Origin: Bacteroidota bacterium
GTDB lineage: Bacteria > Bacteroidota > Bacteroidia > Chitinophagales > UBA8649
Direction: 5' to 3'
Length of the DNA stretch: 64,000 bases
Assembly (NCBI GenBank): GCA_002862745.1
Contig: PKDX01000048.1
Coordinates: 8,696 to 72,695 of the forward strand
A model generated the notes under the pieces. That model was not told the DNA's origin, made no database searches, and saw only the letters and a program-made list of their open reading frames with translations. The number at the start of each line of letters is the position of its first letter. Within the stretch, counting starts at the first letter, position 1. The position numbers and the translations under genes are program-made. This document shows positions 1-64,000 of the stretch, in pieces.

Positions 1-1191
1 TCCATAGAACCAATTATGCCCCACTTCATGAACTAGGAGGTCTCGATATCCAGGGTCTTTGTCACCATCTAAGGTGAGCATGGGGTACTCCATGCCATCG
101 CGTGCATCAGCTACGATCATCTTTGGATAACCATACATGCCAATGTCTTCAGAGAATACTTGAATGATGGCTGCAGTGTATTCCGCTGCATTTTGCCATC
201 GACTACTGTGGGGTTCTTGGCAAAGGGCATAGGTTTTTACTCCTTGCCAATCCGACTCACCTATCCGATAATGCGGGTTTGCAGTAAAGGCAAAATCATG
301 TACATTTTCGGCATAGTAATGCCACTGCTTCCGCTCGCCCTCAACGTACGGGATAATAATCGAAGGCGCTTCGCCCCATGGCTTGTCCTTGAAGTTTTCA
401 ATATTAAGTTTTGCTCTGAGTTCTGCAGGTAATACATCATCACGGTTTTGCAAAAAGCCGGTTGCTCCTACTATATAGTTAGAGGGGAAGTCTAGCGTAA
501 CATCAAAGGTTCCAAAGTCTCCATAAAATTCTCGGCTGAGGTGCTGGTCAACATTCCATCCAAATTTCTCATCATATACAGCGATTCTTGGATACCAGTG
601 TGCGCCATTAAATTGAATGGCCCCGTATGAATTAAACAGCTTCATTCGGCGACGACTGCTGCCAAAACCATAGAAGGTTTGAAAATCAAAACTTAGGGTA
701 ATTCCTTCATTGGGAAGCAAGGGCTCATTGAGGTATACAAACAAAATGGTGTTGTCCATGGAAGTATCTACGACATCTCCATTGACCCTCAAATTGCTTA
801 CAACCGTTCCAAGCCCCATTTCCTCATAGTCGCTGTAAATGGGATCAACGCCATTATTTTTTTGAAGATTATCATAATATGCTCCGGGCTGAAAGGCATT
901 TTGATACAAATGAAATGCCACCTGTTCAAGGGTGTCCGGTGAGTTATTGGTATAAACCAACTCGGTATTAGCCTGAATGAAGTAGCGTTTTTCGTCAATG
1001 CGAGCTGTCATAGTATAATGCACATCTTGTTGCCAATACCCCGGTTTTATGGATTTGTTTTTCCAATAGTTAGGGTTTGATTCACTGGTAAAAGAGTTGG
1101 GGCCAGCATTTGGATTATAATCCTGACCAACTGAATACTCAGCGGCGAAAAATGTAAGGGCAAGAAGAAAGTATTTATGTAGACAGCGCAT
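1..1191 (-). CDS. M1-family zinc metallopeptidase (aminopeptidase N-like); C-terminal part lies outside the window
   Basis: Absent from the ORF track because no stop codon falls inside the window. My own minus-strand translation from ATG 1191..1189 gives MRCLHKYFLLALTFFAAEYSVGQ (signal-peptide-like) and stays open to position 1. It contains HWYPRIAVYDEKFGW and the zinc motif HEVGHNWFYG (HExxH encoded at 30..16), typical of M1 gluzincins. Confidence 0.75.
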   Translation of the reverse strand, partial: MRCLHKYFLLALTFFAAEYSVGQDYNPNAGPNSFTSESNPNYWKNKSIKPGYWQQDVHYTMTARIDEKRYFIQANTELVYTNNSPDTLEQVAFHLYQNAFQPGAYYDNLQKNNGVDPIYSDYEEMGLGTVVSNLRVNGDVVDTSMDNTILFVYLNEPLLPNEGITLSFDFQTFYGFGSSRRRMKLFNSYGAIQFNGAHWYPRIAVYDEKFGWNVDQHLSREFYGDFGTFDVTLDFPSNYIVGATGFLQNRDDVLPAELRAKLNIENFKDKPWGEAPSIIIPYVEGERKQWHYYAENVHDFAFTANPHYRIGESDWQGVKTYALCQEPHSSRWQNAAEYTAAIIQVFSEDIGMYGYPKMIVADARDGMEYPMLTLDGDKDPGYRDLLVHEVGHNWFYG

Positions 1192-1228
1192 AATAATTGA
1201 CTCTTAGTAAACCAACACAAGGTAAACA

Positions 1229-2347
1229 ATGCCAGATTCACCAGAAAATAGATTGTGTAGAATTCAACGGGCCATCGAACTACAAGCGGTGGAAGGTATA
1301 GGCTTGGTTTACGCACGCCGACTTTGGGAGCTTTTAGGCCCTTTACGGCACTGGGAAGATGTTGATTTTAATAAACTTCAACACAAACAATGTAATGCTT
1401 GGCGTAATCGACTTGTAATGCTTGAACGTCAAGGCTATGCTAATCGTCAACTCGATATTGTGTATCGCCATACATGGCAAGTGGTGTTGATTGATGATAA
1501 GGATTATCCTCCGTACTTACGTCATTTGGTTGATGCCCCATTGTTTTTGTTTGTTAAGGGTAATTGTTCACATCTTTTGCGACAGCATATTGCCCTCGTA
1601 GGTACGCGAAAGCCATCAGAAGAGGGGCTATCGGTTTGTGCTGATCTTGTCCAATCGATTGCCACGTCAGGTCGTAAAAATAGGTTGAGTATCGTTAGTG
1701 GTCTCGCCCGAGGCATTGATGCCCAGGCGCACAGAACATCTCTTTCTGAAGGTATTTGTACTCTTGCTATTTTAGGGAATCCGCCTCAGCACATCTATCC
1801 ACCAGAGCATTTTGATTTAGCAGATAAAATAGTTGATAATGGAGGACTTCTTGTCACCGAATTTTTGCCTGATGTGATTTCACGTCCTTATCACTTCGCG
1901 CAAAGAAACCGTGTGATTGCTGGAATGTCTAGATTAACGATTGTCGTTGAGAGTGCGCTAAAAGGGGGAGCGTTGATTACGGCAAGAAGAGCCTACGAAG
2001 AAAATCGCGATGTCTTTGCTGTGCCCGGTCGATGTAATGATAAAAGTAGTCTAGGATGCAACTATTTGATTGCTCAGAACATAGCTCAACTCATCGAAAA
2101 CCCCCAAACATTTTGGTCGTCTTATGTGTCGCGTATACAATATGGTGTCACGGAGGACAGCACATTATTAAGTGTCGAGTCCCAAGCGGTATTGGACCAT
2201 ATTGCGCAATGTGGTAAAGTAAGTTTAGAAGCCATGGTCAATACGTTTGGCACAAGTTTTCCTATCTGTGAAACCTTATTGGAATTGGAAACCGCGAGAA
2301 TTGTATCTTTCCATAAAGGCGGATATTATTCAATCCATGCACCATAA
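1229..2347 (+). CDS. dprA: DNA-processing protein DprA (Smf)
   Basis: 372-aa ORF with DprA Rossmann-like core motifs IVSGLARGIDAQAHR and FAQRNRVIAGMS. Has a C-terminal winged-helix-like tail. Confidence 0.85.
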   Translation: MPDSPENRLCRIQRAIELQAVEGIGLVYARRLWELLGPLRHWEDVDFNKLQHKQCNAWRNRLVMLERQGYANRQLDIVYRHTWQVVLIDDKDYPPYLRHLVDAPLFLFVKGNCSHLLRQHIALVGTRKPSEEGLSVCADLVQSIATSGRKNRLSIVSGLARGIDAQAHRTSLSEGICTLAILGNPPQHIYPPEHFDLADKIVDNGGLLVTEFLPDVISRPYHFAQRNRVIAGMSRLTIVVESALKGGALITARRAYEENRDVFAVPGRCNDKSSLGCNYLIAQNIAQLIENPQTFWSSYVSRIQYGVTEDSTLLSVESQAVLDHIAQCGKVSLEAMVNTFGTSFPICETLLELETARIVSFHKGGYYSIHAP

Positions 2348-3464
2348 GCGTCATTCACGTAATCTTCTCTTACTCCCCTTATCGCTGTTCTATGCGATGG
2401 GTGTTACCCTACGCGATTTAGCCTTTCGATGGGGAATCAACTCCATAATGGATTATGAAATGCCCATCATTGGAGTGGGCAATTTGACAGCAGGCGGAAG
2501 TGGCAAAACTCCTCATACTTATTATTTATTACATCACCTCACACAACGCGGTCTCCCCACTGCGTATTTAAGTAGAGGTTATGGTAGAAAAAGTACAGGC
2601 TATCGAGAGGTGAGCATACAATCCAATGTTGACAACAGCGGCGATGAGGCCCTGTTAGCCAAACACAGATTTCCACAAAGTAGGGTAGTGGTATCTGAAA
2701 GCAGAAGCCAAGCCATCCCCGATGTATATCATGGCAGACCAGCTCACCAAGTAACTCTATTGGACGATGCTTTTCAGCATAGGAGTATAAAGCCAGGACT
2801 TCAGATTTTACTGACTCGATATGATTTGCTTTTTTGTGATGATTTTTTGTTGCCCTACGGTAGGTTGCGGGAGTTTCGCAGTGGCTACTACCGGGCAGAT
2901 ATCATGGTAGTTACCAAGTGCCCTGAACATTTAACGATTGATGAGCAGGCGATCATTCGTGATCGACTGCGTCCACTGTCCTATCAATACGTTTGTTTTA
3001 CCACCACAGACAACAATTCCCCTTATGGGGTGACATCTGGCGGTGCAGAGAGAATTTCTGAGCATGAAAAGCCTTTGTTAGCAATAGCTGGGCTTGCGGA
3101 CAACAACGATTTCTTCGATTATATGCGCATGATGAATGATTCGGTCATATGTCGGGGTTACCAAGACCACCATGCTTTTACAGCCTATGATATTGAGTCC
3201 ATTCTATCGATAATCCGTCATCTTGAAACGGAAAGCAGCCTTACCATAACTGACATTCATACAACAGAAAAGGATTTGATGCGCCTTAAGCCGCACATAC
3301 ATCTTTTTGAAAAAAGAGGTATACGTCTTGTTGTACATCCCATTGAAGTTCGAGATGTCACACTTGGCGGTCCTTTGCTTCTCGACTTGGTAGATCATTA
3401 TGCTGATTATGCCGTGAAGCAAGCTATGAATGCTTTCCCAGAACCGCCATCTCCTGATTCTTAG
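2337..3464 (+). CDS. lpxK: Tetraacyldisaccharide 4'-kinase LpxK
   Basis: P-loop GVGNLTAGGSGKTPH near the N-terminus and the typical LpxK N-terminal membrane helix (LLLLPLSLFYAMGVTLRD). I prefer ATG 2337 (MHHKRHS...) over the track start 2247, which would overlap dprA by 100 nt. With 2337 the overlap is 11 nt. Confidence 0.85.
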   Translation: MHHKRHSRNLLLLPLSLFYAMGVTLRDLAFRWGINSIMDYEMPIIGVGNLTAGGSGKTPHTYYLLHHLTQRGLPTAYLSRGYGRKSTGYREVSIQSNVDNSGDEALLAKHRFPQSRVVVSESRSQAIPDVYHGRPAHQVTLLDDAFQHRSIKPGLQILLTRYDLLFCDDFLLPYGRLREFRSGYYRADIMVVTKCPEHLTIDEQAIIRDRLRPLSYQYVCFTTTDNNSPYGVTSGGAERISEHEKPLLAIAGLADNNDFFDYMRMMNDSVICRGYQDHHAFTAYDIESILSIIRHLETESSLTITDIHTTEKDLMRLKPHIHLFEKRGIRLVVHPIEVRDVTLGGPLLLDLVDHYADYAVKQAMNAFPEPPSPDS

Positions 3465-3519
3465 AAATTCATTGACCTCAGGGTAGAGCTACTAACCTTT
3501 CAAAGCTTATTTTTAAACT

Positions 3520-4344
3520 ATGGATTTGTATACTCAGATTGAAGAAACAAGACAATGGCTAGAAAAGAATATAACAATCAAGCCGAAATGGGGCATTATT
3601 CTAGGCAGTGGACTTGGTGGATTGGTTCGTTTAATCGAAAATGCTCAACGTATTGAGTACACAGATATCCCGCACTTCAAGGCTTCTTCTGTTAAGGGTC
3701 ACCAGGGGGCTCTAATCTTTGGTCAACTCGAAGGAGTGGACGTAGTCTTAATGGCTGGTAGACTTCACTATTATGAGGGGCATTCCATGAAAGAAGTTAC
3801 TTATCCAGTGCGCGTAATGAAAGCACTTGGGTGTCATTCTGTTGCTGTTTCAAACGCTGCAGGTGGTGTTCAAGAAGGAATGAGGGTAGGAGATTTAATG
3901 ATTATCAATGATCATATCAATGCCACACCCGAAAGTCCATTGCGCGGTATAAATGATGATCGACTTGGCCCTCGATTTCCGGAAATGATTGAACCGTATG
4001 ATAGGGAATACATTAACACCGTACAGGGTATTGCCAAGGAAGAAGCGATCGATGTAAGGGAAGGAGTCTATTATGGATTGTCGGGACCAACTTTCGAAAC
4101 GCCCGCAGAATATCGAATGATTTATCGATTGGGCGGTGACGCAGTGGGGATGTCTACTGTTCCCGAAGTTGTTGTTGCTACGCACGGTGGTATGCGCGTT
4201 TTTGGCTTATCTGTTATTACAGATATCGGATATCCTCCAGAAAACGTCGAGCACGTTGATCATGAATATGTTTTGAAAGCAGCCCAAGAAGCTGGGTATC
4301 GGGTAGAAACGCTCTTTCGTGGTTTGATCCGTGCTCATGGTTAA
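3520..4344 (+). CDS. punA: Purine nucleoside phosphorylase (trimeric PunA/PNP type)
   Basis: 274 aa with GSGLGG, GRLHYYEGH, SNAAGG, GPTFETPAEYRM and GMSTVPEV motifs characteristic of the inosine/guanosine PNP family. Confidence 0.85.
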   Translation: MDLYTQIEETRQWLEKNITIKPKWGIILGSGLGGLVRLIENAQRIEYTDIPHFKASSVKGHQGALIFGQLEGVDVVLMAGRLHYYEGHSMKEVTYPVRVMKALGCHSVAVSNAAGGVQEGMRVGDLMIINDHINATPESPLRGINDDRLGPRFPEMIEPYDREYINTVQGIAKEEAIDVREGVYYGLSGPTFETPAEYRMIYRLGGDAVGMSTVPEVVVATHGGMRVFGLSVITDIGYPPENVEHVDHEYVLKAAQEAGYRVETLFRGLIRAHG

Positions 4345-6202
4345 AGGGTTCGGCAATAGATTATTGCTTTTTATAAGCATAGTATGTTGCAGCACTTCGT
4401 ATGGTCAGCGTGAGGTAGGCTTAGAGACGGATAGTTTCTTTTATAGCGCTGAGCCTTGGAAAGTTTGTTCTATAGATACCGCCTTATCAAGTATTTACAA
4501 TTTTGATTTTGCTTCGGCTTTTAACAGCCCAAAAGTCGACTTGGGAAATACAGGAAGTCCGCTGTATGATTTACGTATGCAGGTTCAGCCTGCCATGCAA
4601 AACTTAGAATGGCGCAGTCACGCTCATGGCCTAAAAGCCTACAGGATGCCATTAGATTCTATTCAGTGGTACAAAACAAAAAAACCGCTCTCTCAGATTG
4701 CCTATGCGATTGGTGCTGAGCGTCAAAATGTATTCAGTGCCCAACACAGTCAGCGGGTCAATCTAGGCTTGGATTATGGCCTTTCCTTCTACCGTATGTC
4801 ATCTATAGGGTATTACCCCGAAGAAGAGACACGCAATGCCGCCTTTTCTCTCTACAATCGTTGGGCCTCAAATAGCGGTCGCTATTCGGGAAATCTCACG
4901 ATCAACTTCCATAGACTTCGTAGAAAAGCGAATGGAGGAATTCAAGAAGACTTTATTGGTAACGATAGCTTAAGGCTAAGCTCTCCTAGTTTGTATACGC
5001 CTGTACTTGATAATGCTATTCAAAGTGATCGTGGGTTTGGAATCTGTTTAGAAAGTCATCTAAACTTTGGATTGAACACAATGAGACAGATTAATGACTC
5101 GCTCCAAGTCTCTGATTTTCAAGTACAAAGTCTTTTAGGACATAGACTTACCTTTTCTACATGGTCAAATCTTTTTGAAGACCCGAAAAACGGGGATGAC
5201 TCTCTGTATTATGCAAGTTATGCTTGGCTTGATTCAGACACTTTTCGTTTGAATTATCAGTCCAAAGTATTGGAGAATAGCTTCTTTTGGCGCCGATATC
5301 TAAAGAATAAAGGACTTTTTGATGTTGAGGCAGGCCATCGATACATACCATGGAGTTTACAAGGAATAGATCAAAAGTTTCATGAAATCTTTGTTCAAAT
5401 TCGATACGTACTTCAAGGAAATCAATGGTCCTGGGAAAACAAAGCCCATTTGATTTTTTCAGGCTATCAAAGAGGCAGTCAGCATCTGTTATCTCAATTC
5501 CATCTTAAGACTTCTTCAGGCTTTGTAAACGTTGAGACTACTTTTCTTCGCCGTGTTATGAATCCCGTCGATCGTCTTGCTGACCCTAGTTACACAGGAG
5601 GTTTCCAAGTGAATTCGAGGCCCATGACCTTTGAGGGTAGATTAACTTATGGTCTTGGTGATAACTTAGTTCTTTCTGGGCACTATATTCTTGATCAGAA
5701 CCCTGTTTTAGTAGACAGCAACCGGCTCACCTTTCAGTTTAATGGTTCCGTTCATCGTCTTGCTGGAAGCCTTTCTTATAGTTTCAGTGCATTTAATGGC
5801 TGGTTAAACTGGGATGCTTTATTCGGTGCACAGATGACGTCAGAAGATATTTTTATCATGCCAACTTTTTATACTCGCCATAGAATGTATGCCGAGCAAA
5901 CCCTTTTTCAATCGAGGCTCATTCTAAACTTGGGCGCTCAGATAACTTGGAATACAGCCTTTCCCCGAATGACCTATGACCCTTATCTATCCCGTTTTGG
6001 ATTACCTCTGGACGAGGAGGCAAGTGCCATGCCACCAAGACTTGAAGCCTTTCTTGGAATTAAAGTCAGTCACATGAGAGTTTTTGTGAGAGCACAATAC
6101 CTCAATCAGTATTTAGGGCCTACAGGTTATTATGGCATTGCTCGGCACCCTGCTCGACCAAGAAATTACACGGGAGGTCTTGTATGGCGGTTTTTTGAGT
6201 AA
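4337..6202 (+). CDS. Predicted outer-membrane beta-barrel protein (resembles the Bacteroidota 'putative porin' family)
   Basis: Signal peptide (FGNRLLLFISIVCCSTSYGQ). About 620 aa rich in alternating aromatic/polar beta-strand-like segments and Gly/Tyr/Phe, with an aromatic-rich C-terminus (GGLVWRFFE). ATG 4337 preferred over GTG 4331. Family assignment is from memory only. Confidence 0.5.
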   Translation: MVKGFGNRLLLFISIVCCSTSYGQREVGLETDSFFYSAEPWKVCSIDTALSSIYNFDFASAFNSPKVDLGNTGSPLYDLRMQVQPAMQNLEWRSHAHGLKAYRMPLDSIQWYKTKKPLSQIAYAIGAERQNVFSAQHSQRVNLGLDYGLSFYRMSSIGYYPEEETRNAAFSLYNRWASNSGRYSGNLTINFHRLRRKANGGIQEDFIGNDSLRLSSPSLYTPVLDNAIQSDRGFGICLESHLNFGLNTMRQINDSLQVSDFQVQSLLGHRLTFSTWSNLFEDPKNGDDSLYYASYAWLDSDTFRLNYQSKVLENSFFWRRYLKNKGLFDVEAGHRYIPWSLQGIDQKFHEIFVQIRYVLQGNQWSWENKAHLIFSGYQRGSQHLLSQFHLKTSSGFVNVETTFLRRVMNPVDRLADPSYTGGFQVNSRPMTFEGRLTYGLGDNLVLSGHYILDQNPVLVDSNRLTFQFNGSVHRLAGSLSYSFSAFNGWLNWDALFGAQMTSEDIFIMPTFYTRHRMYAEQTLFQSRLILNLGAQITWNTAFPRMTYDPYLSRFGLPLDEEASAMPPRLEAFLGIKVSHMRVFVRAQYLNQYLGPTGYYGIARHPARPRNYTGGLVWRFFE

Positions 6203-6227
6203 AGAAATTTATTGCAAATCTTTTTCT

Positions 6228-7511
6228 CTACGTCTTCTGTTCTTTTTTCTCTGCAGCAGGGAAGAGCACATTGTTAAGAATTAGACGGTACCCTGGGGAA
6301 TTTGGATGATTTTTTAACTCCGTCACAGGATCGCCAACATAGTGTCGGTAGTCTTCCGGATCATGACCTCCATACCATGACCACATCCCTAAGCCAAACT
6401 TGCCATGAATGTAACGAGCCTCTCCAAAGGCGTCGTTTTCAGCAAGAATGGTAACATTGGATTTTAGTCTAGATTTCCGAAAGGCTGTTGTCTGCCCCAT
6501 AAAGCCTTTTACAATGCGCGTATGGCATTGGGTGAGCATGGTGGGAATGGGGTCCCATTTAGCAGAAAAATTAAACAATGAAAAGTAATCAACCTCTTGC
6601 GGCACTTGTCTTTGGAAGTTGGCATCAATGTCAGAATACTCATATTCCATAGGGTTGGTACGGAGGTTAAAATCTTTAAAGGCTAGTGTCTTGGAAAAAT
6701 CGAGTTGGCTTTGTGCGTTTGGAGCCATCGGATCGCCATCAAACATGGATTCACAGATATCGGTGTTTTGCGCGGCCAAGGCAATGTCATAACTATCGGT
6801 TGCCGAACACATAGCAAACATATATCCTCCTCCGGCCATAAAGGCGGAAATCTTTTTGACTACGGCAAGCTTGAGTTGAGAGACCTTTCCATGCCCATGC
6901 TTATGGGCTGAGGCTTCCATTTCAGCCACTTCTTCTTTATACCACGCTTGATTTCTGTAGGATGCATAAAACCGACCATACTGCCCCGTAAAGTCTTCGT
7001 GGTGAAGGTGTAGCCAATCATAGAGTAGAAGGCGTTCATCTAAAATCTCATCGTCATACAGCACGTCATAGGGTATTTCGGCATAGGTAAGGACAAGCGT
7101 AACCGCATCATCCCAGGGTTTTTTTGACTTGGGAGAATACACAGCCACTCTCGGGGCCTTTTCAAGTTTGACTTTTTCAGCATTAACCGATGGGCTTGCG
7201 ATTTCTCGCAGGATGTTATCATAACTGGCCGTTGAGACCACTTCGAAGTCAACTCCCCGAATACGGCATTCAAGTTGTAAGGATTGATTGTCAGGAAATG
7301 CGAAACTTCCTCCACGATAGTTCAGCAGCCAATCCCCTGTATATCCTTGCGCTAACGCCCAGTAGGTAATCCCATAGGCTTTTAGGTGGTCATTCTGATC
7401 TTCATCCATCGGAATAAGTATTGTTGCCCCTTGCAGTTGAACAGTGAGAAGTAGAAATATGCTTAGGACTTTGAAGAGCCTAGGTAGAATGTGAAGCGGT
7501 TGTCTTTGCAT
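6228..7511 (-). CDS. Conserved secreted protein of unknown function (family often auto-annotated 'asparagine synthetase B' in Bacteroidota)
   Basis: 427-aa ORF with an N-terminal signal peptide (VLSIFLLLTVQLQGATILIPMDEDQNDHLKAYGITYW) and an internal GGGYMFAMCSATDSYDIA segment. No AsnB N-terminal Cys2 and no PP-loop SGGxDS motif. Confidence 0.6.
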   Translation of the reverse strand: MQRQPLHILPRLFKVLSIFLLLTVQLQGATILIPMDEDQNDHLKAYGITYWALAQGYTGDWLLNYRGGSFAFPDNQSLQLECRIRGVDFEVVSTASYDNILREIASPSVNAEKVKLEKAPRVAVYSPKSKKPWDDAVTLVLTYAEIPYDVLYDDEILDERLLLYDWLHLHHEDFTGQYGRFYASYRNQAWYKEEVAEMEASAHKHGHGKVSQLKLAVVKKISAFMAGGGYMFAMCSATDSYDIALAAQNTDICESMFDGDPMAPNAQSQLDFSKTLAFKDFNLRTNPMEYEYSDIDANFQRQVPQEVDYFSLFNFSAKWDPIPTMLTQCHTRIVKGFMGQTTAFRKSRLKSNVTILAENDAFGEARYIHGKFGLGMWSWYGGHDPEDYRHYVGDPVTELKNHPNSPGYRLILNNVLFPAAEKKEQKT

Positions 7512-7709
7512 GCTGTAAATCTAACGAAGAAGAAAGAAATTTATTCGACGGTTATCATTGTTTTACGCAATGCTCAAGGCAAGTTTAGTCTAAGTGAAAT
7601 GTTTGTGATGAAGGTTTAGAATAGGGTTGGTCACTAAGTATAGGCCTATGTGTATAAGTGGATGTCCTGAATTGTAACTTCTGTTTGTTTACCAGCGTAG
7701 TAGACGATA

Positions 7710-8777
7710 ATGCCGTTTATGTCGTTTTTTTCAATGTATAATAAATCATTTATCTATGTCTTTTTAAGTCGACTCATGATAGGAGCTTTATTCACTTTGC
7801 AATTTTTGTTAGCGTCTTGTGCAATGGATGACGCGGTAAGTGAGCCCTCACCTTTTGTGCCCACAGTTCAGCGTCAACCAACGTATGAAGTTGAAAAAGT
7901 TATGGATGTGGTTTATGGCTATGGCTATGGTTACCATGCTGAATTAGATTCTACCATTGAAACAGCACTTATGCTCGATATCTACCGACCAACGGGTATT
8001 ACTTCACCGCGTCCAGTGTATATGTTCCTGCATGGAGGAGGATTTGTAGGGGGGGCAAAATCCAATGAAAATATAAAGGCAATGGGAGAGTACTTTGCTT
8101 CACGAGGATGGGTTTTTCTTTCAATAGATTACAGAACGACGGCACACATTGGTCAAGACGTATCAAAATTAGCACCGCAAGAGTGGATTAATATGGCACT
8201 TCAAAATATAGAGGAAAATCGAAGCGCTCAGTTTATTGCGATGTATATGGCTCAACGTGATGCTAAGGCTGCAATGCGATGGACAATGGCTAATGCTGAA
8301 CAATTATCTATCGATGAAAACTATATCACTGTGGGAGGAAGCTCTGCTGGGGCAATCACAGCCCTCGCCCTTGGGGTGTCTAATCTAGATGACTTTGTTA
8401 ACGAGTTAGGTGTGGAGGAGGACTCTACATTAGAGACAACCAATTTGCAAGAGACCTATATAGTAAACTCAATTATCAGTTATTGGGGATCTTCCATAAA
8501 GCTTGATTTTTTTGAGCAGATTTATGGGGAGCAACGTTATGATCGCAATGACCCAAGGCTTTTTATGGCTCATGGAACGATGGATAATACACCGTATACA
8601 GAGTTTTCAAATTCCTTGGATCTGTTAAACATTTATGCAACCCTTGGAATTTATGCAGAGCTCCTTCATCTAGAGGGTTACGGCCATGGTGCTTGGAATG
8701 CATATGTCAATAATAAAAGTCTTTCAGATCATTCCTTTGACTTTTTAGTCCAGCAACAAGGGTTAAATGTTCAATGA
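7710..8777 (+). CDS. Alpha/beta-hydrolase esterase/lipase, probable lipoprotein
   Basis: Signal/lipobox-like N-terminus (FLLASCAMDD), oxyanion-hole HGGGF (FLHGGGFVGG), nucleophile elbow GGSSAG (GxSxG) and a late histidine (GYGHGAW). Confidence 0.7.
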   Translation: MPFMSFFSMYNKSFIYVFLSRLMIGALFTLQFLLASCAMDDAVSEPSPFVPTVQRQPTYEVEKVMDVVYGYGYGYHAELDSTIETALMLDIYRPTGITSPRPVYMFLHGGGFVGGAKSNENIKAMGEYFASRGWVFLSIDYRTTAHIGQDVSKLAPQEWINMALQNIEENRSAQFIAMYMAQRDAKAAMRWTMANAEQLSIDENYITVGGSSAGAITALALGVSNLDDFVNELGVEEDSTLETTNLQETYIVNSIISYWGSSIKLDFFEQIYGEQRYDRNDPRLFMAHGTMDNTPYTEFSNSLDLLNIYATLGIYAELLHLEGYGHGAWNAYVNNKSLSDHSFDFLVQQQGLNVQ

Positions 8778-8816
8778 GGTAAGAATCTCATAGATTCTTA
8801 GATATTGTTGCTATGA

Positions 8817-8851
8817 ATAAAAAAAGCAGCTCGATTAAAAGCTGCTTTTTA
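8817..8851. terminator. Bidirectional rho-independent terminator between the esterase (+) and glmS (-)
   Basis: A-run, then stem aagcagc (8824..8830) pairing with gctgctt (8841..8847), then a T-run at 8846..8850. Located in a convergent intergenic region. Confidence 0.7.
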
Positions 8852-9003
8852 AAGAGTTGTTGGTTAGTTAAGGGTAAAATTATGGTTTGCTTAATCTTTT
8901 GAACAAAGCGTTAAACACTGTCAACTCATTAATGAATTTATAGAAGGCTTTTTGTTCGTACAATACGCCTATGGGCGTATATCTGAACTTTTTAGGATTG
9001 GAA

Positions 9004-10845
9004 CTACTCTACAGTAACGCTCTTTGCTAAGTTTCTCGGCTGATCTACATTGCATTCCCGCAAGACGGCAATATGGTAACTCAGCAGTTGAAGTGGAATG
9101 GTATTGAGCAGAGGACTCAAGCACTCCAACGTCTCGGGTACTCGAATGATGTGGTCAACGGATGCTTCAAGATGAGGATCATTATGACTCGCCAGAGCAA
9201 TGATTTTTCCTTTACGTGCCTTTACTTCTTGAACATTGCTCACTACCTTCTCATAGTTCGCTCCTTTTGTCGCGACAAAGACAACCGGCATTTCTTCATC
9301 AATAAGGGCAATAGGCCCGTGTTTCATTTCAGCCGCGGGATATCCTTCAGCATGTATATAACTAATCTCCTTGAGCTTTAAGGCGCCTTCAAGTGCCACA
9401 GGGAAGTTATATCCTCTTCCTAAGTAAAGGAAGTTTTTAGCATCGTGATATTCCTTGGCAATTTCTTGTATCTGTGCATCAAGCTCAAGACAATCCTCAA
9501 TTTTTGCGGGTATAGCTTCTAGAGCTGTTAAGACCTCGCGGACTTCATCCTGACTCATCTGATCCCTCAAGTTAGCAAGGGCGAGTGCCATGAGTGTAAG
9601 TACCGTGACTTGAGCGGTAAATGCTTTGGTAGAGGCTACTCCTATTTCAGGTCCTGCATGGGTATAAGCTCCAGCATGACTCATACGGGGGATACTACTA
9701 CCGACAACATTACAAATCCCAAATACGGTAGCTCCTTTGTTTTTGGCGAGTTCCATGGCAGCTAAGGTATCTGCGGTCTCGCCACTTTGGGAGATGGCCA
9801 ATACTAAATCGTCAGAATAAATTACAGGATTTCGATACCTAAATTCCGAGGCATATTCTACTTCTACAGGAATACGTGCCAGATCTTCAAAAAGGTATTC
9901 AGCCACTAGGCCTGCGTGCCAACTTGTTCCGCAACCTACGATAATAAGACGGTTAATACCTTCAAGTTTATCCTTGTATTCTTTGATGCTTCGCATCATA
10001 AACTCCCCGTTTTCTGCATCAAAACGTCCTCTAAATGAATCAAAAATCGACTTGGGTTGCTCGAAGATTTCCTTCAGCATAAAATGCTCAAATCCTCCTT
10101 TTTCGAGCTGTTCTAACTCCATTTTCAGTTCTTGGATATAGGGTGTTTGAACGACATTGTCTACAGTGGTAATTACAAGCTCTTCTCGATTAACCTCCGC
10201 AACTTCTCCATCATTTAAGTAGATTACCCGATTGGTATATTCAATGATAGGTGTAGCATCGGAGGCAAAGATGAATTCTCCGCGTTTTTTTCCAATGCCC
10301 ACAACTAAAGGAGATCCTTTTCTTGCTGCAACGATGGATTCTGGATGGTCCTTTGATATGACCACAATGGCATAGGCTCCAATAACTTCAGCCAGAGCAG
10401 CGCGCACGGCGTCGGCAAAATCTAGTTTGCCATGATCAGCGATATCTTCAATAAGCGTAACGAGGACTTCAGTATCCGTTTCGCTTTGAAATGAATAGCC
10501 TCTTTGGGATAGTCTATCGCGTAATGTGCTAAAATTTTCAATAATCCCATTGTGTACTAGGGTAAACTTGCCATTATGGGAGGTGTGTGGGTGGGCATTT
10601 ACTTGATTGGGTTCACCATGCGTTGCCCATCGCGTATGCCCAATGCCGAGGTGGCCTGATACATCAGTTTGGGCACAAAGCGCTTCAAGTTCTGCGACCT
10701 TTCCTTTCTCCTTAACGGTAACAATTTGGTCCTTGAAGATGGCTACTCCTGCACTATCATATCCCCGATATTCAAGACGTTTTAGTCCATTTATAACGAC
10801 GGGATAGGCTTGGTTCGGCCCGATGTATGCTACAATTCCACACAT
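9004..10845 (-). CDS. glmS: Glutamine--fructose-6-phosphate aminotransferase GlmS
   Basis: 613 aa. N-terminal MCGIVAYIG (Ntn Cys), two SIS domains (GCGTSWHAG) and the canonical C-terminus AKSVTVE. Confidence 0.95.
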   Translation of the reverse strand: MCGIVAYIGPNQAYPVVINGLKRLEYRGYDSAGVAIFKDQIVTVKEKGKVAELEALCAQTDVSGHLGIGHTRWATHGEPNQVNAHPHTSHNGKFTLVHNGIIENFSTLRDRLSQRGYSFQSETDTEVLVTLIEDIADHGKLDFADAVRAALAEVIGAYAIVVISKDHPESIVAARKGSPLVVGIGKKRGEFIFASDATPIIEYTNRVIYLNDGEVAEVNREELVITTVDNVVQTPYIQELKMELEQLEKGGFEHFMLKEIFEQPKSIFDSFRGRFDAENGEFMMRSIKEYKDKLEGINRLIIVGCGTSWHAGLVAEYLFEDLARIPVEVEYASEFRYRNPVIYSDDLVLAISQSGETADTLAAMELAKNKGATVFGICNVVGSSIPRMSHAGAYTHAGPEIGVASTKAFTAQVTVLTLMALALANLRDQMSQDEVREVLTALEAIPAKIEDCLELDAQIQEIAKEYHDAKNFLYLGRGYNFPVALEGALKLKEISYIHAEGYPAAEMKHGPIALIDEEMPVVFVATKGANYEKVVSNVQEVKARKGKIIALASHNDPHLEASVDHIIRVPETLECLSPLLNTIPLQLLSYHIAVLRECNVDQPRNLAKSVTVE

Positions 10846-10846
10846 A

Positions 10847-12181
10847 CTATTCAGTTTCGGTATAAATTACACGAATTTTTATTGGCTTGGAAACATTGTT
10901 TCCCCCGCCGAGAGCGATTTGTCCTGGAAGGTGATTGCTCAATGTGGTAAGTACTAATCCAACACTGTATGTAGAGTCTTCAATTTGGTTCCGTAAGTAA
11001 TTGGTAATATTGAATGTGTACCGATTAAAGGTTACACCATTTTCAGATACTTCAGTTTTTCTTCCTCCAAAAGATGTGCTATTCGTAGACGAGTAGTCGG
11101 GAAGAAAAAATAGATCACTTGAGTCTTTGGTAAAGTACAGAAACAAGTTTTCTGGAGCTCCGTAATCCAAGGCATCCGGAGCATCCTGGTCAAATTGATT
11201 GAATTCGATTTCCGCTTTATTAATGATTCGATCTGCAAGTGTATCAAGCCCCTGAATACTTATGATACTTCGGGCAGTTGAAAAAGGCGCTAGGTATAAG
11301 ACGCTGTCAGGACTATTGTTATCGTTTAAAGCCATCTCAACATCACTTCCGCTAGCTACGTTTATATAGCGATTTACACGAGTATTTAACCCTCCACCAT
11401 CAAATAAAAATTCAAGGGACAAGCCGGTTGTATCGTCGTTACTGTAGTACAATGTCATTTGACTTTCTGAGTTCAATAAATCGACTATAGCAAGACCATC
11501 TCCATAGGGCGCTGTGGAATCCGTAAGGATATGTATTCCTTTAAAAAAGCTCCAAAAGTTTGAAGTCCCTGAAAAGGCATCTGTTCCCATATTGGCTACA
11601 AGATTATCAGCAAAGCCTGCATTTAATTCAATACGTAAAAATCCTTGCTTGTATGTGTCATCAATTAAGAAACTATCGGTTAAGCTAGGGGCATATTGTA
11701 GGGCTTGTCCAATCGGAGACGGGTTAGTGGTCAATGAAGAGGATGTCGAATAAGATTCCGTGGATAGGATTTCTTGAGAAATTTCATAGACGTAAAAGTC
11801 CTGGGGAGCCGTCCAGGGTCCATAAAGTTCACTGAGTTTGATAAACAAAATGCAGGAGTCAGCAAAGGCGTTTGTGCCTGGTTCAACATTGTACGTTTCG
11901 GGTAGAAGTTGACTGTAAATGCTATTGCGCTGCCCTCCGAAACGTTGGTCATAGAACGAACCGATCGATGAGACACCTATATTTTTTCCATTAAAGGCAG
12001 AATCGGGAGTTGTGTTGACGGACTCAATGACTACTTGGCCTTCTTCAGAAACAAGGGTCAGGGTATTATCGGGATATAGGGGACTGTCGGGCCCAAGGAT
12101 AATATCTTTTTCACACCCTGTAAAGAGTAGCAGGGTTAAAAGAAGACCAAAGGAAAAGAAGCATCTAGATGGTTTAGACAT
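10847..12181 (-). CDS. Lipoprotein of unknown function (DUF4270-like by position and composition)
   Basis: Start moved to ATG 12181 (MSKPSRCFFSFGLLLTLLLFTGCEKD, lipobox FTGC). The track start 12244 would add a Lys-rich leader overlapping the upstream gene by 71 nt. It sits between glmS and the short glycogen-synthase-like gene, as I recall for Flavobacteriia. Confidence 0.55.
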   Translation of the reverse strand: MSKPSRCFFSFGLLLTLLLFTGCEKDIILGPDSPLYPDNTLTLVSEEGQVVIESVNTTPDSAFNGKNIGVSSIGSFYDQRFGGQRNSIYSQLLPETYNVEPGTNAFADSCILFIKLSELYGPWTAPQDFYVYEISQEILSTESYSTSSSLTTNPSPIGQALQYAPSLTDSFLIDDTYKQGFLRIELNAGFADNLVANMGTDAFSGTSNFWSFFKGIHILTDSTAPYGDGLAIVDLLNSESQMTLYYSNDDTTGLSLEFLFDGGGLNTRVNRYINVASGSDVEMALNDNNSPDSVLYLAPFSTARSIISIQGLDTLADRIINKAEIEFNQFDQDAPDALDYGAPENLFLYFTKDSSDLFFLPDYSSTNSTSFGGRKTEVSENGVTFNRYTFNITNYLRNQIEDSTYSVGLVLTTLSNHLPGQIALGGGNNVSKPIKIRVIYTETE

Positions 12182-12989
12182 TTTCTTCTTCTCGAGAAAC
12201 ATAAAATTGGGCAAAAACTTCTTCTGCTTCTTCTGCTTGTTCAATCTCTACCAAGGTTTTTTTAGAATCCTTAGAAGCTTTTACAACGGATTCATCAACT
12301 CCTTTGGTTAGCGCGATATGGTCAGCATAAAAAATCGCTCCCTTGTGTAAATCTTCCTCTGAACCTGTGCCATAAGGGGCTAGGTCTTCTTCAGTGAGGG
12401 CAGTATCTTCTAAAAACTGATCGGCAAAGTCTTCGGCAATGGATCCCGCCATTTCATTAGGATATGCAGTGTACATTAACTGAGCATCAGCAAAGACAGG
12501 GTTGTCAGCATGTTGGGTCTTAAGCAGGGCAGGAATAACACTTGTCATCCAGCCATGACACTGAATATACTTTGGTGGCCATCCAAATTTGATAACGGTT
12601 TCTAAAGCGCCTTGACAGAAGAAAACCATACGGTTGAGGTTCTCATCATGGAAGTCCCCGTCCTCGTCACAGTAAATGTTTCTGTCCCAAAACAAATCCT
12701 CATTATCTAGGAAATAGACTTGAAGACGAGCTCCTGGGAGTGCGGCGACCTTGATGATTAATGGATAATCTTCGCCATCTACTTCAATATTGATACCTGA
12801 TAAACGTACTACTTCATGTAGACGATGTCTGCGTTCGTTAATCGTTGAAAAGCGGGGCATTAACACACGAATTTCCAATTCTTCATCATGAAGTCGAAGA
12901 GGAATCTTAGATACCGTATTAGCAATCTCAGTTATCGCGACGTATGGGTCGAGTTCGTGGGTTATGATTAAAAGCCTAGACTTTTCCAT
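12174..12989 (-). CDS. Short glycogen/starch-synthase-like protein (N-terminal GT5 domain only)
   Basis: 271 aa beginning MEKSRLLIITHELDPYV, resembling the N-terminal Rossmann half of GlgA. No C-terminal GT-B half and no KTGGL motif. Confidence 0.6.
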   Translation of the reverse strand: MEKSRLLIITHELDPYVAITEIANTVSKIPLRLHDEELEIRVLMPRFSTINERRHRLHEVVRLSGINIEVDGEDYPLIIKVAALPGARLQVYFLDNEDLFWDRNIYCDEDGDFHDENLNRMVFFCQGALETVIKFGWPPKYIQCHGWMTSVIPALLKTQHADNPVFADAQLMYTAYPNEMAGSIAEDFADQFLEDTALTEEDLAPYGTGSEEDLHKGAIFYADHIALTKGVDESVVKASKDSKKTLVEIEQAEEAEEVFAQFYVSREEENV

Positions 12990-13039
12990 GTATTACGTAC
13001 ATTGAATTTGAAAAATGAACCTGAAGGTACGATTTTTAT

Positions 13040-13894
13040 ATGGTAAAGTCAATAAATTCAAGGGATTATAATAAATGGAGGTCTCAATTTCCCCAGGAAA
13101 ATTCTTCCATAGGATTTGTTCCTACCATGGGTGCTTTGCATCAAGGTCATTTATATCTAGTACAACAAGCTAAGCGACAATGCAGTCAAGTGGTCATAAG
13201 CATTTTTGTCAATCCAAGACAGTTCAATGACAAAAATGACCTTGAAAATTATCCAGTTCAACTTGAAGAAGATTTTGCCTTGTTGTCCAAAGAAGGCGTC
13301 GATATCGTTCTTGTACCTTCAATACAGGAGATTTATCCTCCAAATGATACCACTTCTATCGACATGACTTCTTATGCTCATCTTGCACAGGGCCTCGAAG
13401 GAGATCATAGACCAGGACATTTTCAAGGAGTAGTGGATGTGGTAAGCCGCTTACTTACTATTGTAAAACCTCAAAAACTATACTTAGGGAAAAAGGACTA
13501 CCAGCAGTTAAACGTTTTAAAAGCTATGGTGAAAAAGGAGAAGTTTGCCCTAGATGTTATCGGGGTGCCGACACAGCGAGCCTCTTCAGGACTAGCATTG
13601 AGTTCTCGAAATGCTTTACTCAGTGAGGAAGGAAGAGTTAGAGCCTCCAATATTTATGAAGCTCTGCAATGCGCCAAGGCTAGTGCATTACATGGTGAGG
13701 GTCTTGACATGGCTTGCGCTAAAGGCAAGGCTGTTTTACAAGCTGCTGAGGGGGTGACAGAGGAATACTTCCTTATCGCTAACCGACACACAATGAGTAT
13801 TAACGAAGTTGGTAATCCTGAAGAATGGGTTGTCTTTTGTGCAGCGCATGTTGAAGGAGTGCGCTTAATTGACAATGTAGAGGTATTTGACTAA
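13040..13894 (+). CDS. panC: Pantoate--beta-alanine ligase PanC
   Basis: 284 aa with [11 protein letters not shown] (HIGH-type motif) and overall PanC layout. Confidence 0.9.
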
Positions 13895-13917
13895 GCGTTT
13901 TCTACCTTTGTACCATC

Positions 13918-14268
13918 ATGATGTTACAGGTTTTTAAATCAAAGATTCACAGAGCTACTGTTACTCAAGCTGAATTGCACTATGAGGGAAGCATAACCAT
14001 TGATAAAGCCCTTATTAAAGCGGCGAATATGGTCGTGGGTGAGCGCGTACAAATTGTCAATGTAAATAATGGTGAACGCTTAGAGACTTACATCATTGAA
14101 GGGGAGGAAAATTCTGGTGTGATTTGTTTAAATGGACCAGCAGCTCGCCGAGTTTCTGTGGGCGATACAATTATAATTATCTCCTATGCTTGGATTAGCC
14201 AAGAGGATGTAGCGACATGGGAGACGACAACTGTCCATCCTAAAGCCCCATCAAATTCCTTGGTTTGA
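13918..14268 (+). CDS. panD: Aspartate 1-decarboxylase PanD
   Basis: 116 aa, [23 protein letters not shown], with the Gly-Ser self-processing site. Confidence 0.9.
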
Positions 14269-15263
14269 GTAAGCTAAAGAAGGCATTACAGATTTTGGCC
14301 TCCTTGGCCTTGGGAATCGGTATTCTCTATTGGCTGTTTACCAAAGAAAATCTTGATTGGGCGAGCTTCAGGACGGAGATGATTACAATCAATTGGTTCT
14401 GGATTATTCTTGGTATCCTTAATCTTCAGTTGAGTTGGCTGTATCGCGCTATTCGTTGGCAAATGCAAATCGAAGCCATTGATAGGCGCTATGCTCTTCG
14501 TGATTTATGGGCTGCCTCGATTGCAGGGGTTGCTATTAACTACCTTATTCCTCGTTCCGGTGAATTGTTGAAATGCGCTTGGGTCGGTAAAAAGACAGGC
14601 AGTTCTACACCTCGATTAATAGGTACAGTGGTTACCGAGAGAGCCATTGATGTACTCTGCCTCTTACTAATCGTTTGCATCGGATTTTTTTTAGAGTACG
14701 ATGTTTTGATTTCCTTTTTGCTCGAAGAAGCTAAGGTCCCCTATTGGTTATTGTATTTAGGGTTATTTGGTGGCCTTCTTGGTCTTGCTTCTTTGTTTGT
14801 GATCAAAAATCTTGCAAGGAGTCAGGGGGGTGTTTTCGCTAAGGCATGGGGTCTTGTAATGGCTCTTTGGGAGGGCATTCTGTCCGTAAAAAATCTTAAA
14901 AGACCTTTTCTGTTTATTGCGTTGACGCTATTGATTTGGTCCTCCTATGTTCTGATGCAGTATTTGGTGTTTTTTGCCTACCCACCTGCATCAAACTTCG
15001 GATTTGAAGTGGCACTTATTGTCTTCATCTTTAGCTCCTTTGGTATTGTAGTTCCAACTCCAGGCGGCATTGGTTCATTTCAATTTTTTGCGCAAACAGC
15101 CTTAGTTATCTATGGGATGGCGAGTGCCTCTGCCCTGTTTTTTGCCAATATTATGTTCTGGCCATTTGTGATTTCTAATATCGTATTTGGTACTATTGGT
15201 TTTTTAATCCTTTCGAATACACCAGACCAATCAAACGCTAGTAAACCGATCGAAGTGCAATGA
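14265..15263 (+). CDS. Integral membrane protein, UPF0104 / lysyl-PG-synthase transmembrane-region (flippase-like) family
   Basis: 332 aa with about 8 predicted TM helices. TTG start overlaps the panD stop. No ATG is available before residue 38. Family call is from memory of conserved synteny after panD. Confidence 0.55.
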
Positions 15264-15754
15264 GCCAATTTATTACACTACAGGACCGAGCTTCCGAGCA
15301 AGTCAACTTATGGAAGGCTGAAGGGGCAAAGATTGTATTCACCAATGGGTGTTTTGATATTTTACATCCAGGTCATATTCATTGCTTGCAATGTGCTAAA
15401 GCCATGGGGGATTACTTGGTTGTTGGATTAAACAGTGATGACTCTGTGCGTCGCTTAAAAGGAGAGGCAAGGCCTTATCATGTCCAAGATCAGCGTGCTA
15501 TGCAACTCATGGCGCTATCATGTGTAGATGTCGTTGTATTGTTTTCTGAGGATACACCCAAAGAGTTAATCTATAGCCTTAAACCTGACCTTTTAGTCAA
15601 AGGAGGAGACTACAAAGAAGAAGAAATTGTAGGCGGAGACTTTGTTCGCTCGCTTGGAGGAAGGGTAGAAATTATCGATTTATTACAAGGGCATTCTACA
15701 ACTAAGATTCTGAACTTTGTACATTCACAAAAAAAGGGTAAACATGACATTTAA
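15260..15754 (+). CDS. Cytidylyltransferase-fold nucleotidyltransferase (RfaE domain-II-like, heptose-1-phosphate adenylyltransferase annotation class)
   Basis: 164 aa with FTNGCFDILHPGH (HxGH nucleotidyltransferase motif). ATGA start/stop overlap with the upstream membrane protein. Confidence 0.7.
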   Translation: MSQFITLQDRASEQVNLWKAEGAKIVFTNGCFDILHPGHIHCLQCAKAMGDYLVVGLNSDDSVRRLKGEARPYHVQDQRAMQLMALSCVDVVVLFSEDTPKELIYSLKPDLLVKGGDYKEEEIVGGDFVRSLGGRVEIIDLLQGHSTTKILNFVHSQKKGKHDI

Positions 15755-16883
15755 GCTCACCGAAGAACACTTAATGATTCAAAAGGCAGCAAGGGATTTT
15801 GCTGATAATCGATGTAAGGAAGGCGTTATTGAACGCGATCGTGACATGATTCATCCCACCGAATTGATTAAAGAGCTTGGAGAGTTAGGCTTTATGGGAA
15901 TGATGGTCGATCCAAAATATGGGGGAAGTGGATTGGATACCCTCTCCTATGTTTTAGGGATGGAGCAAATTTCTCGAGTCGACAACTCGGTTTCTGTAGC
16001 TATGTCGGTCAATAATTCTTTGGTTTGCTGGGGTATTGAAACCTTCGGATCAGAAGAGCAAAAACAAAAATATCTGCCCGACCTAGCCCAGGGAAAGAAG
16101 ATTGGTGCTTTTTGTTTGTCGGAGCCTGAGGCAGGATCTGATGCAACGAGTCAGCGAACTACTGCTATCGATCAAGGAGATCATTACTTGCTCAACGGCA
16201 CGAAGAATTGGATTACTAATGGAGGATCTGCTAGTGTCTTTTTAGTTATCGCACAGACTGATGCTGAGAAAGGCCATCGTGGGATTAACTGCCTGATAGT
16301 AGAAAAGGGCATGGAGGGCTTTGTGGTAGGTGCGAAAGAAGATAAGTTAGGAATTCGCTCATCCGATACACATACTTTATTGTTTAATGATGTCAAGGTC
16401 CCTAAAGCCAATCGGGTAGGGGAAGATGGTTTTGGATTTAAGTTTGCTATGAAAACCCTCTCAGGAGGACGAATTGGTATAGCCGCTCAAGCTCTTGGTA
16501 TTGCTCAGGGAGCCTATGAGTTAGCTCTGGCATACAGCAAAGAGCGCAAAGCCTTTGGGAAGGAAATTCACAAGCATCAAGCCATTGGATTTAAGTTGGC
16601 GGAAATGGCCATGGAAATAGAAGCTGCCCGCCTTTTAGTCTACAAAAGTGCTTGGCTCAAAGACCAGGGTGAAAACTACGACTTGGCGAGTAGCATGGCC
16701 AAGCTCTATGCTTCAGAAGTCGCTATGAAACAAACCGTGGAAGCTGTTCAAATCCATGGAGGTTATGGCTACGTCAAAGAATATCATGTGGAGCGACTAA
16801 TGCGTGATGCAAAAATCACGCAGATTTATGAAGGAACCTCAGAAATCCAGCGTCTTGTAATTTCCCGTTCTATTACGAAGTAG
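15744..16883 (+). CDS. Acyl-CoA dehydrogenase (short/medium-chain type)
   Basis: About 380 aa with GAFCLSEPEAGSD, GGRIGIAAQALG and the C-terminal YEGTSEIQRLVISR. ATG 15744 (MTFKLTEEH) chosen over track start 15717. Confidence 0.85.
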   Translation: MTFKLTEEHLMIQKAARDFADNRCKEGVIERDRDMIHPTELIKELGELGFMGMMVDPKYGGSGLDTLSYVLGMEQISRVDNSVSVAMSVNNSLVCWGIETFGSEEQKQKYLPDLAQGKKIGAFCLSEPEAGSDATSQRTTAIDQGDHYLLNGTKNWITNGGSASVFLVIAQTDAEKGHRGINCLIVEKGMEGFVVGAKEDKLGIRSSDTHTLLFNDVKVPKANRVGEDGFGFKFAMKTLSGGRIGIAAQALGIAQGAYELALAYSKERKAFGKEIHKHQAIGFKLAEMAMEIEAARLLVYKSAWLKDQGENYDLASSMAKLYASEVAMKQTVEAVQIHGGYGYVKEYHVERLMRDAKITQIYEGTSEIQRLVISRSITK

Positions 16884-16885
16884 AA

Positions 16886-17824
16886 TTAGTGAATTGCTTC
16901 CTCTAAATCATCGATCGTCATCTCAAAATCAAAGGCATCATAGACTTTGTAGTAATTGTCTGGGTCTGCGCATTCTCGGTAGGCATAGATGGCAAAGTCT
17001 AGACGGTCGCTCTCGAAATCAAAAGCCATCATAATTTGCTTGATTTGGTCTGTTGTTAAACAGTTTGAGCGAGAAACCTGTTTAGCAATGGCCATTTTTG
17101 AATCGGAGAAGGACTTGTCTGCAATTGATTCTAAGGCATCATTAAAATCACTACTTGCCATTGTGCAAGGCGGCGCTGCGGGAGTTGGCGCCGGTATGTA
17201 TTGGGTTTGAGGGCTCGTCGTTGTTGTTGTCGTTGTGGTGGTTGTCGTCGTCGTGGAATTACTAGAATTTTCTGAGGTCGTAGCAGGCATACCATCATTG
17301 ATGGTTACATCCATATCGAATCCTACACCTCCAATATTCATATCAATCGATACATTTTCCTGATAGACATCATCACTTGACGATTGTTCAACGACTTGAA
17401 CAGTAGTCGTCGTTGTCTCTTGAGGAAGCGGGGTGCTATGGTATTCAATAACAGTAACCTCAGCGCTCTGAGGTGGAGCGGTTTCAATTGGAGTAGCACC
17501 AAAAGCTCGTAAGACAAACTCACCTTTTCGATTGGCTTTTACTCGATAACTTGTCGCACAATATGATGGACAATCAATGCCTTTAAGCATTAAGTTTCCT
17601 CGCGTAATTGCGGGATAAAGGCTATTAGCAAATTCAATTCGAACAGAAGCTAAGTCGAACATTAATCCATCAACTTGAACGTTGGTAGAGGCTGTACCGT
17701 TTTGACGTATCCCATTTACTTCAAGAAAAAAGGGCTCACCAACTTCGGAGAATACAGTCAGTTGGTGTTGGGCAAAACTTTGCATTATGCCCAGGCATAG
17801 GATTCCTAATAAAAGATTTTTCAT
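16886..17824 (-). CDS. Secreted protein with a C-terminal DUF4476-like domain and a poly-Thr linker
   Basis: Signal peptide MKNLLLGILCLGIMQSFAQ, a 13-residue Thr run, and a C-terminal FSDSKMAIAKQ...TTDQIKQIMMAFDFESDRLDFAIYAY segment that I recognise as DUF4476-like. Confidence 0.55.
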   Translation of the reverse strand: MKNLLLGILCLGIMQSFAQHQLTVFSEVGEPFFLEVNGIRQNGTASTNVQVDGLMFDLASVRIEFANSLYPAITRGNLMLKGIDCPSYCATSYRVKANRKGEFVLRAFGATPIETAPPQSAEVTVIEYHSTPLPQETTTTTVQVVEQSSSDDVYQENVSIDMNIGGVGFDMDVTINDGMPATTSENSSNSTTTTTTTTTTTTTSPQTQYIPAPTPAAPPCTMASSDFNDALESIADKSFSDSKMAIAKQVSRSNCLTTDQIKQIMMAFDFESDRLDFAIYAYRECADPDNYYKVYDAFDFEMTIDDLEEAIH

Positions 17825-17867
17825 AGTTGTTGGTTATTTAAAAAATGTAGCTTGATGTTGCCAGACC

Positions 17868-18461
17868 TTAGTCAAGACTTCTTCCTGAAACGGATCTTGT
17901 GTTTACACGGCTTCTTCTAAACTCACGCATTTTAACACTGATAGTACAGTTGTAGTCCCTCATATCGTTAGGAATCACTTTGGCATTGAATTCATCTCCG
18001 TGATAAATGACCTTGCCCGTGCCCTTGTTAAACGAATTGATAGCATGTAAATAGAACCTTCCTTGCATAGTATCTCGTGGATTGACTACGTTGGGCTTAC
18101 GTACAAAGGTGAGGTAATGGTTGTCATCTTTTTCAAAACTTACACGAAGTGTGTCGCCGTTCGAAGAATAACCTACCAAAAGTCCTTTGGTTTCTTTTGG
18201 AAAAATCACGCGCTCAGTAGCAGTGGCACTTTCTGCAGTAATTCTTCCCGTTTGCACTTGAGAGCCTTGTTCAGTCTCTTTTCGTTCAAGTTGAACTTCA
18301 TGGGATAAAAAGAAATAGATGTTCTCTAAGTCGACATAGCTCAGATTAGCGTTAGCTCGTAGATTTTTGTCATAGGGGACCTGGCGTGCACAGCTAGTGA
18401 CCATCAAACCAATAAGCAGTGATCCAAAAAAAGTGAATTTAAAATTCATAGAAATTTTCAT
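17868..18461 (-). CDS. Hypothetical lipoprotein
   Basis: ORF with MKISMNFKFTFFGSLLIGLMVTSCARQ (signal peptide plus lipobox Cys) when started at ATG 18461. ATG 18449 is also possible. No recognisable domain. Confidence 0.45.
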   Translation of the reverse strand: MKISMNFKFTFFGSLLIGLMVTSCARQVPYDKNLRANANLSYVDLENIYFFLSHEVQLERKETEQGSQVQTGRITAESATATERVIFPKETKGLLVGYSSNGDTLRVSFEKDDNHYLTFVRKPNVVNPRDTMQGRFYLHAINSFNKGTGKVIYHGDEFNAKVIPNDMRDYNCTISVKMREFRRSRVNTRSVSGRSLD

Positions 18462-18509
18462 AGCAAATAAGCGTGTTGATTTCAAATTATGTGCCAAAAA
18501 TACGCAGAT

Positions 18510-20531
18510 TTAGGACTTGCCGTATTTTTCCTCAAAAGCTTTTTCCCATTCAAATACCTCATCTCGAAGACGAGCGGCTTCTAAAAAGTCCATATTCTTT
18601 GCAGCTTTTCGCATGGCTTTTCTTCGATTTTCGATTTCTTTTTGCCACTGTTTCCGGTCAAGAGAAGCCCTTGATGTGGTCTCTACCAATTCCTCTTGTT
18701 GCATGGAGTCAGCCTTGGGTTTTCGAATTTCAAGCACAGAAGTCGACTTCAAAATATCGGCTTTTGACTTCTTGACGGAAGTTGGCGTGATATTATATTG
18801 TTGGTTATACTCTAATTGAATCGTTCTACGACGCTGGGTTTCGTCAAGCGTAGCTTGCATCGATTTCGTTATCTTGTCTGCGTAAAAAATTACCTTTCCA
18901 TGGATGTTTCTAGCGGCACGTCCAGCTGTTTGAATCATTGACCTTCGATCTCTAAGAAAGCCCTCTTTATCCGCGTCAATAATGGCAACAAGAGAAACTT
19001 CGGGTAAGTCAAGTCCTTCTCTAAGAAGATTTACTCCCACAAGTACATCAAATTTCCCAATGCGCAAATCACGTATAATCTCAACGCGATCTAAGGTGTC
19101 AATGCCCGAGTGAATGTAACGGCAGCGCACACCCGCTTTAGCTAAAAATTTAGCCAATTCTTCTGCCATGCGTTTGGTTAGCGTGGTTACAAGTACTCGC
19201 TCATCGATGGCCGTTCGCTGTTGGATCTCATGCAAAAGGTCGTCAATTTGATTTTTACTTGGTCGAATGTCTATCGGAGGATCAATAAGGCCAGTTGGAC
19301 GTACAATTTGTTCGACAATAACACCTTCAGAACGCTCAATTTCTTCATCCCCTGGGGTTGCGCTAACATAGATTCTTTGTCCGATTAAATGATTGAATTC
19401 TTCATAGTTCAGTGGCCTGTTATCCATAGCAGCAGGTAGCCTGAATCCATGCTCAACAAGATTGATTTTTCGAGCACGATCTCCAGCGTGCATGCCGCCT
19501 ACTTGAGGGAGGGTAACATGGCTTTCGTCAACGACAAGGAGAAAGTCATCTGGAAAATAATCCAAGAGACAAAAAGGCCGTTCACCGGGCTTCCGCTTGT
19601 CGATATACCTAGAATAATTTTCAATGCCGCTGCAATAGCCCAACTCACGAATCATCTCGAGGTCAAACTCGACGCGCTCTTTTAATCGAGCCGCTTCCAA
19701 GTGTAGCTTAACCTCATTAAAGTAGTCGACTTGATCTACTAGATCATCCTGAATCTGATGAATCATGGATTGCACTTGTTCCTTGGGAGTGATGTAAAAG
19801 CTTGCTGGAAAGATTACAGCCTGTTCAAGGTCTTCGAGTACGGCATTGTCCTTGGGGTCTATTTTCTGAATGCCTTCGATTTCATCATCAAAAAAGAGTA
19901 GTCGATACCCATAATCTGCGTAGGGTACATTAATATCTACAACCTCTCCTGTCACTCGAAAGGTGGCGCGGGAAAAGTCGGCCACCGTTCTTGAGTATAG
20001 CGCATTCACTAAATCGAAGAGAAGCGTATTTCTACTTATAGTTTGTCCTTTATTGATGGTTATTACCCCCGTCTTAAAATCCTTGGGATTTCCCATCCCA
20101 TAAATACAACTAACGGAAGCTACTACAATAACGTCTCGACGGCCTGATAGTAATGAGGATGTGGTGCTAAGACGAAGTTTGTCAATCTCTTCATTAATGG
20201 AGAGATCTTTTTCGATATATGTGTCACTTGAGGGGATGTAGGACTCGGGTTGATAGTAATCGTAATAGGATACAAAATACTCTACTGCATTGTCTGGAAA
20301 GAATTGCTTGAATTCTCCATAGAGTTGAGCAACCAGCGTTTTGTTATGGGTTAACACGAGTGTAGGGCGCTGGGTTTGTTCTATAACATTGGCAATGGTG
20401 AAGGTTTTTCCAGAACCTGTAACGCCAAGAAGTGTTTGCGCTAAGCTGCCTTCATTTAGTCCATTGACCAATTCCTTAATGGCCGTGGGTTGATCTCCTT
20501 TAGGGGTGTAAGATGATTCAAGTTTAAACAT
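18510..20531 (-). CDS. uvrB: Excinuclease ABC subunit B UvrB
   Basis: 673 aa. Walker A GVTGSGKT, DESH box (VVDESHVT), helicase motifs and a C-terminal UVR domain (LEAARLRDEV). Confidence 0.95.
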   Translation of the reverse strand: MFKLESSYTPKGDQPTAIKELVNGLNEGSLAQTLLGVTGSGKTFTIANVIEQTQRPTLVLTHNKTLVAQLYGEFKQFFPDNAVEYFVSYYDYYQPESYIPSSDTYIEKDLSINEEIDKLRLSTTSSLLSGRRDVIVVASVSCIYGMGNPKDFKTGVITINKGQTISRNTLLFDLVNALYSRTVADFSRATFRVTGEVVDINVPYADYGYRLLFFDDEIEGIQKIDPKDNAVLEDLEQAVIFPASFYITPKEQVQSMIHQIQDDLVDQVDYFNEVKLHLEAARLKERVEFDLEMIRELGYCSGIENYSRYIDKRKPGERPFCLLDYFPDDFLLVVDESHVTLPQVGGMHAGDRARKINLVEHGFRLPAAMDNRPLNYEEFNHLIGQRIYVSATPGDEEIERSEGVIVEQIVRPTGLIDPPIDIRPSKNQIDDLLHEIQQRTAIDERVLVTTLTKRMAEELAKFLAKAGVRCRYIHSGIDTLDRVEIIRDLRIGKFDVLVGVNLLREGLDLPEVSLVAIIDADKEGFLRDRRSMIQTAGRAARNIHGKVIFYADKITKSMQATLDETQRRRTIQLEYNQQYNITPTSVKKSKADILKSTSVLEIRKPKADSMQQEELVETTSRASLDRKQWQKEIENRRKAMRKAAKNMDFLEAARLRDEVFEWEKAFEEKYGKS

Positions 20532-20625
20532 AGGATTAGACAGACAAGAAATTTACCACTATTTCAAACATTACTAAAAACAAGAGTGCCCTACAAGTCG
20601 TTCAATAGATTCAAGGGGAAAATGC

Positions 20626-20633
20626 TACTTTTG
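20626..20633 (+). promoter_or_regulatory. Candidate Bacteroidota -7 promoter element (TAnnTTTG)
   Basis: TACTTTTG lies 20 nt upstream of ATG 20654. No clear -33 TTG at the expected spacing, so the call is weak. Confidence 0.3.
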
Positions 20634-20653
20634 ACGCGATTAAAAATGGATTC

Positions 20654-21127
20654 ATGACAATTTCTGAACTTCTAGTGGTTACCGGTATCTCAGGCCTGCA
20701 TCTTATGGAGGGTAAACGAGAAAACGGTTTAATTATACGTGGTTTATCGGGCGATAAAAAGCGCTTTGCTTCATCGAGAAAGCATATGTTCACACCCCTC
20801 GATAATATTACAATTTATACCGACGAAGAAGGACTCCCTATTGTGGATATCTTTCGAAGAATGAGGGATTCTTCAACAGCAATACCGGCTGGAGGTGATG
20901 GCAAAGCATTAAGAGATTATTTCACGGAAATTGTTCCTGAACATGATACGGAAAGGGTCTATTCAAGTGACATCAAAAAAGTATTGTTGTGGTTTACTCA
21001 GCTCAAGGACGCTGATCTTCTCCATTTACTTGACGAGGATCAAGAAAAAGTTTCCTCAATAGATTCAGAAGAAGTCCCATCACAAAAGGATCAAGAAGTT
21101 AAAGAGTCTTCAAAAGACAAAGAATAA
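20654..21127 (+). CDS. Conserved Bacteroidota protein of unknown function (DUF5606-like) with an acidic C-terminal tail
   Basis: 157 aa. The N-terminus MTISELLVVTGISGLHLMEGKRENGLIIRGL resembles the DUF5606 family as I remember it. The C-terminus is DEDQEKVSSIDSEEVPSQKDQEVKESSKDKE. Confidence 0.45.
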   Translation: MTISELLVVTGISGLHLMEGKRENGLIIRGLSGDKKRFASSRKHMFTPLDNITIYTDEEGLPIVDIFRRMRDSSTAIPAGGDGKALRDYFTEIVPEHDTERVYSSDIKKVLLWFTQLKDADLLHLLDEDQEKVSSIDSEEVPSQKDQEVKESSKDKE

Positions 21128-21134
21128 AACATTT

Positions 21135-22856
21135 ATGATACACGCAGAAGAGATACAATCCGTACCAAGAAATTTTATGCCAGAGGTATTTACCTTGGAG
21201 GCATGGGATGGTCTTAAGCCCTTTGTTGAAGACTTGGAGCAGCGCGCAGTCGAAAGCGAACAGGACTTCCGACAATGGTTGGCAGATCGCAATGAGGTAA
21301 CGGTAGTCTTTGAGGAAATTGCTCGCTGGAAATATATCCATACGTCATTGGATACAAAAGACGAGGTTGCCAAGAAAGAAAGAGAGTTTATTATTGCTGA
21401 GATTCGTCCAAAATGGGCACAAAACAGTCATACACTCAATCAAAAGTTCAATGAATTACAGGGCAGGTTTCCCTTAAATGATGAGGCTTGCAATAACTAT
21501 ATTCACGCGGTTTCAACCGATATCGAAATGTTTCGTGACGAGAATGTATCGCTCGGGACGCAAATCCAATTAAAGGCTCGTGAATACGATGCCATTAGTG
21601 GAAATTGGTCCGTCGATATTGATGGTGAGACAAAAACACTTCAGCAAGCCAAATCCTATTTAGAGTCGGACGACCGCTCGATTCGAGAAAAAGTTTGGCG
21701 CTCCATTGCCGAAGCGCGCTATCAAGACAACGAAACGTTGGATAAGCTGTATTCAGAGCTTGCTGATATGCGTCAGAAGGTCGCTCGCAATGCGGGTTTT
21801 GAAAACTTTAGAGATTATAAGCACAAGGCAATGCACCGCACTTCATGGCCGGTCCAAGCCTGTTATGACTATGCTGACGCGGTAGAGAAACATGTCATGC
21901 CAATCGTTAATGCGATTCAAGCGCAACGCAAACAGGATCTGGGTTATGGTGTATTGAGGCCCTGGGATACTGAGATTGATTCAGGGGGGAATCCACCACT
22001 CAAACCATTTTCTACTACAGCGGAATTCGTTGAGCGAGGAGTTGCCTCACTTAAGGATGTCGATCCTTTTTTCGGAGAATGCATCAGTAAGATGGACGCT
22101 ATGGGACGTCTTGATCTTGAGTCGCGTCTAGGTAAGGCGCCTGGCGGGTATAACATGCCCTTGCCAGAAACGGGTATTCCCTTTGTTTTTATGAATCACG
22201 CCTGTCTCGAATATGATGTTCGGGTCCTTGTACACGAAGCAGGACATGCGGTGCATTCATTTATATCTCATGAGTTAAGTCACGACTGGATGAAGGATAC
22301 GCCTTCAGAGGTTGCTGAACTCGCCTCTATGTCGATGGAGCTCTTTACCATGGAGCATTGGGAACATTTTTATCCCAATCCTGAGGATTTAAAGCGCGCA
22401 AAAAGAAATCATTTAGAAGGTCTATTGACTACACTACCTGCCGTTGCTAGGATTGATAGTTTCCAACATTGGACATACACTAATCCTGGTCATTCTGCGC
22501 GAGAACGGCATGCCGCGTGGCTTGATCTTACACGTCGTTTTACAAGTCACGTTTTTGATACATCAGGTTTAGAGAAGTTTGATGCGGTCAATTACCAGAG
22601 GGTGCTCCATATATACCATATACCTTTTTATTATATTGAATATGGTTTAGCCCAGTTGGGGGCGATTGCTATGTGGCGTAACTATTGCCAAGACCCCAAG
22701 AAGACAATAGAGCAGTACAAGAATGCTTTAGCGTTGGGTTATACAAAAGATGTTCCCTCAATCTATCAGGCGGCTGGTATACAATTTGACTTTTCCGACC
22801 GTTATGTGAAAGAACTTGCTTCCTTTGTATATGATCAATGGAAAAAACTAGTATGA
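21135..22856 (+). CDS. M3-family oligoendopeptidase (PepF-like)
   Basis: 573 aa with the zinc motif HEAGHAVH and a downstream Glu (EVAELASM). Confidence 0.8.
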   Translation: MIHAEEIQSVPRNFMPEVFTLEAWDGLKPFVEDLEQRAVESEQDFRQWLADRNEVTVVFEEIARWKYIHTSLDTKDEVAKKEREFIIAEIRPKWAQNSHTLNQKFNELQGRFPLNDEACNNYIHAVSTDIEMFRDENVSLGTQIQLKAREYDAISGNWSVDIDGETKTLQQAKSYLESDDRSIREKVWRSIAEARYQDNETLDKLYSELADMRQKVARNAGFENFRDYKHKAMHRTSWPVQACYDYADAVEKHVMPIVNAIQAQRKQDLGYGVLRPWDTEIDSGGNPPLKPFSTTAEFVERGVASLKDVDPFFGECISKMDAMGRLDLESRLGKAPGGYNMPLPETGIPFVFMNHACLEYDVRVLVHEAGHAVHSFISHELSHDWMKDTPSEVAELASMSMELFTMEHWEHFYPNPEDLKRAKRNHLEGLLTTLPAVARIDSFQHWTYTNPGHSARERHAAWLDLTRRFTSHVFDTSGLEKFDAVNYQRVLHIYHIPFYYIEYGLAQLGAIAMWRNYCQDPKKTIEQYKNALALGYTKDVPSIYQAAGIQFDFSDRYVKELASFVYDQWKKLV

Positions 22857-23296
22857 GAATTGTAGGATACTTTCTACTCGCAATGAGTTTGTTTGTCGTC
22901 GCCTGTGGCGATGACGACGTGGTATTTACACCCGATGAAGCGATTTATTTTGTTTCGCCGGATACGACATCCATTACACGGACGGTCAATGATGTAATAG
23001 AGGTAGATGCTCACTTCAGTCTAGATTCAGTAATTGATAGCGTTTTTGTAGGGTATCAAATTGATACGTCGAACCAGCCACCTATGAATCTTGCCTTAAG
23101 CGATGTAGATGAGATTACTGAACGAATTGGCTTCTCCTCTCCACGGAATCAGCACCAACTTCAGTTTTCATTACCTATACCATCAGGTGGAAGTACAAGT
23201 CCTGTCGTCCCCGGAGATATTGTGCGATTTGTTTTTGCAGTACAATCTGGAAACCTAATTGTCACAAAAACGTTAAGGGTAGATATAACCCTGTAA
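22838..23296 (+). CDS. Hypothetical lipoprotein
   Basis: Signal plus lipobox (FLLAMSLFVVACGDDD). The alternative ATG 22853 forms an ATGA overlap with the pepF-like stop (22854..22856). Confidence 0.45.
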   Translation: MEKTSMRIVGYFLLAMSLFVVACGDDDVVFTPDEAIYFVSPDTTSITRTVNDVIEVDAHFSLDSVIDSVFVGYQIDTSNQPPMNLALSDVDEITERIGFSSPRNQHQLQFSLPIPSGGSTSPVVPGDIVRFVFAVQSGNLIVTKTLRVDITL

Positions 23297-23306
23297 GACG
23301 TTTACT

Positions 23307-23948
23307 ATGCATTTAAATTTAGAGAACTCAAGAAAGAGTTATAACCAGCATCAATTGGAAGAGCATACGATTCCAAGAAACCCTTTTGATCTCTTTGCAT
23401 CATGGTACAAGGACGCTGAGAAAATTTCTTCCATCGAGACCAATGCGATGGGGTTGGCTACTGTTTCCTCTGATGGCAAGCCTTCATTAAGGAAAGTATT
23501 GTTAAAGGAAGTGTGGAACAACCAATTTATCTTTTATACTAACTATAAGAGCCGCAAAGGAAGAGAAATTGAGCATAACCCTTCGGTGGCTCTATTGTTT
23601 CATTGGGAAGCCCAAGAACGACAGGTTCGAATTGAAGGAGTAGCCTTGAAGTTAGACGATATCAAGTCGGACGAATATTTTGCATCTAGGCCTCCTTCAA
23701 GCCAGCAAGCTGCAATTGCTTCTCCCCAAAGTGAAATCATCGAGAACCGAGACGATTTGGAGCAGCGATTTGCTAAGGTTTCTTCGGGTTCAGATGAATT
23801 GATTCGTCCCGAGTTCTGGGGTGGTTATGCTGTGGTGCCAAATATTATTGAGTTTTGGCAAGGAAGACCAAGCCGAATGCACGACCGCATTATCTACGCA
23901 AAAGATGATAGTAAGGATAGTTGGTCTACGCATCGTCTCGCGCCGTAG
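23307..23948 (+). CDS. pdxH: Pyridoxamine 5'-phosphate oxidase PdxH
   Basis: 213 aa with LATVSSDGKPSLRKVLLKEV, RQVRIEG and IEFWQGRPSRMHDR. Confidence 0.9.
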   Translation: MHLNLENSRKSYNQHQLEEHTIPRNPFDLFASWYKDAEKISSIETNAMGLATVSSDGKPSLRKVLLKEVWNNQFIFYTNYKSRKGREIEHNPSVALLFHWEAQERQVRIEGVALKLDDIKSDEYFASRPPSSQQAAIASPQSEIIENRDDLEQRFAKVSSGSDELIRPEFWGGYAVVPNIIEFWQGRPSRMHDRIIYAKDDSKDSWSTHRLAP

Positions 23949-23965
23949 TTAAAAATTCTTGAGCA

Positions 23966-23993
23966 AAAAAAAGAGTCCCGAAGGACTCTTTTG
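23966..23993. terminator. Bidirectional rho-independent terminator between pdxH (+) and hup (-)
   Basis: A-run 23966..23972, stem agagtcc (23973..23979) / ggactct (23984..23990), loop cgaa, then T-run 23990..23993. Confidence 0.7.
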
Positions 23994-24014
23994 CACGTTT
24001 AGAAAAGAGATTTT

Positions 24015-24290
24015 CTAGCTGTTTACACGGCCAGCAAGGTCTTTACCCGCTTTGAATCGTACTACTCTTCGTGCAGCGATGTTTAACGTCTCACCAGTTC
24101 GTGGGTTACGTCCTTTACGTGCAGCGCGCTCAGAAGTAGAGAAAGTACCGAATCCAACAAGAGTTAGCTTGTCGCCACTTTCAAGAGTTGAAGTCACTCC
24201 ATTGATAACTGCTCCTAAAGCTTTGCTAGCTTGCGCATTAGTAATACCTGAATCTTCAGCGATTTTAGAAATTAATTGTGCTTTGTTCAT
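24015..24290 (-). CDS. hup: DNA-binding protein HU
   Basis: 91 aa, MNKAQLISKIAE...GFGTF...RKGRNPRTGE...RVVRFKAGK; classic HU/IHF fold sequence. Confidence 0.9.
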   Translation of the reverse strand: MNKAQLISKIAEDSGITNAQASKALGAVINGVTSTLESGDKLTLVGFGTFSTSERAARKGRNPRTGETLNIAARRVVRFKAGKDLAGRVNS

Positions 24291-24313
24291 AATAGATAAA
24301 ATTTGAATTGACT

Positions 24314-24343
24314 CAAAAATAGAAGTATAGAACGTAAATTCAA
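24314..24343 (-). promoter_or_regulatory. Candidate Bacteroidota sigma-A promoter for hup (-33 TTG, 19-nt spacer, -7 TATTTTTG)
   Basis: On the minus strand, TTG (24343..24341), a 19-nt spacer, then TATTTTTG (24321..24314), 23 nt upstream of the hup ATG. Matches the TTG / TAnnTTTG consensus described for Bacteroides and Flavobacterium. Confidence 0.45.
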
Positions 24344-24481
24344 GACCTGTAAGGGAAACAATATGTGCATAAATCGCCTACAGCGGGGCTTTTAGCGCAT
24401 TTCCTTTTTATAACTTGTTGAGTATAATACGACTAGGTCAGTGTAGACAGGCTGGACAAATTGTGGATAGAAGAGTAAAAA

Positions 24482-25270
24482 ATGGAGAAAAAAGCTTTAG
24501 AAATGGCGCAAAATGGTGGTTTCAATCTAATCCAGGATGAGAATTTTACCTATATCGATGAAGGTGAAGGGGATGTTTTGATCCTTTTACACGGTTTGTT
24601 TGGCGCACTAAGCAACTTTCATGAGGTTATAAACCACTTCAAGAAGGACTTTAGAATCATTTTCCCTTTTTTGCCCTTGTATTCTCTTTCGTTAAAAAAA
24701 TCTACCGTTCGAGGAATGGCGGATCATGTTGGTCAACTCTTAGATCAACTGTCAATAGAGAAGGCGCACTTTTTAGGAAATAGTTTAGGAGGGCATATTG
24801 CTTTGGTTTATGGAAAGGAAAATCTTAATCGTTTGCAATCCCTAACCCTAACTGGCTCGTCTGGGCTTTTTGAGAATGCCATGGGTGATGGCTATCCCAA
24901 CCGGGAGAGCTATGAATATATCAAGAGCAAAACGGAATATACTTTCTATAATCCCAAGACGGCGACTAAAGAACTAGTCGATGAAGTCTATGAGACGGTC
25001 AATAATCGCGGCAAGGCCATTCGAATTATTACGATGGCAAAAAGTGCTATCCGTCATAACATGCGGGACGATTTAGGTGCATTTACCATGCCCGCAAAGA
25101 TGATTTGGGGCAGCGACGACAGAATCACTCCTCCTTTTGTGGGCGAAGAGTTCAATAAGTTAATGCCTAATTCATCCTTGAGTTTTATCGATGAATGTGG
25201 TCATGCTCCTATGATGGAAAAGCCTCAAGAATTCAATAAAATATTAATGGACTTTTTAACGTCATTATAG
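24482..25270 (+). CDS. Alpha/beta-fold hydrolase
   Basis: 262 aa. HGLFG oxyanion region, nucleophile elbow GNSLGG, late CGHAPMMEKP histidine motif. Confidence 0.7.
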   Translation: MEKKALEMAQNGGFNLIQDENFTYIDEGEGDVLILLHGLFGALSNFHEVINHFKKDFRIIFPFLPLYSLSLKKSTVRGMADHVGQLLDQLSIEKAHFLGNSLGGHIALVYGKENLNRLQSLTLTGSSGLFENAMGDGYPNRESYEYIKSKTEYTFYNPKTATKELVDEVYETVNNRGKAIRIITMAKSAIRHNMRDDLGAFTMPAKMIWGSDDRITPPFVGEEFNKLMPNSSLSFIDECGHAPMMEKPQEFNKILMDFLTSL

Positions 25271-25272
25271 TA

Positions 25273-25941
25273 ATGTACGTTGCCGAATATATTGACCCTT
25301 CTTTTGAAGCGCTGAGTCCTTCGAATACTGCTCGTGAGGCGAGATTGATTATGGAAGCACAAGATGTAGAGGTCCTTCCCGTAGTTGGAGATGATGGCAA
25401 CTATATTACGATGTTGAGTTTGGAAGATGTTGATCAGCTATCGGAGGATACAACAATTGAAATGCTCAGCGGTAGATTTCAGGCCCGATTTGTTCAAAAA
25501 GACAAACACGTTTTTGAAGCGATACGGCTTATGCTGGACCACGATTTAGATTGCCTGCCTGTTGTAGATAATGCTTCCCTTGCATACAGTGGACTAATTA
25601 CTCGTTCTAGCGCACTTGAGAGTTTAATGGCTTTTGTTCCCTTTCACAGAACATCTTACATCATTACTGTTGAGGCAGAAGCACGAGGTTTTAGCATGGC
25701 TGAATTATGTCGTTTGATTGAATCCAATAGAGGTCAAATTATAGGGACCTTAATGCATAACCATACAGAGCAAAATAGCCCGCTTCGTATTACCATAAAT
25801 TTAGTGGCAGAGGAGCTCAATCCAATTTTTGCTGTATTGGAGCGATACGATTATGTCGTTAGACGATCTTATCAAGGTGAGCAGCCTGACGACTACCTAA
25901 AGGATCGATATCAAAGTTTAATGCGATTTTTAGACACTTAA
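25273..25941 (+). CDS. CBS-domain-pair protein
   Basis: 222 aa with two CBS-like repeats (VEVLPVVGDDG..., LDCLPVVDNAS...). Confidence 0.6.
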   Translation: MYVAEYIDPSFEALSPSNTAREARLIMEAQDVEVLPVVGDDGNYITMLSLEDVDQLSEDTTIEMLSGRFQARFVQKDKHVFEAIRLMLDHDLDCLPVVDNASLAYSGLITRSSALESLMAFVPFHRTSYIITVEAEARGFSMAELCRLIESNRGQIIGTLMHNHTEQNSPLRITINLVAEELNPIFAVLERYDYVVRRSYQGEQPDDYLKDRYQSLMRFLDT

Positions 25942-25950
25942 AATCTACGT

Positions 25951-26829
25951 ATGAGAGTTACTTTGTTTGGCAGAGCTACTGTTGCTCAAAAAATGGAACA
26001 ATTTGAGAATGTTATTCAACTTTTAGTGGATGCAGGTCATGAAGTTCTACTAAACGAGTCACTATACATGATTCAGGACGACCTTCAAACACAGTACAAC
26101 GTCTCTAAAATCAACACACCAGATGATACCATTGACTATGTCTTAAGTCTTGGAGGTGATGGGACTATGCTCGAGGCAGTAACTTGGATCGGAGATAAGG
26201 CGATTCCTATTCTCGGCCTTAATTTTGGCCGGCTTGGTTTTCTTACGGACACTGTAGCCTCGTTTACAGCGGATACAGTCAAGCGATTACAAGAGAAAGA
26301 CTTGGTAATCGATGAGCGCAGCATGTTGCTCTGGACTAATCCTGAGGGTGAGCCGATTCGCCGTTTTCCGCACGCGCTTAATGATATTACAATTCAACGG
26401 GCGTCATCTTCTTCTATGATTACGATTCACGTAACGATTGATGGGATAGCCTTAAACTCTTATTGGGCAGACGGCTTAATTATTTCCACCCCTACGGGTT
26501 CAACAGGGTATTCTCTAAGTTGTGGCGGTCCAATTATTCATCCATCGACAAAAAACATTGTGTTAACGCCCATAGCACCCCACAATCTCAATATTCGACC
26601 GCTAATCTTAGATAAAGGTGTGAAGATTACTATTGAAGTAGAGGCCCGTGACCCTCAATTTTTAGCAACACTAGATACGCACTCTATTCGCTTAGATACT
26701 TCGCGTCATGTGGAAATTTCAAGTTCGCCCTATATTACTAAAATCTGTAGGCTGCAAAATGACTACTTTACAGGAGCGATTCGCGATAAGCTTTATTGGG
26801 GTATTGATAAGAGAAATAGTCATGGCTAA
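25951..26829 (+). CDS. nadK: NAD+ kinase
   Basis: 292 aa with the GGDGTML motif and STPTGSTGYSLSCGGP. Confidence 0.85.
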   Translation: MRVTLFGRATVAQKMEQFENVIQLLVDAGHEVLLNESLYMIQDDLQTQYNVSKINTPDDTIDYVLSLGGDGTMLEAVTWIGDKAIPILGLNFGRLGFLTDTVASFTADTVKRLQEKDLVIDERSMLLWTNPEGEPIRRFPHALNDITIQRASSSSMITIHVTIDGIALNSYWADGLIISTPTGSTGYSLSCGGPIIHPSTKNIVLTPIAPHNLNIRPLILDKGVKITIEVEARDPQFLATLDTHSIRLDTSRHVEISSSPYITKICRLQNDYFTGAIRDKLYWGIDKRNSHG

Positions 26830-26882
26830 AACAATTATCTCCATCGCTCGTTAGTCATTAGACCCTTACCTTAAATCTTTTT

Positions 26883-27713
26883 ATGCGTTTTATTATTCTT
26901 GCCATATTTCTTTTGATTGCAAGCTTTGGGTCACTTTCCGCTCAGAATATTGAGGGGGGCTTATTGTTGGGGAATACACAGTATTTCGGCGATTTAAATC
27001 CTAAGGCTCGGTTTAATGCTCCAAGATGGCATGCTCAGGCAATGGTAAAATATAACGTAGACGATCGTTTTGTTCTCCGGGGGAATATGACATTTGGTAG
27101 ACTCTATTATTCAGATCGATTAAGCGGAGATGCATTCAATGCTAGAAGAAACCTTTCATTTAGGACTAATATTTTAGAGGTTAGCGGAGGGCTGGAATTT
27201 AATTTCCTTGAATTTTCAATGAGTAAGAAGTCCTATCGTTTTTCCCCTTATCTGTTTATCGGACTAGGATTCACCTACTTTAACCCTCAGGCTGAGTTAG
27301 GAGGGGAATGGTATGATTTGCAACCCCTTGGTACTGAGGGTCAAAATGATCTAAGTTATTCCAATGTAAAGCCATATAAACTCGTGACACCCATTTTGCC
27401 TACAGGCTTTGGTTTTAAGTATAATCTGAGCAGAAAAATTAATGTGGGTATAGAGTATGTCCATAGGATAGCATTTACCGATTATCTAGATGATGTTGGA
27501 GGAGTCTACCCCAGTCCGCTTTCTCTACCCGATGGGGGTAGCGGTGTGGCTGCCGCTCTCTCGGATCGATCCGGCGAAGTCGGTGCACCCATCGGCGACG
27601 AGGGGTTTCAGCGTGCAACGTCTAGTAAACGAGATGCCTACCTTATGGGAGGATTTTGGTTAACCTATCTTTTATCCTACGAAAAGTGTCCTAAAATCTC
27701 TAGACTTCCATAG
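26883..27713 (+). CDS. Outer-membrane beta-barrel protein (DUF6089-like)
   Basis: Signal peptide MRFIILAIFLLIASFGSLSAQ and OmpA-beta-barrel-like alternating strands. The position between nadK and uppS is as recalled for Flavobacteriia. Confidence 0.55.
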   Translation: MRFIILAIFLLIASFGSLSAQNIEGGLLLGNTQYFGDLNPKARFNAPRWHAQAMVKYNVDDRFVLRGNMTFGRLYYSDRLSGDAFNARRNLSFRTNILEVSGGLEFNFLEFSMSKKSYRFSPYLFIGLGFTYFNPQAELGGEWYDLQPLGTEGQNDLSYSNVKPYKLVTPILPTGFGFKYNLSRKINVGIEYVHRIAFTDYLDDVGGVYPSPLSLPDGGSGVAAALSDRSGEVGAPIGDEGFQRATSSKRDAYLMGGFWLTYLLSYEKCPKISRLP

Positions 27714-27730
27714 ATTTTCTAAATTCGCCG

Positions 27731-28483
27731 TTGAACGCTCTCTCCTTGGAATTACCCCACGATATTAACCCGAAAACAGTCCCTCAACACGTGGCCATCA
27801 TAATGGATGGAAATGGTCGTTGGGCTAAGCAACAGGGTAAAATGCGCATTGCAGGACATAAAGAAGGAGTTGAAGCTGCTAAACGAGTGGTAAAAGCCCT
27901 TTCTACCGCAGGTGTAAAGTATGTTACACTCTATGCTTTTAGTACCGAAAACTGGAAGCGTCCAGCTCTAGAAGTTAGTGGTTTAATGGACTTGTTAATG
28001 CTTACCCTTAAGCGTGAACTTAAAGGATTCATGAAAGAGGGCTTTATTCTGCGGACAATTGGTGATATAGAACAGCTTCCTTCCTTAACAAGGGATGCCG
28101 TCAAAGAGGTTGTGCACCAAACCAAAGAGAATACCGGCATGGTCATCAATGTAGCGTTGAGTTACGGCGGCCGTTGGGAAATTGTCGAAACAACGAAAGC
28201 CATAATACGCAGGGCTGTCAATGGGGAATTGGACCTCCAAGATCTTGATGAAGAAACGTTTAGCCAACATCTTCAAACGTCTAATATGCCTGACCCTGAC
28301 CTCCTTATTCGCTCAAGTGGGGAAAAGCGACTAAGTAACTTTCTTGTATGGCAATCGGCCTACAGTGAATACGTTTTTGATGATGCCTTTTGGCCTGATT
28401 TTAATGAGCATAACGTATGGAATGCTCTGCGAGATTTTCAGGGTAGAAACCGTAGGTTTGGAACTTCAAGTGATGCTTCATGA
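27731..28483 (+). CDS. uppS: Undecaprenyl-diphosphate synthase (cis-isoprenyl transferase) UppS
   Basis: HVAIIMDGNGRWA, AFSTENWKRP and IRSSGEKRLSNFLVWQSAYSE. TTG start as given in the track. Confidence 0.9.
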   Translation: MNALSLELPHDINPKTVPQHVAIIMDGNGRWAKQQGKMRIAGHKEGVEAAKRVVKALSTAGVKYVTLYAFSTENWKRPALEVSGLMDLLMLTLKRELKGFMKEGFILRTIGDIEQLPSLTRDAVKEVVHQTKENTGMVINVALSYGGRWEIVETTKAIIRRAVNGELDLQDLDEETFSQHLQTSNMPDPDLLIRSSGEKRLSNFLVWQSAYSEYVFDDAFWPDFNEHNVWNALRDFQGRNRRFGTSSDAS

Positions 28484-31137
28484 TGTCTAGGTTCCGTTTG
28501 CGTTGGTTACTTCTTTTGGGATGGATGTCTTTAGGCGGCATGGTGTGGGCACAAAATGATAGCACAGAGTCTACATTGGATATTAATCCATGGGACTTTA
28601 GTGACCCTAAAGAATACGTTGTAGCAGGTGCTGTTTTAGAGGGAAGCAATTTGAATAAAGGTGTTCTGCTAAATCTTGCTGAAATTCCAGTTGGTTCGAC
28701 AATAACCCTTCCTGGGGATGATCTTGCCATGGCGATTAAGCGACTTTGGGACCAGAGAATTTTCGCAGGTGTCTCCATTTATATAGATTCTGTGCAAGGA
28801 AATCAAGTCTTTTTAAGGTTATCGATTACCGAACGACCTCGTCTATCACGATTTGTGATTACAGGTGTAAAAAAAGGCGATGCTGAAGAGATTCGAGAGA
28901 TTTTAAACCTAGGGATTGCCTCGGTGCTTCAGGAGTCGGACAAAAATGAGATTCGTTATAAAATCTCAAAGTATTACACAGACAAGGGCTTTTACAAGCC
29001 GGTCGTTACTATGACAGAGCAGGAGGATACCATTATGGCAAATAGTGTCTTATTGCGTATTGAGGTCGATCGAGGAAGAAAAGTTCGTATTGATGAAATA
29101 CAGATTGAGGGTAATACGGAGATGACCAATCGCCAGATTAAGCGAAGCATGAAAAACACTCGTGAGCGCGTGAAATTCGAACTTCAAGAGTTACTCAATA
29201 TTCCAAAAAACAAAATAGATTCGGCGTTTGGTACGCTAGATGTTATTACCGATTTTTCTGCGAGTAGAGCCTTTAAATATGGTGATCGGTTTGTTAATCT
29301 CAACATCTTCAAATCCTCAAAATTTTCTCCGCAAAGTTACAAGGATGATAAAGAGATCTTGCTTACGCGCTATCGAGACAATGGCTATCTCGACGCCAAA
29401 ATCACTTTTGATACGGCGGTGTTCTTACCCGATGGGAATGTCTTCATTGCAATGCAAATCGAGGAAGGGAATCAATACTATTTTAGAAACATTACGTTTT
29501 CAGGCCAGGCAAAGTATTCCGACTCGCTTCTACTACAAATCCTAGATATAAAGAAGGGGTCAGTGTTCAGTGAAGGCCTGCTCAATGAGCGGTTGTTCCA
29601 AAGCCAAAATAGCGATGATGTAAGTTCATTGTATATGGATAATGGCTATCTATTTTTCAATGTTACTCCAATCGAACAACGGGTAGAAGGGGACTCCATT
29701 GACTTGTTACTCAAAGTGTATGAGGGGCCACAAGCGACCATTAACGCAATCAATATCTACGGAAACACAAAGACGAACGAGAAAGTCATTCGTCGTGAGC
29801 TCTACATAAAACCTGGCGACAAATTCAGTAGAACGGCGCTAATGCGTTCTCAACGAGAGCTGGCCAATCTCGGGTATTTTGATCCAGAGCAAATGGAGAT
29901 TCTTCCTCGACCTAATCCTCAAAATGGAACGGTGGATATCGATTTAAAGGTTGTTGAGAAGCCTTCTGACCAATTAGAACTCTCAGCAGGGTGGGGAGGC
30001 CGAGGAAATGGAGTAGTGGGTACGCTTGGTGTTCAGTTTACCAATTTCTCGCTGCGTAATGTGTTTAATGGGAAAGCATGGTCGCCATTACCTTCTGGGG
30101 ATGGACAAAACTTAACGGTTCGTGTTCAGTCCAATGGTAAACTCTTTCAATCGTATAATTTAAGTTTTACCGAACCATGGCTTGGCGGTCGTAAGCCCAA
30201 CTCGTTATCTCTAAGCTTTTTTCGTCAGCGTCTCAATGATTTAGATATTAATCGCGACGTTGAGGGAAGTTTAGTTACTACAGGAGGCTCTGTAGCACTG
30301 GGCACACGCCTTCGTTGGCCAGATGACTATTTCATCGTCCAAACGTCATTAAACTTTCAGCGCTATCAACTCGATAACTTTAACACCTTTGATTTCAGCT
30401 TTACTAATGGTCAGGCCAATAATATCAATTTCTCTACTACGATTGCGCGAAACTCTATTGATCAGCCATTGTTTCCAAGTAGAGGTTCAAACATATCCTT
30501 AACCCTGCAAGCAACCTTGCCTTACAGTCTATTGTTTAAGGGACGACGTAATATTGACTTTAGTGACCCAACCTTAGATGATGAGATTCGTTTCCGGTGG
30601 GTAGAATTTTATAAAGGACGCTTTGATGCAGAATTTTATACGCCATTAGCTGGAAAGCTGGTATTGTATACTGCTGCAAAAATGGGATTCTTAGGGACAT
30701 ACAATAAATCCCTCGGGCTTACGCCTTTTGAGCGTTATGAAGTAGGAGGGGAAGGGTTTCAGCAAACAAGATTCTTGGGAAGGGATCCAATCGGTTTACG
30801 AGGATACAATGTCATCACGCCAAGTGGTGGAGCGCCAATATTTAATAAGTTTATCATGGAGATGCGCTATCCGATTTCTTTGAACCCATCAGCAACTGTT
30901 TACACATTGGCTTTCCTAGAAGGCGGAAACTTTTGGAATTCGATCCAAGACTATCAACCGTTTAATCTCAAACGCTCTTTTGGTGTGGGTTTGAGAGTCT
31001 TTTTGCCTATGTTTGGTCTGCTTGGATTTGATTATGGCATAGGCTTTGATGATGATGACTTGGATGCCGCAACGGGTGACAACTTGTTTCAGAAGTATGG
31101 CCAGTTTCGGATTATTTTAGGATTTGAACCTCAATAG
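28480..31137 (+). CDS. bamA: Outer-membrane protein assembly factor BamA
   Basis: 885 aa. Signal peptide, repeated POTRA-like segments, and a C-terminal Omp85 barrel. ATGA overlap with the uppS stop. Confidence 0.9.
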   Translation: MMSRFRLRWLLLLGWMSLGGMVWAQNDSTESTLDINPWDFSDPKEYVVAGAVLEGSNLNKGVLLNLAEIPVGSTITLPGDDLAMAIKRLWDQRIFAGVSIYIDSVQGNQVFLRLSITERPRLSRFVITGVKKGDAEEIREILNLGIASVLQESDKNEIRYKISKYYTDKGFYKPVVTMTEQEDTIMANSVLLRIEVDRGRKVRIDEIQIEGNTEMTNRQIKRSMKNTRERVKFELQELLNIPKNKIDSAFGTLDVITDFSASRAFKYGDRFVNLNIFKSSKFSPQSYKDDKEILLTRYRDNGYLDAKITFDTAVFLPDGNVFIAMQIEEGNQYYFRNITFSGQAKYSDSLLLQILDIKKGSVFSEGLLNERLFQSQNSDDVSSLYMDNGYLFFNVTPIEQRVEGDSIDLLLKVYEGPQATINAINIYGNTKTNEKVIRRELYIKPGDKFSRTALMRSQRELANLGYFDPEQMEILPRPNPQNGTVDIDLKVVEKPSDQLELSAGWGGRGNGVVGTLGVQFTNFSLRNVFNGKAWSPLPSGDGQNLTVRVQSNGKLFQSYNLSFTEPWLGGRKPNSLSLSFFRQRLNDLDINRDVEGSLVTTGGSVALGTRLRWPDDYFIVQTSLNFQRYQLDNFNTFDFSFTNGQANNINFSTTIARNSIDQPLFPSRGSNISLTLQATLPYSLLFKGRRNIDFSDPTLDDEIRFRWVEFYKGRFDAEFYTPLAGKLVLYTAAKMGFLGTYNKSLGLTPFERYEVGGEGFQQTRFLGRDPIGLRGYNVITPSGGAPIFNKFIMEMRYPISLNPSATVYTLAFLEGGNFWNSIQDYQPFNLKRSFGVGLRVFLPMFGLLGFDYGIGFDDDDLDAATGDNLFQKYGQFRIILGFEPQ

Positions 31138-31144
31138 AAAAAAT

Positions 31145-31663
31145 ATGCGAAAATTACTAGGGTTACTTTTTGTTGTTTTAAGTTTTCATGGACTTAGTGC
31201 ACAGCGTTTCGTTTACGTAGATATGGAATATATGTTTAGTCAGATTCCAGAAGTTCAGCGTGCCCAGGAAGAATTGGATGCCAAGGCTATGGGATGGCGA
31301 ACAACGATACAGAATATGATGTTCTCAGTCGATTCCGCCTACAAAGCTTTTCAAGCAGAACAAGTGCTTATGACAGAGCGCATGAAGGCTGATAAAATTC
31401 AAGAAATCGAAGATATGGAGCGCTCAATAAAGGTCTATCAACAAGAAAAATTTGGTCCTGAAGGGGCGCTTTTTGCTGAAAAAGATGCCCTGCTTCGTCC
31501 TGTTCAAGACAAGATTTATGATGAGATTCAGCTGTACGCTGAAGAGAAGGGGTATGACTTTATACTCGATCGATCAGCGTCGACAATGGTATTGTTTGGA
31601 TCCGATCGTTACAACAAAAGTGACGAAATCTTAAAAAGACTTGGATATACTGTGTCCAAGTAA
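31145..31663 (+). CDS. skp: OmpH/Skp-family periplasmic chaperone
   Basis: About 172 aa with signal peptide MRKLLGLLFVVLSFHGLSAQ and a coiled-coil-rich body, directly after bamA. ATG 31145 preferred over the track start 31124. Confidence 0.75.
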   Translation: MRKLLGLLFVVLSFHGLSAQRFVYVDMEYMFSQIPEVQRAQEELDAKAMGWRTTIQNMMFSVDSAYKAFQAEQVLMTERMKADKIQEIEDMERSIKVYQQEKFGPEGALFAEKDALLRPVQDKIYDEIQLYAEEKGYDFILDRSASTMVLFGSDRYNKSDEILKRLGYTVSK

Positions 31664-31710
31664 GTTTTTATTACCTGAAAAATAGTTTCTTTACACCACA
31701 ATAATTTACA

Positions 31711-32223
31711 ATGAAAGCATTACGATTTATTCTTCCTCTAGCCATGGTTTTTGGCTTCACCTTAACGAGCACTGCACAGACTAGTAAAATGGGTTTGGTA
31801 GATTATCAAGCACTTTTAGCTGAAATGCCCGAATCTATATCGGCCCAAGAAAAATTGCAAAGTAGGTCGGACGAAATGCAAAATGAGCTAGATATGATAG
31901 AGAAGCAGTACATGGTTAAGGCCCAAGAATATCAAGACATGATGAATTCTGGAACCCTTACAACAGGGGCATCACAAGCCGCACAGGCTGAGTTGGCTAG
32001 TTTGGAAGAAAAGTATTCAAAAGCCGATTTACGTGCACAGGAATCATTAATGGGTTATCAAGAAACCTTAATGACACCTATCATTAATAAGTTAGATGAG
32101 GCAATTAACTCTGTATCCAAAGCAAACGGATATACTCATGTAACCGATATTAACCAATTTATAGTATATCCTGAAAGTGACGACATCACTGGTAAGGTAA
32201 AGGCCCACTTAGGCATACAATAA
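31711..32223 (+). CDS. skp: OmpH/Skp-family periplasmic chaperone (second copy)
   Basis: 170 aa with a signal peptide and a coiled-coil body. Tandem with the first skp, as is typical of Bacteroidota. Confidence 0.75.
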   Translation: MKALRFILPLAMVFGFTLTSTAQTSKMGLVDYQALLAEMPESISAQEKLQSRSDEMQNELDMIEKQYMVKAQEYQDMMNSGTLTTGASQAAQAELASLEEKYSKADLRAQESLMGYQETLMTPIINKLDEAINSVSKANGYTHVTDINQFIVYPESDDITGKVKAHLGIQ

Positions 32224-32229
32224 GGTAGG

Positions 32230-33021
32230 TTGAGCTCGTCGAAGATTGGTGTTTTTGATTCGGGCATAGGTGGACTCCCCCTTGCTTTTGCGATTCGCAA
32301 TACCTTTCCTTCCCACGACATTATCTACTTTGGCGATACAGAACATTTTCCTTTTGGTGATCGCTCAGCTGAGTCTGTAGAACGCTTTAGTCATGCTATG
32401 GCTAGCTTCTTACATGAAGAAGGGTGTGATATTCTTGTTATTGCTTGCAATACCGCTAGTGCGGTGGCTTATGATTCATTAAAGCAACGTCTTAACAACG
32501 GAGCTACTGTGCTCAATGTGATTGATCCAGTAGTTCAAGAAGTATGCAATGCATCAGCAACACACATCGGAGTTATTGGAACATCCCGCACAATAGAAAC
32601 CAACATTTTTGAACAAAAGATTTTGTCAAGTTGCCAGAACAAGAGGGTATATAGTTTGCCAACCCCGTTGCTTGCTCCAATGATTGAAGCGGGATACTAT
32701 AACCATCCGGTTAGCGAACTAGTAGTTCAAGATTATCTAAACCATCCTTCTTTTGAATCGATCGAGGGCTTGGTGCTTGCATGCACCCATTATCCTCTCA
32801 TCCGAAAGGATATAAGTGCAGTATTTGGAAGTCGATTTAAAATGTTTGATGCGCACAATGCGTTGGTTTCTGCCTTGCGTGATTGTATTCAGGATACTTC
32901 TAGTGAAACCAAGGGAAGTACTACCTTTTATGTAAGCGATTTAACCAAGAGCTTTCAGAAAACTGCAGAAATTTTCGCTGGCGGTCCAGTAGATCTTAGA
33001 CAACACCGATTAAAATTATGA
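32230..33021 (+). CDS. murI: Glutamate racemase MurI
   Basis: VFDSGIGGL, IACNTAS and LACTHYP catalytic-Cys motifs. TTG start. Confidence 0.9.
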   Translation: MSSSKIGVFDSGIGGLPLAFAIRNTFPSHDIIYFGDTEHFPFGDRSAESVERFSHAMASFLHEEGCDILVIACNTASAVAYDSLKQRLNNGATVLNVIDPVVQEVCNASATHIGVIGTSRTIETNIFEQKILSSCQNKRVYSLPTPLLAPMIEAGYYNHPVSELVVQDYLNHPSFESIEGLVLACTHYPLIRKDISAVFGSRFKMFDAHNALVSALRDCIQDTSSETKGSTTFYVSDLTKSFQKTAEIFAGGPVDLRQHRLKL

Positions 33022-34217
33022 GAATAGTATCCTTCCTATTAACCTTTTTCGTTTGTGCTTCGTTAACTAGTCAAGGCATCTCCTTTTTTGAGGGGAGTTT
33101 CGACGAGGCAAAGGAACTTGCAGCCAAAGAGGGCAAGTTAATTTTTATGGATTCCTATGCAAAGTGGTGTGGCCCATGTAAACGGATGGCGCGCGATGTA
33201 TTTACTGTAGAAGAAGTAGGGGACTTCTTTAATGCAAATTTTGTCAACTTGAAAATGGACATGGAGACAGAAGAAGGACGTTTGCTGAACAAGACGTATC
33301 AGGTAGCTGTCTATCCAACGCTTTTTGTTCTTGATGCAGATGGCGAAATTATTCTTCGAGAAAAGGGCTATCGCGATGCGCGCGGACTCCTGCAAGTTGG
33401 TCGCAAAGCACTCCTTCCTAGTGAATCGCAAATGCTAGATATGGCTGATCAGTTCCAATCCGGTGAATATGATGTGCTCTTTTTAGTGGATTACCTCCAG
33501 GCATTGCAATGGACAGGAAAGGAAGGGCAGTCCAATGTAATGGCTAAGCTGGCGGAAAGCGTTTCCCCAAGCGACATGCAACTTGAAAAAGTTCAGCAAG
33601 CATTTTTGGGATATAGCCCTCTAGCTTCCGGATATTATCCAACACATATTCTCAAGGACTACCAAAATGTCTTTATCGACCAATTGGGTAAAGAAAAATT
33701 TGAGGAGACTGTGCTCTCTATTCTAAAAGGGCTATGGCAAGGAGCGACTAAGGAGGAGTATGGTAGGTTTATCACTCCCGAAGATTTTGATACCTATTAT
33801 GATGTGTTTAAGTCAATCAACAATAAACGTTATAAAAGAGAAGTATACTTATGGAAAATGGCTTTTGCTGAGGCCTTTGGGGATTGGGATGTCTTTTTAA
33901 AGGCCGCAAACACCTATTTTAAATCAAAAGCAGGTAAAACTGATGAAACGACGCTTATGAGCGCATCGTGGTCTCTTTACCACTCTGATCCAATCTACGA
34001 CGACCAAGTCTTGGCTTGGACGAATCGCGTGATGGAAAGCAGCGCTAACCAGAGTGCGCCCTATTTTCTTCAAGCCTATCTTTTTATGCGTCAAGAGAAT
34101 TATGAAAAGGCCGACGAAGTGATGCAGCGCTGTATGGTATTCTTAACGGAAGATAGTCCAGAGTATAAGGATGCATCCATAATTAACACAATTCTAGAAA
34201 CGCAATTGAGCCGGTAG
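33018..34217 (+). CDS. Secreted thioredoxin-fold protein with a helical C-terminal domain
   Basis: Signal peptide, WCGPCKRM redox motif, and a roughly 270-aa helical tail. ATGA overlap with the murI stop. Confidence 0.65.
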   Translation: MRIVSFLLTFFVCASLTSQGISFFEGSFDEAKELAAKEGKLIFMDSYAKWCGPCKRMARDVFTVEEVGDFFNANFVNLKMDMETEEGRLLNKTYQVAVYPTLFVLDADGEIILREKGYRDARGLLQVGRKALLPSESQMLDMADQFQSGEYDVLFLVDYLQALQWTGKEGQSNVMAKLAESVSPSDMQLEKVQQAFLGYSPLASGYYPTHILKDYQNVFIDQLGKEKFEETVLSILKGLWQGATKEEYGRFITPEDFDTYYDVFKSINNKRYKREVYLWKMAFAEAFGDWDVFLKAANTYFKSKAGKTDETTLMSASWSLYHSDPIYDDQVLAWTNRVMESSANQSAPYFLQAYLFMRQENYEKADEVMQRCMVFLTEDSPEYKDASIINTILETQLSR

Positions 34218-35213
34218 GTCTGCTAATGCTTGTGTGAGCCTTTTGTAGGTGAGCTCTTTTTGGGACAACATCGTATAGTTTGATTTCTTTGCCATTTGTT
34301 CGGCAAGGTAAACTTGTTCAGTTTGCCCTGGTGTTGGGATAACTAGAGCATCGATATCTAAGCATAATAAATCCATTAGTGTACTGTAACCACTTCGGCA
34401 GATTAACGCTTTGCATCCATTAAGCTTTGTGGCAAGTTCCTGGCCATGAAGATGATTGAATACATGTATATGAGGCGGTAGGTTGAGCGAGATAGTGCCC
34501 TCGTTTGGAAGTCCTCGAACTAGAAAAATTTGGAGATGTTTGAGGGGTTTCAGAATACTTATCAAGCGTTCTTCGAGGTGACTACGCGTAGGCTCAGGAC
34601 CGGATAATATAAGACCTATATCATAACAATACGAGCGCTCTTCTTTTGGAATTTTATAGGTGGCTAGGTCAGATAGGAATCCTTTATATGTTTTGTCTCT
34701 AGAATGCGTGCTAAGGTGCCCACTTAAATTATCCGGTGGCGCATGATCAGGAACCCAGAGGGATGTAAATGGGGCCATATAATGATCCAACTTTTTGTAA
34801 AACAATTGCGCAAAGAATTTAGAAGTTGGTACAATAGGTCTTAGCTGATGGCTTAAAAAATGAGATGGCAGGTCATGATGATAACATCCATAGCGATTAT
34901 CAGAAACAATCTGTTCAATGTTATGGTCCTTGCAAAACGCTGAGACAACGCTGTGTTCATCTTCAATTGCTCGAAGGATTTTTCGAGCTTGAAAGGCCAT
35001 GTTGATTATCATGCTACTCGAAGCATATCGAACGCTGTAGGCCGGAAGCTCTAAAAAGGAATGATCGGGGAAACGTTTTTTTAGGTGGGTTAGAGCAACT
35101 CCATCACTAGCAATAGTCACGTCGTGGCCTTCATGAATCAATCGCTGAATCAGCACGCTGCTCCGACTTGCGTGACCAAGCCCCCAATTAAGTACACAAA
35201 AAAGCGTTTTCAC
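34194..35213 (-). CDS. GT-B fold glycosyltransferase (GT1/GT28, MurG-like)
   Basis: 339 aa. N-terminal NWGLGHASRS glycine-rich motif and a C-terminal GYSTLMD...TPGQTEQ donor-binding-like segment. Confidence 0.6.
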   Translation of the reverse strand: MKTLFCVLNWGLGHASRSSVLIQRLIHEGHDVTIASDGVALTHLKKRFPDHSFLELPAYSVRYASSSMIINMAFQARKILRAIEDEHSVVSAFCKDHNIEQIVSDNRYGCYHHDLPSHFLSHQLRPIVPTSKFFAQLFYKKLDHYMAPFTSLWVPDHAPPDNLSGHLSTHSRDKTYKGFLSDLATYKIPKEERSYCYDIGLILSGPEPTRSHLEERLISILKPLKHLQIFLVRGLPNEGTISLNLPPHIHVFNHLHGQELATKLNGCKALICRSGYSTLMDLLCLDIDALVIPTPGQTEQVYLAEQMAKKSNYTMLSQKELTYKRLTQALADLPAQLRF

Positions 35214-35234
35214 TGTATATTACTATAGAATTAC

Positions 35235-35390
35235 ATGCTTGAAAATATGCAACAATATCAAAGGATACTATGTCTAATTCTTTTAGGGGGACTTTTGCTA
35301 AGCCAATGTTCAGTGAATAAACAGAGTAAGTGCCCTTGCAATAAGCGCAAATCGGCAGCAACTTTTGTGTTGTCTACAGACCGAGTTTAG
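35235..35390 (+). CDS. Possible small (51-aa) lipoprotein ORF, below the track's length cut-off
   Basis: My translation is MLENMQQYQRILCLILLGGLLLSQCSVNKQSKCPCNKRKSAATFVLSTDRV. It is signal-peptide-like with a Cys after the hydrophobic core. It overlaps the 3' end of uvrA by 17 nt on the opposite strand. Confidence 0.2.
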   Translation: MLENMQQYQRILCLILLGGLLLSQCSVNKQSKCPCNKRKSAATFVLSTDRV

Positions 35391-38136
35391 CCAAAAGATG
35401 GGGTCTCGTTGGAGACTCCTTTACATTTTCTATACCTTCTGGACTACCTTGATACATAAGGTATCCTCCATCATCACCACCAACGGGCCCAAGTTCAATC
35501 ATGTAATCTGATGACTTAATAATATCTAAGTTGTGTTCGATAACGACTACGCTATGCCCCTTTTCGATTAATGCTTCAAAGGCAGCTAAGAGCTTTGCTA
35601 CATCATGAAAGTGAAGACCAGTAGTGGGTTCGTCGAAGAAGAAGAGGATGGGATCTTTTTCTTGGCCTTTAACAAGAAAGGAGGCTAGTTTGACACGTTG
35701 AGCTTCACCGCCAGATAGTGTTGAGCTTGACTGACCAAGCTGAACATAACCCAATCCAACATCTTGTAATGGTTTTAATCGATTTCTGATCTCTGCATTG
35801 CTCGTAAAGAAAGCCATGGCCTCATCGACCGTCATAGACAATACATCATAAATGGACTTACCCTTATAGGTAATCTCTAAAATTTCATCCTTAAACCGCT
35901 GGCCTTTACATGACTCACATTCTAAGCGAACGTCGGCAAGGAATTGCATTTCTACAATTTGGAATCCATCTCCTTTGCATTCATCACATCGGCCTCCATC
36001 AACATTGAATGAGAAAGCCTTTGGCTTATACCCCTCAGCCTGCGCTTTTGGAAGTTTTGAGTAGAGTGTTCGAATTGCATCATAGGCTTTGATGTAGGTG
36101 ACCGGATTGGAACGTGAACTTTTACCTAGAGGCTGTTGATCAATCATTTCAACGCGCTTAATGGCAGAGATATCTCCAGATAGGGAAGAGAAACTTCCTG
36201 GCTTTTCTCCGAAGCCATCAATCTCTCGTACAAGTGCCGGATAGAGTATTCTTTTTATTAGGGTGGATTTTCCTGAGCCACTAACTCCTGCTATGGCAAC
36301 GAGTTGATGCAATGGGATAGAAACATCAATATTTTTTAGGTTAAAGTGGCTTACTCCTTTTACATCGATTCTGCTCATTTTTTTTCGCCGCTGCTCTGGA
36401 ACGGAAATTGCTTTCTCTCCTCTTAAATACGTTGTGGTGAGGGTATCCACGTCAGCAGGCGGTGGCATTGGACCGCTGTACATAATTTCTCCTCCAAAAG
36501 TTCCTGCTTCGGGTCCTACGTCAATCAAAAAATCTGCCTCGCGAATAATGTCTTCATCATGTTCTACGACCAATACAGTGTTCCCCATATCGCGAAGAGA
36601 CTTAAGGACTCGAATAAGGTGGGTAGTGTCTCTTGGATGAAGTCCAATGCTTGGCTCATCAAGTACGTAAAGTGTCTGGGTCAGATTACTTCCTAGCGAG
36701 CGAGCGAGTTTTATTCGTTGCGCCTCACCTCCGGAGAGCGTGTGTAGCATTCGGTTCAATGTCAGATAGGATAATCCCACGCGTTCTAAAATGCGAAGAC
36801 GGTGTGTTATTTCCTCGAGGATTCGCTTGGCCACATCCTTTTCATAGGATCCTAAAGAAATCGAATTAAAAAACTGAATCATCTTGGCTATGGACATCTG
36901 AACAATATCATGAATAGGTGTGTCATTGATGAGCACATAACTGGCATCTTTTCTAATACGAGCGCCTTGGCAATCGGTACACTTCGTTCTTCCTCGATAC
37001 CTGGAGAGCAACACACGATTTTGAATTTTGTAGGCCTTTGATTCAATATATCGGAAAAAAGCATGAATGCCAGGGAAGGCACTTCCTCCATTCCAAACAA
37101 GCTGTTTTTCCTTTTTGGAAAGCTCTTTATACGGCTTGTGAATCGAAAGTCCTTCCTTTTGTGCTTCTTTGAGCATGGGCTCAAGCCATTCTTTTGCGCG
37201 TTCTCCCTTCCAGCACGCGATAGCACCATCCACTAAACTTAATCCTTGATTGGGTATCACCAGTTCTGGGTCTATTCCGATTGTCGATCCAAATCCGTTA
37301 CATGTAGTGCAGGCTCCTAACGGATTGTTAAAGTTGAAGAATTTCTCAGAAGGTTCTTCAAAGATCATCCCTGATGATTCAAAGCGATTGCTAAAAATTT
37401 GATACTCAGCAGTATTCTTTAAATCAACTAAATGGCAGTAGCCCTGACTCTCTTGAAAAGCTTGATCAATCGAATCATTCCATCGCGATTTATTTTTTTC
37501 TATCCCAGGACCACATTTTAGGCGGTCGACAATGACTAAGATACTTTTCACAGCAGGTGGGATGGTTATCGCATCGTCTAATAAATGGACAGTGCTGTCT
37601 ACAATTATGCGCACGTAGCCTTTTTGACGTAAAAGGGCGATTTCTTGTTCTACATCATCGACAAAGGAATAGGGGAAGGCTATTGCGATTCGTTGGCCAT
37701 CAGGATACTTCATCAGGGCATCAAAGACATTATCCGTTTGGTGTTTTTTGACCAATTCACCGGTTTTGGGATGATATGTTTTACCAATACGAGCATACAA
37801 TAAGCGGAGGTAGTCATAGATTTCCGTTGTCGTACCTACAGTAGCCCTTGAGGACTTACCTCCATTGTGTTGATTGATGGCTATGGCGGGGCAAAGGTTG
37901 GTAATCTTCTCAACTTTTGGTTTGTTGATCCGCTCTAAAAATTGTCTTGCATAGGAGGATAGGCTTTCGATATACCTTCTTTGGCCTTCAGCATATATCG
38001 TATCCATACATAATGAAGATTTACCAGAACCAGATACACCAGTACATACTATAAGAGCATTTTTAGGAAGTGATACATCAACGGATTTTAGGTTGTGCAT
38101 CTCAGCTTTATAGATGTCAATGGAATTTTTTTTCAT
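35374..38136 (-). CDS. uvrA: Excinuclease ABC subunit A UvrA
   Basis: 920 aa. Two ABC modules (GVSGSGKSSL and GVSGSGKSTL) and zinc-finger CxxC pairs (CTTCNGFG, CTDCQG, CDECKGDG, CESCKGQ). Confidence 0.95.
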   Translation of the reverse strand: MKKNSIDIYKAEMHNLKSVDVSLPKNALIVCTGVSGSGKSSLCMDTIYAEGQRRYIESLSSYARQFLERINKPKVEKITNLCPAIAINQHNGGKSSRATVGTTTEIYDYLRLLYARIGKTYHPKTGELVKKHQTDNVFDALMKYPDGQRIAIAFPYSFVDDVEQEIALLRQKGYVRIIVDSTVHLLDDAITIPPAVKSILVIVDRLKCGPGIEKNKSRWNDSIDQAFQESQGYCHLVDLKNTAEYQIFSNRFESSGMIFEEPSEKFFNFNNPLGACTTCNGFGSTIGIDPELVIPNQGLSLVDGAIACWKGERAKEWLEPMLKEAQKEGLSIHKPYKELSKKEKQLVWNGGSAFPGIHAFFRYIESKAYKIQNRVLLSRYRGRTKCTDCQGARIRKDASYVLINDTPIHDIVQMSIAKMIQFFNSISLGSYEKDVAKRILEEITHRLRILERVGLSYLTLNRMLHTLSGGEAQRIKLARSLGSNLTQTLYVLDEPSIGLHPRDTTHLIRVLKSLRDMGNTVLVVEHDEDIIREADFLIDVGPEAGTFGGEIMYSGPMPPPADVDTLTTTYLRGEKAISVPEQRRKKMSRIDVKGVSHFNLKNIDVSIPLHQLVAIAGVSGSGKSTLIKRILYPALVREIDGFGEKPGSFSSLSGDISAIKRVEMIDQQPLGKSSRSNPVTYIKAYDAIRTLYSKLPKAQAEGYKPKAFSFNVDGGRCDECKGDGFQIVEMQFLADVRLECESCKGQRFKDEILEITYKGKSIYDVLSMTVDEAMAFFTSNAEIRNRLKPLQDVGLGYVQLGQSSSTLSGGEAQRVKLASFLVKGQEKDPILFFFDEPTTGLHFHDVAKLLAAFEALIEKGHSVVVIEHNLDIIKSSDYMIELGPVGGDDGGYLMYQGSPEGIENVKESPTRPHLLAKLGL

Positions 38137-38266
38137 AAAAAATCAATAAAAATTGCTCTATTATAAAATTTGGCAAAGAATTTGTCGTATTATAAGAGAA
38201 CAACAAATAAACTGCCTTTGATTTAGACTCTTACTCTTTTTTACATTTTTCTAAAATTGATTGATT

Positions 38267-38842
38267 ATGAGTCTAGTTATTTCCGATCAGGCACTCGTTA
38301 AGCAATACATTGCTGGCGACGAATCCTCTCTCGAAAAGTTAATTGTCCGACACCGTGATAGAGTCTATGGTGCAATTTACAACTTCACAAAAGATGTATA
38401 CCTCACTGAAGACCTTTTTCAAGAGGTATTTATTAAGGTTGTAAATAAGTTACGTGAAGGAAAGTACAATGAGGAAGGTAAGTTTCTTCCTTGGGTGTTG
38501 CGTATGGCTCACAATCTTTGTATTGATAATTATAGAAAGACGAAGCGTCAGGTATCCATTGTAACCAGTGAAGAATTTGATCTCTTTGAAATTCTTCCAG
38601 TGGATAGCACAAATGGCGAAGAAATGATTATCAATCAGCAGCTCAAAGACAAAGTCCGCCATCTATTAAATGAGCTTCCAGAGGAGCAGCGCGAAGTTGT
38701 TTTATTGCGCCATTATTTTGAGTTTTCATTTAAAGAGATATCTGAGTTGACAGGTGTTAGCATTAATACTGCTCTTGGCCGGATGCGATATGCCTTGATC
38801 AATCTGCGCAAGGTTATAGAGGATAAAAAGATTGTCTTTTAG
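38267..38842 (+). CDS. ECF-type RNA polymerase sigma-70 family factor
   Basis: Region 2 (EDLFQEVFIKV...WVLRMAHNLCIDNYR) and region 4 (LPEEQREVVLLRHYFEFSFKEISELTGVSINTALGRMRYA). ATG 38267 preferred over TTG 38261. Confidence 0.8.
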   Translation: MSLVISDQALVKQYIAGDESSLEKLIVRHRDRVYGAIYNFTKDVYLTEDLFQEVFIKVVNKLREGKYNEEGKFLPWVLRMAHNLCIDNYRKTKRQVSIVTSEEFDLFEILPVDSTNGEEMIINQQLKDKVRHLLNELPEEQREVVLLRHYFEFSFKEISELTGVSINTALGRMRYALINLRKVIEDKKIVF

Positions 38843-38904
38843 GACTTGGGCCATGCCTTGTTAAAAAAGTGTCATTAAGGTGTAGACAATATTGTTATTC
38901 AAAG

Positions 38905-38930
38905 GTTCGTTTATAGGGATATAAACGAAC
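38905..38930 (+). promoter_or_regulatory. Perfect 11-bp stem / GGGA-loop hairpin ending 2 nt before the next start codon
   Basis: gttcgtttata (38905..38915), ggga, tataaacgaac (38920..38930), then ATG at 38933. No T-run follows, so it is not a canonical terminator. Confidence 0.4.
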
Positions 38931-38932
38931 AA

Positions 38933-39199
38933 ATGCGTATGACAAAAGACGTTACCCTACAACAATTTTTATTGGTTTACTTTCAGGAGGCAGATAATCA
39001 GACGGTACAAGATGTCATGAATGCTCTGTTTACAAGGCCAGATCTTCGAGATGAGTGGCAGGAGATAGTAGATATTTTAGAAGCCCTAAAAAGTCCCATT
39101 CCTTCTCCCTCTGAGTCCTCTTTGAAAATTATTATGGATTACAGCAAGGAATCCAAAAATGAGTCTCGGAATTCCTCGCCAGCATTAGATGTATTCTAA
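38933..39199 (+). CDS. Hypothetical 88-aa protein downstream of the ECF sigma factor (possible soluble partner or anti-sigma)
   Basis: ORF on the same strand, 90 nt after the sigma gene. No predicted TM helix and an acidic/Ser-rich C-terminus. No recognisable motif. Confidence 0.4.
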   Translation: MRMTKDVTLQQFLLVYFQEADNQTVQDVMNALFTRPDLRDEWQEIVDILEALKSPIPSPSESSLKIIMDYSKESKNESRNSSPALDVF

Positions 39200-39328
39200 G
39201 CACCAAAAGTGCCTGTTTTCCACAATAAATTGACGAATTACACATTCTTTTAAAGACTTTACTCTTTACCACATATCCTATGTGTTTTGCTATATTACTT
39301 TTAACCCTGTAACAGTAATACATATATA

Positions 39329-40339
39329 ATGGCAAAAACAGAGAATGTGGCGAGCCACAAAGACAAAGCGCTTAAGCTAACCCTCGATAAGTTAGACAAA
39401 CAATACGGTAAAGGTACCGTAATGAAGCTGGGTGAGAGTCCTACAGTAGAGGTAGATGTGATTTCTACTGGATCAATTGCTTTAGATGCGGCACTCGGTA
39501 TAGGAGGCCTTCCAAGAGGAAGGGTAGTTGAAATTTACGGTCCTGAATCATCTGGTAAGACAACATTAACCCTACATGCTATAGCAGAAACACAGCGTCA
39601 AGGAGGAATCGCTGCCTTCATCGACGCGGAGCATGCATTTGATAAGCATTATGCTAAGGCATTAGGCATTGACACCGATGAGTTACTTATCGCTCAGCCA
39701 GATTGTGGTGAGCAGGCACTTGATATTGCAGAGCATTTGATTCGCTCTGGAGCTATTGACATCTGTGTTATTGATTCTGTAGCTGCTCTGGTTCCCCGAA
39801 GCGAGCTTGAGGGTGAAATGGGCGATTCGAAAATGGGCCTTCAGGCAAGACTTATGTCCCAAGCATTAAGGAAGTTGACAGGTACCATTAACAAGACAGG
39901 TTGTACTTGTATCTTCATTAATCAACTTCGCGAAAAAATCGGGATAATGTTTGGTAATCCTGAAACAACTACGGGAGGGAATGCACTTAAGTTTTATTCT
40001 TCGGTTCGTTTAGATATACGTCGAATTGGTCAGATTAAATCGTCTGATTCAGTAGTAGGAAATAAGACGCGGGTGAAGGTGGTTAAAAACAAAGTGGCCC
40101 CTCCATTTCAAATCGCTGAATTCGAAATACTCTATGGTCAAGGAATATCAAAGACTGGAGAAATTTTAGATCTAGGAGTGCACTTTGGTCACGTTCAGAA
40201 GTCAGGATCATGGTATGCCTACCAAGATACTAAGCTTGGCCAAGGGAAGGAAGCTGCGCGTCAGTTGCTGGAAGATCATCCCGAGTTAGCTGATGAGATA
40301 GAAGCATTAATCCGTAAGGAGATGGAGGGAGATAAATAA
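39329..40339 (+). CDS. recA: Recombinase RecA
   Basis: 336 aa. Walker [20 protein letters not shown] and [10 protein letters not shown]. Confidence 0.95.
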
Positions 40340-40363
40340 CTTATTTTCTCTAATTATCCGAAT

Positions 40364-40395
40364 AAAAAAAGGCTTCCCATTGGGAAGCCTTTTTT
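40364..40395. terminator. Bidirectional rho-independent terminator between recA (+) and a lipoprotein gene (-)
   Basis: A-run 40364..40370, stem ggcttccc (40371..40378) / gggaagcc (40382..40389), then T-run 40390..40395. Confidence 0.75.
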
Positions 40396-40418
40396 GCATA
40401 TTAAGAAAGGGCGTAAAC

Positions 40419-40991
40419 TTATTTAAGGCCTTTCATTACAATTGTTCCAGCAAAATCACCTCCGCCGTTTAGAGTGCTTACAAGTGTATCTCCTTGGAAA
40501 ACTCCATCAATACCAAAGCTAAGATTAGCTGACGCGGAAATGCCCCCGATAACCGGAACAGGTACGTTAAAGGCAAAACCAATGCTTGTTTGCGGAATGT
40601 AGTATTCAGTGCTATTTCTGACTTCACCCACAATTTCCACTGGAATCGTAAAATCTGAATTGAGATCACCTGTTGCGGTTAATGGAAGGGTTACATTAAT
40701 GCGCACCTCATCCGGCCCATCCTCTGCTCCCTGTGTGATAACGGCTGTGGCAGTTTTAGGTGAAGCTTCTGTGCCAGCGTCGAGTGTGATGGAAGCAAGG
40801 CCGCTAACAGAGCCAGAAAGTTGTCCATACATTTCAACATCATAGGTTCCGATGAACTTTGTGTTTACTTGTTCTGCACAATTATCCCCTTCAAAGCCAT
40901 CGGGGCATCCAGCGGCGTTTCCGTCATCCTCACCACAGGAAACGAACCCAAGAAGAGCGATTGCAGAAACTAAAAGAAATGAATTTTTCAT
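40419..40991 (-). CDS. Hypothetical lipoprotein
   Basis: MKNSFLLVSAIALLGFVSCGEDDG lipoprotein signal, followed by a short Cys-rich CPDGFEGDNC motif and a Gly/Thr/Ser-rich beta-type body. Confidence 0.5.
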   Translation of the reverse strand: MKNSFLLVSAIALLGFVSCGEDDGNAAGCPDGFEGDNCAEQVNTKFIGTYDVEMYGQLSGSVSGLASITLDAGTEASPKTATAVITQGAEDGPDEVRINVTLPLTATGDLNSDFTIPVEIVGEVRNSTEYYIPQTSIGFAFNVPVPVIGGISASANLSFGIDGVFQGDTLVSTLNGGGDFAGTIVMKGLK

Positions 40992-41088
40992 AAGGATATT
41001 TTGAGTGTTTTTTAATTCCGTCTAAAGATAGAGATTATAAGATGAATTCGAGGACAAGAAGCCTAAACTCACCGTTGAAGAGTAATGA

Positions 41089-42348
41089 TTATCCGATAAA
41101 CTTGCATGCAAGAAGGCTCAAATCATCTGGGTAGGGTTGTTGCCCCCTGAATCGGTCTGCCTCATTCAGGATATATTCAGATAAACCTTTCGGATTCTCT
41201 TTTGGTGCATTCTTCAGTGATTCTTGTAGGCTTTCCAAGTCATACATGGCCCCTTCGTCATTTTCTATTTCAATGAGTCCATCCGTATACATAAATAACA
41301 TGGCACCTGGTTCGATGGCTATTTCGCCAATAGTGATTTTAGGTAGACTGGTCAGCGCTCCCAATAATGGACATCCTTCCTTTAAAAGCTTTTGCTCTCC
41401 ATTTTGGAGTAATATGGGGGGATTGTGTCCTGCGTTGATGTAGCGCATGATTTGGACTTCATGGTCATATACTCCTAGGAACATCGTAATGAAACGAGCT
41501 GATTTAGTGATCTCTCGAATTTTAAAATTGAGCATGTCCACTATTTGTTCAAGGGGATATTCTCTGCTGATTAAAGCCCTGAGGTTGGCCTGGAAATTAC
41601 TCATTAACATGCCGGCGGAAAGTCCCTTTCCTGAAACATCACAAATGCATAGGGCATATTCATGATCACTGTATTGAAGGTAGTCGTAATAGTCTCCTCC
41701 AATCTCACCATGGGGCTCATAATGACCATAGGCCTCAATGCTCTGAGAAATATCCAGTTTTGTCGGAATGAGGAGTTGCTGAACCTCTGCAGCCAAGTCC
41801 ATTTCCTTTTTTAACTGACTTTGTTCCAGCTGACGCTTAAACAATCGCTTGTTTTCCAAAGAAACCACGATAATATTTGCTAAGGTCTCAATAAGCTTTA
41901 CTTGATCATTGGCTTTTTCAATCTCGCCTTCAAAGAGTGGGCATCCTAGGAGAAGATAGGCAAGCGGTTCTTTTTTATGGGAAATGGGAATAAGCAAATC
42001 AAAAGCTTCAAACCCCTCAAATGGGAAGTTGGTGATCTTTTGAATGAACTGAAATCGTTCTAGATCGTGGCCAACATCAATCTTTTGGATGGCATCTTCT
42101 GCATTGTGTTCCATCCCACATACCCACTCTCCATCTTTGGCGGTACGCGAGAAAAGGAGAATCTTGTTTACATCGAATTGGGCCCTCAGTATGAACTCAA
42201 AAATTCGAAAAATGGCGTGTTTCGAGTAATTGTTGTTGACGGCCTTGGTGACTTCGAGTAAAGAGTTTATTTGATTCTGCTTAACAGCAAGCATTTGAAG
42301 GAGTTCTTCCTTCGATAAGTTTGTATCTACTTGCTTCTTAGTAATCAT
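41089..42348 (-). CDS. PP2C/SpoIIE-family serine phosphatase with an N-terminal GAF-like sensor domain
   Basis: 419 aa. The C-terminal half has GEIGGDYYDY, CDVSGKG, NAGHNPP and TDGLIE motifs of the SpoIIE/RsbU phosphatase domain. The N-terminal roughly 180 aa is GAF-like. Confidence 0.75.
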   Translation of the reverse strand: MITKKQVDTNLSKEELLQMLAVKQNQINSLLEVTKAVNNNYSKHAIFRIFEFILRAQFDVNKILLFSRTAKDGEWVCGMEHNAEDAIQKIDVGHDLERFQFIQKITNFPFEGFEAFDLLIPISHKKEPLAYLLLGCPLFEGEIEKANDQVKLIETLANIIVVSLENKRLFKRQLEQSQLKKEMDLAAEVQQLLIPTKLDISQSIEAYGHYEPHGEIGGDYYDYLQYSDHEYALCICDVSGKGLSAGMLMSNFQANLRALISREYPLEQIVDMLNFKIREITKSARFITMFLGVYDHEVQIMRYINAGHNPPILLQNGEQKLLKEGCPLLGALTSLPKITIGEIAIEPGAMLFMYTDGLIEIENDEGAMYDLESLQESLKNAPKENPKGLSEYILNEADRFRGQQPYPDDLSLLACKFIG

Positions 42349-42373
42349 TTTCCCAACTCAATAATCTTGCCTG

Positions 42374-43597
42374 TCACGGTTTGGTGTTAACCATTCGACC
42401 TTTCCAAAGGTAGCCTTTTCCATTGGATACAATACTCTGAAGTCCTAATACTAGGTTGTAGAGTACACTGATGACTTGGAAGAACGGCATAAGGAGAATA
42501 TCAATAAACTTTAGAGGATATTGGACATATTTAGCGCCATAAAAAATAAGGATGCCATCCACGAGGGTTTTTATAAAAACTCCAATGCATGTAATTCCAA
42601 CATATTTTAGATCCTGATTGTAGAGGCTTATGCCAATAACTCCGAGAAATAAGGCAACAAAAAGTTGGGTAAAAAACATGAGCATCATAACAGCGGTTAT
42701 CTGTTTTGAGGGCATTGTAAATGTTTTTGAAGCCCATCGCCTTCGCTGGTTCCAGAATGTTGGCAGATCGGAAGGGAATTGGGTCTTCATTATGGCATTG
42801 GGATGGAAGCAGAATGCGATATCGTTTGGGTATTTACCATGTACCTTTCGCAAAAGGATAATATCATCTCCCGACGGTTTTCCCTCCCAAGGATAATATG
42901 CTTTTATTTCTTCAAACACTTGGCGCGATATTAAAAGATTCGCCCCATTGGCCATAAGCGGAAGACCTGCCATTAGACTAGTCCCACTAAGTATGGTTAA
43001 GGCAGCTTGTTCCATCATCGCAAAATGTCGTACAAACCCACCTTGGTCAATGGGTTTGATGCCGGCTAGCACCATTTTGCATTGGTTGTTGCGGTTAATC
43101 TCACGGGTAAGGCCCTTGAGCCAACTAGGTTGCGCAATACAATCCCCATCGGTAAAGGCGAGAAATGAAGCTTTGGAAGCCTTTGCACCCATAGTTAAGG
43201 CCCGCTTCTTATTCGGCAGATTTGCATAGGATGCAGATAACTTATGATGCAAGCGAATAATCTGAAGGGCTATTGGCCATTCCTTTTGTTCAATTTGGTT
43301 AAGTACTGACAAAGACCTTTCATCATTGGTAAAGTCATCGACAATGATTACCCCTAAGTGGTCTGCAGGATAGTCTTGTTGCGCAAGTGAATCAATGGTG
43401 CGTTCTAAGAGGGGCTCATTTCGGACGGAAAGAACAATGTCGATGGTAGGCAATTTATAGGGCTTGTCTTTCATGATTTCTGCCGCCTGACCCTCCTTTT
43501 TAGCAAGACGAATAGGCCAGTGCCAAAACAACCACATAGCAAAAAAACAATAGGCTATGACTACCCCCATCCCTATGTAAAGAGTCACTATGAACAT
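42374..43597 (-). CDS. Membrane-embedded family-2 glycosyltransferase with a processive-type QxxRW motif
   Basis: 407 aa. N-terminal TM helix, SVRNE...IVDDF (DxD region), FTDGDC, QRRRWASK, and about 3 C-terminal TM helices. Confidence 0.75.
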   Translation of the reverse strand: MFIVTLYIGMGVVIAYCFFAMWLFWHWPIRLAKKEGQAAEIMKDKPYKLPTIDIVLSVRNEPLLERTIDSLAQQDYPADHLGVIIVDDFTNDERSLSVLNQIEQKEWPIALQIIRLHHKLSASYANLPNKKRALTMGAKASKASFLAFTDGDCIAQPSWLKGLTREINRNNQCKMVLAGIKPIDQGGFVRHFAMMEQAALTILSGTSLMAGLPLMANGANLLISRQVFEEIKAYYPWEGKPSGDDIILLRKVHGKYPNDIAFCFHPNAIMKTQFPSDLPTFWNQRRRWASKTFTMPSKQITAVMMLMFFTQLFVALFLGVIGISLYNQDLKYVGITCIGVFIKTLVDGILIFYGAKYVQYPLKFIDILLMPFFQVISVLYNLVLGLQSIVSNGKGYLWKGRMVNTKP

Positions 43598-43658
43598 TTG
43601 TACAAAAAAATGTTGAGTATGCGTGGAATCAATACGCCGAGAAACGAAGTGTAGGGTC

Positions 43659-43666
43659 TATTTTTG
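43659..43666 (+). promoter_or_regulatory. Candidate -7 promoter element (TATTTTTG) upstream of carB
   Basis: Matches TAnnTTTG 16 nt before ATG 43683. No well-spaced -33 TTG. Confidence 0.3.
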
Positions 43667-43682
43667 AGCACCAAAGCCATTT

Positions 43683-46499
43683 ATGCCAAAAGATACATCG
43701 ATTCAGCACATTTTGATTTTGGGTAGTGGCCCAATTATCATTGGACAAGCCTGTGAATTTGACTATTCCGGAAGTCAAGCATCAAGAGCCATTCGAGAGG
43801 AAGGGATTAAGGTATCCTTGCTCAACGACAATCCAGCGACGATTATGACGGATCCAATGATTGCGGACCATATCTATCTGAAGTCATTAAAGCCAGAGAC
43901 CATTGTCGAGATTTTGTCTTCGAGCGACATCGATACTGTCTTGCCTACGATGGGCGGTCAAACGGCATTAAACCTGGCTAAGGAATGCTCGGAGCTTGGT
44001 ATTTGGGAAAAGCACAACGTAAGAGTACTTGGTGCAGATTTAAATGCGATTGAAAAAACAGAAAACAGAGAGGAGTTTAGACAGTTTATGATGGATATTG
44101 GAATTAAGATATGTCCGTCAAAAGTTGCCAATAGCTTTTTAGAAGGAAAGTCGATTGCTCAAGAATTGGGCTTCCCTTTGGTTATTAGACCTTCATACAC
44201 TCTTGGAGGGTATGGCGGTGGTTTTGTCTTTGGTCCGGAGGATTTTGACGAAAAACTCACTAGAGGATTGGAAGCTTCTCCAACCCATGAAGTGCTTATT
44301 GAAAAAGCGGTAATCGGTTGGAAGGAATATGAACTTGAGTTGCTTCGTGATAGTGCCGATCATGTCACGGTGGTTTGTACGGTAGAAAATCTTGATCCCA
44401 TGGGGATTCACACGGGAGATTCTGTTACCGTTGCTCCGGCTATGACGCTCCCTGATACAGTTTACCAGGATATGCGCAATCAAGCAAAGCTCATGATGAA
44501 AGAGTTAGGTTCTTTTGCTGGAGGATGTAACATCCAATTTTCGGTCAATCCAGAAACAGAGGAAGTTTACTCAATAGAAATGAATCCGAGGGTTTCAAGA
44601 TCGTCGGCATTGGCTTCAAAAGCTACGGGGTATCCCATTGCAAAAATCGCTGCGAAACTAGCCATAGGTTACCGACTTGACGAGTTGGACAATCCCATTA
44701 CAGGAAATACTTCAGCATTATTTGAACCTGCACTAGACTATGTTATAGTGAAGATGCCTCGATGGAACTTTGATAAGTTTAAGGGGGCGGATGCGACGCT
44801 TGGGTTACAAATGAAATCAGTGGGTGAAGTCATGGCGATTGGAAGAAACTTCCAAGAAGCCCTTCAAAAAGCCTGTCAGTCGCTCGAAAATAACCGTATT
44901 GGACTGAGTTCACCCAAAGGAGTTTATTTGAAAACGGACAAGATTCTTGAAGGATTGAAAAATCCATCTTGGGACCGAATTTTTTTAGTTAAAGAAGCCT
45001 ATAAGCTCGGAGTGCCAACGGCAAAAATTCAAGAGCTAACAAAGATTGATATTTGGTACCTCAAGCAGATTCAAGAGTTAGTTCAAATCGAGGAGCGCTT
45101 CCGAGGGAAATCAATGGATGAGGTTTCTGATGAGATGCTCTTTAGTGCTAAGCTGAAAGGATTTAGTGATGCCCAGTTGGCAGAAGCCATGGGTAATATC
45201 ACCGAGGATGAAGTGTATGATGAGCGCCATGCACGCGATATTAAGAGAGTGTATAAGGTCGTCGACACCTGTGCGGGAGAATTCAAGGCAAAGACGCCTT
45301 ATTTCTACAGCAGTTTTGGGTTGGAAAATGAAAGCGAGGTCACAGAAAAACCCAAGGTGATTATTCTGGGTTCTGGTCCTAACCGTATCGGGCAGGGTAT
45401 TGAGTTCGATTATTGTTGCGTTCATGGTGTACAAGCTGTGCAGGAAGCAGGATATGAAGCCATCATGGTGAATTGTAATCCCGAAACCGTCTCGACAGAT
45501 TTTGATTTAGCCGATAAGCTGTATTTCGAACCGATTTATTGGGAGCACCTTCGAGAGATTATTGATTTAGAAAAGCCTCATGGTATCATTGTTCAACTTG
45601 GTGGTCAAACCGCGCTAAAACTCTCCAAACGAATAAAAGACTACGGAGTAAAGATCTTAGGATCAAGTTATGATGCGATGGATATGGCGGAAGATCGTGA
45701 ACGATTCTCTGACCTTCTGAAGGATTTAGGTATTCCTTATCCAAAATATGGTGCAGCTAAAACGGCAGAAGAAGCTATAGTTGTAGCCAACGAGGTTGGT
45801 TACCCTGTTCTTGTTCGTCCTTCCTATGTTCTAGGTGGACAGCGTATGAAAATTGTAATCAATGATGATGAGTTGACGACAGCAGTTTTGAAAATCTTGA
45901 AGTATCATCCTGATAACAATATTTTGATTGATCACTTCTTAGTTCGAGCAAAGGAGGCAGAAGTAGACGCTATTTTTGATGGGAAAAATGTTCAAATCAT
46001 GGGGATTATGGAACATATTGAGCCTGCGGGAATCCATTCAGGGGATTCTAATGCAGTCCTTCCTCCATTTACTCTTGGCGAGTTTGTGATTAAGCAAATG
46101 GAAAAGTTTACTGCGGAGATCGCTAAGGCACTCGATGTAAGGGGGTTGCTCAATGTTCAGTTTGCGATTAAAGACGATGAAGTTTACGTTATTGAAGCTA
46201 ATCCAAGAGCTTCAAGAACTACGCCTTTTATCTGCAAGGCCTATGGCATTCCTTATCTAAATATTGCCACCAAGGTTATGGTTGAGGCCAATACGCTGGA
46301 GGACTTTACCATGGAGCCTAATCTCGAAGGTTACGCCATTAAAGAGCCTGTTTTTTCATTCCATAAATTTCCTGACGTCAATAAAGAGCTCGGGCCGGAA
46401 ATGAAGTCAACAGGAGAGCGAATCTATTTTATAAAAGATACCCTTGACCCTTACTTCAGAGACTTGCATAAAGTGCGTTCTATGTACCTTAGACGGTAG
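43683..46499 (+). CDS. carB: Carbamoyl-phosphate synthase large subunit CarB (short form lacking the C-terminal MGS-like allosteric domain)
   Basis: 938 aa. Duplicated ATP-grasp halves beginning GSGPIIIGQACEFDYSGSQA and GSGPNRIGQGIEFDYCCVH. Only about 30 aa follow GPEMKSTGE. Confidence 0.9.
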   Translation: MPKDTSIQHILILGSGPIIIGQACEFDYSGSQASRAIREEGIKVSLLNDNPATIMTDPMIADHIYLKSLKPETIVEILSSSDIDTVLPTMGGQTALNLAKECSELGIWEKHNVRVLGADLNAIEKTENREEFRQFMMDIGIKICPSKVANSFLEGKSIAQELGFPLVIRPSYTLGGYGGGFVFGPEDFDEKLTRGLEASPTHEVLIEKAVIGWKEYELELLRDSADHVTVVCTVENLDPMGIHTGDSVTVAPAMTLPDTVYQDMRNQAKLMMKELGSFAGGCNIQFSVNPETEEVYSIEMNPRVSRSSALASKATGYPIAKIAAKLAIGYRLDELDNPITGNTSALFEPALDYVIVKMPRWNFDKFKGADATLGLQMKSVGEVMAIGRNFQEALQKACQSLENNRIGLSSPKGVYLKTDKILEGLKNPSWDRIFLVKEAYKLGVPTAKIQELTKIDIWYLKQIQELVQIEERFRGKSMDEVSDEMLFSAKLKGFSDAQLAEAMGNITEDEVYDERHARDIKRVYKVVDTCAGEFKAKTPYFYSSFGLENESEVTEKPKVIILGSGPNRIGQGIEFDYCCVHGVQAVQEAGYEAIMVNCNPETVSTDFDLADKLYFEPIYWEHLREIIDLEKPHGIIVQLGGQTALKLSKRIKDYGVKILGSSYDAMDMAEDRERFSDLLKDLGIPYPKYGAAKTAEEAIVVANEVGYPVLVRPSYVLGGQRMKIVINDDELTTAVLKILKYHPDNNILIDHFLVRAKEAEVDAIFDGKNVQIMGIMEHIEPAGIHSGDSNAVLPPFTLGEFVIKQMEKFTAEIAKALDVRGLLNVQFAIKDDEVYVIEANPRASRTTPFICKAYGIPYLNIATKVMVEANTLEDFTMEPNLEGYAIKEPVFSFHKFPDVNKELGPEMKSTGERIYFIKDTLDPYFRDLHKVRSMYLRR

Positions 46500-46515
46500 A
46501 ACCTAGTAAACGCAA

Positions 46516-48768
46516 GTGTTGCTGAACAAACACCCATTAGATTGGCCTGCCGAAGGCAAGCGTCTTGATCTTGAGAAGCATGACCTTCCTCATAGATCAT
46601 CCTCCACAGAGTGGTGGTATATGCACGCGCATTTGGATGGAAAAAACCAGAAGGGTGAGCCTAGGAAGCTGGCTATGTTCGCCTCATTTTTTCTTCGCCT
46701 CCTTGAAGGTGATACGAAAACAGGTCTGCCTAATTATGCGTATTCTCTGACCTGGGCGATATCCGATTTGGATAACAAGACCTATCATCCCATTTCCTTA
46801 GTGGACAAACAGGCGCCAAAGATTGGATTGGAACGGTTGCAAAAAGGAGATGTGGTGCGCGATCCTTATCTCAAAAAGGCCGCATTAGAAGTCGTAAAGC
46901 GCGGTAAAGTCCCTTTCCCAGACGAGATGTTTACAGGCGAAGCTGGACTATCATGGGAAGCGCTTGATATAAACTACGATGGCAACCGATTCATAAAAGA
47001 AGACGATGCCTCTTACACACTTCAATGTGACCGTAGCTTAAAACAACAGGGAATTCAGCTAAATTTTTCGCCACGTTGTGCCCCATGTTTACATGGCGAT
47101 AAGGGAGTCGTCGCTGGAGTTAAGTCAGAGGACATGTTCTATTACTTCATTCCGAAAAATGATGCTAAGGGTAAAGTTTTTTTACAAGATGAGGTGATTG
47201 AGGTGGAAGGAAGCTTGTGGTATGACCATGAGTTTGGATGCTATCCCCAAGGAAACAAGCGCACAAGTAAAGCGGATGTGGGCTGGAATTGGATTGCCAT
47301 TCAGTTCGATCACGGAGAGCAGGTGACTGCGTATGATCTGCGCAATGATAAAACAGGTAGTTCTAAAGGGGCTTATCTCGTTGCCGTTGACAAAGAGGGG
47401 AAACAACAAACATCCAATGAGTTTTCTCTAACCCCTAAGAATAATAAGCGCTGGACCTCACTTCGAACCTTTAATGAATACCCTACCCATTGGAAGTTAG
47501 ATTGTGAGTCACTTGATTTAAAGGTGGAGGCTTCTGCAGTATTTGACGCTCAGGAGTTTGGAACGGTGCTCTCAAAACCAGCCTTTTGGGAAGGAAGGCT
47601 TGATGTAAAAGGATGGTGGAAAGGTAAGGAGGTAACGGGTAAGGCATACTTTGAACGAAGTGGTTTTCATAAAAACGAAACCCTTCAAGATTTTTTTAAG
47701 GCAGTATCCAAAGAAACCTTGAAGTCAGTTCAATACATTATTCCCAGGGCCATGGATACTGAAAAATTCCAGGAACTTGTTGCCGTTAAGGGAAATACCC
47801 TTTGGACACAGGGAGTCCAGCGCGACATCTTCTATGAAGCCTTAATTAAGCCGATACGAACCATAACGGATCGAGGGGGAAAATCATGGCGCTCCTATGC
47901 CACAGTTGCTTGTTCAGACATCGTAGGAGGGAATGCTCAATTGGCTAAAGACTGGCTGGCCTTACCGGAACTTATGCATGTTGGCTCACTTATGGTCGAT
48001 GATGTTCAGGATAAGTCGGCCTTGCGGCGAGGTGGCCCTGCTGCTCATCATATGTTCGGAGAAGCTATAGCGATAAACAGCGGATCAGCGGCCTATTTTT
48101 TGGGCCAGATTTGTGTGTATATAGCGGATATAGATCCTGAACTAAAACTGGATATATATCACTTATACTTCGAGGCTTTACGAGCGGCTCATACGGGTCA
48201 GGCCATGGACTTGTATGGTTTAGATTACTTGATGGATGAGGTGGTAGAACACGGTAAGGGGAAACTGCTGGTCCAGCGCGTGAAGGCTATCCATCGACTA
48301 AAATCTGCGGCACCCGCCTCTTATCTTGCCCGAATAGGAGCCATGCTTGGTGGAGGAAGTAAGGAACAAATTGAAGGCTTGGCGAATTACTTTGCCGCAT
48401 TAGGTATTTCTTTTCAGATTATAGACGATACGTTGAATTTGAAGGGCTTTAAAGATGGCCTAAAGACTAAGGGGGAAGACATTACGGCAGGTAAGATTAC
48501 CTATCCAATGGCTCGTGCCTTTTCCATGCTTTCTAAGAGAGCTCGCCGTGAATTGTACTCCATTATACAGTCCAAAACAGAGGATATAGAGGTAATAGCT
48601 CGGGCGATTGCACTTATGGATTCATGTCAAGCTATTGATCTTGCCGAAAAGGAGGCAAGGACAAGTTTAGAAGCTGCTTGGCGCAGATTAGACCCTCTTG
48701 TAGAAGACAGTATGGTAAAAATCAATTTACGGGCCTTTAGCTGGTATGTATTAGACCGCACCTACTGA
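46516..48768 (+). CDS. Fusion protein: N-terminal AttH/CrtC-like (carotenoid 1,2-hydratase / lipocalin-like) domain plus C-terminal trans-prenyl diphosphate synthase (type-III GGPPS-like)
   Basis: N-terminal half has SSSTEWWYMHAHL, GSLWYDHEFG, GWNWIAIQF and YPTHWKL...FWEGRLDVKG...GKAYFERSGF. C-terminal half has the first Asp-rich motif MVDDVQDKSALRRG (DDVQD at 47998..48012) and the second motif FQIIDDTLNL (48424..48438), followed by GEDITAGKITYP. GTG start. Confidence 0.7.
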   Translation: MLLNKHPLDWPAEGKRLDLEKHDLPHRSSSTEWWYMHAHLDGKNQKGEPRKLAMFASFFLRLLEGDTKTGLPNYAYSLTWAISDLDNKTYHPISLVDKQAPKIGLERLQKGDVVRDPYLKKAALEVVKRGKVPFPDEMFTGEAGLSWEALDINYDGNRFIKEDDASYTLQCDRSLKQQGIQLNFSPRCAPCLHGDKGVVAGVKSEDMFYYFIPKNDAKGKVFLQDEVIEVEGSLWYDHEFGCYPQGNKRTSKADVGWNWIAIQFDHGEQVTAYDLRNDKTGSSKGAYLVAVDKEGKQQTSNEFSLTPKNNKRWTSLRTFNEYPTHWKLDCESLDLKVEASAVFDAQEFGTVLSKPAFWEGRLDVKGWWKGKEVTGKAYFERSGFHKNETLQDFFKAVSKETLKSVQYIIPRAMDTEKFQELVAVKGNTLWTQGVQRDIFYEALIKPIRTITDRGGKSWRSYATVACSDIVGGNAQLAKDWLALPELMHVGSLMVDDVQDKSALRRGGPAAHHMFGEAIAINSGSAAYFLGQICVYIADIDPELKLDIYHLYFEALRAAHTGQAMDLYGLDYLMDEVVEHGKGKLLVQRVKAIHRLKSAAPASYLARIGAMLGGGSKEQIEGLANYFAALGISFQIIDDTLNLKGFKDGLKTKGEDITAGKITYPMARAFSMLSKRARRELYSIIQSKTEDIEVIARAIALMDSCQAIDLAEKEARTSLEAAWRRLDPLVEDSMVKINLRAFSWYVLDRTY

Positions 48769-48774
48769 TCATTC

Positions 48775-49497
48775 TTAGATATCACCGAGTTGGGGTCGTA
48801 TGATAATATCTTCTACTACACTTCGGCTTGATGTATTATGGCATTCAAAAACAAGTTGAGCAATATCTTCAGCAGGCATTAATCGGTCTTCATCAAGTCC
48901 GCTTTCTGACCATGAGCGAGTCCAAGTTGCCCCGGGGTAAATGGCACTGACTCGGATATTTTTATCTTGGGTTTCAAGCCGCAGCGCCTTGGCAAAGCCT
49001 GTCAAGGCAAACTTTGATATAGTATACATTGAACCTGCAGGATAGGCCGCTAGACCTGCAATGGAACTCATAAGAATAATGTGACCATGTCCTTGTTCAA
49101 TCATTTTGGGAAGCAGGAGCTGATTAAGGTGGTAGGCAGAAAAAAAGTTAACCTCCATCATATCGCGCATGGCTTGAAGATTTTTTTCGCCAACAAGGTC
49201 TCCTGGAAGAAAGATACCTGCATTATGGACGAGCACATCGATGGTCCCACTTGAGGCAAGTACTTCTGAAGCAAAGCGATCGACATCACTTTCTTTCAAG
49301 AAATCAGCTTGTATGGCTTGAACTTCTTGAGGGTTTTTGCCTGTAAGAGGTAACTGCTCAATGTCGTGTTTTGCTCGATCAAGATTTTCCTTATTTCTAG
49401 CGCAAAATGTGATATTAAAACCATTTGCATAGAATTTTTTGGCTATTTCTAGTCCAATACCTGCACTTCCTCCTGTGATTATTGCTCGCTTCGACAT
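48775..49497 (-). CDS. Short-chain dehydrogenase/reductase (SDR)
   Basis: ITGGSAGIGLE (TGxxxGxG), NAG, and the YTISK (YxxxK) catalytic motif. ATG 49497 (MSKRAIITGG) chosen over track start 49551. Confidence 0.8.
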   Translation of the reverse strand: MSKRAIITGGSAGIGLEIAKKFYANGFNITFCARNKENLDRAKHDIEQLPLTGKNPQEVQAIQADFLKESDVDRFASEVLASSGTIDVLVHNAGIFLPGDLVGEKNLQAMRDMMEVNFFSAYHLNQLLLPKMIEQGHGHIILMSSIAGLAAYPAGSMYTISKFALTGFAKALRLETQDKNIRVSAIYPGATWTRSWSESGLDEDRLMPAEDIAQLVFECHNTSSRSVVEDIIIRPQLGDI

Positions 49498-49540
49498 AAA
49501 TGTGTTAGTATTTGATGTATTTTCCTTTAAAATAAAACGA

Positions 49541-50284
49541 ATGACACTCATTCGGAGTTTAGGACGGTATTTAATGTTGTTATGGCAGGGGTTAACTCGC
49601 CCAGAGAAATTCTCTATGTATGCAAGAGAAACATTTCGTCAAACCCATGATATTGGCATTGGTTCCTTACCTATTATTGCTATTATATCTACCTTTCTTG
49701 GCGCAGTAACCGCTGTGCAGTTTGCCAAACAGTTTCTTGACATGACCTTACCTTTGCCTATGTCTCTCATAGGATATATTGTGAGAGACTCATTGATTTT
49801 GGAACTTGTTCCTACGATTGGATCTCTAATGCTTGCTGGAAAGGTTGGATCTAACATCTCTTCGGAGCTTGGTTCTATGAGGGTGACCGAGCAAATTGAT
49901 GCCTTGGAAATTATGGGTGTAAACACCAAGGCTTATTTGATTATGCCAAAAATATTGGGTGCTCTGATTATTGTACCATTGCTTTTTGCCTCTGCAATCA
50001 TATTGGGTATTGTTGGTGGATTCCTAGCGGGATATCTTGGGGATTTTTTTTCCTGGGAGGAATATAAAACAGGGCTTCAAGATACATTTACCTCATACTA
50101 CACGGTAATCTTTTTGCTTAAGTGTTATGTTTTTTCCTTTATTGTAACTAGTGTAAGTTGCTATCAAGGATACTATGTAAAAGGAGGAGCTTTGGAAATT
50201 GGAGCGGCGAGCACAAGGGCTGTGGTCAATAGCTCCATTATGATTATTGTTACAAATTTCCTCATCGCTTTTTTGTTCCTATGA
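49541..50284 (+). CDS. MlaE-family ABC transporter permease
   Basis: About 247 aa, multi-TM, with MRVTEQIDALEIMGVN typical of MlaE/TTG2B permeases. ATG 49541 chosen; track start 49439 overlaps the divergent SDR gene. Confidence 0.75.
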   Translation: MTLIRSLGRYLMLLWQGLTRPEKFSMYARETFRQTHDIGIGSLPIIAIISTFLGAVTAVQFAKQFLDMTLPLPMSLIGYIVRDSLILELVPTIGSLMLAGKVGSNISSELGSMRVTEQIDALEIMGVNTKAYLIMPKILGALIIVPLLFASAIILGIVGGFLAGYLGDFFSWEEYKTGLQDTFTSYYTVIFLLKCYVFSFIVTSVSCYQGYYVKGGALEIGAASTRAVVNSSIMIIVTNFLIAFLFL

Positions 50285-51039
50285 TTGTTGTAGAAAACAT
50301 CAAAAAATCTTTTGCTGAGCAGACGGTGTTAAAAGGTATATCTGCGGAATTTTACCCAGGGCAATGCAATCTCGTGATTGGAACGAGTGGTGCGGGGAAA
50401 ACGGTCTTCTTAAAATGTTTGGTCGGTCTTCATAAACCCGATAGTGGGAATATTTTGTACTCGGACCGAAAGTTTAATGCCTTAAAAGCTAAAGAACAAA
50501 AAAAGTTACGTATGGAAATGGGCATGCTCTTTCAGGGGAATGCCCTGTTTGATTCGATGACTGTTGAAGAAAACATTCGTTTTCCTTTAGATATGTTCAC
50601 TTCAAAATCAGACGACCAAAAGCGTTCTCGAGTTGAAGAGTGTTTGCGAAAAGTAAACTTAAAAGGTGCGGGTAAAAAGTATCCTGGTGAAATTTCAGGC
50701 GGTATGATGAAACGAGTAGGTATTGCACGAGCAATTGTCATGGAGCCTAAGTATTTATTCTGTGATGAACCCAATTCAGGGCTTGACCCCAAAACGGCCT
50801 TGGTCATTGATGATTTGATTCGAGAATTGACTATTGAACACAACATTACCACGGTGATCAATACGCATGATATGAATTCCGTCATGGGGATAGGGGACAA
50901 GGTTACGTTTCTGCACAAAGGGCTTAAACATTGGGAAGGGAGTAAGGATGACATTCTCAGCTCGGATAATAAGGAGCTTACTGATTTCATCTTCGCATCA
51001 GACTTTTTAAAGCAGTTGAGAAATAAGGCCAACTTGTAG
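50281..51039 (+). CDS. ABC transporter ATP-binding protein (MlaF-like)
   Basis: Walker A GTSGAGKT, signature ISGGMMKRVGIARA, Walker B LFCDEP. ATGA overlap with the permease gene. Confidence 0.8.
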   Translation: MIVVENIKKSFAEQTVLKGISAEFYPGQCNLVIGTSGAGKTVFLKCLVGLHKPDSGNILYSDRKFNALKAKEQKKLRMEMGMLFQGNALFDSMTVEENIRFPLDMFTSKSDDQKRSRVEECLRKVNLKGAGKKYPGEISGGMMKRVGIARAIVMEPKYLFCDEPNSGLDPKTALVIDDLIRELTIEHNITTVINTHDMNSVMGIGDKVTFLHKGLKHWEGSKDDILSSDNKELTDFIFASDFLKQLRNKANL

Positions 51040-51109
51040 ATAATTTTTTACGGTGAATAGTCGAGGGAATTCTTAGGTTTAATACCTTCACTATGCAAAA
51101 CAATAATCC

Positions 51110-51979
51110 ATGTCAGTACTGGTTAACAAAGACTCAAAAATCATCGTCCAAGGCTTTACGGGTAAGGAGGGAAGCTTCCATGCCTCTCAAATGATTGAAT
51201 ATGGTAGTCCTGTGGTTGGTGGTGTTACTCCAGGAAAGGGAGGACAAGTACATATAGATCGACCGGTGTTTAACTCGGTTGATGAGGCTGTGCGAAACAC
51301 AGGGGCTGACGTGAGTATCATTTTTGTCCCTCCTGCTTTTGCGGCAGATGCTATCATGGAGGCTGCTGCAGCCGGCATTAAGGTAATCATCGCGATTACG
51401 GAAGGAATTCCTGTTTTAGATATGTCTAAGGCTAAACGTTTTATTCAAGACTATGATTGCCGTTTAGTTGGACCTAATTGCCCTGGGGTGATTACGGCAG
51501 ACGAAGCAAAAGTGGGTATTATGCCCGGATTTGTTTTTAAAGCGGGCAGAGTAGGAATAGTTTCTAAATCCGGAACACTTACCTACGAGGCTGCAGATCA
51601 AGTGGTGAAAGCTGGTCTAGGAATTTCTACGGCAATTGGAATTGGAGGTGACCCTATTATTGGAACAACGACAAAGGATGCAGTTGAGCTTCTTATGAAG
51701 GATAGCGATACTGATGGCATTGTTATGATTGGGGAGATAGGAGGAACCTTAGAAATCGAAGCCGCTCGTTGGGTTAAAGAAAATGCGACAAAGCCCGTTG
51801 TTGGCTTTATTGCAGGACAAACTGCTCCTGAAGGTCGTCAAATGGGCCATGCTGGAGCAATCATTGGCGGTAAGGATGATACAGCTCAAGCCAAGATGAA
51901 GGTCATGACTGAATGTGGCATTCATGTGGTAGAATCTCCTGCAGATATTGGAGAGACTATGCAAAAAGCATTGGCATAG
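51110..51979 (+). CDS. sucD: Succinate--CoA ligase subunit alpha SucD
   Basis: 289 aa. [18 protein letters not shown], and phosphohistidine loop [10 protein letters not shown]. Confidence 0.9.
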
Positions 51980-51989
51980 TTCCTGTTTT

Positions 51990-53210
51990 TTATTGTGTGC
52001 GAGCATTAAGTCCAAAGCTCGCCCACTGTACTCCGTTAAATAGTCTAACATACATCAATCCGTTATAGGAAGGTAGAGGAAGGCTGTTTCCTTGGCATGA
52101 TGCCAGGCGCTGTCCGAGCAAGTCATAGATTTCAATTCGCTCAATGGACTCATTGTTAAGGGATAATACACCTTGATTTATGTCTATTGCAAAATGGTCA
52201 CTCACAGAAGAAATCGATGTAGACACTGGGGGAGAAAGTTCCCCACCAATGCTATCGGCCTCACAATCATAGTATCTATTACACATAACGGCTTTTAAAA
52301 ATCTTGCTGAACGCTCAACAGGTTCGCTGTCAGACAGATAGGATACATGTGAATTAGAGTTATAACTCTGAAGGCAGTTTCTAAGACCTAAAGTGTCTAA
52401 TCTTCGGGCCATGACTTCACTTCCACTTGCAATGAGCCCAGTAGGTATCCCAAACACATTGACTTCGCGGCGGTCATAGGGTACGATATTGTCGCCTACA
52501 TCATGAAAGGAAATCATAGGGACTTCATTACCATCAATCCATTCGTTTAAACCGACAGCACCACTATAGTTCACAACACCATGAACTTTTTCTGAATATC
52601 CTACATTCCCACTCAGTCCTGAAAAGCCTCCAAGACTATTCCATGTTTGAGGATTGAAGTAATCAAACACGCTATCTCCTTCAAAGAGGTAGGCTGCATG
52701 AATGGCCGAAACGGCTCCCGCTGAAACACCCGCTAAAAAAATTCGATTGGTGTCAATGCGATATGGATTTCCCTCTTGGGCCGACTTATAGAGCCAGCGT
52801 ACTGCCGCTCTTGTGTCATGAGCTCCACGGAGTACTGCTAAAGCTGTCGATATGGAAGAGGGTATAAAAAATCCAATACGGTAATCGTAGGCAATGGCAA
52901 CATAGCCCAATGCGGCATAGTCTTCACAGAGAAACCCAACTTGCCCTCTGCTCCCGCCTACAAAACTTCCTCCAAAACCCCACAAAATAACCGGCCGAAC
53001 AGCTGAGGTGTCGCCACTTGGTTCATAAATGTCTAAGAGCAAGTCTTCACTTTGTCCGTTGACTCCTGTGTTGTTTCCAAAAAGAATACCTGGTGTTTCA
53101 TCTACAGAAAATTCAGGTATGAGGTATTGGTCATTGTCGCAATTGAATGTTTGTGCTTGAAGTAAGCATGGAAGGAAAGCGATTAAAATGAGAGAAATGT
53201 AGCGATTCAT
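51990..53210 (-). CDS. Secreted alpha/beta-hydrolase esterase with a T9SS C-terminal sorting domain
   Basis: Signal peptide MNRYISLILIAFLPCLLQAQ, nucleophile elbow LAGVSAGA (GxSxG), and a C-terminal roughly 80 aa (IERIEIYDLLGQRLAS...MYVRLFNG) resembling type-A Por/T9SS CTDs. Confidence 0.7.
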   Translation of the reverse strand: MNRYISLILIAFLPCLLQAQTFNCDNDQYLIPEFSVDETPGILFGNNTGVNGQSEDLLLDIYEPSGDTSAVRPVILWGFGGSFVGGSRGQVGFLCEDYAALGYVAIAYDYRIGFFIPSSISTALAVLRGAHDTRAAVRWLYKSAQEGNPYRIDTNRIFLAGVSAGAVSAIHAAYLFEGDSVFDYFNPQTWNSLGGFSGLSGNVGYSEKVHGVVNYSGAVGLNEWIDGNEVPMISFHDVGDNIVPYDRREVNVFGIPTGLIASGSEVMARRLDTLGLRNCLQSYNSNSHVSYLSDSEPVERSARFLKAVMCNRYYDCEADSIGGELSPPVSTSISSVSDHFAIDINQGVLSLNNESIERIEIYDLLGQRLASCQGNSLPLPSYNGLMYVRLFNGVQWASFGLNARTQ

Positions 53211-53292
53211 GTACGTTAAGTAATTGTTAACAAAATAAGGATTTACATATATATCTCATGTACCCCACCTTACCATTTATTACCTTTGAGCC

Positions 53293-54012
53293 ATGAACAA
53301 TCCAACTAAGATTATTTTAATTACTGGCGGTAGTCGTGGAATCGGCTTAACCATAGCAGAATTCTTCCTTAATCAAGGGCATACAGTGTATGCAACTTCG
53401 AGAAGCCTTGAAGATTTTCAAGACGTTAATCCTGCGATAAAGCCTATTGCCTCAGATGCTTCAGATTATGCATCATGCGAAGAAACGGTTAAACACATCG
53501 TAGCAGAAGAAGGTCGATTGGATGTGCTTGTGAACAATGCTGGAATAACGCGTGATAATTTAATTATGCGCATGAAGGAAGAAGATTGGGATGCTGTGAT
53601 TAATGTCAATTTAAAGTCTGCCTACAACCTTTGCAAGCACGCTGGATATCAAATGGTGCGTCAAAAGTCAGGCCGTATCATTAATATCTCTTCTATTGTT
53701 GGTAGAATGGGACAGGCCGGTCAAGCCAACTATGCAGCTTCCAAAGCAGGTATGATTGGATTGACAAAATCATTGGCTGCCGAGTTTGCTGCTCGCAATG
53801 TTACGGTGAATGCTGTAGCCCCTGGTTTTATTGAGACTAAGATGACCGAAGTTCTTCCAGAAGATGTACGCCAAAAATATTTGGATGCCATCCCTGCTCG
53901 TCGCTTAGGACAGCCCGAAGAAGTTGCTTCATTGATTAGTTTTCTAGCATCTGACAGTGCGGGGTATATCAATGGGCAGGTAATTAATGTTTGCGGAGGG
54001 CTTCACCGTTAA
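53293..54012 (+). CDS. fabG: 3-oxoacyl-[acyl-carrier-protein] reductase FabG
   Basis: 239 aa. ITGGSRGIG, NNAGIT, YAASKAG, and the C-terminus GQVINVCGGL. Confidence 0.85.
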   Translation: MNNPTKIILITGGSRGIGLTIAEFFLNQGHTVYATSRSLEDFQDVNPAIKPIASDASDYASCEETVKHIVAEEGRLDVLVNNAGITRDNLIMRMKEEDWDAVINVNLKSAYNLCKHAGYQMVRQKSGRIINISSIVGRMGQAGQANYAASKAGMIGLTKSLAAEFAARNVTVNAVAPGFIETKMTEVLPEDVRQKYLDAIPARRLGQPEEVASLISFLASDSAGYINGQVINVCGGLHR

Positions 54013-54019
54013 GTGATCG

Positions 54020-56074
54020 ATGTCATTAGCACTTGGTCCAGCTATCTTTTTTTCAATTCTTGCGGGAGTTGGCTTTGCCTTAGCGCTCTATTGGAGGGAG
54101 TCTACCTTTGATCAAGAGGATGTTTTAACTCGACGCGTTCGCCTGGCAAGTGCCTTTCTCCGAGCGTCGTCGACAGCAATCATAGTCTTTCTGTTGTTAA
54201 GTCCATGGCTGGAAGAAGAAGAGATTCAAGAGAACCAGGTTGCCGTGCAACTGTTAATTGATGGCTCAGCGTCCGTCGATTTTGTGGATGACTCCTCCAC
54301 AATTAGTTATCTGATTAACCGCCTCAAAGAAGAATTTGCGGATTCAGTAATGCTTGAGATAAGCTCTTTTTCCAATGAGGTTGGCAAAGAAAGAGGGAGT
54401 TTGCTGAATCCCTATGAAACAAACATTGTTCAAAGCCTAGAAGATGCCGAAAGAACTTTTTCTTCTTCCGATGCGATCATTTTAGCAAGTGATGGGATAC
54501 ATAATGCAGTGGTAAATCCCTATTCACTTCTAAGTAAAAAGCCAATTTACACATTGGGTTTAGGCGAAATACGTGGAGTAGAAGATTTTAAAATTGTTGA
54601 TGTGCGTCATCCTAGAGTGGTAAATGCTGGCGATGAAGTGGAGGTGCAAGTAGATTGCCAAGCCAATTTGCTCAATGGTGCAGAGATAGGCCTTGAAATA
54701 TCGCATAATGAAGGCGGTCTCCCTTTAGCTTCGGTTGATTTCACTATCTCACAGGATGTTTTTGATACCACAATAACGTTAACCATTCGTCCTCAAGAAA
54801 AGGGAATACAGGCCTTCACAGTTAAGGCAAATTGTACAATGGATGAATTGACACAAGCCAACAATACTGCTTCCTTTTTTATGGAGGTAAAAGATGGTAG
54901 ACAAAATATATTGCTTTGTGCAGCAGGCCCTCATCCTGATATTCGTGCCATACATAAGGCATTATCTGAGTATCAGACAATGAATGTGTCGCTGCATTTT
55001 ATGAAAGATGGCCCACCTACATTGAATGGCCTAGATGGCATAATATGGCATAATTTACCTGATGGGCGTTATGGAGAATTAGCCATTAGTCGAGATAGCA
55101 GAGTTCCGCAGTTATTTATCGTTGGCGCAGCAACTTCTGCAGAGCTTTATAATGCGTTGTTTGATGGCATTGTGCTTCCCACGGGAAGTGCTTGGTCAGC
55201 TAATCGAAAAGCGGTTTTTCAACCATCATCAATACCCTTGATTTTTACAAGTGAAATTCTTCAGCGTCTTGCGGAGATGCCATCCATTCGATATCCTAGT
55301 GGTGTTGTTCATAAGCTCAATATATCGGCCCAAACCTTGCTTACCGAGGGGCTTCAAGAGCCTGTGTTGTCCAACCTTTCCAGGGGAGGGAAAAAGATCT
55401 TTACGCTGATTGGTGAAGGGTGGTGGAAATGGCAAATGGCAGAACGCCAATCGTATGGGAATGCGGATGCCTTTAAGACCTTTTTTCAGCAGCTAACCAA
55501 TGAGTTGATTCAGGACTTTTCACAAGAACGTCTGTTGCTTTCGTGGACACCTAGTCGTCCCAAGGGAAGGGAAGAGGTTATCTTTTCGCTTGATGCCTTA
55601 GGAGAGAATTACACAAGGGTTATACCTCGAAACATAGAAATAAATCTTAGTGATAGTAAGAGTGATTGGGATACAACCTTTGTTGCTAAAAGCAATAATG
55701 AAGGAGTCGTAAGTTCTGACCCTATTCCCCTTCGTTCGGGAATGTATCTTGTGCAAGCAAGTGCACTAGTTGATAACAAAGAGCTTTCAACGAATGCAGG
55801 AATTGTTATCGAAGAGGATTTGCGTGAATACCATGTAACAAGAAGAGATACTACACTCCTTCAACATATTGCACAGGCTAATCAAGGAGTTTATCATAGT
55901 AAGGAGCAGGTGGACAACCTTATCTCAGATGTCATGAATCGGATTAGTGGATTGAAGAAAAATCAAGTGATTCGTTCTGTAAAACCAAGGGTCAATGAAA
56001 TGCTTTGGTTGTGCCTTGCCTTATTGTTTTTTGGGTCTGAGTGGGTTCTGCGAAAATATGCGGGCTCTTTTTAG
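54020..56074 (+). CDS. Membrane-anchored protein with an N-terminal double-TM region and a vWA-like domain
   Basis: 684 aa. Two N-terminal TM helices, a DxSxS-type motif (LLIDGSASVDF), a later IILASDG, and a C-terminal TM helix (MLWLCLALLFFGSEWVL). Starts 7 nt after fabG. Confidence 0.5.
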   Translation: MSLALGPAIFFSILAGVGFALALYWRESTFDQEDVLTRRVRLASAFLRASSTAIIVFLLLSPWLEEEEIQENQVAVQLLIDGSASVDFVDDSSTISYLINRLKEEFADSVMLEISSFSNEVGKERGSLLNPYETNIVQSLEDAERTFSSSDAIILASDGIHNAVVNPYSLLSKKPIYTLGLGEIRGVEDFKIVDVRHPRVVNAGDEVEVQVDCQANLLNGAEIGLEISHNEGGLPLASVDFTISQDVFDTTITLTIRPQEKGIQAFTVKANCTMDELTQANNTASFFMEVKDGRQNILLCAAGPHPDIRAIHKALSEYQTMNVSLHFMKDGPPTLNGLDGIIWHNLPDGRYGELAISRDSRVPQLFIVGAATSAELYNALFDGIVLPTGSAWSANRKAVFQPSSIPLIFTSEILQRLAEMPSIRYPSGVVHKLNISAQTLLTEGLQEPVLSNLSRGGKKIFTLIGEGWWKWQMAERQSYGNADAFKTFFQQLTNELIQDFSQERLLLSWTPSRPKGREEVIFSLDALGENYTRVIPRNIEINLSDSKSDWDTTFVAKSNNEGVVSSDPIPLRSGMYLVQASALVDNKELSTNAGIVIEEDLREYHVTRRDTTLLQHIAQANQGVYHSKEQVDNLISDVMNRISGLKKNQVIRSVKPRVNEMLWLCLALLFFGSEWVLRKYAGSF

Positions 56075-56093
56075 AGCCTAAAAAGGCTATTGC

Positions 56094-56756
56094 CTACACA
56101 TAGGCTTTATAGATAGCGTAGTAATGGCTAAAGGCTCCACCAATTACAAAAAAATGCCACGCTAAGTGATTGTAGGGAATATGGTTTTGAAAGTATACGA
56201 GTAAACCGACTATATACGCCGCGCCTCCTATATAAATCCAATGCTGAATGTGAACAGGAACCGATGATAGAAATTCAGGAAAAATAAAGAAGATTAGGCT
56301 TGCCATAAAGAGATAAAACAACCCGCTCAAGGTATCCCACTTTCCGGTAAAAAATATCTTAAACACGGCGCCCACGGCAGTAATCACCCATAGAATAATC
56401 ATGAGGATTTGCCCGGAGTTTGTGTTAATATAGCGGTAGAGTAGCGCTGTATAAGTACCTGCTATCATTGCGTAGATTGCTATATGATCTAAAATCATGA
56501 GTTTCTTCCCATGTATTGTAAACTTAAATCCGTGAAAGAGCGTAGAGGATAGCAGCATAAGCAAAAGGCAACCTACGTAGACACCTATGACTACTAATCG
56601 GTTGAAGCTTTCCCATTGAACTGCAGAAAAGAAAAAAGGCAAGCTGATCAAGACGGCGAGAAAGGCTAACCCGTGCGACCAAGCATTTGCAGACTCGGAT
56701 TCAATAAATTCTGGAGTGGGATCTACCGGCTTCTGCCAAGGCCAAATTTTGGACAT
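56094..56756 (-). CDS. Hemolysin-III / PAQR-family 7-TM protein
   Basis: 220 aa, about 7 TM helices, with NAWSHG, LFHGF, DHIAIY and HLAWHFFVIGGAFSHY His-rich motifs of the Hly-III family. Confidence 0.8.
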   Translation of the reverse strand: MSKIWPWQKPVDPTPEFIESESANAWSHGLAFLAVLISLPFFFSAVQWESFNRLVVIGVYVGCLLLMLLSSTLFHGFKFTIHGKKLMILDHIAIYAMIAGTYTALLYRYINTNSGQILMIILWVITAVGAVFKIFFTGKWDTLSGLFYLFMASLIFFIFPEFLSSVPVHIQHWIYIGGAAYIVGLLVYFQNHIPYNHLAWHFFVIGGAFSHYYAIYKAYV

Positions 56757-57074
56757 CTAAAGTGAGTTAACTGTAGATATAAAGCTTTTTACATTCTTTT
56801 TGTTCTTGCCAAAGTCGATAAATTGAGTGAAAAGGATACATCGGCTTTCAATAACATACTGCGTCGTATCGAATTGAATTTTACATAGCTCACCCAATGT
56901 CATGCTGCCACTAGCAGGTATTTGTGCAATGATTTGATGGCGTTCCACATCTTCTTTTAATAGTTTCCAACCTTTCTTTTCTAATGCCTTCTTCATCACC
57001 TCAGAAAAGGCTTCGTATGCTGTGAAACTATGGTTACAGCGAGCGCTAAATTTTGCGGGAAAACCTATTGCCAT
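56757..57074 (-). CDS. Hypothetical 105-aa cytoplasmic protein
   Basis: The ORF's stop abuts the Hly-III start (TAG then ATG), and its start overlaps the MarC stop by 10 nt. No recognised motif. Confidence 0.4.
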   Translation of the reverse strand: MAIGFPAKFSARCNHSFTAYEAFSEVMKKALEKKGWKLLKEDVERHQIIAQIPASGSMTLGELCKIQFDTTQYVIESRCILFTQFIDFGKNKKNVKSFISTVNSL

Positions 57075-57646
57075 AACATAATGAGGTTGCCGAGGTTTGT
57101 TGTAAAGATCTTTACGGAGATAGCTAATAGGATAACGCCAAAGATTCGCCGTAAAACAGATAGTCCAGCTTCTTTAATCTTTCCTTCAATGAAAGGAATC
57201 ATTTTTAGTACAAGAAAGACAATCAATAAGTTAAGTCCAATGGCTAAGGATAATACCTGATTAGAAAACTCCGCTTTCAATGAAAGAATCGCTGTGATAG
57301 TTCCCGCACCGGCGATAAGAGGAAAAGCTATGGGTACAATCGCTGACGACATAATGTGCTTTTCTTCTTTAAACAGGCGATGCCCAAGAATCATTTCAAG
57401 TCCAATGATAAAAATCACAATAGATCCTGCAATGGCAAAGGAGGGAATATCAATTCCTAGTAGTGTGAGCAGTTTATCTCCCGTAAAAAGAAAGAGAAAC
57501 ATCAAAAGGCCAGAATACAGGGTTACTTGAAGAGAATGTACATGTCCCTGTTGTTTTTTGATATCGATTAACAGAGGAATTGAGCCAACGATATCTATCA
57601 CGGCAAATAAGGTAAGACTTGCAGTCAGGAGTGCATTGATGTCCAT
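57065..57646 (-). CDS. MarC-family (UPF0056) integral membrane protein
   Basis: About 193 aa, 6 TM helices, N-terminal LFAVIDIVGSIPL typical of the MarC family. ATG 57646 preferred over TTG 57667. Confidence 0.75.
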   Translation of the reverse strand: MDINALLTASLTLFAVIDIVGSIPLLIDIKKQQGHVHSLQVTLYSGLLMFLFLFTGDKLLTLLGIDIPSFAIAGSIVIFIIGLEMILGHRLFKEEKHIMSSAIVPIAFPLIAGAGTITAILSLKAEFSNQVLSLAIGLNLLIVFLVLKMIPFIEGKIKEAGLSVLRRIFGVILLAISVKIFTTNLGNLIMLWQ

Positions 57647-57729
57647 AACGTTTGAAATTGTCCACAAAACTACACCTTCTGTAATCTCCTGAGCCTATTC
57701 ATTTTCTTAAATTTATATAAAGCCACTAT

Positions 57730-58884
57730 ATGCCACATTACTATCGACTCGGGGACATTCCATCAAAACGTCATACTCAGTTTAGAAATAAGGAGGGCGT
57801 GTTATATTCCGAAGAACTTGTATCTACCGAAGGATTTGACAATATCTATTCCTTGGTCTATCACTGCCATCCACCCACTTTGATTAAGGAAATTGGACAA
57901 AGACGGGATGTTCGCCCTGAGATTGCAGTTGATGAACATATTGCACACCGAAAATTCTTTGGCTTTAACCTGGCATTTGGCCCGAATTATATTGCACACC
58001 GAATTCCCTTAATGGTCAATAACGATGTTCAGCTTAGCATGGCGGCTCCCACGGAATCCATGGTTGACCAATACTTCAAAAACGCTACAGCCGATGAGGT
58101 GATTTTCATCCATCATGGCGAAGGAACTATGCACTCTATTTATGGCGAACTCCCCTTTAAGCCTGGTGATTATGTTGTTATTCCGCGTGGCACGATTTAT
58201 CAAATGCGATGGGCAACAAAAGAAAACAAATGCTTGATTATTGAATCTTCAGGACCTGTTGTAACCCCAAAGCGTTATAGAAATCAATTTGGTCAGCATC
58301 TCGAGCATTCCCCGTTTTGTGAACGCGACTTTCGAAAACCTGAGCATCTTGTTACTCACGATGAAAAAGGGGAATTTGTGATTTCCATCAAGAAAAATGG
58401 ATTTATTTATGATGTGGTCTATGCATCCCATCCTTTTGATGCCATTGGTTGGGATGGTTACCTCTATCCCTATGCGTTTAGTATTCATGATTTTGAACCA
58501 ATAACAGGCCGTGTTCACCAACCCCCTCCGGTTCATCAGACATTCAGCGGTCGCAATTTTGTGATTTGTTCCTTTGTGCCGCGGCTGTACGATTATCATC
58601 CAGAAGGTATTCCAGCGCCATACAATCATAGTAATGTAGACTCTGATGAAGTACTTTATTATGTAGAGCCAAAATTTATGAGCCGTAATGACGTTGAAGA
58701 AGGTATGTTAACCTTACATCCATTAGGAATTCCTCATGGTCCTCATCACGGGGCGGTTGAAAACAGTATTGGTAAAAAAGGAACAGAAGAATTGGCCGTA
58801 ATGGTCGATACCTTTCATCCCTTAAAACTTACAAAACAAGCCTTATCCATAGAAGATGAGGGATACCACAAAAGTTGGCTGTGA
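57730..58884 (+). CDS. hmgA: Homogentisate 1,2-dioxygenase
   Basis: 384 aa beginning MPHYYRLGDIPSKRHTQF, matching the short Bacteroidota-type HGD as I recall it. Cupin-like core with His/Glu ligand region (HPEGIPAPYNHSN...HPLGIPHGPH). Confidence 0.8.
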   Translation: MPHYYRLGDIPSKRHTQFRNKEGVLYSEELVSTEGFDNIYSLVYHCHPPTLIKEIGQRRDVRPEIAVDEHIAHRKFFGFNLAFGPNYIAHRIPLMVNNDVQLSMAAPTESMVDQYFKNATADEVIFIHHGEGTMHSIYGELPFKPGDYVVIPRGTIYQMRWATKENKCLIIESSGPVVTPKRYRNQFGQHLEHSPFCERDFRKPEHLVTHDEKGEFVISIKKNGFIYDVVYASHPFDAIGWDGYLYPYAFSIHDFEPITGRVHQPPPVHQTFSGRNFVICSFVPRLYDYHPEGIPAPYNHSNVDSDEVLYYVEPKFMSRNDVEEGMLTLHPLGIPHGPHHGAVENSIGKKGTEELAVMVDTFHPLKLTKQALSIEDEGYHKSWL

Positions 58885-59492
58885 AGCAAATCAGTAGGTC
58901 CCTCATTCTAACCTTTCTCGTTTTCTTTTTCTCAAAGGACGTAGCATTCTCTCAGCATGCTGATTCTAAGCGTGTCATCCTTGTATTAGATGGAACCTAC
59001 ACCATGAGAGGAAACAATTCGCTCGATATTATGAAGTCTTGGGCTAATACGGCGATTGATTATTTTAATGATGGCGATTCACTATGCATAATCACCTTTT
59101 CAAACTATGCAAAGGTTAGTGTTCCGTTTTTACCTGTCCATCACAGACAGTTTATGCTCAACGTTGTTGAAGATATAACTCCCACCTTGGCGACCTATGT
59201 TTATGATGGACTATCCCTTGCGCTTGAGACACACAATTGGAGAAATCCTGATCAACTTCGCAAAAGTGTCATCGTGCTTTTAAGTGATGGACTTGCTCCC
59301 AATGACGATCGATTGGACGCCATTGCTTCTGAAATTGATTCGCTGAATTGTATTTTGCATGTGGTTCAAACAACATTTGCTGAGGATAAATATGTGAACC
59401 AATTAAAAACGCTAGCTGAAAATTCAGGTGGGGTATATCTGCAAGGGGTGTCGTTTAAACCAGAGCGTATCGTGCCATTAATCCGGCACTAA
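58875..59492 (+). CDS. Small secreted vWA-domain protein
   Basis: Signal peptide (LILTFLVFFFSKDVAFSQ), a MIDAS-like VILVLDGTYTM (DxTxT variant), LCIITFSNYA, VIVLLSDG and LAENSGGVY, in the order expected for a vWA fold. TTG start at 58875 (GTG at 58881 is an alternative) overlaps the hmgA stop. Confidence 0.5.
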   Translation: MAVKQISRSLILTFLVFFFSKDVAFSQHADSKRVILVLDGTYTMRGNNSLDIMKSWANTAIDYFNDGDSLCIITFSNYAKVSVPFLPVHHRQFMLNVVEDITPTLATYVYDGLSLALETHNWRNPDQLRKSVIVLLSDGLAPNDDRLDAIASEIDSLNCILHVVQTTFAEDKYVNQLKTLAENSGGVYLQGVSFKPERIVPLIRH

Positions 59493-59554
59493 ATACAAGG
59501 TCTATATAATTGAATAGTGCCCTATCTTTAGAGCAAGGGAAAAGAACAAAAATT

Positions 59555-60688
59555 ATGGAAAGTTTTAGATCAAGCAGTAAAGATCGATTAGTAGAGGCAG
59601 AAGATTTTTTACCGCTTCTTGGTACCGATCATATTGAGTTTTACTGTGGTAATGCTAAACAATCAGCATTTTATTATCAATATCTCTTTGGCTTTGAATT
59701 AGTGGCTTATGCCGGTCCGGAGACAGGAGTTAGAGACAAAGCTTCTTATGTTCTTCAGCAGAATAAGTTGCGCTTTGTCCTTTCTACCGCACTACGTCCT
59801 GATCATGAGATAAGCGATCATGTGCGCACTCATGGTGACGGCGTTAAAGTGCTTGCGCTCCAAGTAGAAGACGCTCGTAAAGCTTTAGAGGAAACTCGAG
59901 CACGAGGAGGAGAGGTAGTAATGGAAGCAAAAGAATTCAGTGATGAACATGGTTCTGTGGTGGTCTCTGCAATCAAAACCTATGGTGAGACTATTCATAA
60001 GTTTATTGAACGAAGAGCGTATAACGGGATCTTTATGCCTGGCTATCAGCCACGAAACTCAACGGCACCGGTGAGCCCTGTCGGTTTAGAATATGTCGAT
60101 CACTGTGTCGGTAATGTGGAGTTGGGCAAAATGGATGAATGGGTTGCCTTCTATGAAAAGGTTATGGGCTTTTCTTTACTTCTCACCTTTGATGATAAAG
60201 ACATTTCAACGGAGTACTCTGCCTTGATGTCTAAAGTGGTATCAAACGGAAATGGATATGTTAAGTTTCCAATCAATGAGCCCGCTGAAGGATTACGCAA
60301 ATCACAAATCGACGAATACCTTGAGTTCTATCAAGGAGCAGGCGTACAGCATATTGCTATTGCTACAAAAGATATCCTGACGACCGTGCAAGCCTTAAGG
60401 GATCGAGGAGTAGAGTTTTTACATGTACCTGATACATACTATGACGATTTGCTTGACAGGGTTGGAGAGATCAAAGAAGATATTAATGCTTTGCGTTCAC
60501 TCAATATTCTCGTAGACCGAGATGATGAGGGATACCTCCTTCAAATTTTCACTAAACCTCTGGAAGACAGACCAACGCTTTTCTTTGAAATCATTCAGCG
60601 AGAAGGAGCGCGATCTTTTGGTAAAGGGAATTTCAAAGCATTGTTTGAAGCCATTGAGCGTGAGCAGGGTTTACGCGGGAACCTCTAA
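59555..60688 (+). CDS. hppD: 4-hydroxyphenylpyruvate dioxygenase
   Basis: About 377 aa. HIEFYCGNAKQ, GVQHIAIAT, LLQIFTKP, and FFEIIQREGARSFGKGNFKALFEAIEREQ. ATG 59555 preferred over TTG 59510. Confidence 0.9.
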   Translation: MESFRSSSKDRLVEAEDFLPLLGTDHIEFYCGNAKQSAFYYQYLFGFELVAYAGPETGVRDKASYVLQQNKLRFVLSTALRPDHEISDHVRTHGDGVKVLALQVEDARKALEETRARGGEVVMEAKEFSDEHGSVVVSAIKTYGETIHKFIERRAYNGIFMPGYQPRNSTAPVSPVGLEYVDHCVGNVELGKMDEWVAFYEKVMGFSLLLTFDDKDISTEYSALMSKVVSNGNGYVKFPINEPAEGLRKSQIDEYLEFYQGAGVQHIAIATKDILTTVQALRDRGVEFLHVPDTYYDDLLDRVGEIKEDINALRSLNILVDRDDEGYLLQIFTKPLEDRPTLFFEIIQREGARSFGKGNFKALFEAIEREQGLRGNL

Positions 60689-60707
60689 AACTACTCTTAT
60701 AGATAAA

Positions 60708-60737
60708 GAAAAAGGCCTGGGAAACCAGGCCTTTTTA
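60708..60737. terminator. Bidirectional rho-independent terminator between hppD (+) and rpsP (-)
   Basis: A-run, stem aggcctgg (60713..60720) / ccaggcct (60725..60732), loop gaaa, then T-run 60732..60736. Confidence 0.75.
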
Positions 60738-60769
60738 GTATGATGAAAAGTTGAACGAAGGTCTGCTTG

Positions 60770-61603
60770 TTATTCTGCAGCTTCGTCTTCTTTGTTGTCT
60801 TCTTCTTTGTTGTCTTCTTCTGCAGGAGCTTCTTCAGCGGCTGCTTCTTCAGCAGGGGCCTCTTCAGCGGGAGCTTCCTCAGTGGCTGCTTCTTCAGTAG
60901 GAGCTTCTTCGGCGGGAGCTTCTTCAGCAGGGGCCTCTTCAGCGGGAGCTTCCTCAGTGGCTGCTTCTTCAGCAGGAGCTTCTTCGGCGGGAGCTTCTTC
61001 AGCGGCTGCTTCTTCAGCAGGGGCCTCTTCAGCGGGAGCTTCCTCAGCGGCTGCTTCTTCGGCAGGAGCTTCGACAACAGCTGCTTCCTCTGCAGGAGCG
61101 CCTTCTTCGTCAGCCGTTGCTTCATCCTCTGCAGGAGCAGCTGCCTCTTCTAGTTTAGCTCTTCTTGCTGCTAGGATTGAAGCGCTCTTTTCGAGTTCTT
61201 TTTTCGCCTTAGCTTTTTTACTTTCTTGAATTTTTTGAGCGTTCGCTTCGATTGCCTTTTGAATCTCAGCTTCTTTATTGGCTGACCATTCCGCAAATTT
61301 TGCTTCAGCTTCTTCTAGCGTTAAAGCACCTTTACGTACTCCACGCATTAGATGCTTTTTGTAGAGGACACCCTTGTAGGATAGAATTCTGCGCACCGTT
61401 GGTGTTGGTTCTGCTCCATTCTCAAGCCACTTTAATGAGGCATCTACATCTAAATCGATAGTTGCTGGACTGTTTACAGGATTGTAGCTTCCTATACGCT
61501 CGATATAGCGTCCGTCTCTTTTTGACGTTACATTAGCGGCTACGATATAATAGTAAGGACGTCCTTTTCGTCCGTGTCTCTGAAGTCTTAGTTTTACTGC
61601 CAT
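60770..61603 (-). CDS. rpsP: 30S ribosomal protein S16 with a long low-complexity C-terminal extension
   Basis: The N-terminus MAVKLRLQRHGRKGRPYYYIVAANVTSKRDGRYIERIGSYNP is canonical S16. The ORF continues in frame for about 190 more residues, first Lys/Glu/Ala-rich and then (A/P/T)-E-E-A repeats. Confidence 0.9.
   Translation of the reverse strand: MAVKLRLQRHGRKGRPYYYIVAANVTSKRDGRYIERIGSYNPVNSPATIDLDVDASLKWLENGAEPTPTVRRILSYKGVLYKKHLMRGVRKGALTLEEAEAKFAEWSANKEAEIQKAIEANAQKIQESKKAKAKKELEKSASILAARRAKLEEAAAPAEDEATADEEGAPAEEAAVVEAPAEEAAAEEAPAEEAPAEEAAAEEAPAEEAPAEEAATEEAPAEEAPAEEAPAEEAPTEEAATEEAPAEEAPAEEAAAEEAPAEEDNKEEDNKEDEAAE
60821..61070. repeat. Imperfect in-frame tandem repeat (15-nt / 5-codon unit EEAPA; larger copies start at 60851, 60926 and 61016) inside rpsP
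   Basis: The block agcaggggcctcttcagcgggagcttcctcag[t/c]ggctgcttcttc recurs three times, at spacings of 75 and 90 nt. All frames on both strands lack stops here, which explains three spurious ORFs in the track. Confidence 0.75.
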
Positions 61604-61664
61604 AAGTCTAAATTATGCTTGTAATTAATTAATTATTTTTCTAAATGGATTGCGAATATAGGCT

Positions 61665-62996
61665 TTATCGACGAGATTTCATCATAGAGCGCATCATTTT
61701 GGCACTTCCACCTCCTTGCATCTTGCGCATCATCTTCTTCATGTCCTCAAACTGCTTAATAAATCGATTAACCTCTTGGATTGAGTTACCACTGCCCGCT
61801 GCAAGCCTTTTTCTTCGGGATCCATCAAGGGAATCGGGATTTGCTCGCTCATAAGGTGTCATAGATTGCATGATCGCTTCCACTTTTTTGAAGGCATCAT
61901 CACTGATTTCAACATCGCGCAGTGCTTTACCCATGCCAGGCATCATAGAAAGCAAGTCTTTCATGTTGCCCATTTTTTTGATCTGCTTTAATTGACCCAT
62001 AAAGTCATCGAAGTCAAATTTGTTTTTGGCAATTTTTTTAGAAACCTTTCTTGCCTCCTCTTCATCGAAGTCCTGTTGAGCTCGCTCTACAAGGGTTACG
62101 ATGTCTCCCATTCCCAGAATACGTCGTGCCATACGGTCTGGGTGGAAAAGATCAATGGAGTCAACTTTCTCGCCAGATGAAGCAAACTTGATAGGCTTAC
62201 CCACTGTGTATTGTATGGATAGTGCTGCACCCCCCCTTGTATCCCCATCAAGTTTTGTCAGGACCACACCATCGAAGTCAATCGTTTGATTAAAGGCCTC
62301 TGCCGTATTGACGGCATCTTGTCCTGTCATTGAATCCACTACGAAGAGCGTTTCTTGGGGTTGAATGGCTCGTTTGACGTCTTGGATTTCTGTCATCATC
62401 ACCTCGTCTACTGCAAGACGTCCCGCTGTATCGATAATGACAACATCGTGGCCATTTTTTTTGGCAAAGTCAATTCCAGCCTTTGCGATAGATACGGGTG
62501 ATTTATCCTCTTTATCATAAAAGACCGGGATATCGATTTTTTCCCCTAAGCTTGCGAGCTGATCGATGGCTGCTGGTCGATACACGTCACCGGCGACCAT
62601 TAATGGAGATTTACCTTTCTTGGATTTTGCCCAGTGTGCAAGCTTGTGTGTAAAGGTCGTTTTACCTGAACCTTGTAATCCGGCGATCAAGATGACTGCG
62701 GGATTTCCTGTAATCTGAAAGCTCGCAACCTCTCCACCCATTAGATCCCGCAGTTCATCTTCTACGATTTTAACAAGCATTTGCCCAGGCTGTACAGACT
62801 TGAGTACACCTTGACCGAGGGCTTTTTCTTTTACGCTATCGGTGAAGGTTTTGGCGATTTTGTAGTTAACATCCGCTTCGACCAAGGCTCTGCGAATTTC
62901 CTTTGTCGTTTTGGCGATATTTATTTCGGTAATCTTGTGTTGGCCTTTTAAAATACTAAAGGCCTTATCCAGGCGATCCTGAAGTGTATTAAACAT
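61665..62996 (-). CDS. ffh: Signal recognition particle protein Ffh
   Basis: 443 aa. NG domain GLQGSGKTT, DTAGR and TKLDGD, then a Met-rich M domain (MGNMKDLLSMMPGMG). Confidence 0.95.
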   Translation of the reverse strand: MFNTLQDRLDKAFSILKGQHKITEINIAKTTKEIRRALVEADVNYKIAKTFTDSVKEKALGQGVLKSVQPGQMLVKIVEDELRDLMGGEVASFQITGNPAVILIAGLQGSGKTTFTHKLAHWAKSKKGKSPLMVAGDVYRPAAIDQLASLGEKIDIPVFYDKEDKSPVSIAKAGIDFAKKNGHDVVIIDTAGRLAVDEVMMTEIQDVKRAIQPQETLFVVDSMTGQDAVNTAEAFNQTIDFDGVVLTKLDGDTRGGAALSIQYTVGKPIKFASSGEKVDSIDLFHPDRMARRILGMGDIVTLVERAQQDFDEEEARKVSKKIAKNKFDFDDFMGQLKQIKKMGNMKDLLSMMPGMGKALRDVEISDDAFKKVEAIMQSMTPYERANPDSLDGSRRKRLAAGSGNSIQEVNRFIKQFEDMKKMMRKMQGGGSAKMMRSMMKSRR

Positions 62997-63072
62997 GTCT
63001 TTTATTTAGTCTATCTCTACCCTCTACGTTGAGCAGGTCAAAAGTATGGTAATCTTCTCAAAGTATATTGCC

Positions 63073-64000
63073 TTACATAAAGCGCACTTTCGCTTTTCGT
63101 ACAACTTTCCAAACTCCCTGGCTTTCCCGAATTCCTCCAGCACGCTCAAGTTCTATACTTCTTGGTTCGGGATGTTCAGGATTTACAGGAACGGCAAAAT
63201 GGGCAAGCGTATGCTCCCAATTCGCCAATAAATTACGCTGAGATGTTGGATTAGTGACAATTTGGAATTCACCGTAATCCGCTTCTTCATCGCGTAGAAA
63301 GACCCTAATCACTGCCTCAGGGCTGTAATCTGTCATCATGGCTGAGGAGGGGAACTCACCTTGGGCATTAGGTGCACTGAAGAAAACAACGGAACGCTGA
63401 CCCTCTATATTTGGTGGATAGCTCACGTGCCCTGGATTATCATCTTCAGGGCGCTTAGTTGCCTCTTCTTTTTTTGTTTCTTGATTTTCTTCTTCATTAA
63501 ATACCTGGGTGTCCTCTACTTGATTAAAAGGAATCTCGCCAGTGACCTCTTGAGCGGTGTTATCGTTGCTTTGATCTGGATTTTTCTTTTCCACCACTTC
63601 CTCATTAACAGCTTTTGGAATTTGAGTTATTTGTTGATTTTCCATAAGAGATCTAAGCTCTCGTTCTCTTTCGCTTAACAGGCGTTTGAGTTTATATTGC
63701 TCAGCATTGAACTGCGCGCTTTCGTCCCGGAGGCGTTTAGTTGACTGTTCGAGATCCTCTTTTTCGAGATTCAGTTTATAATAGAGGAAGGCAAGTAAGC
63801 CAATTACTCCAAGCAACAAAAGAATGATTATAATAAATACCAAATTGCTACCGCTTTTTTCTTCAGTCACTTGTTCTTCGCCATTCTCTCCACGAATTTC
63901 ATTCTCACCGTTCTCGGTTTGAGTGTTACTCGGAGAACTGTTAGTGCTTGAATTCTCTTCGATTTCAGGAAAGTCAACAATTTCTGCGATGTCTACGACT
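63073..64000 (-). CDS. Hypothetical single-pass membrane protein with coiled-coil and acidic linker; N-terminus probably outside the window
   Basis: The track starts it at GTG 63870, but my translation shows the frame stays open to position 64000 (...ENGENEIRGENGEEQVTEEKSGSN). It has a TM helix (LVFIIIILLLLGVIGLLAFLYY), a coiled-coil, an E/N/Q-rich linker, and a roughly 100-aa C-terminal domain with no recognised motif. Confidence 0.5.
   Translation of the reverse strand, partial: VVDIAEIVDFPEIEENSSTNSSPSNTQTENGENEIRGENGEEQVTEEKSGSNLVFIIIILLLLGVIGLLAFLYYKLNLEKEDLEQSTKRLRDESAQFNAEQYKLKRLLSERERELRSLMENQQITQIPKAVNEEVVEKKNPDQSNDNTAQEVTGEIPFNQVEDTQVFNEEENQETKKEEATKRPEDDNPGHVSYPPNIEGQRSVVFFSAPNAQGEFPSSAMMTDYSPEAVIRVFLRDEEADYGEFQIVTNPTSQRNLLANWEHTLAHFAVPVNPEHPEPRSIELERAGGIRESQGVWKVVRKAKVRFM

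Follow-up and report, generated by a model that had tools for sequence, protein, structure and literature searches.

A two-barrel AttH/CrtC-type module joined to a type-III-like prenyl diphosphate synthase: a candidate bifunctional enzyme for hydroxylated isoprenoids in bacteria and haloarchaea

What is made by a protein in which an enzyme that builds prenyl chains is preceded, on the same polypeptide, by a fold whose characterised members add water to isoprene double bonds? This question is raised by a single 750-residue open reading frame in the window, i.e., the whole stretch of 64,000 nucleotides (64 kb) that was analysed. A sequence-only reading had described it as a fusion of an AttH/carotenoid 1,2-hydratase (CrtC)-like domain to a eukaryote-like, type-III geranylgeranyl diphosphate (GGPP) synthase (GGPPS), whereas the databases label the protein merely as polyprenyl synthetase family protein. 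The analysis shows how the protein is built and folded, how its residues are conserved, where it occurs and which genes accompany it; from this we infer both activities, a chain length, a substrate, a product and a hand-off between the modules. It appears about evenly probable (roughly 0.5) that the protein is a bifunctional enzyme, a GGPP synthase and an acid-catalysed isoprenoid hydratase, possibly a cyclase, supplying a hydroxylated prenyl scaffold.

The open reading frame is real, and the strings quoted from it, EWWY, DDVQD, FQIIDDTLNL (which contains DDTLN), GSLWYDHEFG, GWNWIAIQF, FWEGRLDVKG and GKAYFERSGF, were all recovered, the motifs at the places assigned to them (Table 1). Full-length homologues, P0003 ("MLLNT..") among them, share its N-terminus. 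Pfam bears out the proposed domain composition: CrtC_N (PF07143; E 1.3e-16, 62.2 bits against a cut-off of 22.5) and Lipocalin_9 (PF17186; E 6e-23) together cover residues 31-383, followed by polyprenyl_synt (PF00348; E 2.8e-45, 154.9 bits against a cut-off of 27). In the AlphaFold2 model of the fusion (pLDDT 91.3 and pTM 0.89 for the whole chain) the N-terminal half is all-beta and is without a terpene-synthase Pfam match. The strands run as far as residue 382 and helices begin at residue 390; a flexible linker is absent, and the connector helices 390-408, 415-422, 428-431 and 436-451 are predicted with high pLDDT. Among homologues the connector positions F393, V397, S398, P410, P446 and R448 are invariant. 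The model thus predicts two rigidly joined modules. In Foldseek searches the N-terminal half matched the AttH-like protein NE1406 (2ICH; E 9e-20, target TM 0.83), to which the fusion protein is also related in sequence (phmmer, 1.4e-11), and the kievitone hydratase 7A0T (target TM 0.79), and the C-terminal half matched archaeal GGPPS (target TM 0.88-0.91).

Table 1. Features of the fusion gene and its immediate neighbours, in window positions. Conservation is counted over 89 full-length family members, down to ~26% identity.
Feature	Position	Strand	Basis or remark
carB, upstream neighbour	43683..46499		16-nt gap to the fusion gene
Fusion-protein gene, complete	46516..48768	+	GTG start, 750 aa, stop included; ORF list and translation
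First beta-barrel, CrtC N-terminal lipocalin domain, residues 31-241	46606..47238	+	PF07143; AlphaFold2 strands 31-242; superposes on 2ICH and 7A0T
EWWY motif Glu32-Tyr35, family signature opening the barrel	46609..46620	+	Glu32 in 82/89; Trp34 in 86/86 non-gap
Putative catalytic-acid motif W235-Y-D237-H-E239-F-G241	47218..47238	+	aligns to CrtC Y-F-D-R-N-W-G
Second beta-barrel, Lipocalin_9, residues 252-383, with W257-N-W259 and Q346-E347	47269..47664	+	PF17186
Helical connector, conserved, residues 390-451, the first prenyltransferase helices	47683..47868	+	AlphaFold2 model
trans-Isoprenyl diphosphate synthase domain, residues 442-701	47839..48618	+	PF00348
First Asp-rich motif DDVQD, residues 495-499, with small Gly490/Ser491 at -5/-4	47998..48012	+	Asp495/496/499 in 76-77/89
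Tyr527-Phe528, candidate floor of the chain-length pocket	48094..48099	+	aligns to human GGPPS Tyr96-Phe97; Tyr527 invariant in A2
His559, second candidate chain-length cap residue	48190..48192	+	aligns to human GGPPS His123 ("ELHQGQG"); invariant in A1 and A2
Second Asp-rich motif DDTLN, residues 637-641, terminal Asn as in type-III GGPPS	48424..48438	+	aligns with human FQIRDDYANL
SDR gene, convergent downstream neighbour	48775..49551		6-nt gap to the fusion gene

Two neighbouring genes joined by a frameshift in sequencing or assembly would give the same picture. This explanation is refuted and its probability is negligible: no point in its favour was found, the same uninterrupted protein of 745-795 aa occurs in hundreds of independent assemblies, the junction is conserved and structured, and the GC content is even across the region. 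Of the 120 best homologues, which come from independent assemblies, nearly all are complete three-domain fusions of 700-795 aa, the one exception being a fragment of 521 aa without PF07143. The fusion is carried by over 1,100 protein clusters and by the genomes of 365 species, in Chitinophagales/Saprospiraceae, Cytophagales, Myxococcota, Cyanobacteria, Acidobacteriota and haloarchaea. A restriction to a single taxon, which had been raised as a question, was therefore not borne out, as the architecture is neither rare nor confined and spans several bacterial phyla and haloarchaea. Because its occurrence is patchy (365 of ~186,000 species genomes), a role as housekeeping FPP/GGPP synthase was ruled out. 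Apparent stand-alone relatives of the N-terminal domain among the best representatives turned out to be fragments of fusions at contig ends (P0121 ends "...REIVDRG"). The single accessible candidate for gene fission, i.e., a stand-alone relative beside a separate prenyl synthase, is P0234 (locus L095), which has no adjacent IDS and only a convergent MMPL gene beside it. No description of this architecture was found in the openly accessible literature, in line with the earlier statement that no characterised member was known.

The resemblance of the C-terminal half to type-III GGPPS, as found in humans (2Q80) and yeast (2DH4), holds in several features: a first Asp-rich motif DDxxD without insertion, small residues at -4/-5, a second motif DDxxN, and a Tyr-Phe pair with a His residue aligned to the human enzyme. 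The first motif lacks the two-residue insertion as well as an aromatic residue at -4/-5 and aligns without gaps to human ...NASLLIDDIED. In the second motif Asp637/638 are present in 77-79 of the 89 members and position 641 is Asn in 57 and Asp in 18; the diphosphate-binding basic residues Lys456, Arg459, Arg504, Arg505 and Lys596 are conserved in 77-82 members. The best PDB sequence matches are plant GGPPS, the prenyltransferase domains of fungal bifunctional synthases (8V0F, 6V0K), and yeast and human GGPPS, the latter with 26% identity over 287 residues. Met487 aligns with human Leu56, and together with Tyr527(-Phe528) and His559 it presumably corresponds to Leu67/Tyr107/His139 of the yeast enzyme, a human-to-yeast mapping assumed from the motifs. 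In yeast GGPPS these three residues are the cap residues (PMC10762340). Unlike the type-III enzymes, the protein has a bacterial host and an N-terminal extension of 385 aa, and it does not reach the equivalog models, its best score being 125 bits against 450-500. Curated GGPP-synthase scores in NCBIfam were 87.7 bits against 500 for GGPP_syn, 86.4 against 460 for CrtE and 124.8 against 468 for IdsA; the best NCBIfam matches are short-chain IDS and GGPPS. Judged from these motifs the prenyltransferase looks active and short-chain, and the chain length is most likely up to C20, i.e., GGPP. Fungal prenyltransferase domains of the same type produce C20 or C25.

The N-terminal half shares the two-beta-barrel fold with both 2ICH and 7A0T, and with 2ICH also the motifs EWWY ("iEWWY" in 2ICH), W-x-D-x-E and Q-E. 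Both of these proteins are secreted or periplasmic and have a single function, whereas a transmembrane-like segment or signal peptide was looked for in the 750-aa fusion and not found, and its barrels are joined to a cytoplasmic prenyl diphosphate synthase. Compared with CrtC (PF07143; Rubrivivax gelatinosus, Thiocapsa roseopersicina), the N-terminal barrel is homologous and shows the same succession of an Asp in an aromatic-x-Asp strand and a W-x-W motif, and the fusion protein has in addition the signature of a Lipocalin_9 barrel of the AttH type. The CrtC motif Y-F-D-R-N-W-G contains the catalytic residues Tyr266/Asp268 (RgCrtC numbering), and Asp237 aligns with Asp268, the Asp that four annotated CrtCs carry in their Y-x-D motif. 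The local hhalign alignment to CrtC is weak (E 0.04) and usable only in combination with the Pfam match and the motif register; a global alignment failed. Position 237 is Asp in 76 and Glu in 11 of the 89 members, i.e., acidic in 87, Trp235 is found in 86, His238 in 79, Gln346 in 86 and Glu347 in all 89, and Trp257/Trp259, which align to the invariant W-x-W of CrtC, are present in 77-78.

As folds of the lipocalin type are classic ligand carriers, and as lipid binding was proposed in the paper on 2ICH, the protein might be an ordinary GGPP/FPP synthase with a non-catalytic appendage that binds, shields or delivers the hydrophobic product, or that serves for membrane tethering or regulation of the enzyme; the database annotation as polyprenyl synthetase family protein alone would agree with this. 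A carrier has no need, however, of conserved buried acidic and polar residues, and Glu32, Asp237, His238, Glu239, Gln346, Glu347, Glu359 and Glu380 form such a set that is kept down to 26% identity. Furthermore, the N-domain triad outlasts the prenyltransferase motifs, which have decayed in 13 members that retain it, the opposite case being found in 4 only, and among the structural matches of characterised function the nearest, the kievitone hydratase, is an enzyme. An inert appendage is therefore regarded as improbable.

For a catalytic N-terminal half the known chemistry of the fold is the guide. The characterised AttH-like enzymes, among them CrtC, kievitone hydratase and archaeal Hgs, all turn an isoprene double bond into a tertiary alcohol by hydration; kievitone hydratase acts on a dimethylallyl group, and CrtC, which also accepts C20 geranylgeraniol, hydrates the terminal isoprene double bond without a cofactor, a chemistry that by analogy would be expected of the N-terminal half of the fusion as well. 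The archaeal hydroxy-GDGT synthase Hgs is a prokaryotic hydratase of the AttH family that hydrates a double bond of a membrane lipid of isoprenoid type, leaving a tertiary alcohol; it stands alone, follows a radical-SAM desaturase in modifying C40 tetraether chains and, unlike the window protein, is not fused to the chain-building enzyme (bioRxiv 10.1101/2025.10.20.683597). Hgs sets a precedent for lipid-modifying roles of the AttH fold. The sequence-only reading had suggested protonation of a prenyl double bond by a CrtC-type domain. The protonation part is favoured by the conserved Asp and the buried polar residues, by the fold of kievitone hydratase and by recurring glycosyltransferases, but a strict CrtC identity did not hold, since of the four catalytic residues of CrtC only the Asp is retained: of His239, Trp241 and Tyr266, which are essential in CrtC, Tyr266 is replaced by Trp235 and the H-x-W pair by the D206/F208 region without His or Trp. 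The fusion protein is therefore not a CrtC in the strict sense, and its mechanism may differ from that of CrtC.

These replacements also bear on a reading of the protein as a CrtE-CrtC carotenoid enzyme, in which the prenyltransferase would provide GGPP for phytoene and the N-terminal domain would act as carotenoid 1',2'-hydratase for the 1'-hydroxy psi-end of saproxanthin-, flexixanthin-, myxol- or myxobacton-type pigments, with glycosyltransferases leading on to carotenoid glycosides. In its favour, the N-terminal half scores above the threshold of the Pfam CrtC model and retains the catalytic Asp, the glycosyltransferase association would fit carotenoid glycosides equally well, and hydroxylated or glycosylated carotenoids are known from the carrier taxa Saprospiraceae, Cytophagales, Myxococcota, Cyanobacteria and haloarchaea. 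True crtC genes encode stand-alone proteins of ~280-400 aa and sit inside crt clusters, beside crtD and crtB. In contrast, the fusion gene was never linked to crt genes in the loci surveyed: homologues of crtB, crtI and crtD were absent within +/-6 kb in 80 loci from 21 lineage groups (phmmer), and phmmer with CrtB, CrtI and CrtD seeds found none across the 64-kb window either, which agrees with the initial impression that carotenoid genes are lacking there. LMF1-like, FkbM methyltransferase and PlsC-type acyltransferase neighbours are not known as carotenoid genes. Moreover, the rigid joining of the domains sits oddly with a fusion of the first step of the pathway to a late one, between which nothing could be passed on directly. 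A carotenoid enzyme is thus considered unlikely.

The domain order is that of the fungal cyclase-prenyltransferase chimeras PaFS, EvVS and PvCPS, in which the modifying domain comes first and a type-III-like GGPP/GFPP synthase forms the C-terminal part. In contrast to such bifunctional prenyltransferase-cyclase terpene synthases, the window protein has neither an alpha-helical class I/II cyclase domain nor a long flexible linker. The barrels might themselves act as a terpene cyclase, in which protonation initiated by Asp would be followed by capture of the cation by a double bond within the chain; class-II-like chemistry on a non-canonical fold would then yield a cyclic diterpenoid instead of a plain hydrate. 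The mechanism of CrtC was proposed to mirror that of squalene-hopene cyclase, the superfamily holds enzymes of cationic rearrangement (PenF, AsqC) and two-beta-barrel pericyclases (Fsa2, Phm7), the prenyltransferase domains of the fungal chimeras rank among the closest PDB sequence matches, and a P450 neighbour is typical of terpene clusters. However, cyclisation of a prenyl chain is not known from any AttH/CrtC superfamily member, and the recurring glycosyltransferases need a hydroxyl group that plain cyclisation does not give unless water termination, a P450 or a phosphatase supplies it. Such a cyclase is judged quite unlikely.

For the preferred reading, i.e., the bifunctional synthase and hydratase, the following course of events is proposed. 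The protein would be cytoplasmic, and its C-terminal half would extend an allylic primer with IPP, the chain most likely growing up to C20 geranylgeranyl diphosphate. As the modules are modelled as joined without a flexible linker, the chain may be passed directly from the prenyltransferase to the barrels, which would act as a cofactor-free Bronsted-acid catalyst of the two-beta-barrel AttH/CrtC superfamily. Asp237, which lies in the conserved strand W-x-D-H-E-F-G and is helped by His238, Glu239, Gln346 and Glu347, would protonate a trisubstituted double bond of the chain, most probably the omega-terminal isopropylidene, and the tertiary carbocation would be stabilised by the aromatic residues Trp34, Tyr209/210, Trp235 and Trp257/259. 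Quenching of the cation by water would give a tertiary alcohol, or ring closure might be triggered first.

Where the scaffold would go from there is suggested by the gene neighbourhoods. Glycosyltransferases of GT1 or GT28 adjoin the fusion gene in 5 of the 21 lineage groups, accompanied by FkbM methyltransferase, P450 and LMF1-like membrane protein genes, and a PlsC-type acyltransferase is also among the neighbours. In haloarchaea a sulfotransferase and a GT1 are fused to the hydratase-prenyltransferase core, giving a protein of ~1,500 aa with four modules. These recurring glycosyltransferases, be they neighbours or fused, imply a hydroxylated product, and the fusion probably starts the synthesis of a sugar-decorated isoprenoid lipid. 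The scaffold would then be glycosylated, methylated, oxidised or sulfated where such genes are adjacent or fused, and what finally results would be a glycolipid of isoprenoid type or a terpenoid glycoside. In Myxococcota/Bradymonadia the downstream ORF family c43 is unannotated and soluble, with neither a Pfam match nor a homologue in the window.

The window itself looks different. Besides carB and the SDR gene, named as neighbours before and found as described (Table 1), its remaining ORFs were annotated by Pfam as housekeeping genes only, and no homologues of the GT1, GT28, LMF1, FkbM and P450 accessory genes were found across the 64 kb. A conserved operon in the window's own lineage was considered and rejected, as carB and SDR are kept only at an identity of at least 91% (L003, L004, L010-L013) and homologues of 55-58% identity have neighbours unrelated to them. 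No tailoring genes lie next to the fusion gene in the window's lineage or in most Chitinophagales, and the fate as glycoside is therefore extrapolated from other lineages. Tentatively, and with less confidence than in the bifunctional enzyme as such, the family may represent a third type of architecture among bifunctional terpenoid synthases, in which a barrel Bronsted-acid module rigidly fused to a type-III-like prenyltransferase would yield a hydrated or water-terminated cyclised C20-C25 scaffold, founding a family of isoprenoid glycolipids of Bacteroidota, Myxococcota, Cyanobacteria and haloarchaea, and the single haloarchaeal sulfotransferase-GT1-hydratase-prenyltransferase protein would cover the whole pathway.

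Fusions of a prenyltransferase with the next enzyme have been very productive for new terpenoid chemistry in fungi, and the present architecture would extend them to prokaryotes with a different, cofactor-free fold. Selective hydration of unactivated double bonds to tertiary alcohols is chemically hard and enzymes of the CrtC type are sought as biocatalysts; a soluble enzyme that produces its own substrate would be attractive in this respect. The haloarchaeal four-module version and an operon in Spirosoma point to a complete and compact pathway. As the family is widespread, any lipid made could be an environmentally common isoprenoid and possibly a biomarker. The fusion architecture is a good lead for experiments: its carriers include abundant uncultured Chitinophagales/Saprospiraceae from freshwater, wastewater and marine habitats, and cultured carriers are Spirosoma panaciterrae DSM 21099, Telluribacter humicola KCTC 42819, Membranihabitans marinus and M. 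maritimus.

The 750-residue product of the fusion gene, which starts with GTG, is best supported as a putative bifunctional enzyme, in which a type-III-like prenyltransferase is combined with an AttH/CrtC-type domain (CrtC: carotenoid 1,2-hydratase) to yield a hydroxylated prenyl scaffold. All strings quoted in the sequence-only reading were recovered in place upon translation, and its assignment of both halves was borne out by Pfam, with CrtC_N (PF07143) at residues 31-241, Lipocalin_9 (PF17186) at 252-383 and polyprenyl_synt (PF00348) at 442-701, all three far above the curated cut-offs. None of the NCBIfam equivalog thresholds was attained, and the partial matches ranking highest there belong to models for short-chain IDS (IdsA, encapsulin-cargo polyprenyl transferase, GGPP synthase and CrtE). 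Inspection of the sequence revealed neither a signal peptide nor a TM-like segment. The gene indeed lies between carB upstream (16-nt gap) and a convergent SDR gene downstream (6-nt gap); no terminator-like site was seen in the 16-nt gap, the GC content around the gene is uniform and the remaining window genes are of housekeeping type (dprA, lpxK, glmS, panC, uvrB, uvrA, uppS, bamA, recA, carB, sucD, fabG, HPPD, ffh).

Coordinates of the fusion gene and of further features in the window and at loci of homologues (L-numbers)
Feature	Location	Coordinates	Strand
Fusion ORF	window	46516..48768	+
ORF of 684 aa	window	54020-56074	+
Counterpart of the 684-aa ORF, 685 aa	L003	17507-19564	
UppS	window	27731-28483	+
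Ribosomal protein S16, 276 aa	window	60770-61603	-
Glycosyltransferase gene	window	42374-43597	-
Glycosyltransferase gene	window	34194-35213	-
Candidate biosynthetic operon, fusion gene first	L078, Spirosoma panaciterrae DSM 21099	5041-12456	
Soluble 200-270-aa family, directly 3' of fusion	L072	5131-5943	
Soluble 200-270-aa family, directly 3' of fusion	L076	8290-8898	
Soluble 200-270-aa family, directly 3' of fusion	L083	8232-8945	
Four-module protein	L008, GCA_025041195.1	10001-14485	

More than 1,100 protein clusters matched the fusion in a word-indexed search, and the best 120 of these share the same three domains within 700-795 residues, the single exception being a 521-residue fragment lacking PF07143. 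These homologues are named in databases only as polyprenyl synthetase family protein or geranylgeranyl pyrophosphate synthase/predicted secreted hydrolase. As the architecture recurs in this way, and as 365 species were found to carry it when a single genome was scanned for each species, the chance that the fusion is an artefact is close to nil. The N-terminal half alone, used as query in an exhaustive search, retrieved 2,382 representatives at E<=1e-3, and among the best 150, which reach down to 26-30% identity, the majority were again fusions of 720-870 residues. Short matches considered as stand-alone proteins were rejected as contig-end fragments, among them the homologue P0121, which breaks off inside the prenyltransferase. 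The 80 best loci derive mostly from Chitinophagales/Saprospiraceae MAGs, and the window shows ~95% identity to a Chitinophagales MAG; Membranihabitans, Telluribacter humicola and Spirosoma panaciterrae are cultured carriers, and others belong to Myxococcota, Bradymonadia, Cyanobacteria and Acidobacteriota. This patchy distribution argues against a role as housekeeping FPP/GGPP synthase. The fusion proteins of L081, a bin labelled Cyanobacteria, and of the Spirosoma loci L077/L078 are at least 65% identical and are followed by the same FkbM gene, which suggests either that the gene was transferred horizontally not long ago or that the contig was binned wrongly.

The AlphaFold2 model (48-sequence alignment; mean pLDDT 91.3, pTM 0.89) indicates by its high pTM a single fixed inter-domain arrangement. 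Strands span residues 31-382 and helices are predicted from 390 on, so that the apparent linker would consist of the conserved helices with which the prenyltransferase begins. Foldseek matched the N-terminal half to the AttH-like protein 2ICH (E 9e-20, target TM 0.83) and to kievitone hydratase 7A0T (E 4e-14, target TM 0.79), and the C-terminal half to GGPP synthases with target TM up to 0.91.

The proposed likeness of the C-terminal half to type-III GGPP synthases holds: its first Asp-rich motif DDVQD (495-499), preceded by Gly490/Ser491, carries no insertion, the second reads DDTLN, and the top PDB sequence matches are plant GGPPS, the prenyltransferase domains of the fungal bifunctional enzymes PvCPS and PaFS, and yeast and human GGPPS. 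In an alignment with human GGPS1 (26% identity; the sequence used is 100% identical to 2Q80), Tyr527-Phe528, His559, Lys596 and Met487 correspond to human Tyr96-Phe97, His123, Lys151 and Leu56. In the yeast enzyme the product is capped at C20 by Leu67, Tyr107 and His139 (review, PMC10762340), of which the pocket residues of the fusion may be the counterparts; from this alignment with human GGPPS, matched to the yeast cap, a C20 product is likely.

Regarding the N-terminal half, mutagenesis of CrtC showed that His239, Trp241, Tyr266 and Asp268 (R. gelatinosus numbering) are essential and Asp268 was proposed as proton donor; the supplement of that study gives the motifs RHRWGPIAP and GHAYLDSNEG. 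In a profile alignment with four crtC genes annotated in photosynthesis clusters on plasmids, Y-F-D-R-N-W-G of CrtC aligns to W235-Y-D237-H-E239-F-G241 of the fusion and the invariant W-x-W to W257-N-W259. Since the Asp is kept but Trp stands in place of Tyr266 and the His-x-Trp pair is unconserved, the earlier assignment stands for the AttH/CrtC superfamily and not for CrtC sensu stricto. A carotenoid enzyme of CrtE-CrtC type is unlikely, given these changed catalytic residues and the lack of crt linkage anywhere: seeds of crtB, crtI and crtD found no match in the 64-kb window, as had been noted for crtB and crtI, and none at the 80 loci either, whereas genuine crtC genes lie between crtD and crtB.

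An inert lipid-binding appendage is an even less probable role for the N-terminal domain in view of its conservation. Among the full-length members, Glu347 is found in 89/89, Gln346 and Trp235 in 86/89 each, Trp34 in 86/86, an acidic residue at 237 in 87/89 and His238 in 79/89. Furthermore, 13 members have lost the Asp-rich motifs of the prenyltransferase and kept the N-domain triad, while the reverse applies to only four. Conservation and decay pattern together fit a catalytic domain rather than one that binds lipid passively. Each of the characterised relatives, i.e., CrtC, kievitone hydratase and the archaeal hydroxy-GDGT synthase (Hgs), hydrates an isoprene C=C to a tertiary alcohol, and CrtC also accepts C20 geranylgeraniol. 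As the superfamily also contains acid-catalysed epoxide-rearrangement enzymes and two-beta-barrel pericyclases, cation chemistry other than hydration is conceivable; that the domain is a cyclase instead of a hydratase is improbable, marginally less so than the appendage.

For the preferred hydratase reading, the type-III-like prenyltransferase would build the chain, most likely GGPP, and the rigidly attached AttH/CrtC-type domain would protonate a trisubstituted double bond via Asp237. The cation would be quenched by water, directly or following ring closure, and the resulting hydroxylated scaffold may be decorated in some lineages.

Gene associations at other loci were surveyed by clustering the ORFs of the 80 loci (21 lineage groups) and annotating recurrent ones. 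Within Chitinophagales no conserved neighbourhood was found. In Spirosoma and Telluribacter the fusion gene is followed by genes for an LMF1/HTTM-like membrane protein, an FkbM methyltransferase, a GT28-like glycosyltransferase and a cytochrome P450. In Spirosoma (L078) the fusion gene covers 5041-7335 and the genes after it 7360-12456; the LMF1/HTTM-like protein has 760 residues and the glycosyltransferase there is GT28/MGDG-synthase-like; L077, L073, L069 and L081 were grouped with this candidate operon. We know of no reported bacterial function of LMF1-like proteins. An FkbM methyltransferase and then a GT1 follow in the cyanobacterial bin L081, an LMF1-like protein in a cyanobacterial MAG (L069), and a PlsC-type acyltransferase and then an epimerase in a Bradymonadia MAG (L082), while a GT1 lies immediately beside the fusion in Membranihabitans marinus, where its gene occupies L067 8267-9520, and in two Chitinophagales MAGs. 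Altogether, 5/21 lineage groups have an adjacent glycosyltransferase. None of these accessory genes was detected by homology search of the window.

In six clusters of 1,489-1,550-residue proteins, a sulfotransferase and a GT1 are joined N-terminally to the same core, one of them in a haloarchaeal genome (L008), where the neighbouring genes bear HTH_10, BAT and HVO_0513 domains as usual in haloarchaea. Such a protein could accommodate on one polypeptide the pathway to a sulfated isoprenoid glycoside. For glycosyl- and sulfo-transfer an acceptor hydroxyl is required, and a hydratase would supply one. The modules of these very acidic proteins (P0160, P0284-P0288, P0270) are Sulfotransfer_3, GT1 (Glyco_transf_28/EryCIII-like_C), a CrtC-like double barrel and polyprenyl_synt.

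A full-text literature search among papers outside subscription-only access found no description of this architecture, in agreement with the sequence-only reading, which knew of no characterised member. Among known systems, those that come nearest in the chemistry of the N-terminal half are CrtC, kievitone hydratase and Hgs, and in design logic the fungal cyclase-prenyltransferase chimeras. In contrast to the former, the N-terminal half here is joined to a chain-building enzyme and shows no carotenoid-gene linkage; unlike the latter, the fusion has a putative beta-barrel acid catalyst, lacks a flexible linker and occurs in prokaryotes. It is thus a solid testable lead, not a demonstrated new system.

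Among the homologues, an 888-residue metagenomic variant (P0171, P0273, P0278) carries a PX (phosphoinositide-binding) domain and a low-complexity leader at its N-terminus, has lost both prenyltransferase Asp-rich motifs, has Glu instead of Asp as N-domain acid, and is possibly eukaryotic. Twelve more proteins combine a decayed prenyltransferase with an intact N-domain motif (P0155, P0191, P0194, P0212, P0214, P0215, P0218, P0224, P0232, P0249, P0273, P0278), the last two belonging to P0171's own cluster. The 200-270-residue family downstream of the fusion has no Pfam match, occurs in three lineages (Myxococcota, Bradymonadia, 'Deltaproteobacteria'), overlaps the fusion stop in L083 and is without homologues in the window.

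UppS (undecaprenyl diphosphate synthase), a cis-prenyltransferase that requires FPP as primer, is encoded in the window in the usual NAD kinase...uppS-bamA-skp order, and the fusion is the only trans-prenyl synthase there. Upstream of the fusion, at distances of up to 12 kb, there are two glycosyltransferase genes, one encoding a GT2 with weak HpnB-/MftF-like matches (Glyco_transf_21 in the L003 orthologue) and the other a Glyco_trans_1_3/GT28_C protein; a link to the fusion is unsupported, as they are not homologous to the GT1/GT28 accompanying it elsewhere. The 684-residue ORF matches nothing in Pfam or NCBIfam and has its counterpart at the same position in a 93%-identity relative (L003). 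Ribosomal protein S16 of the window carries a low-complexity C-terminal extension of ~200 residues with a weak Extensin-like match.
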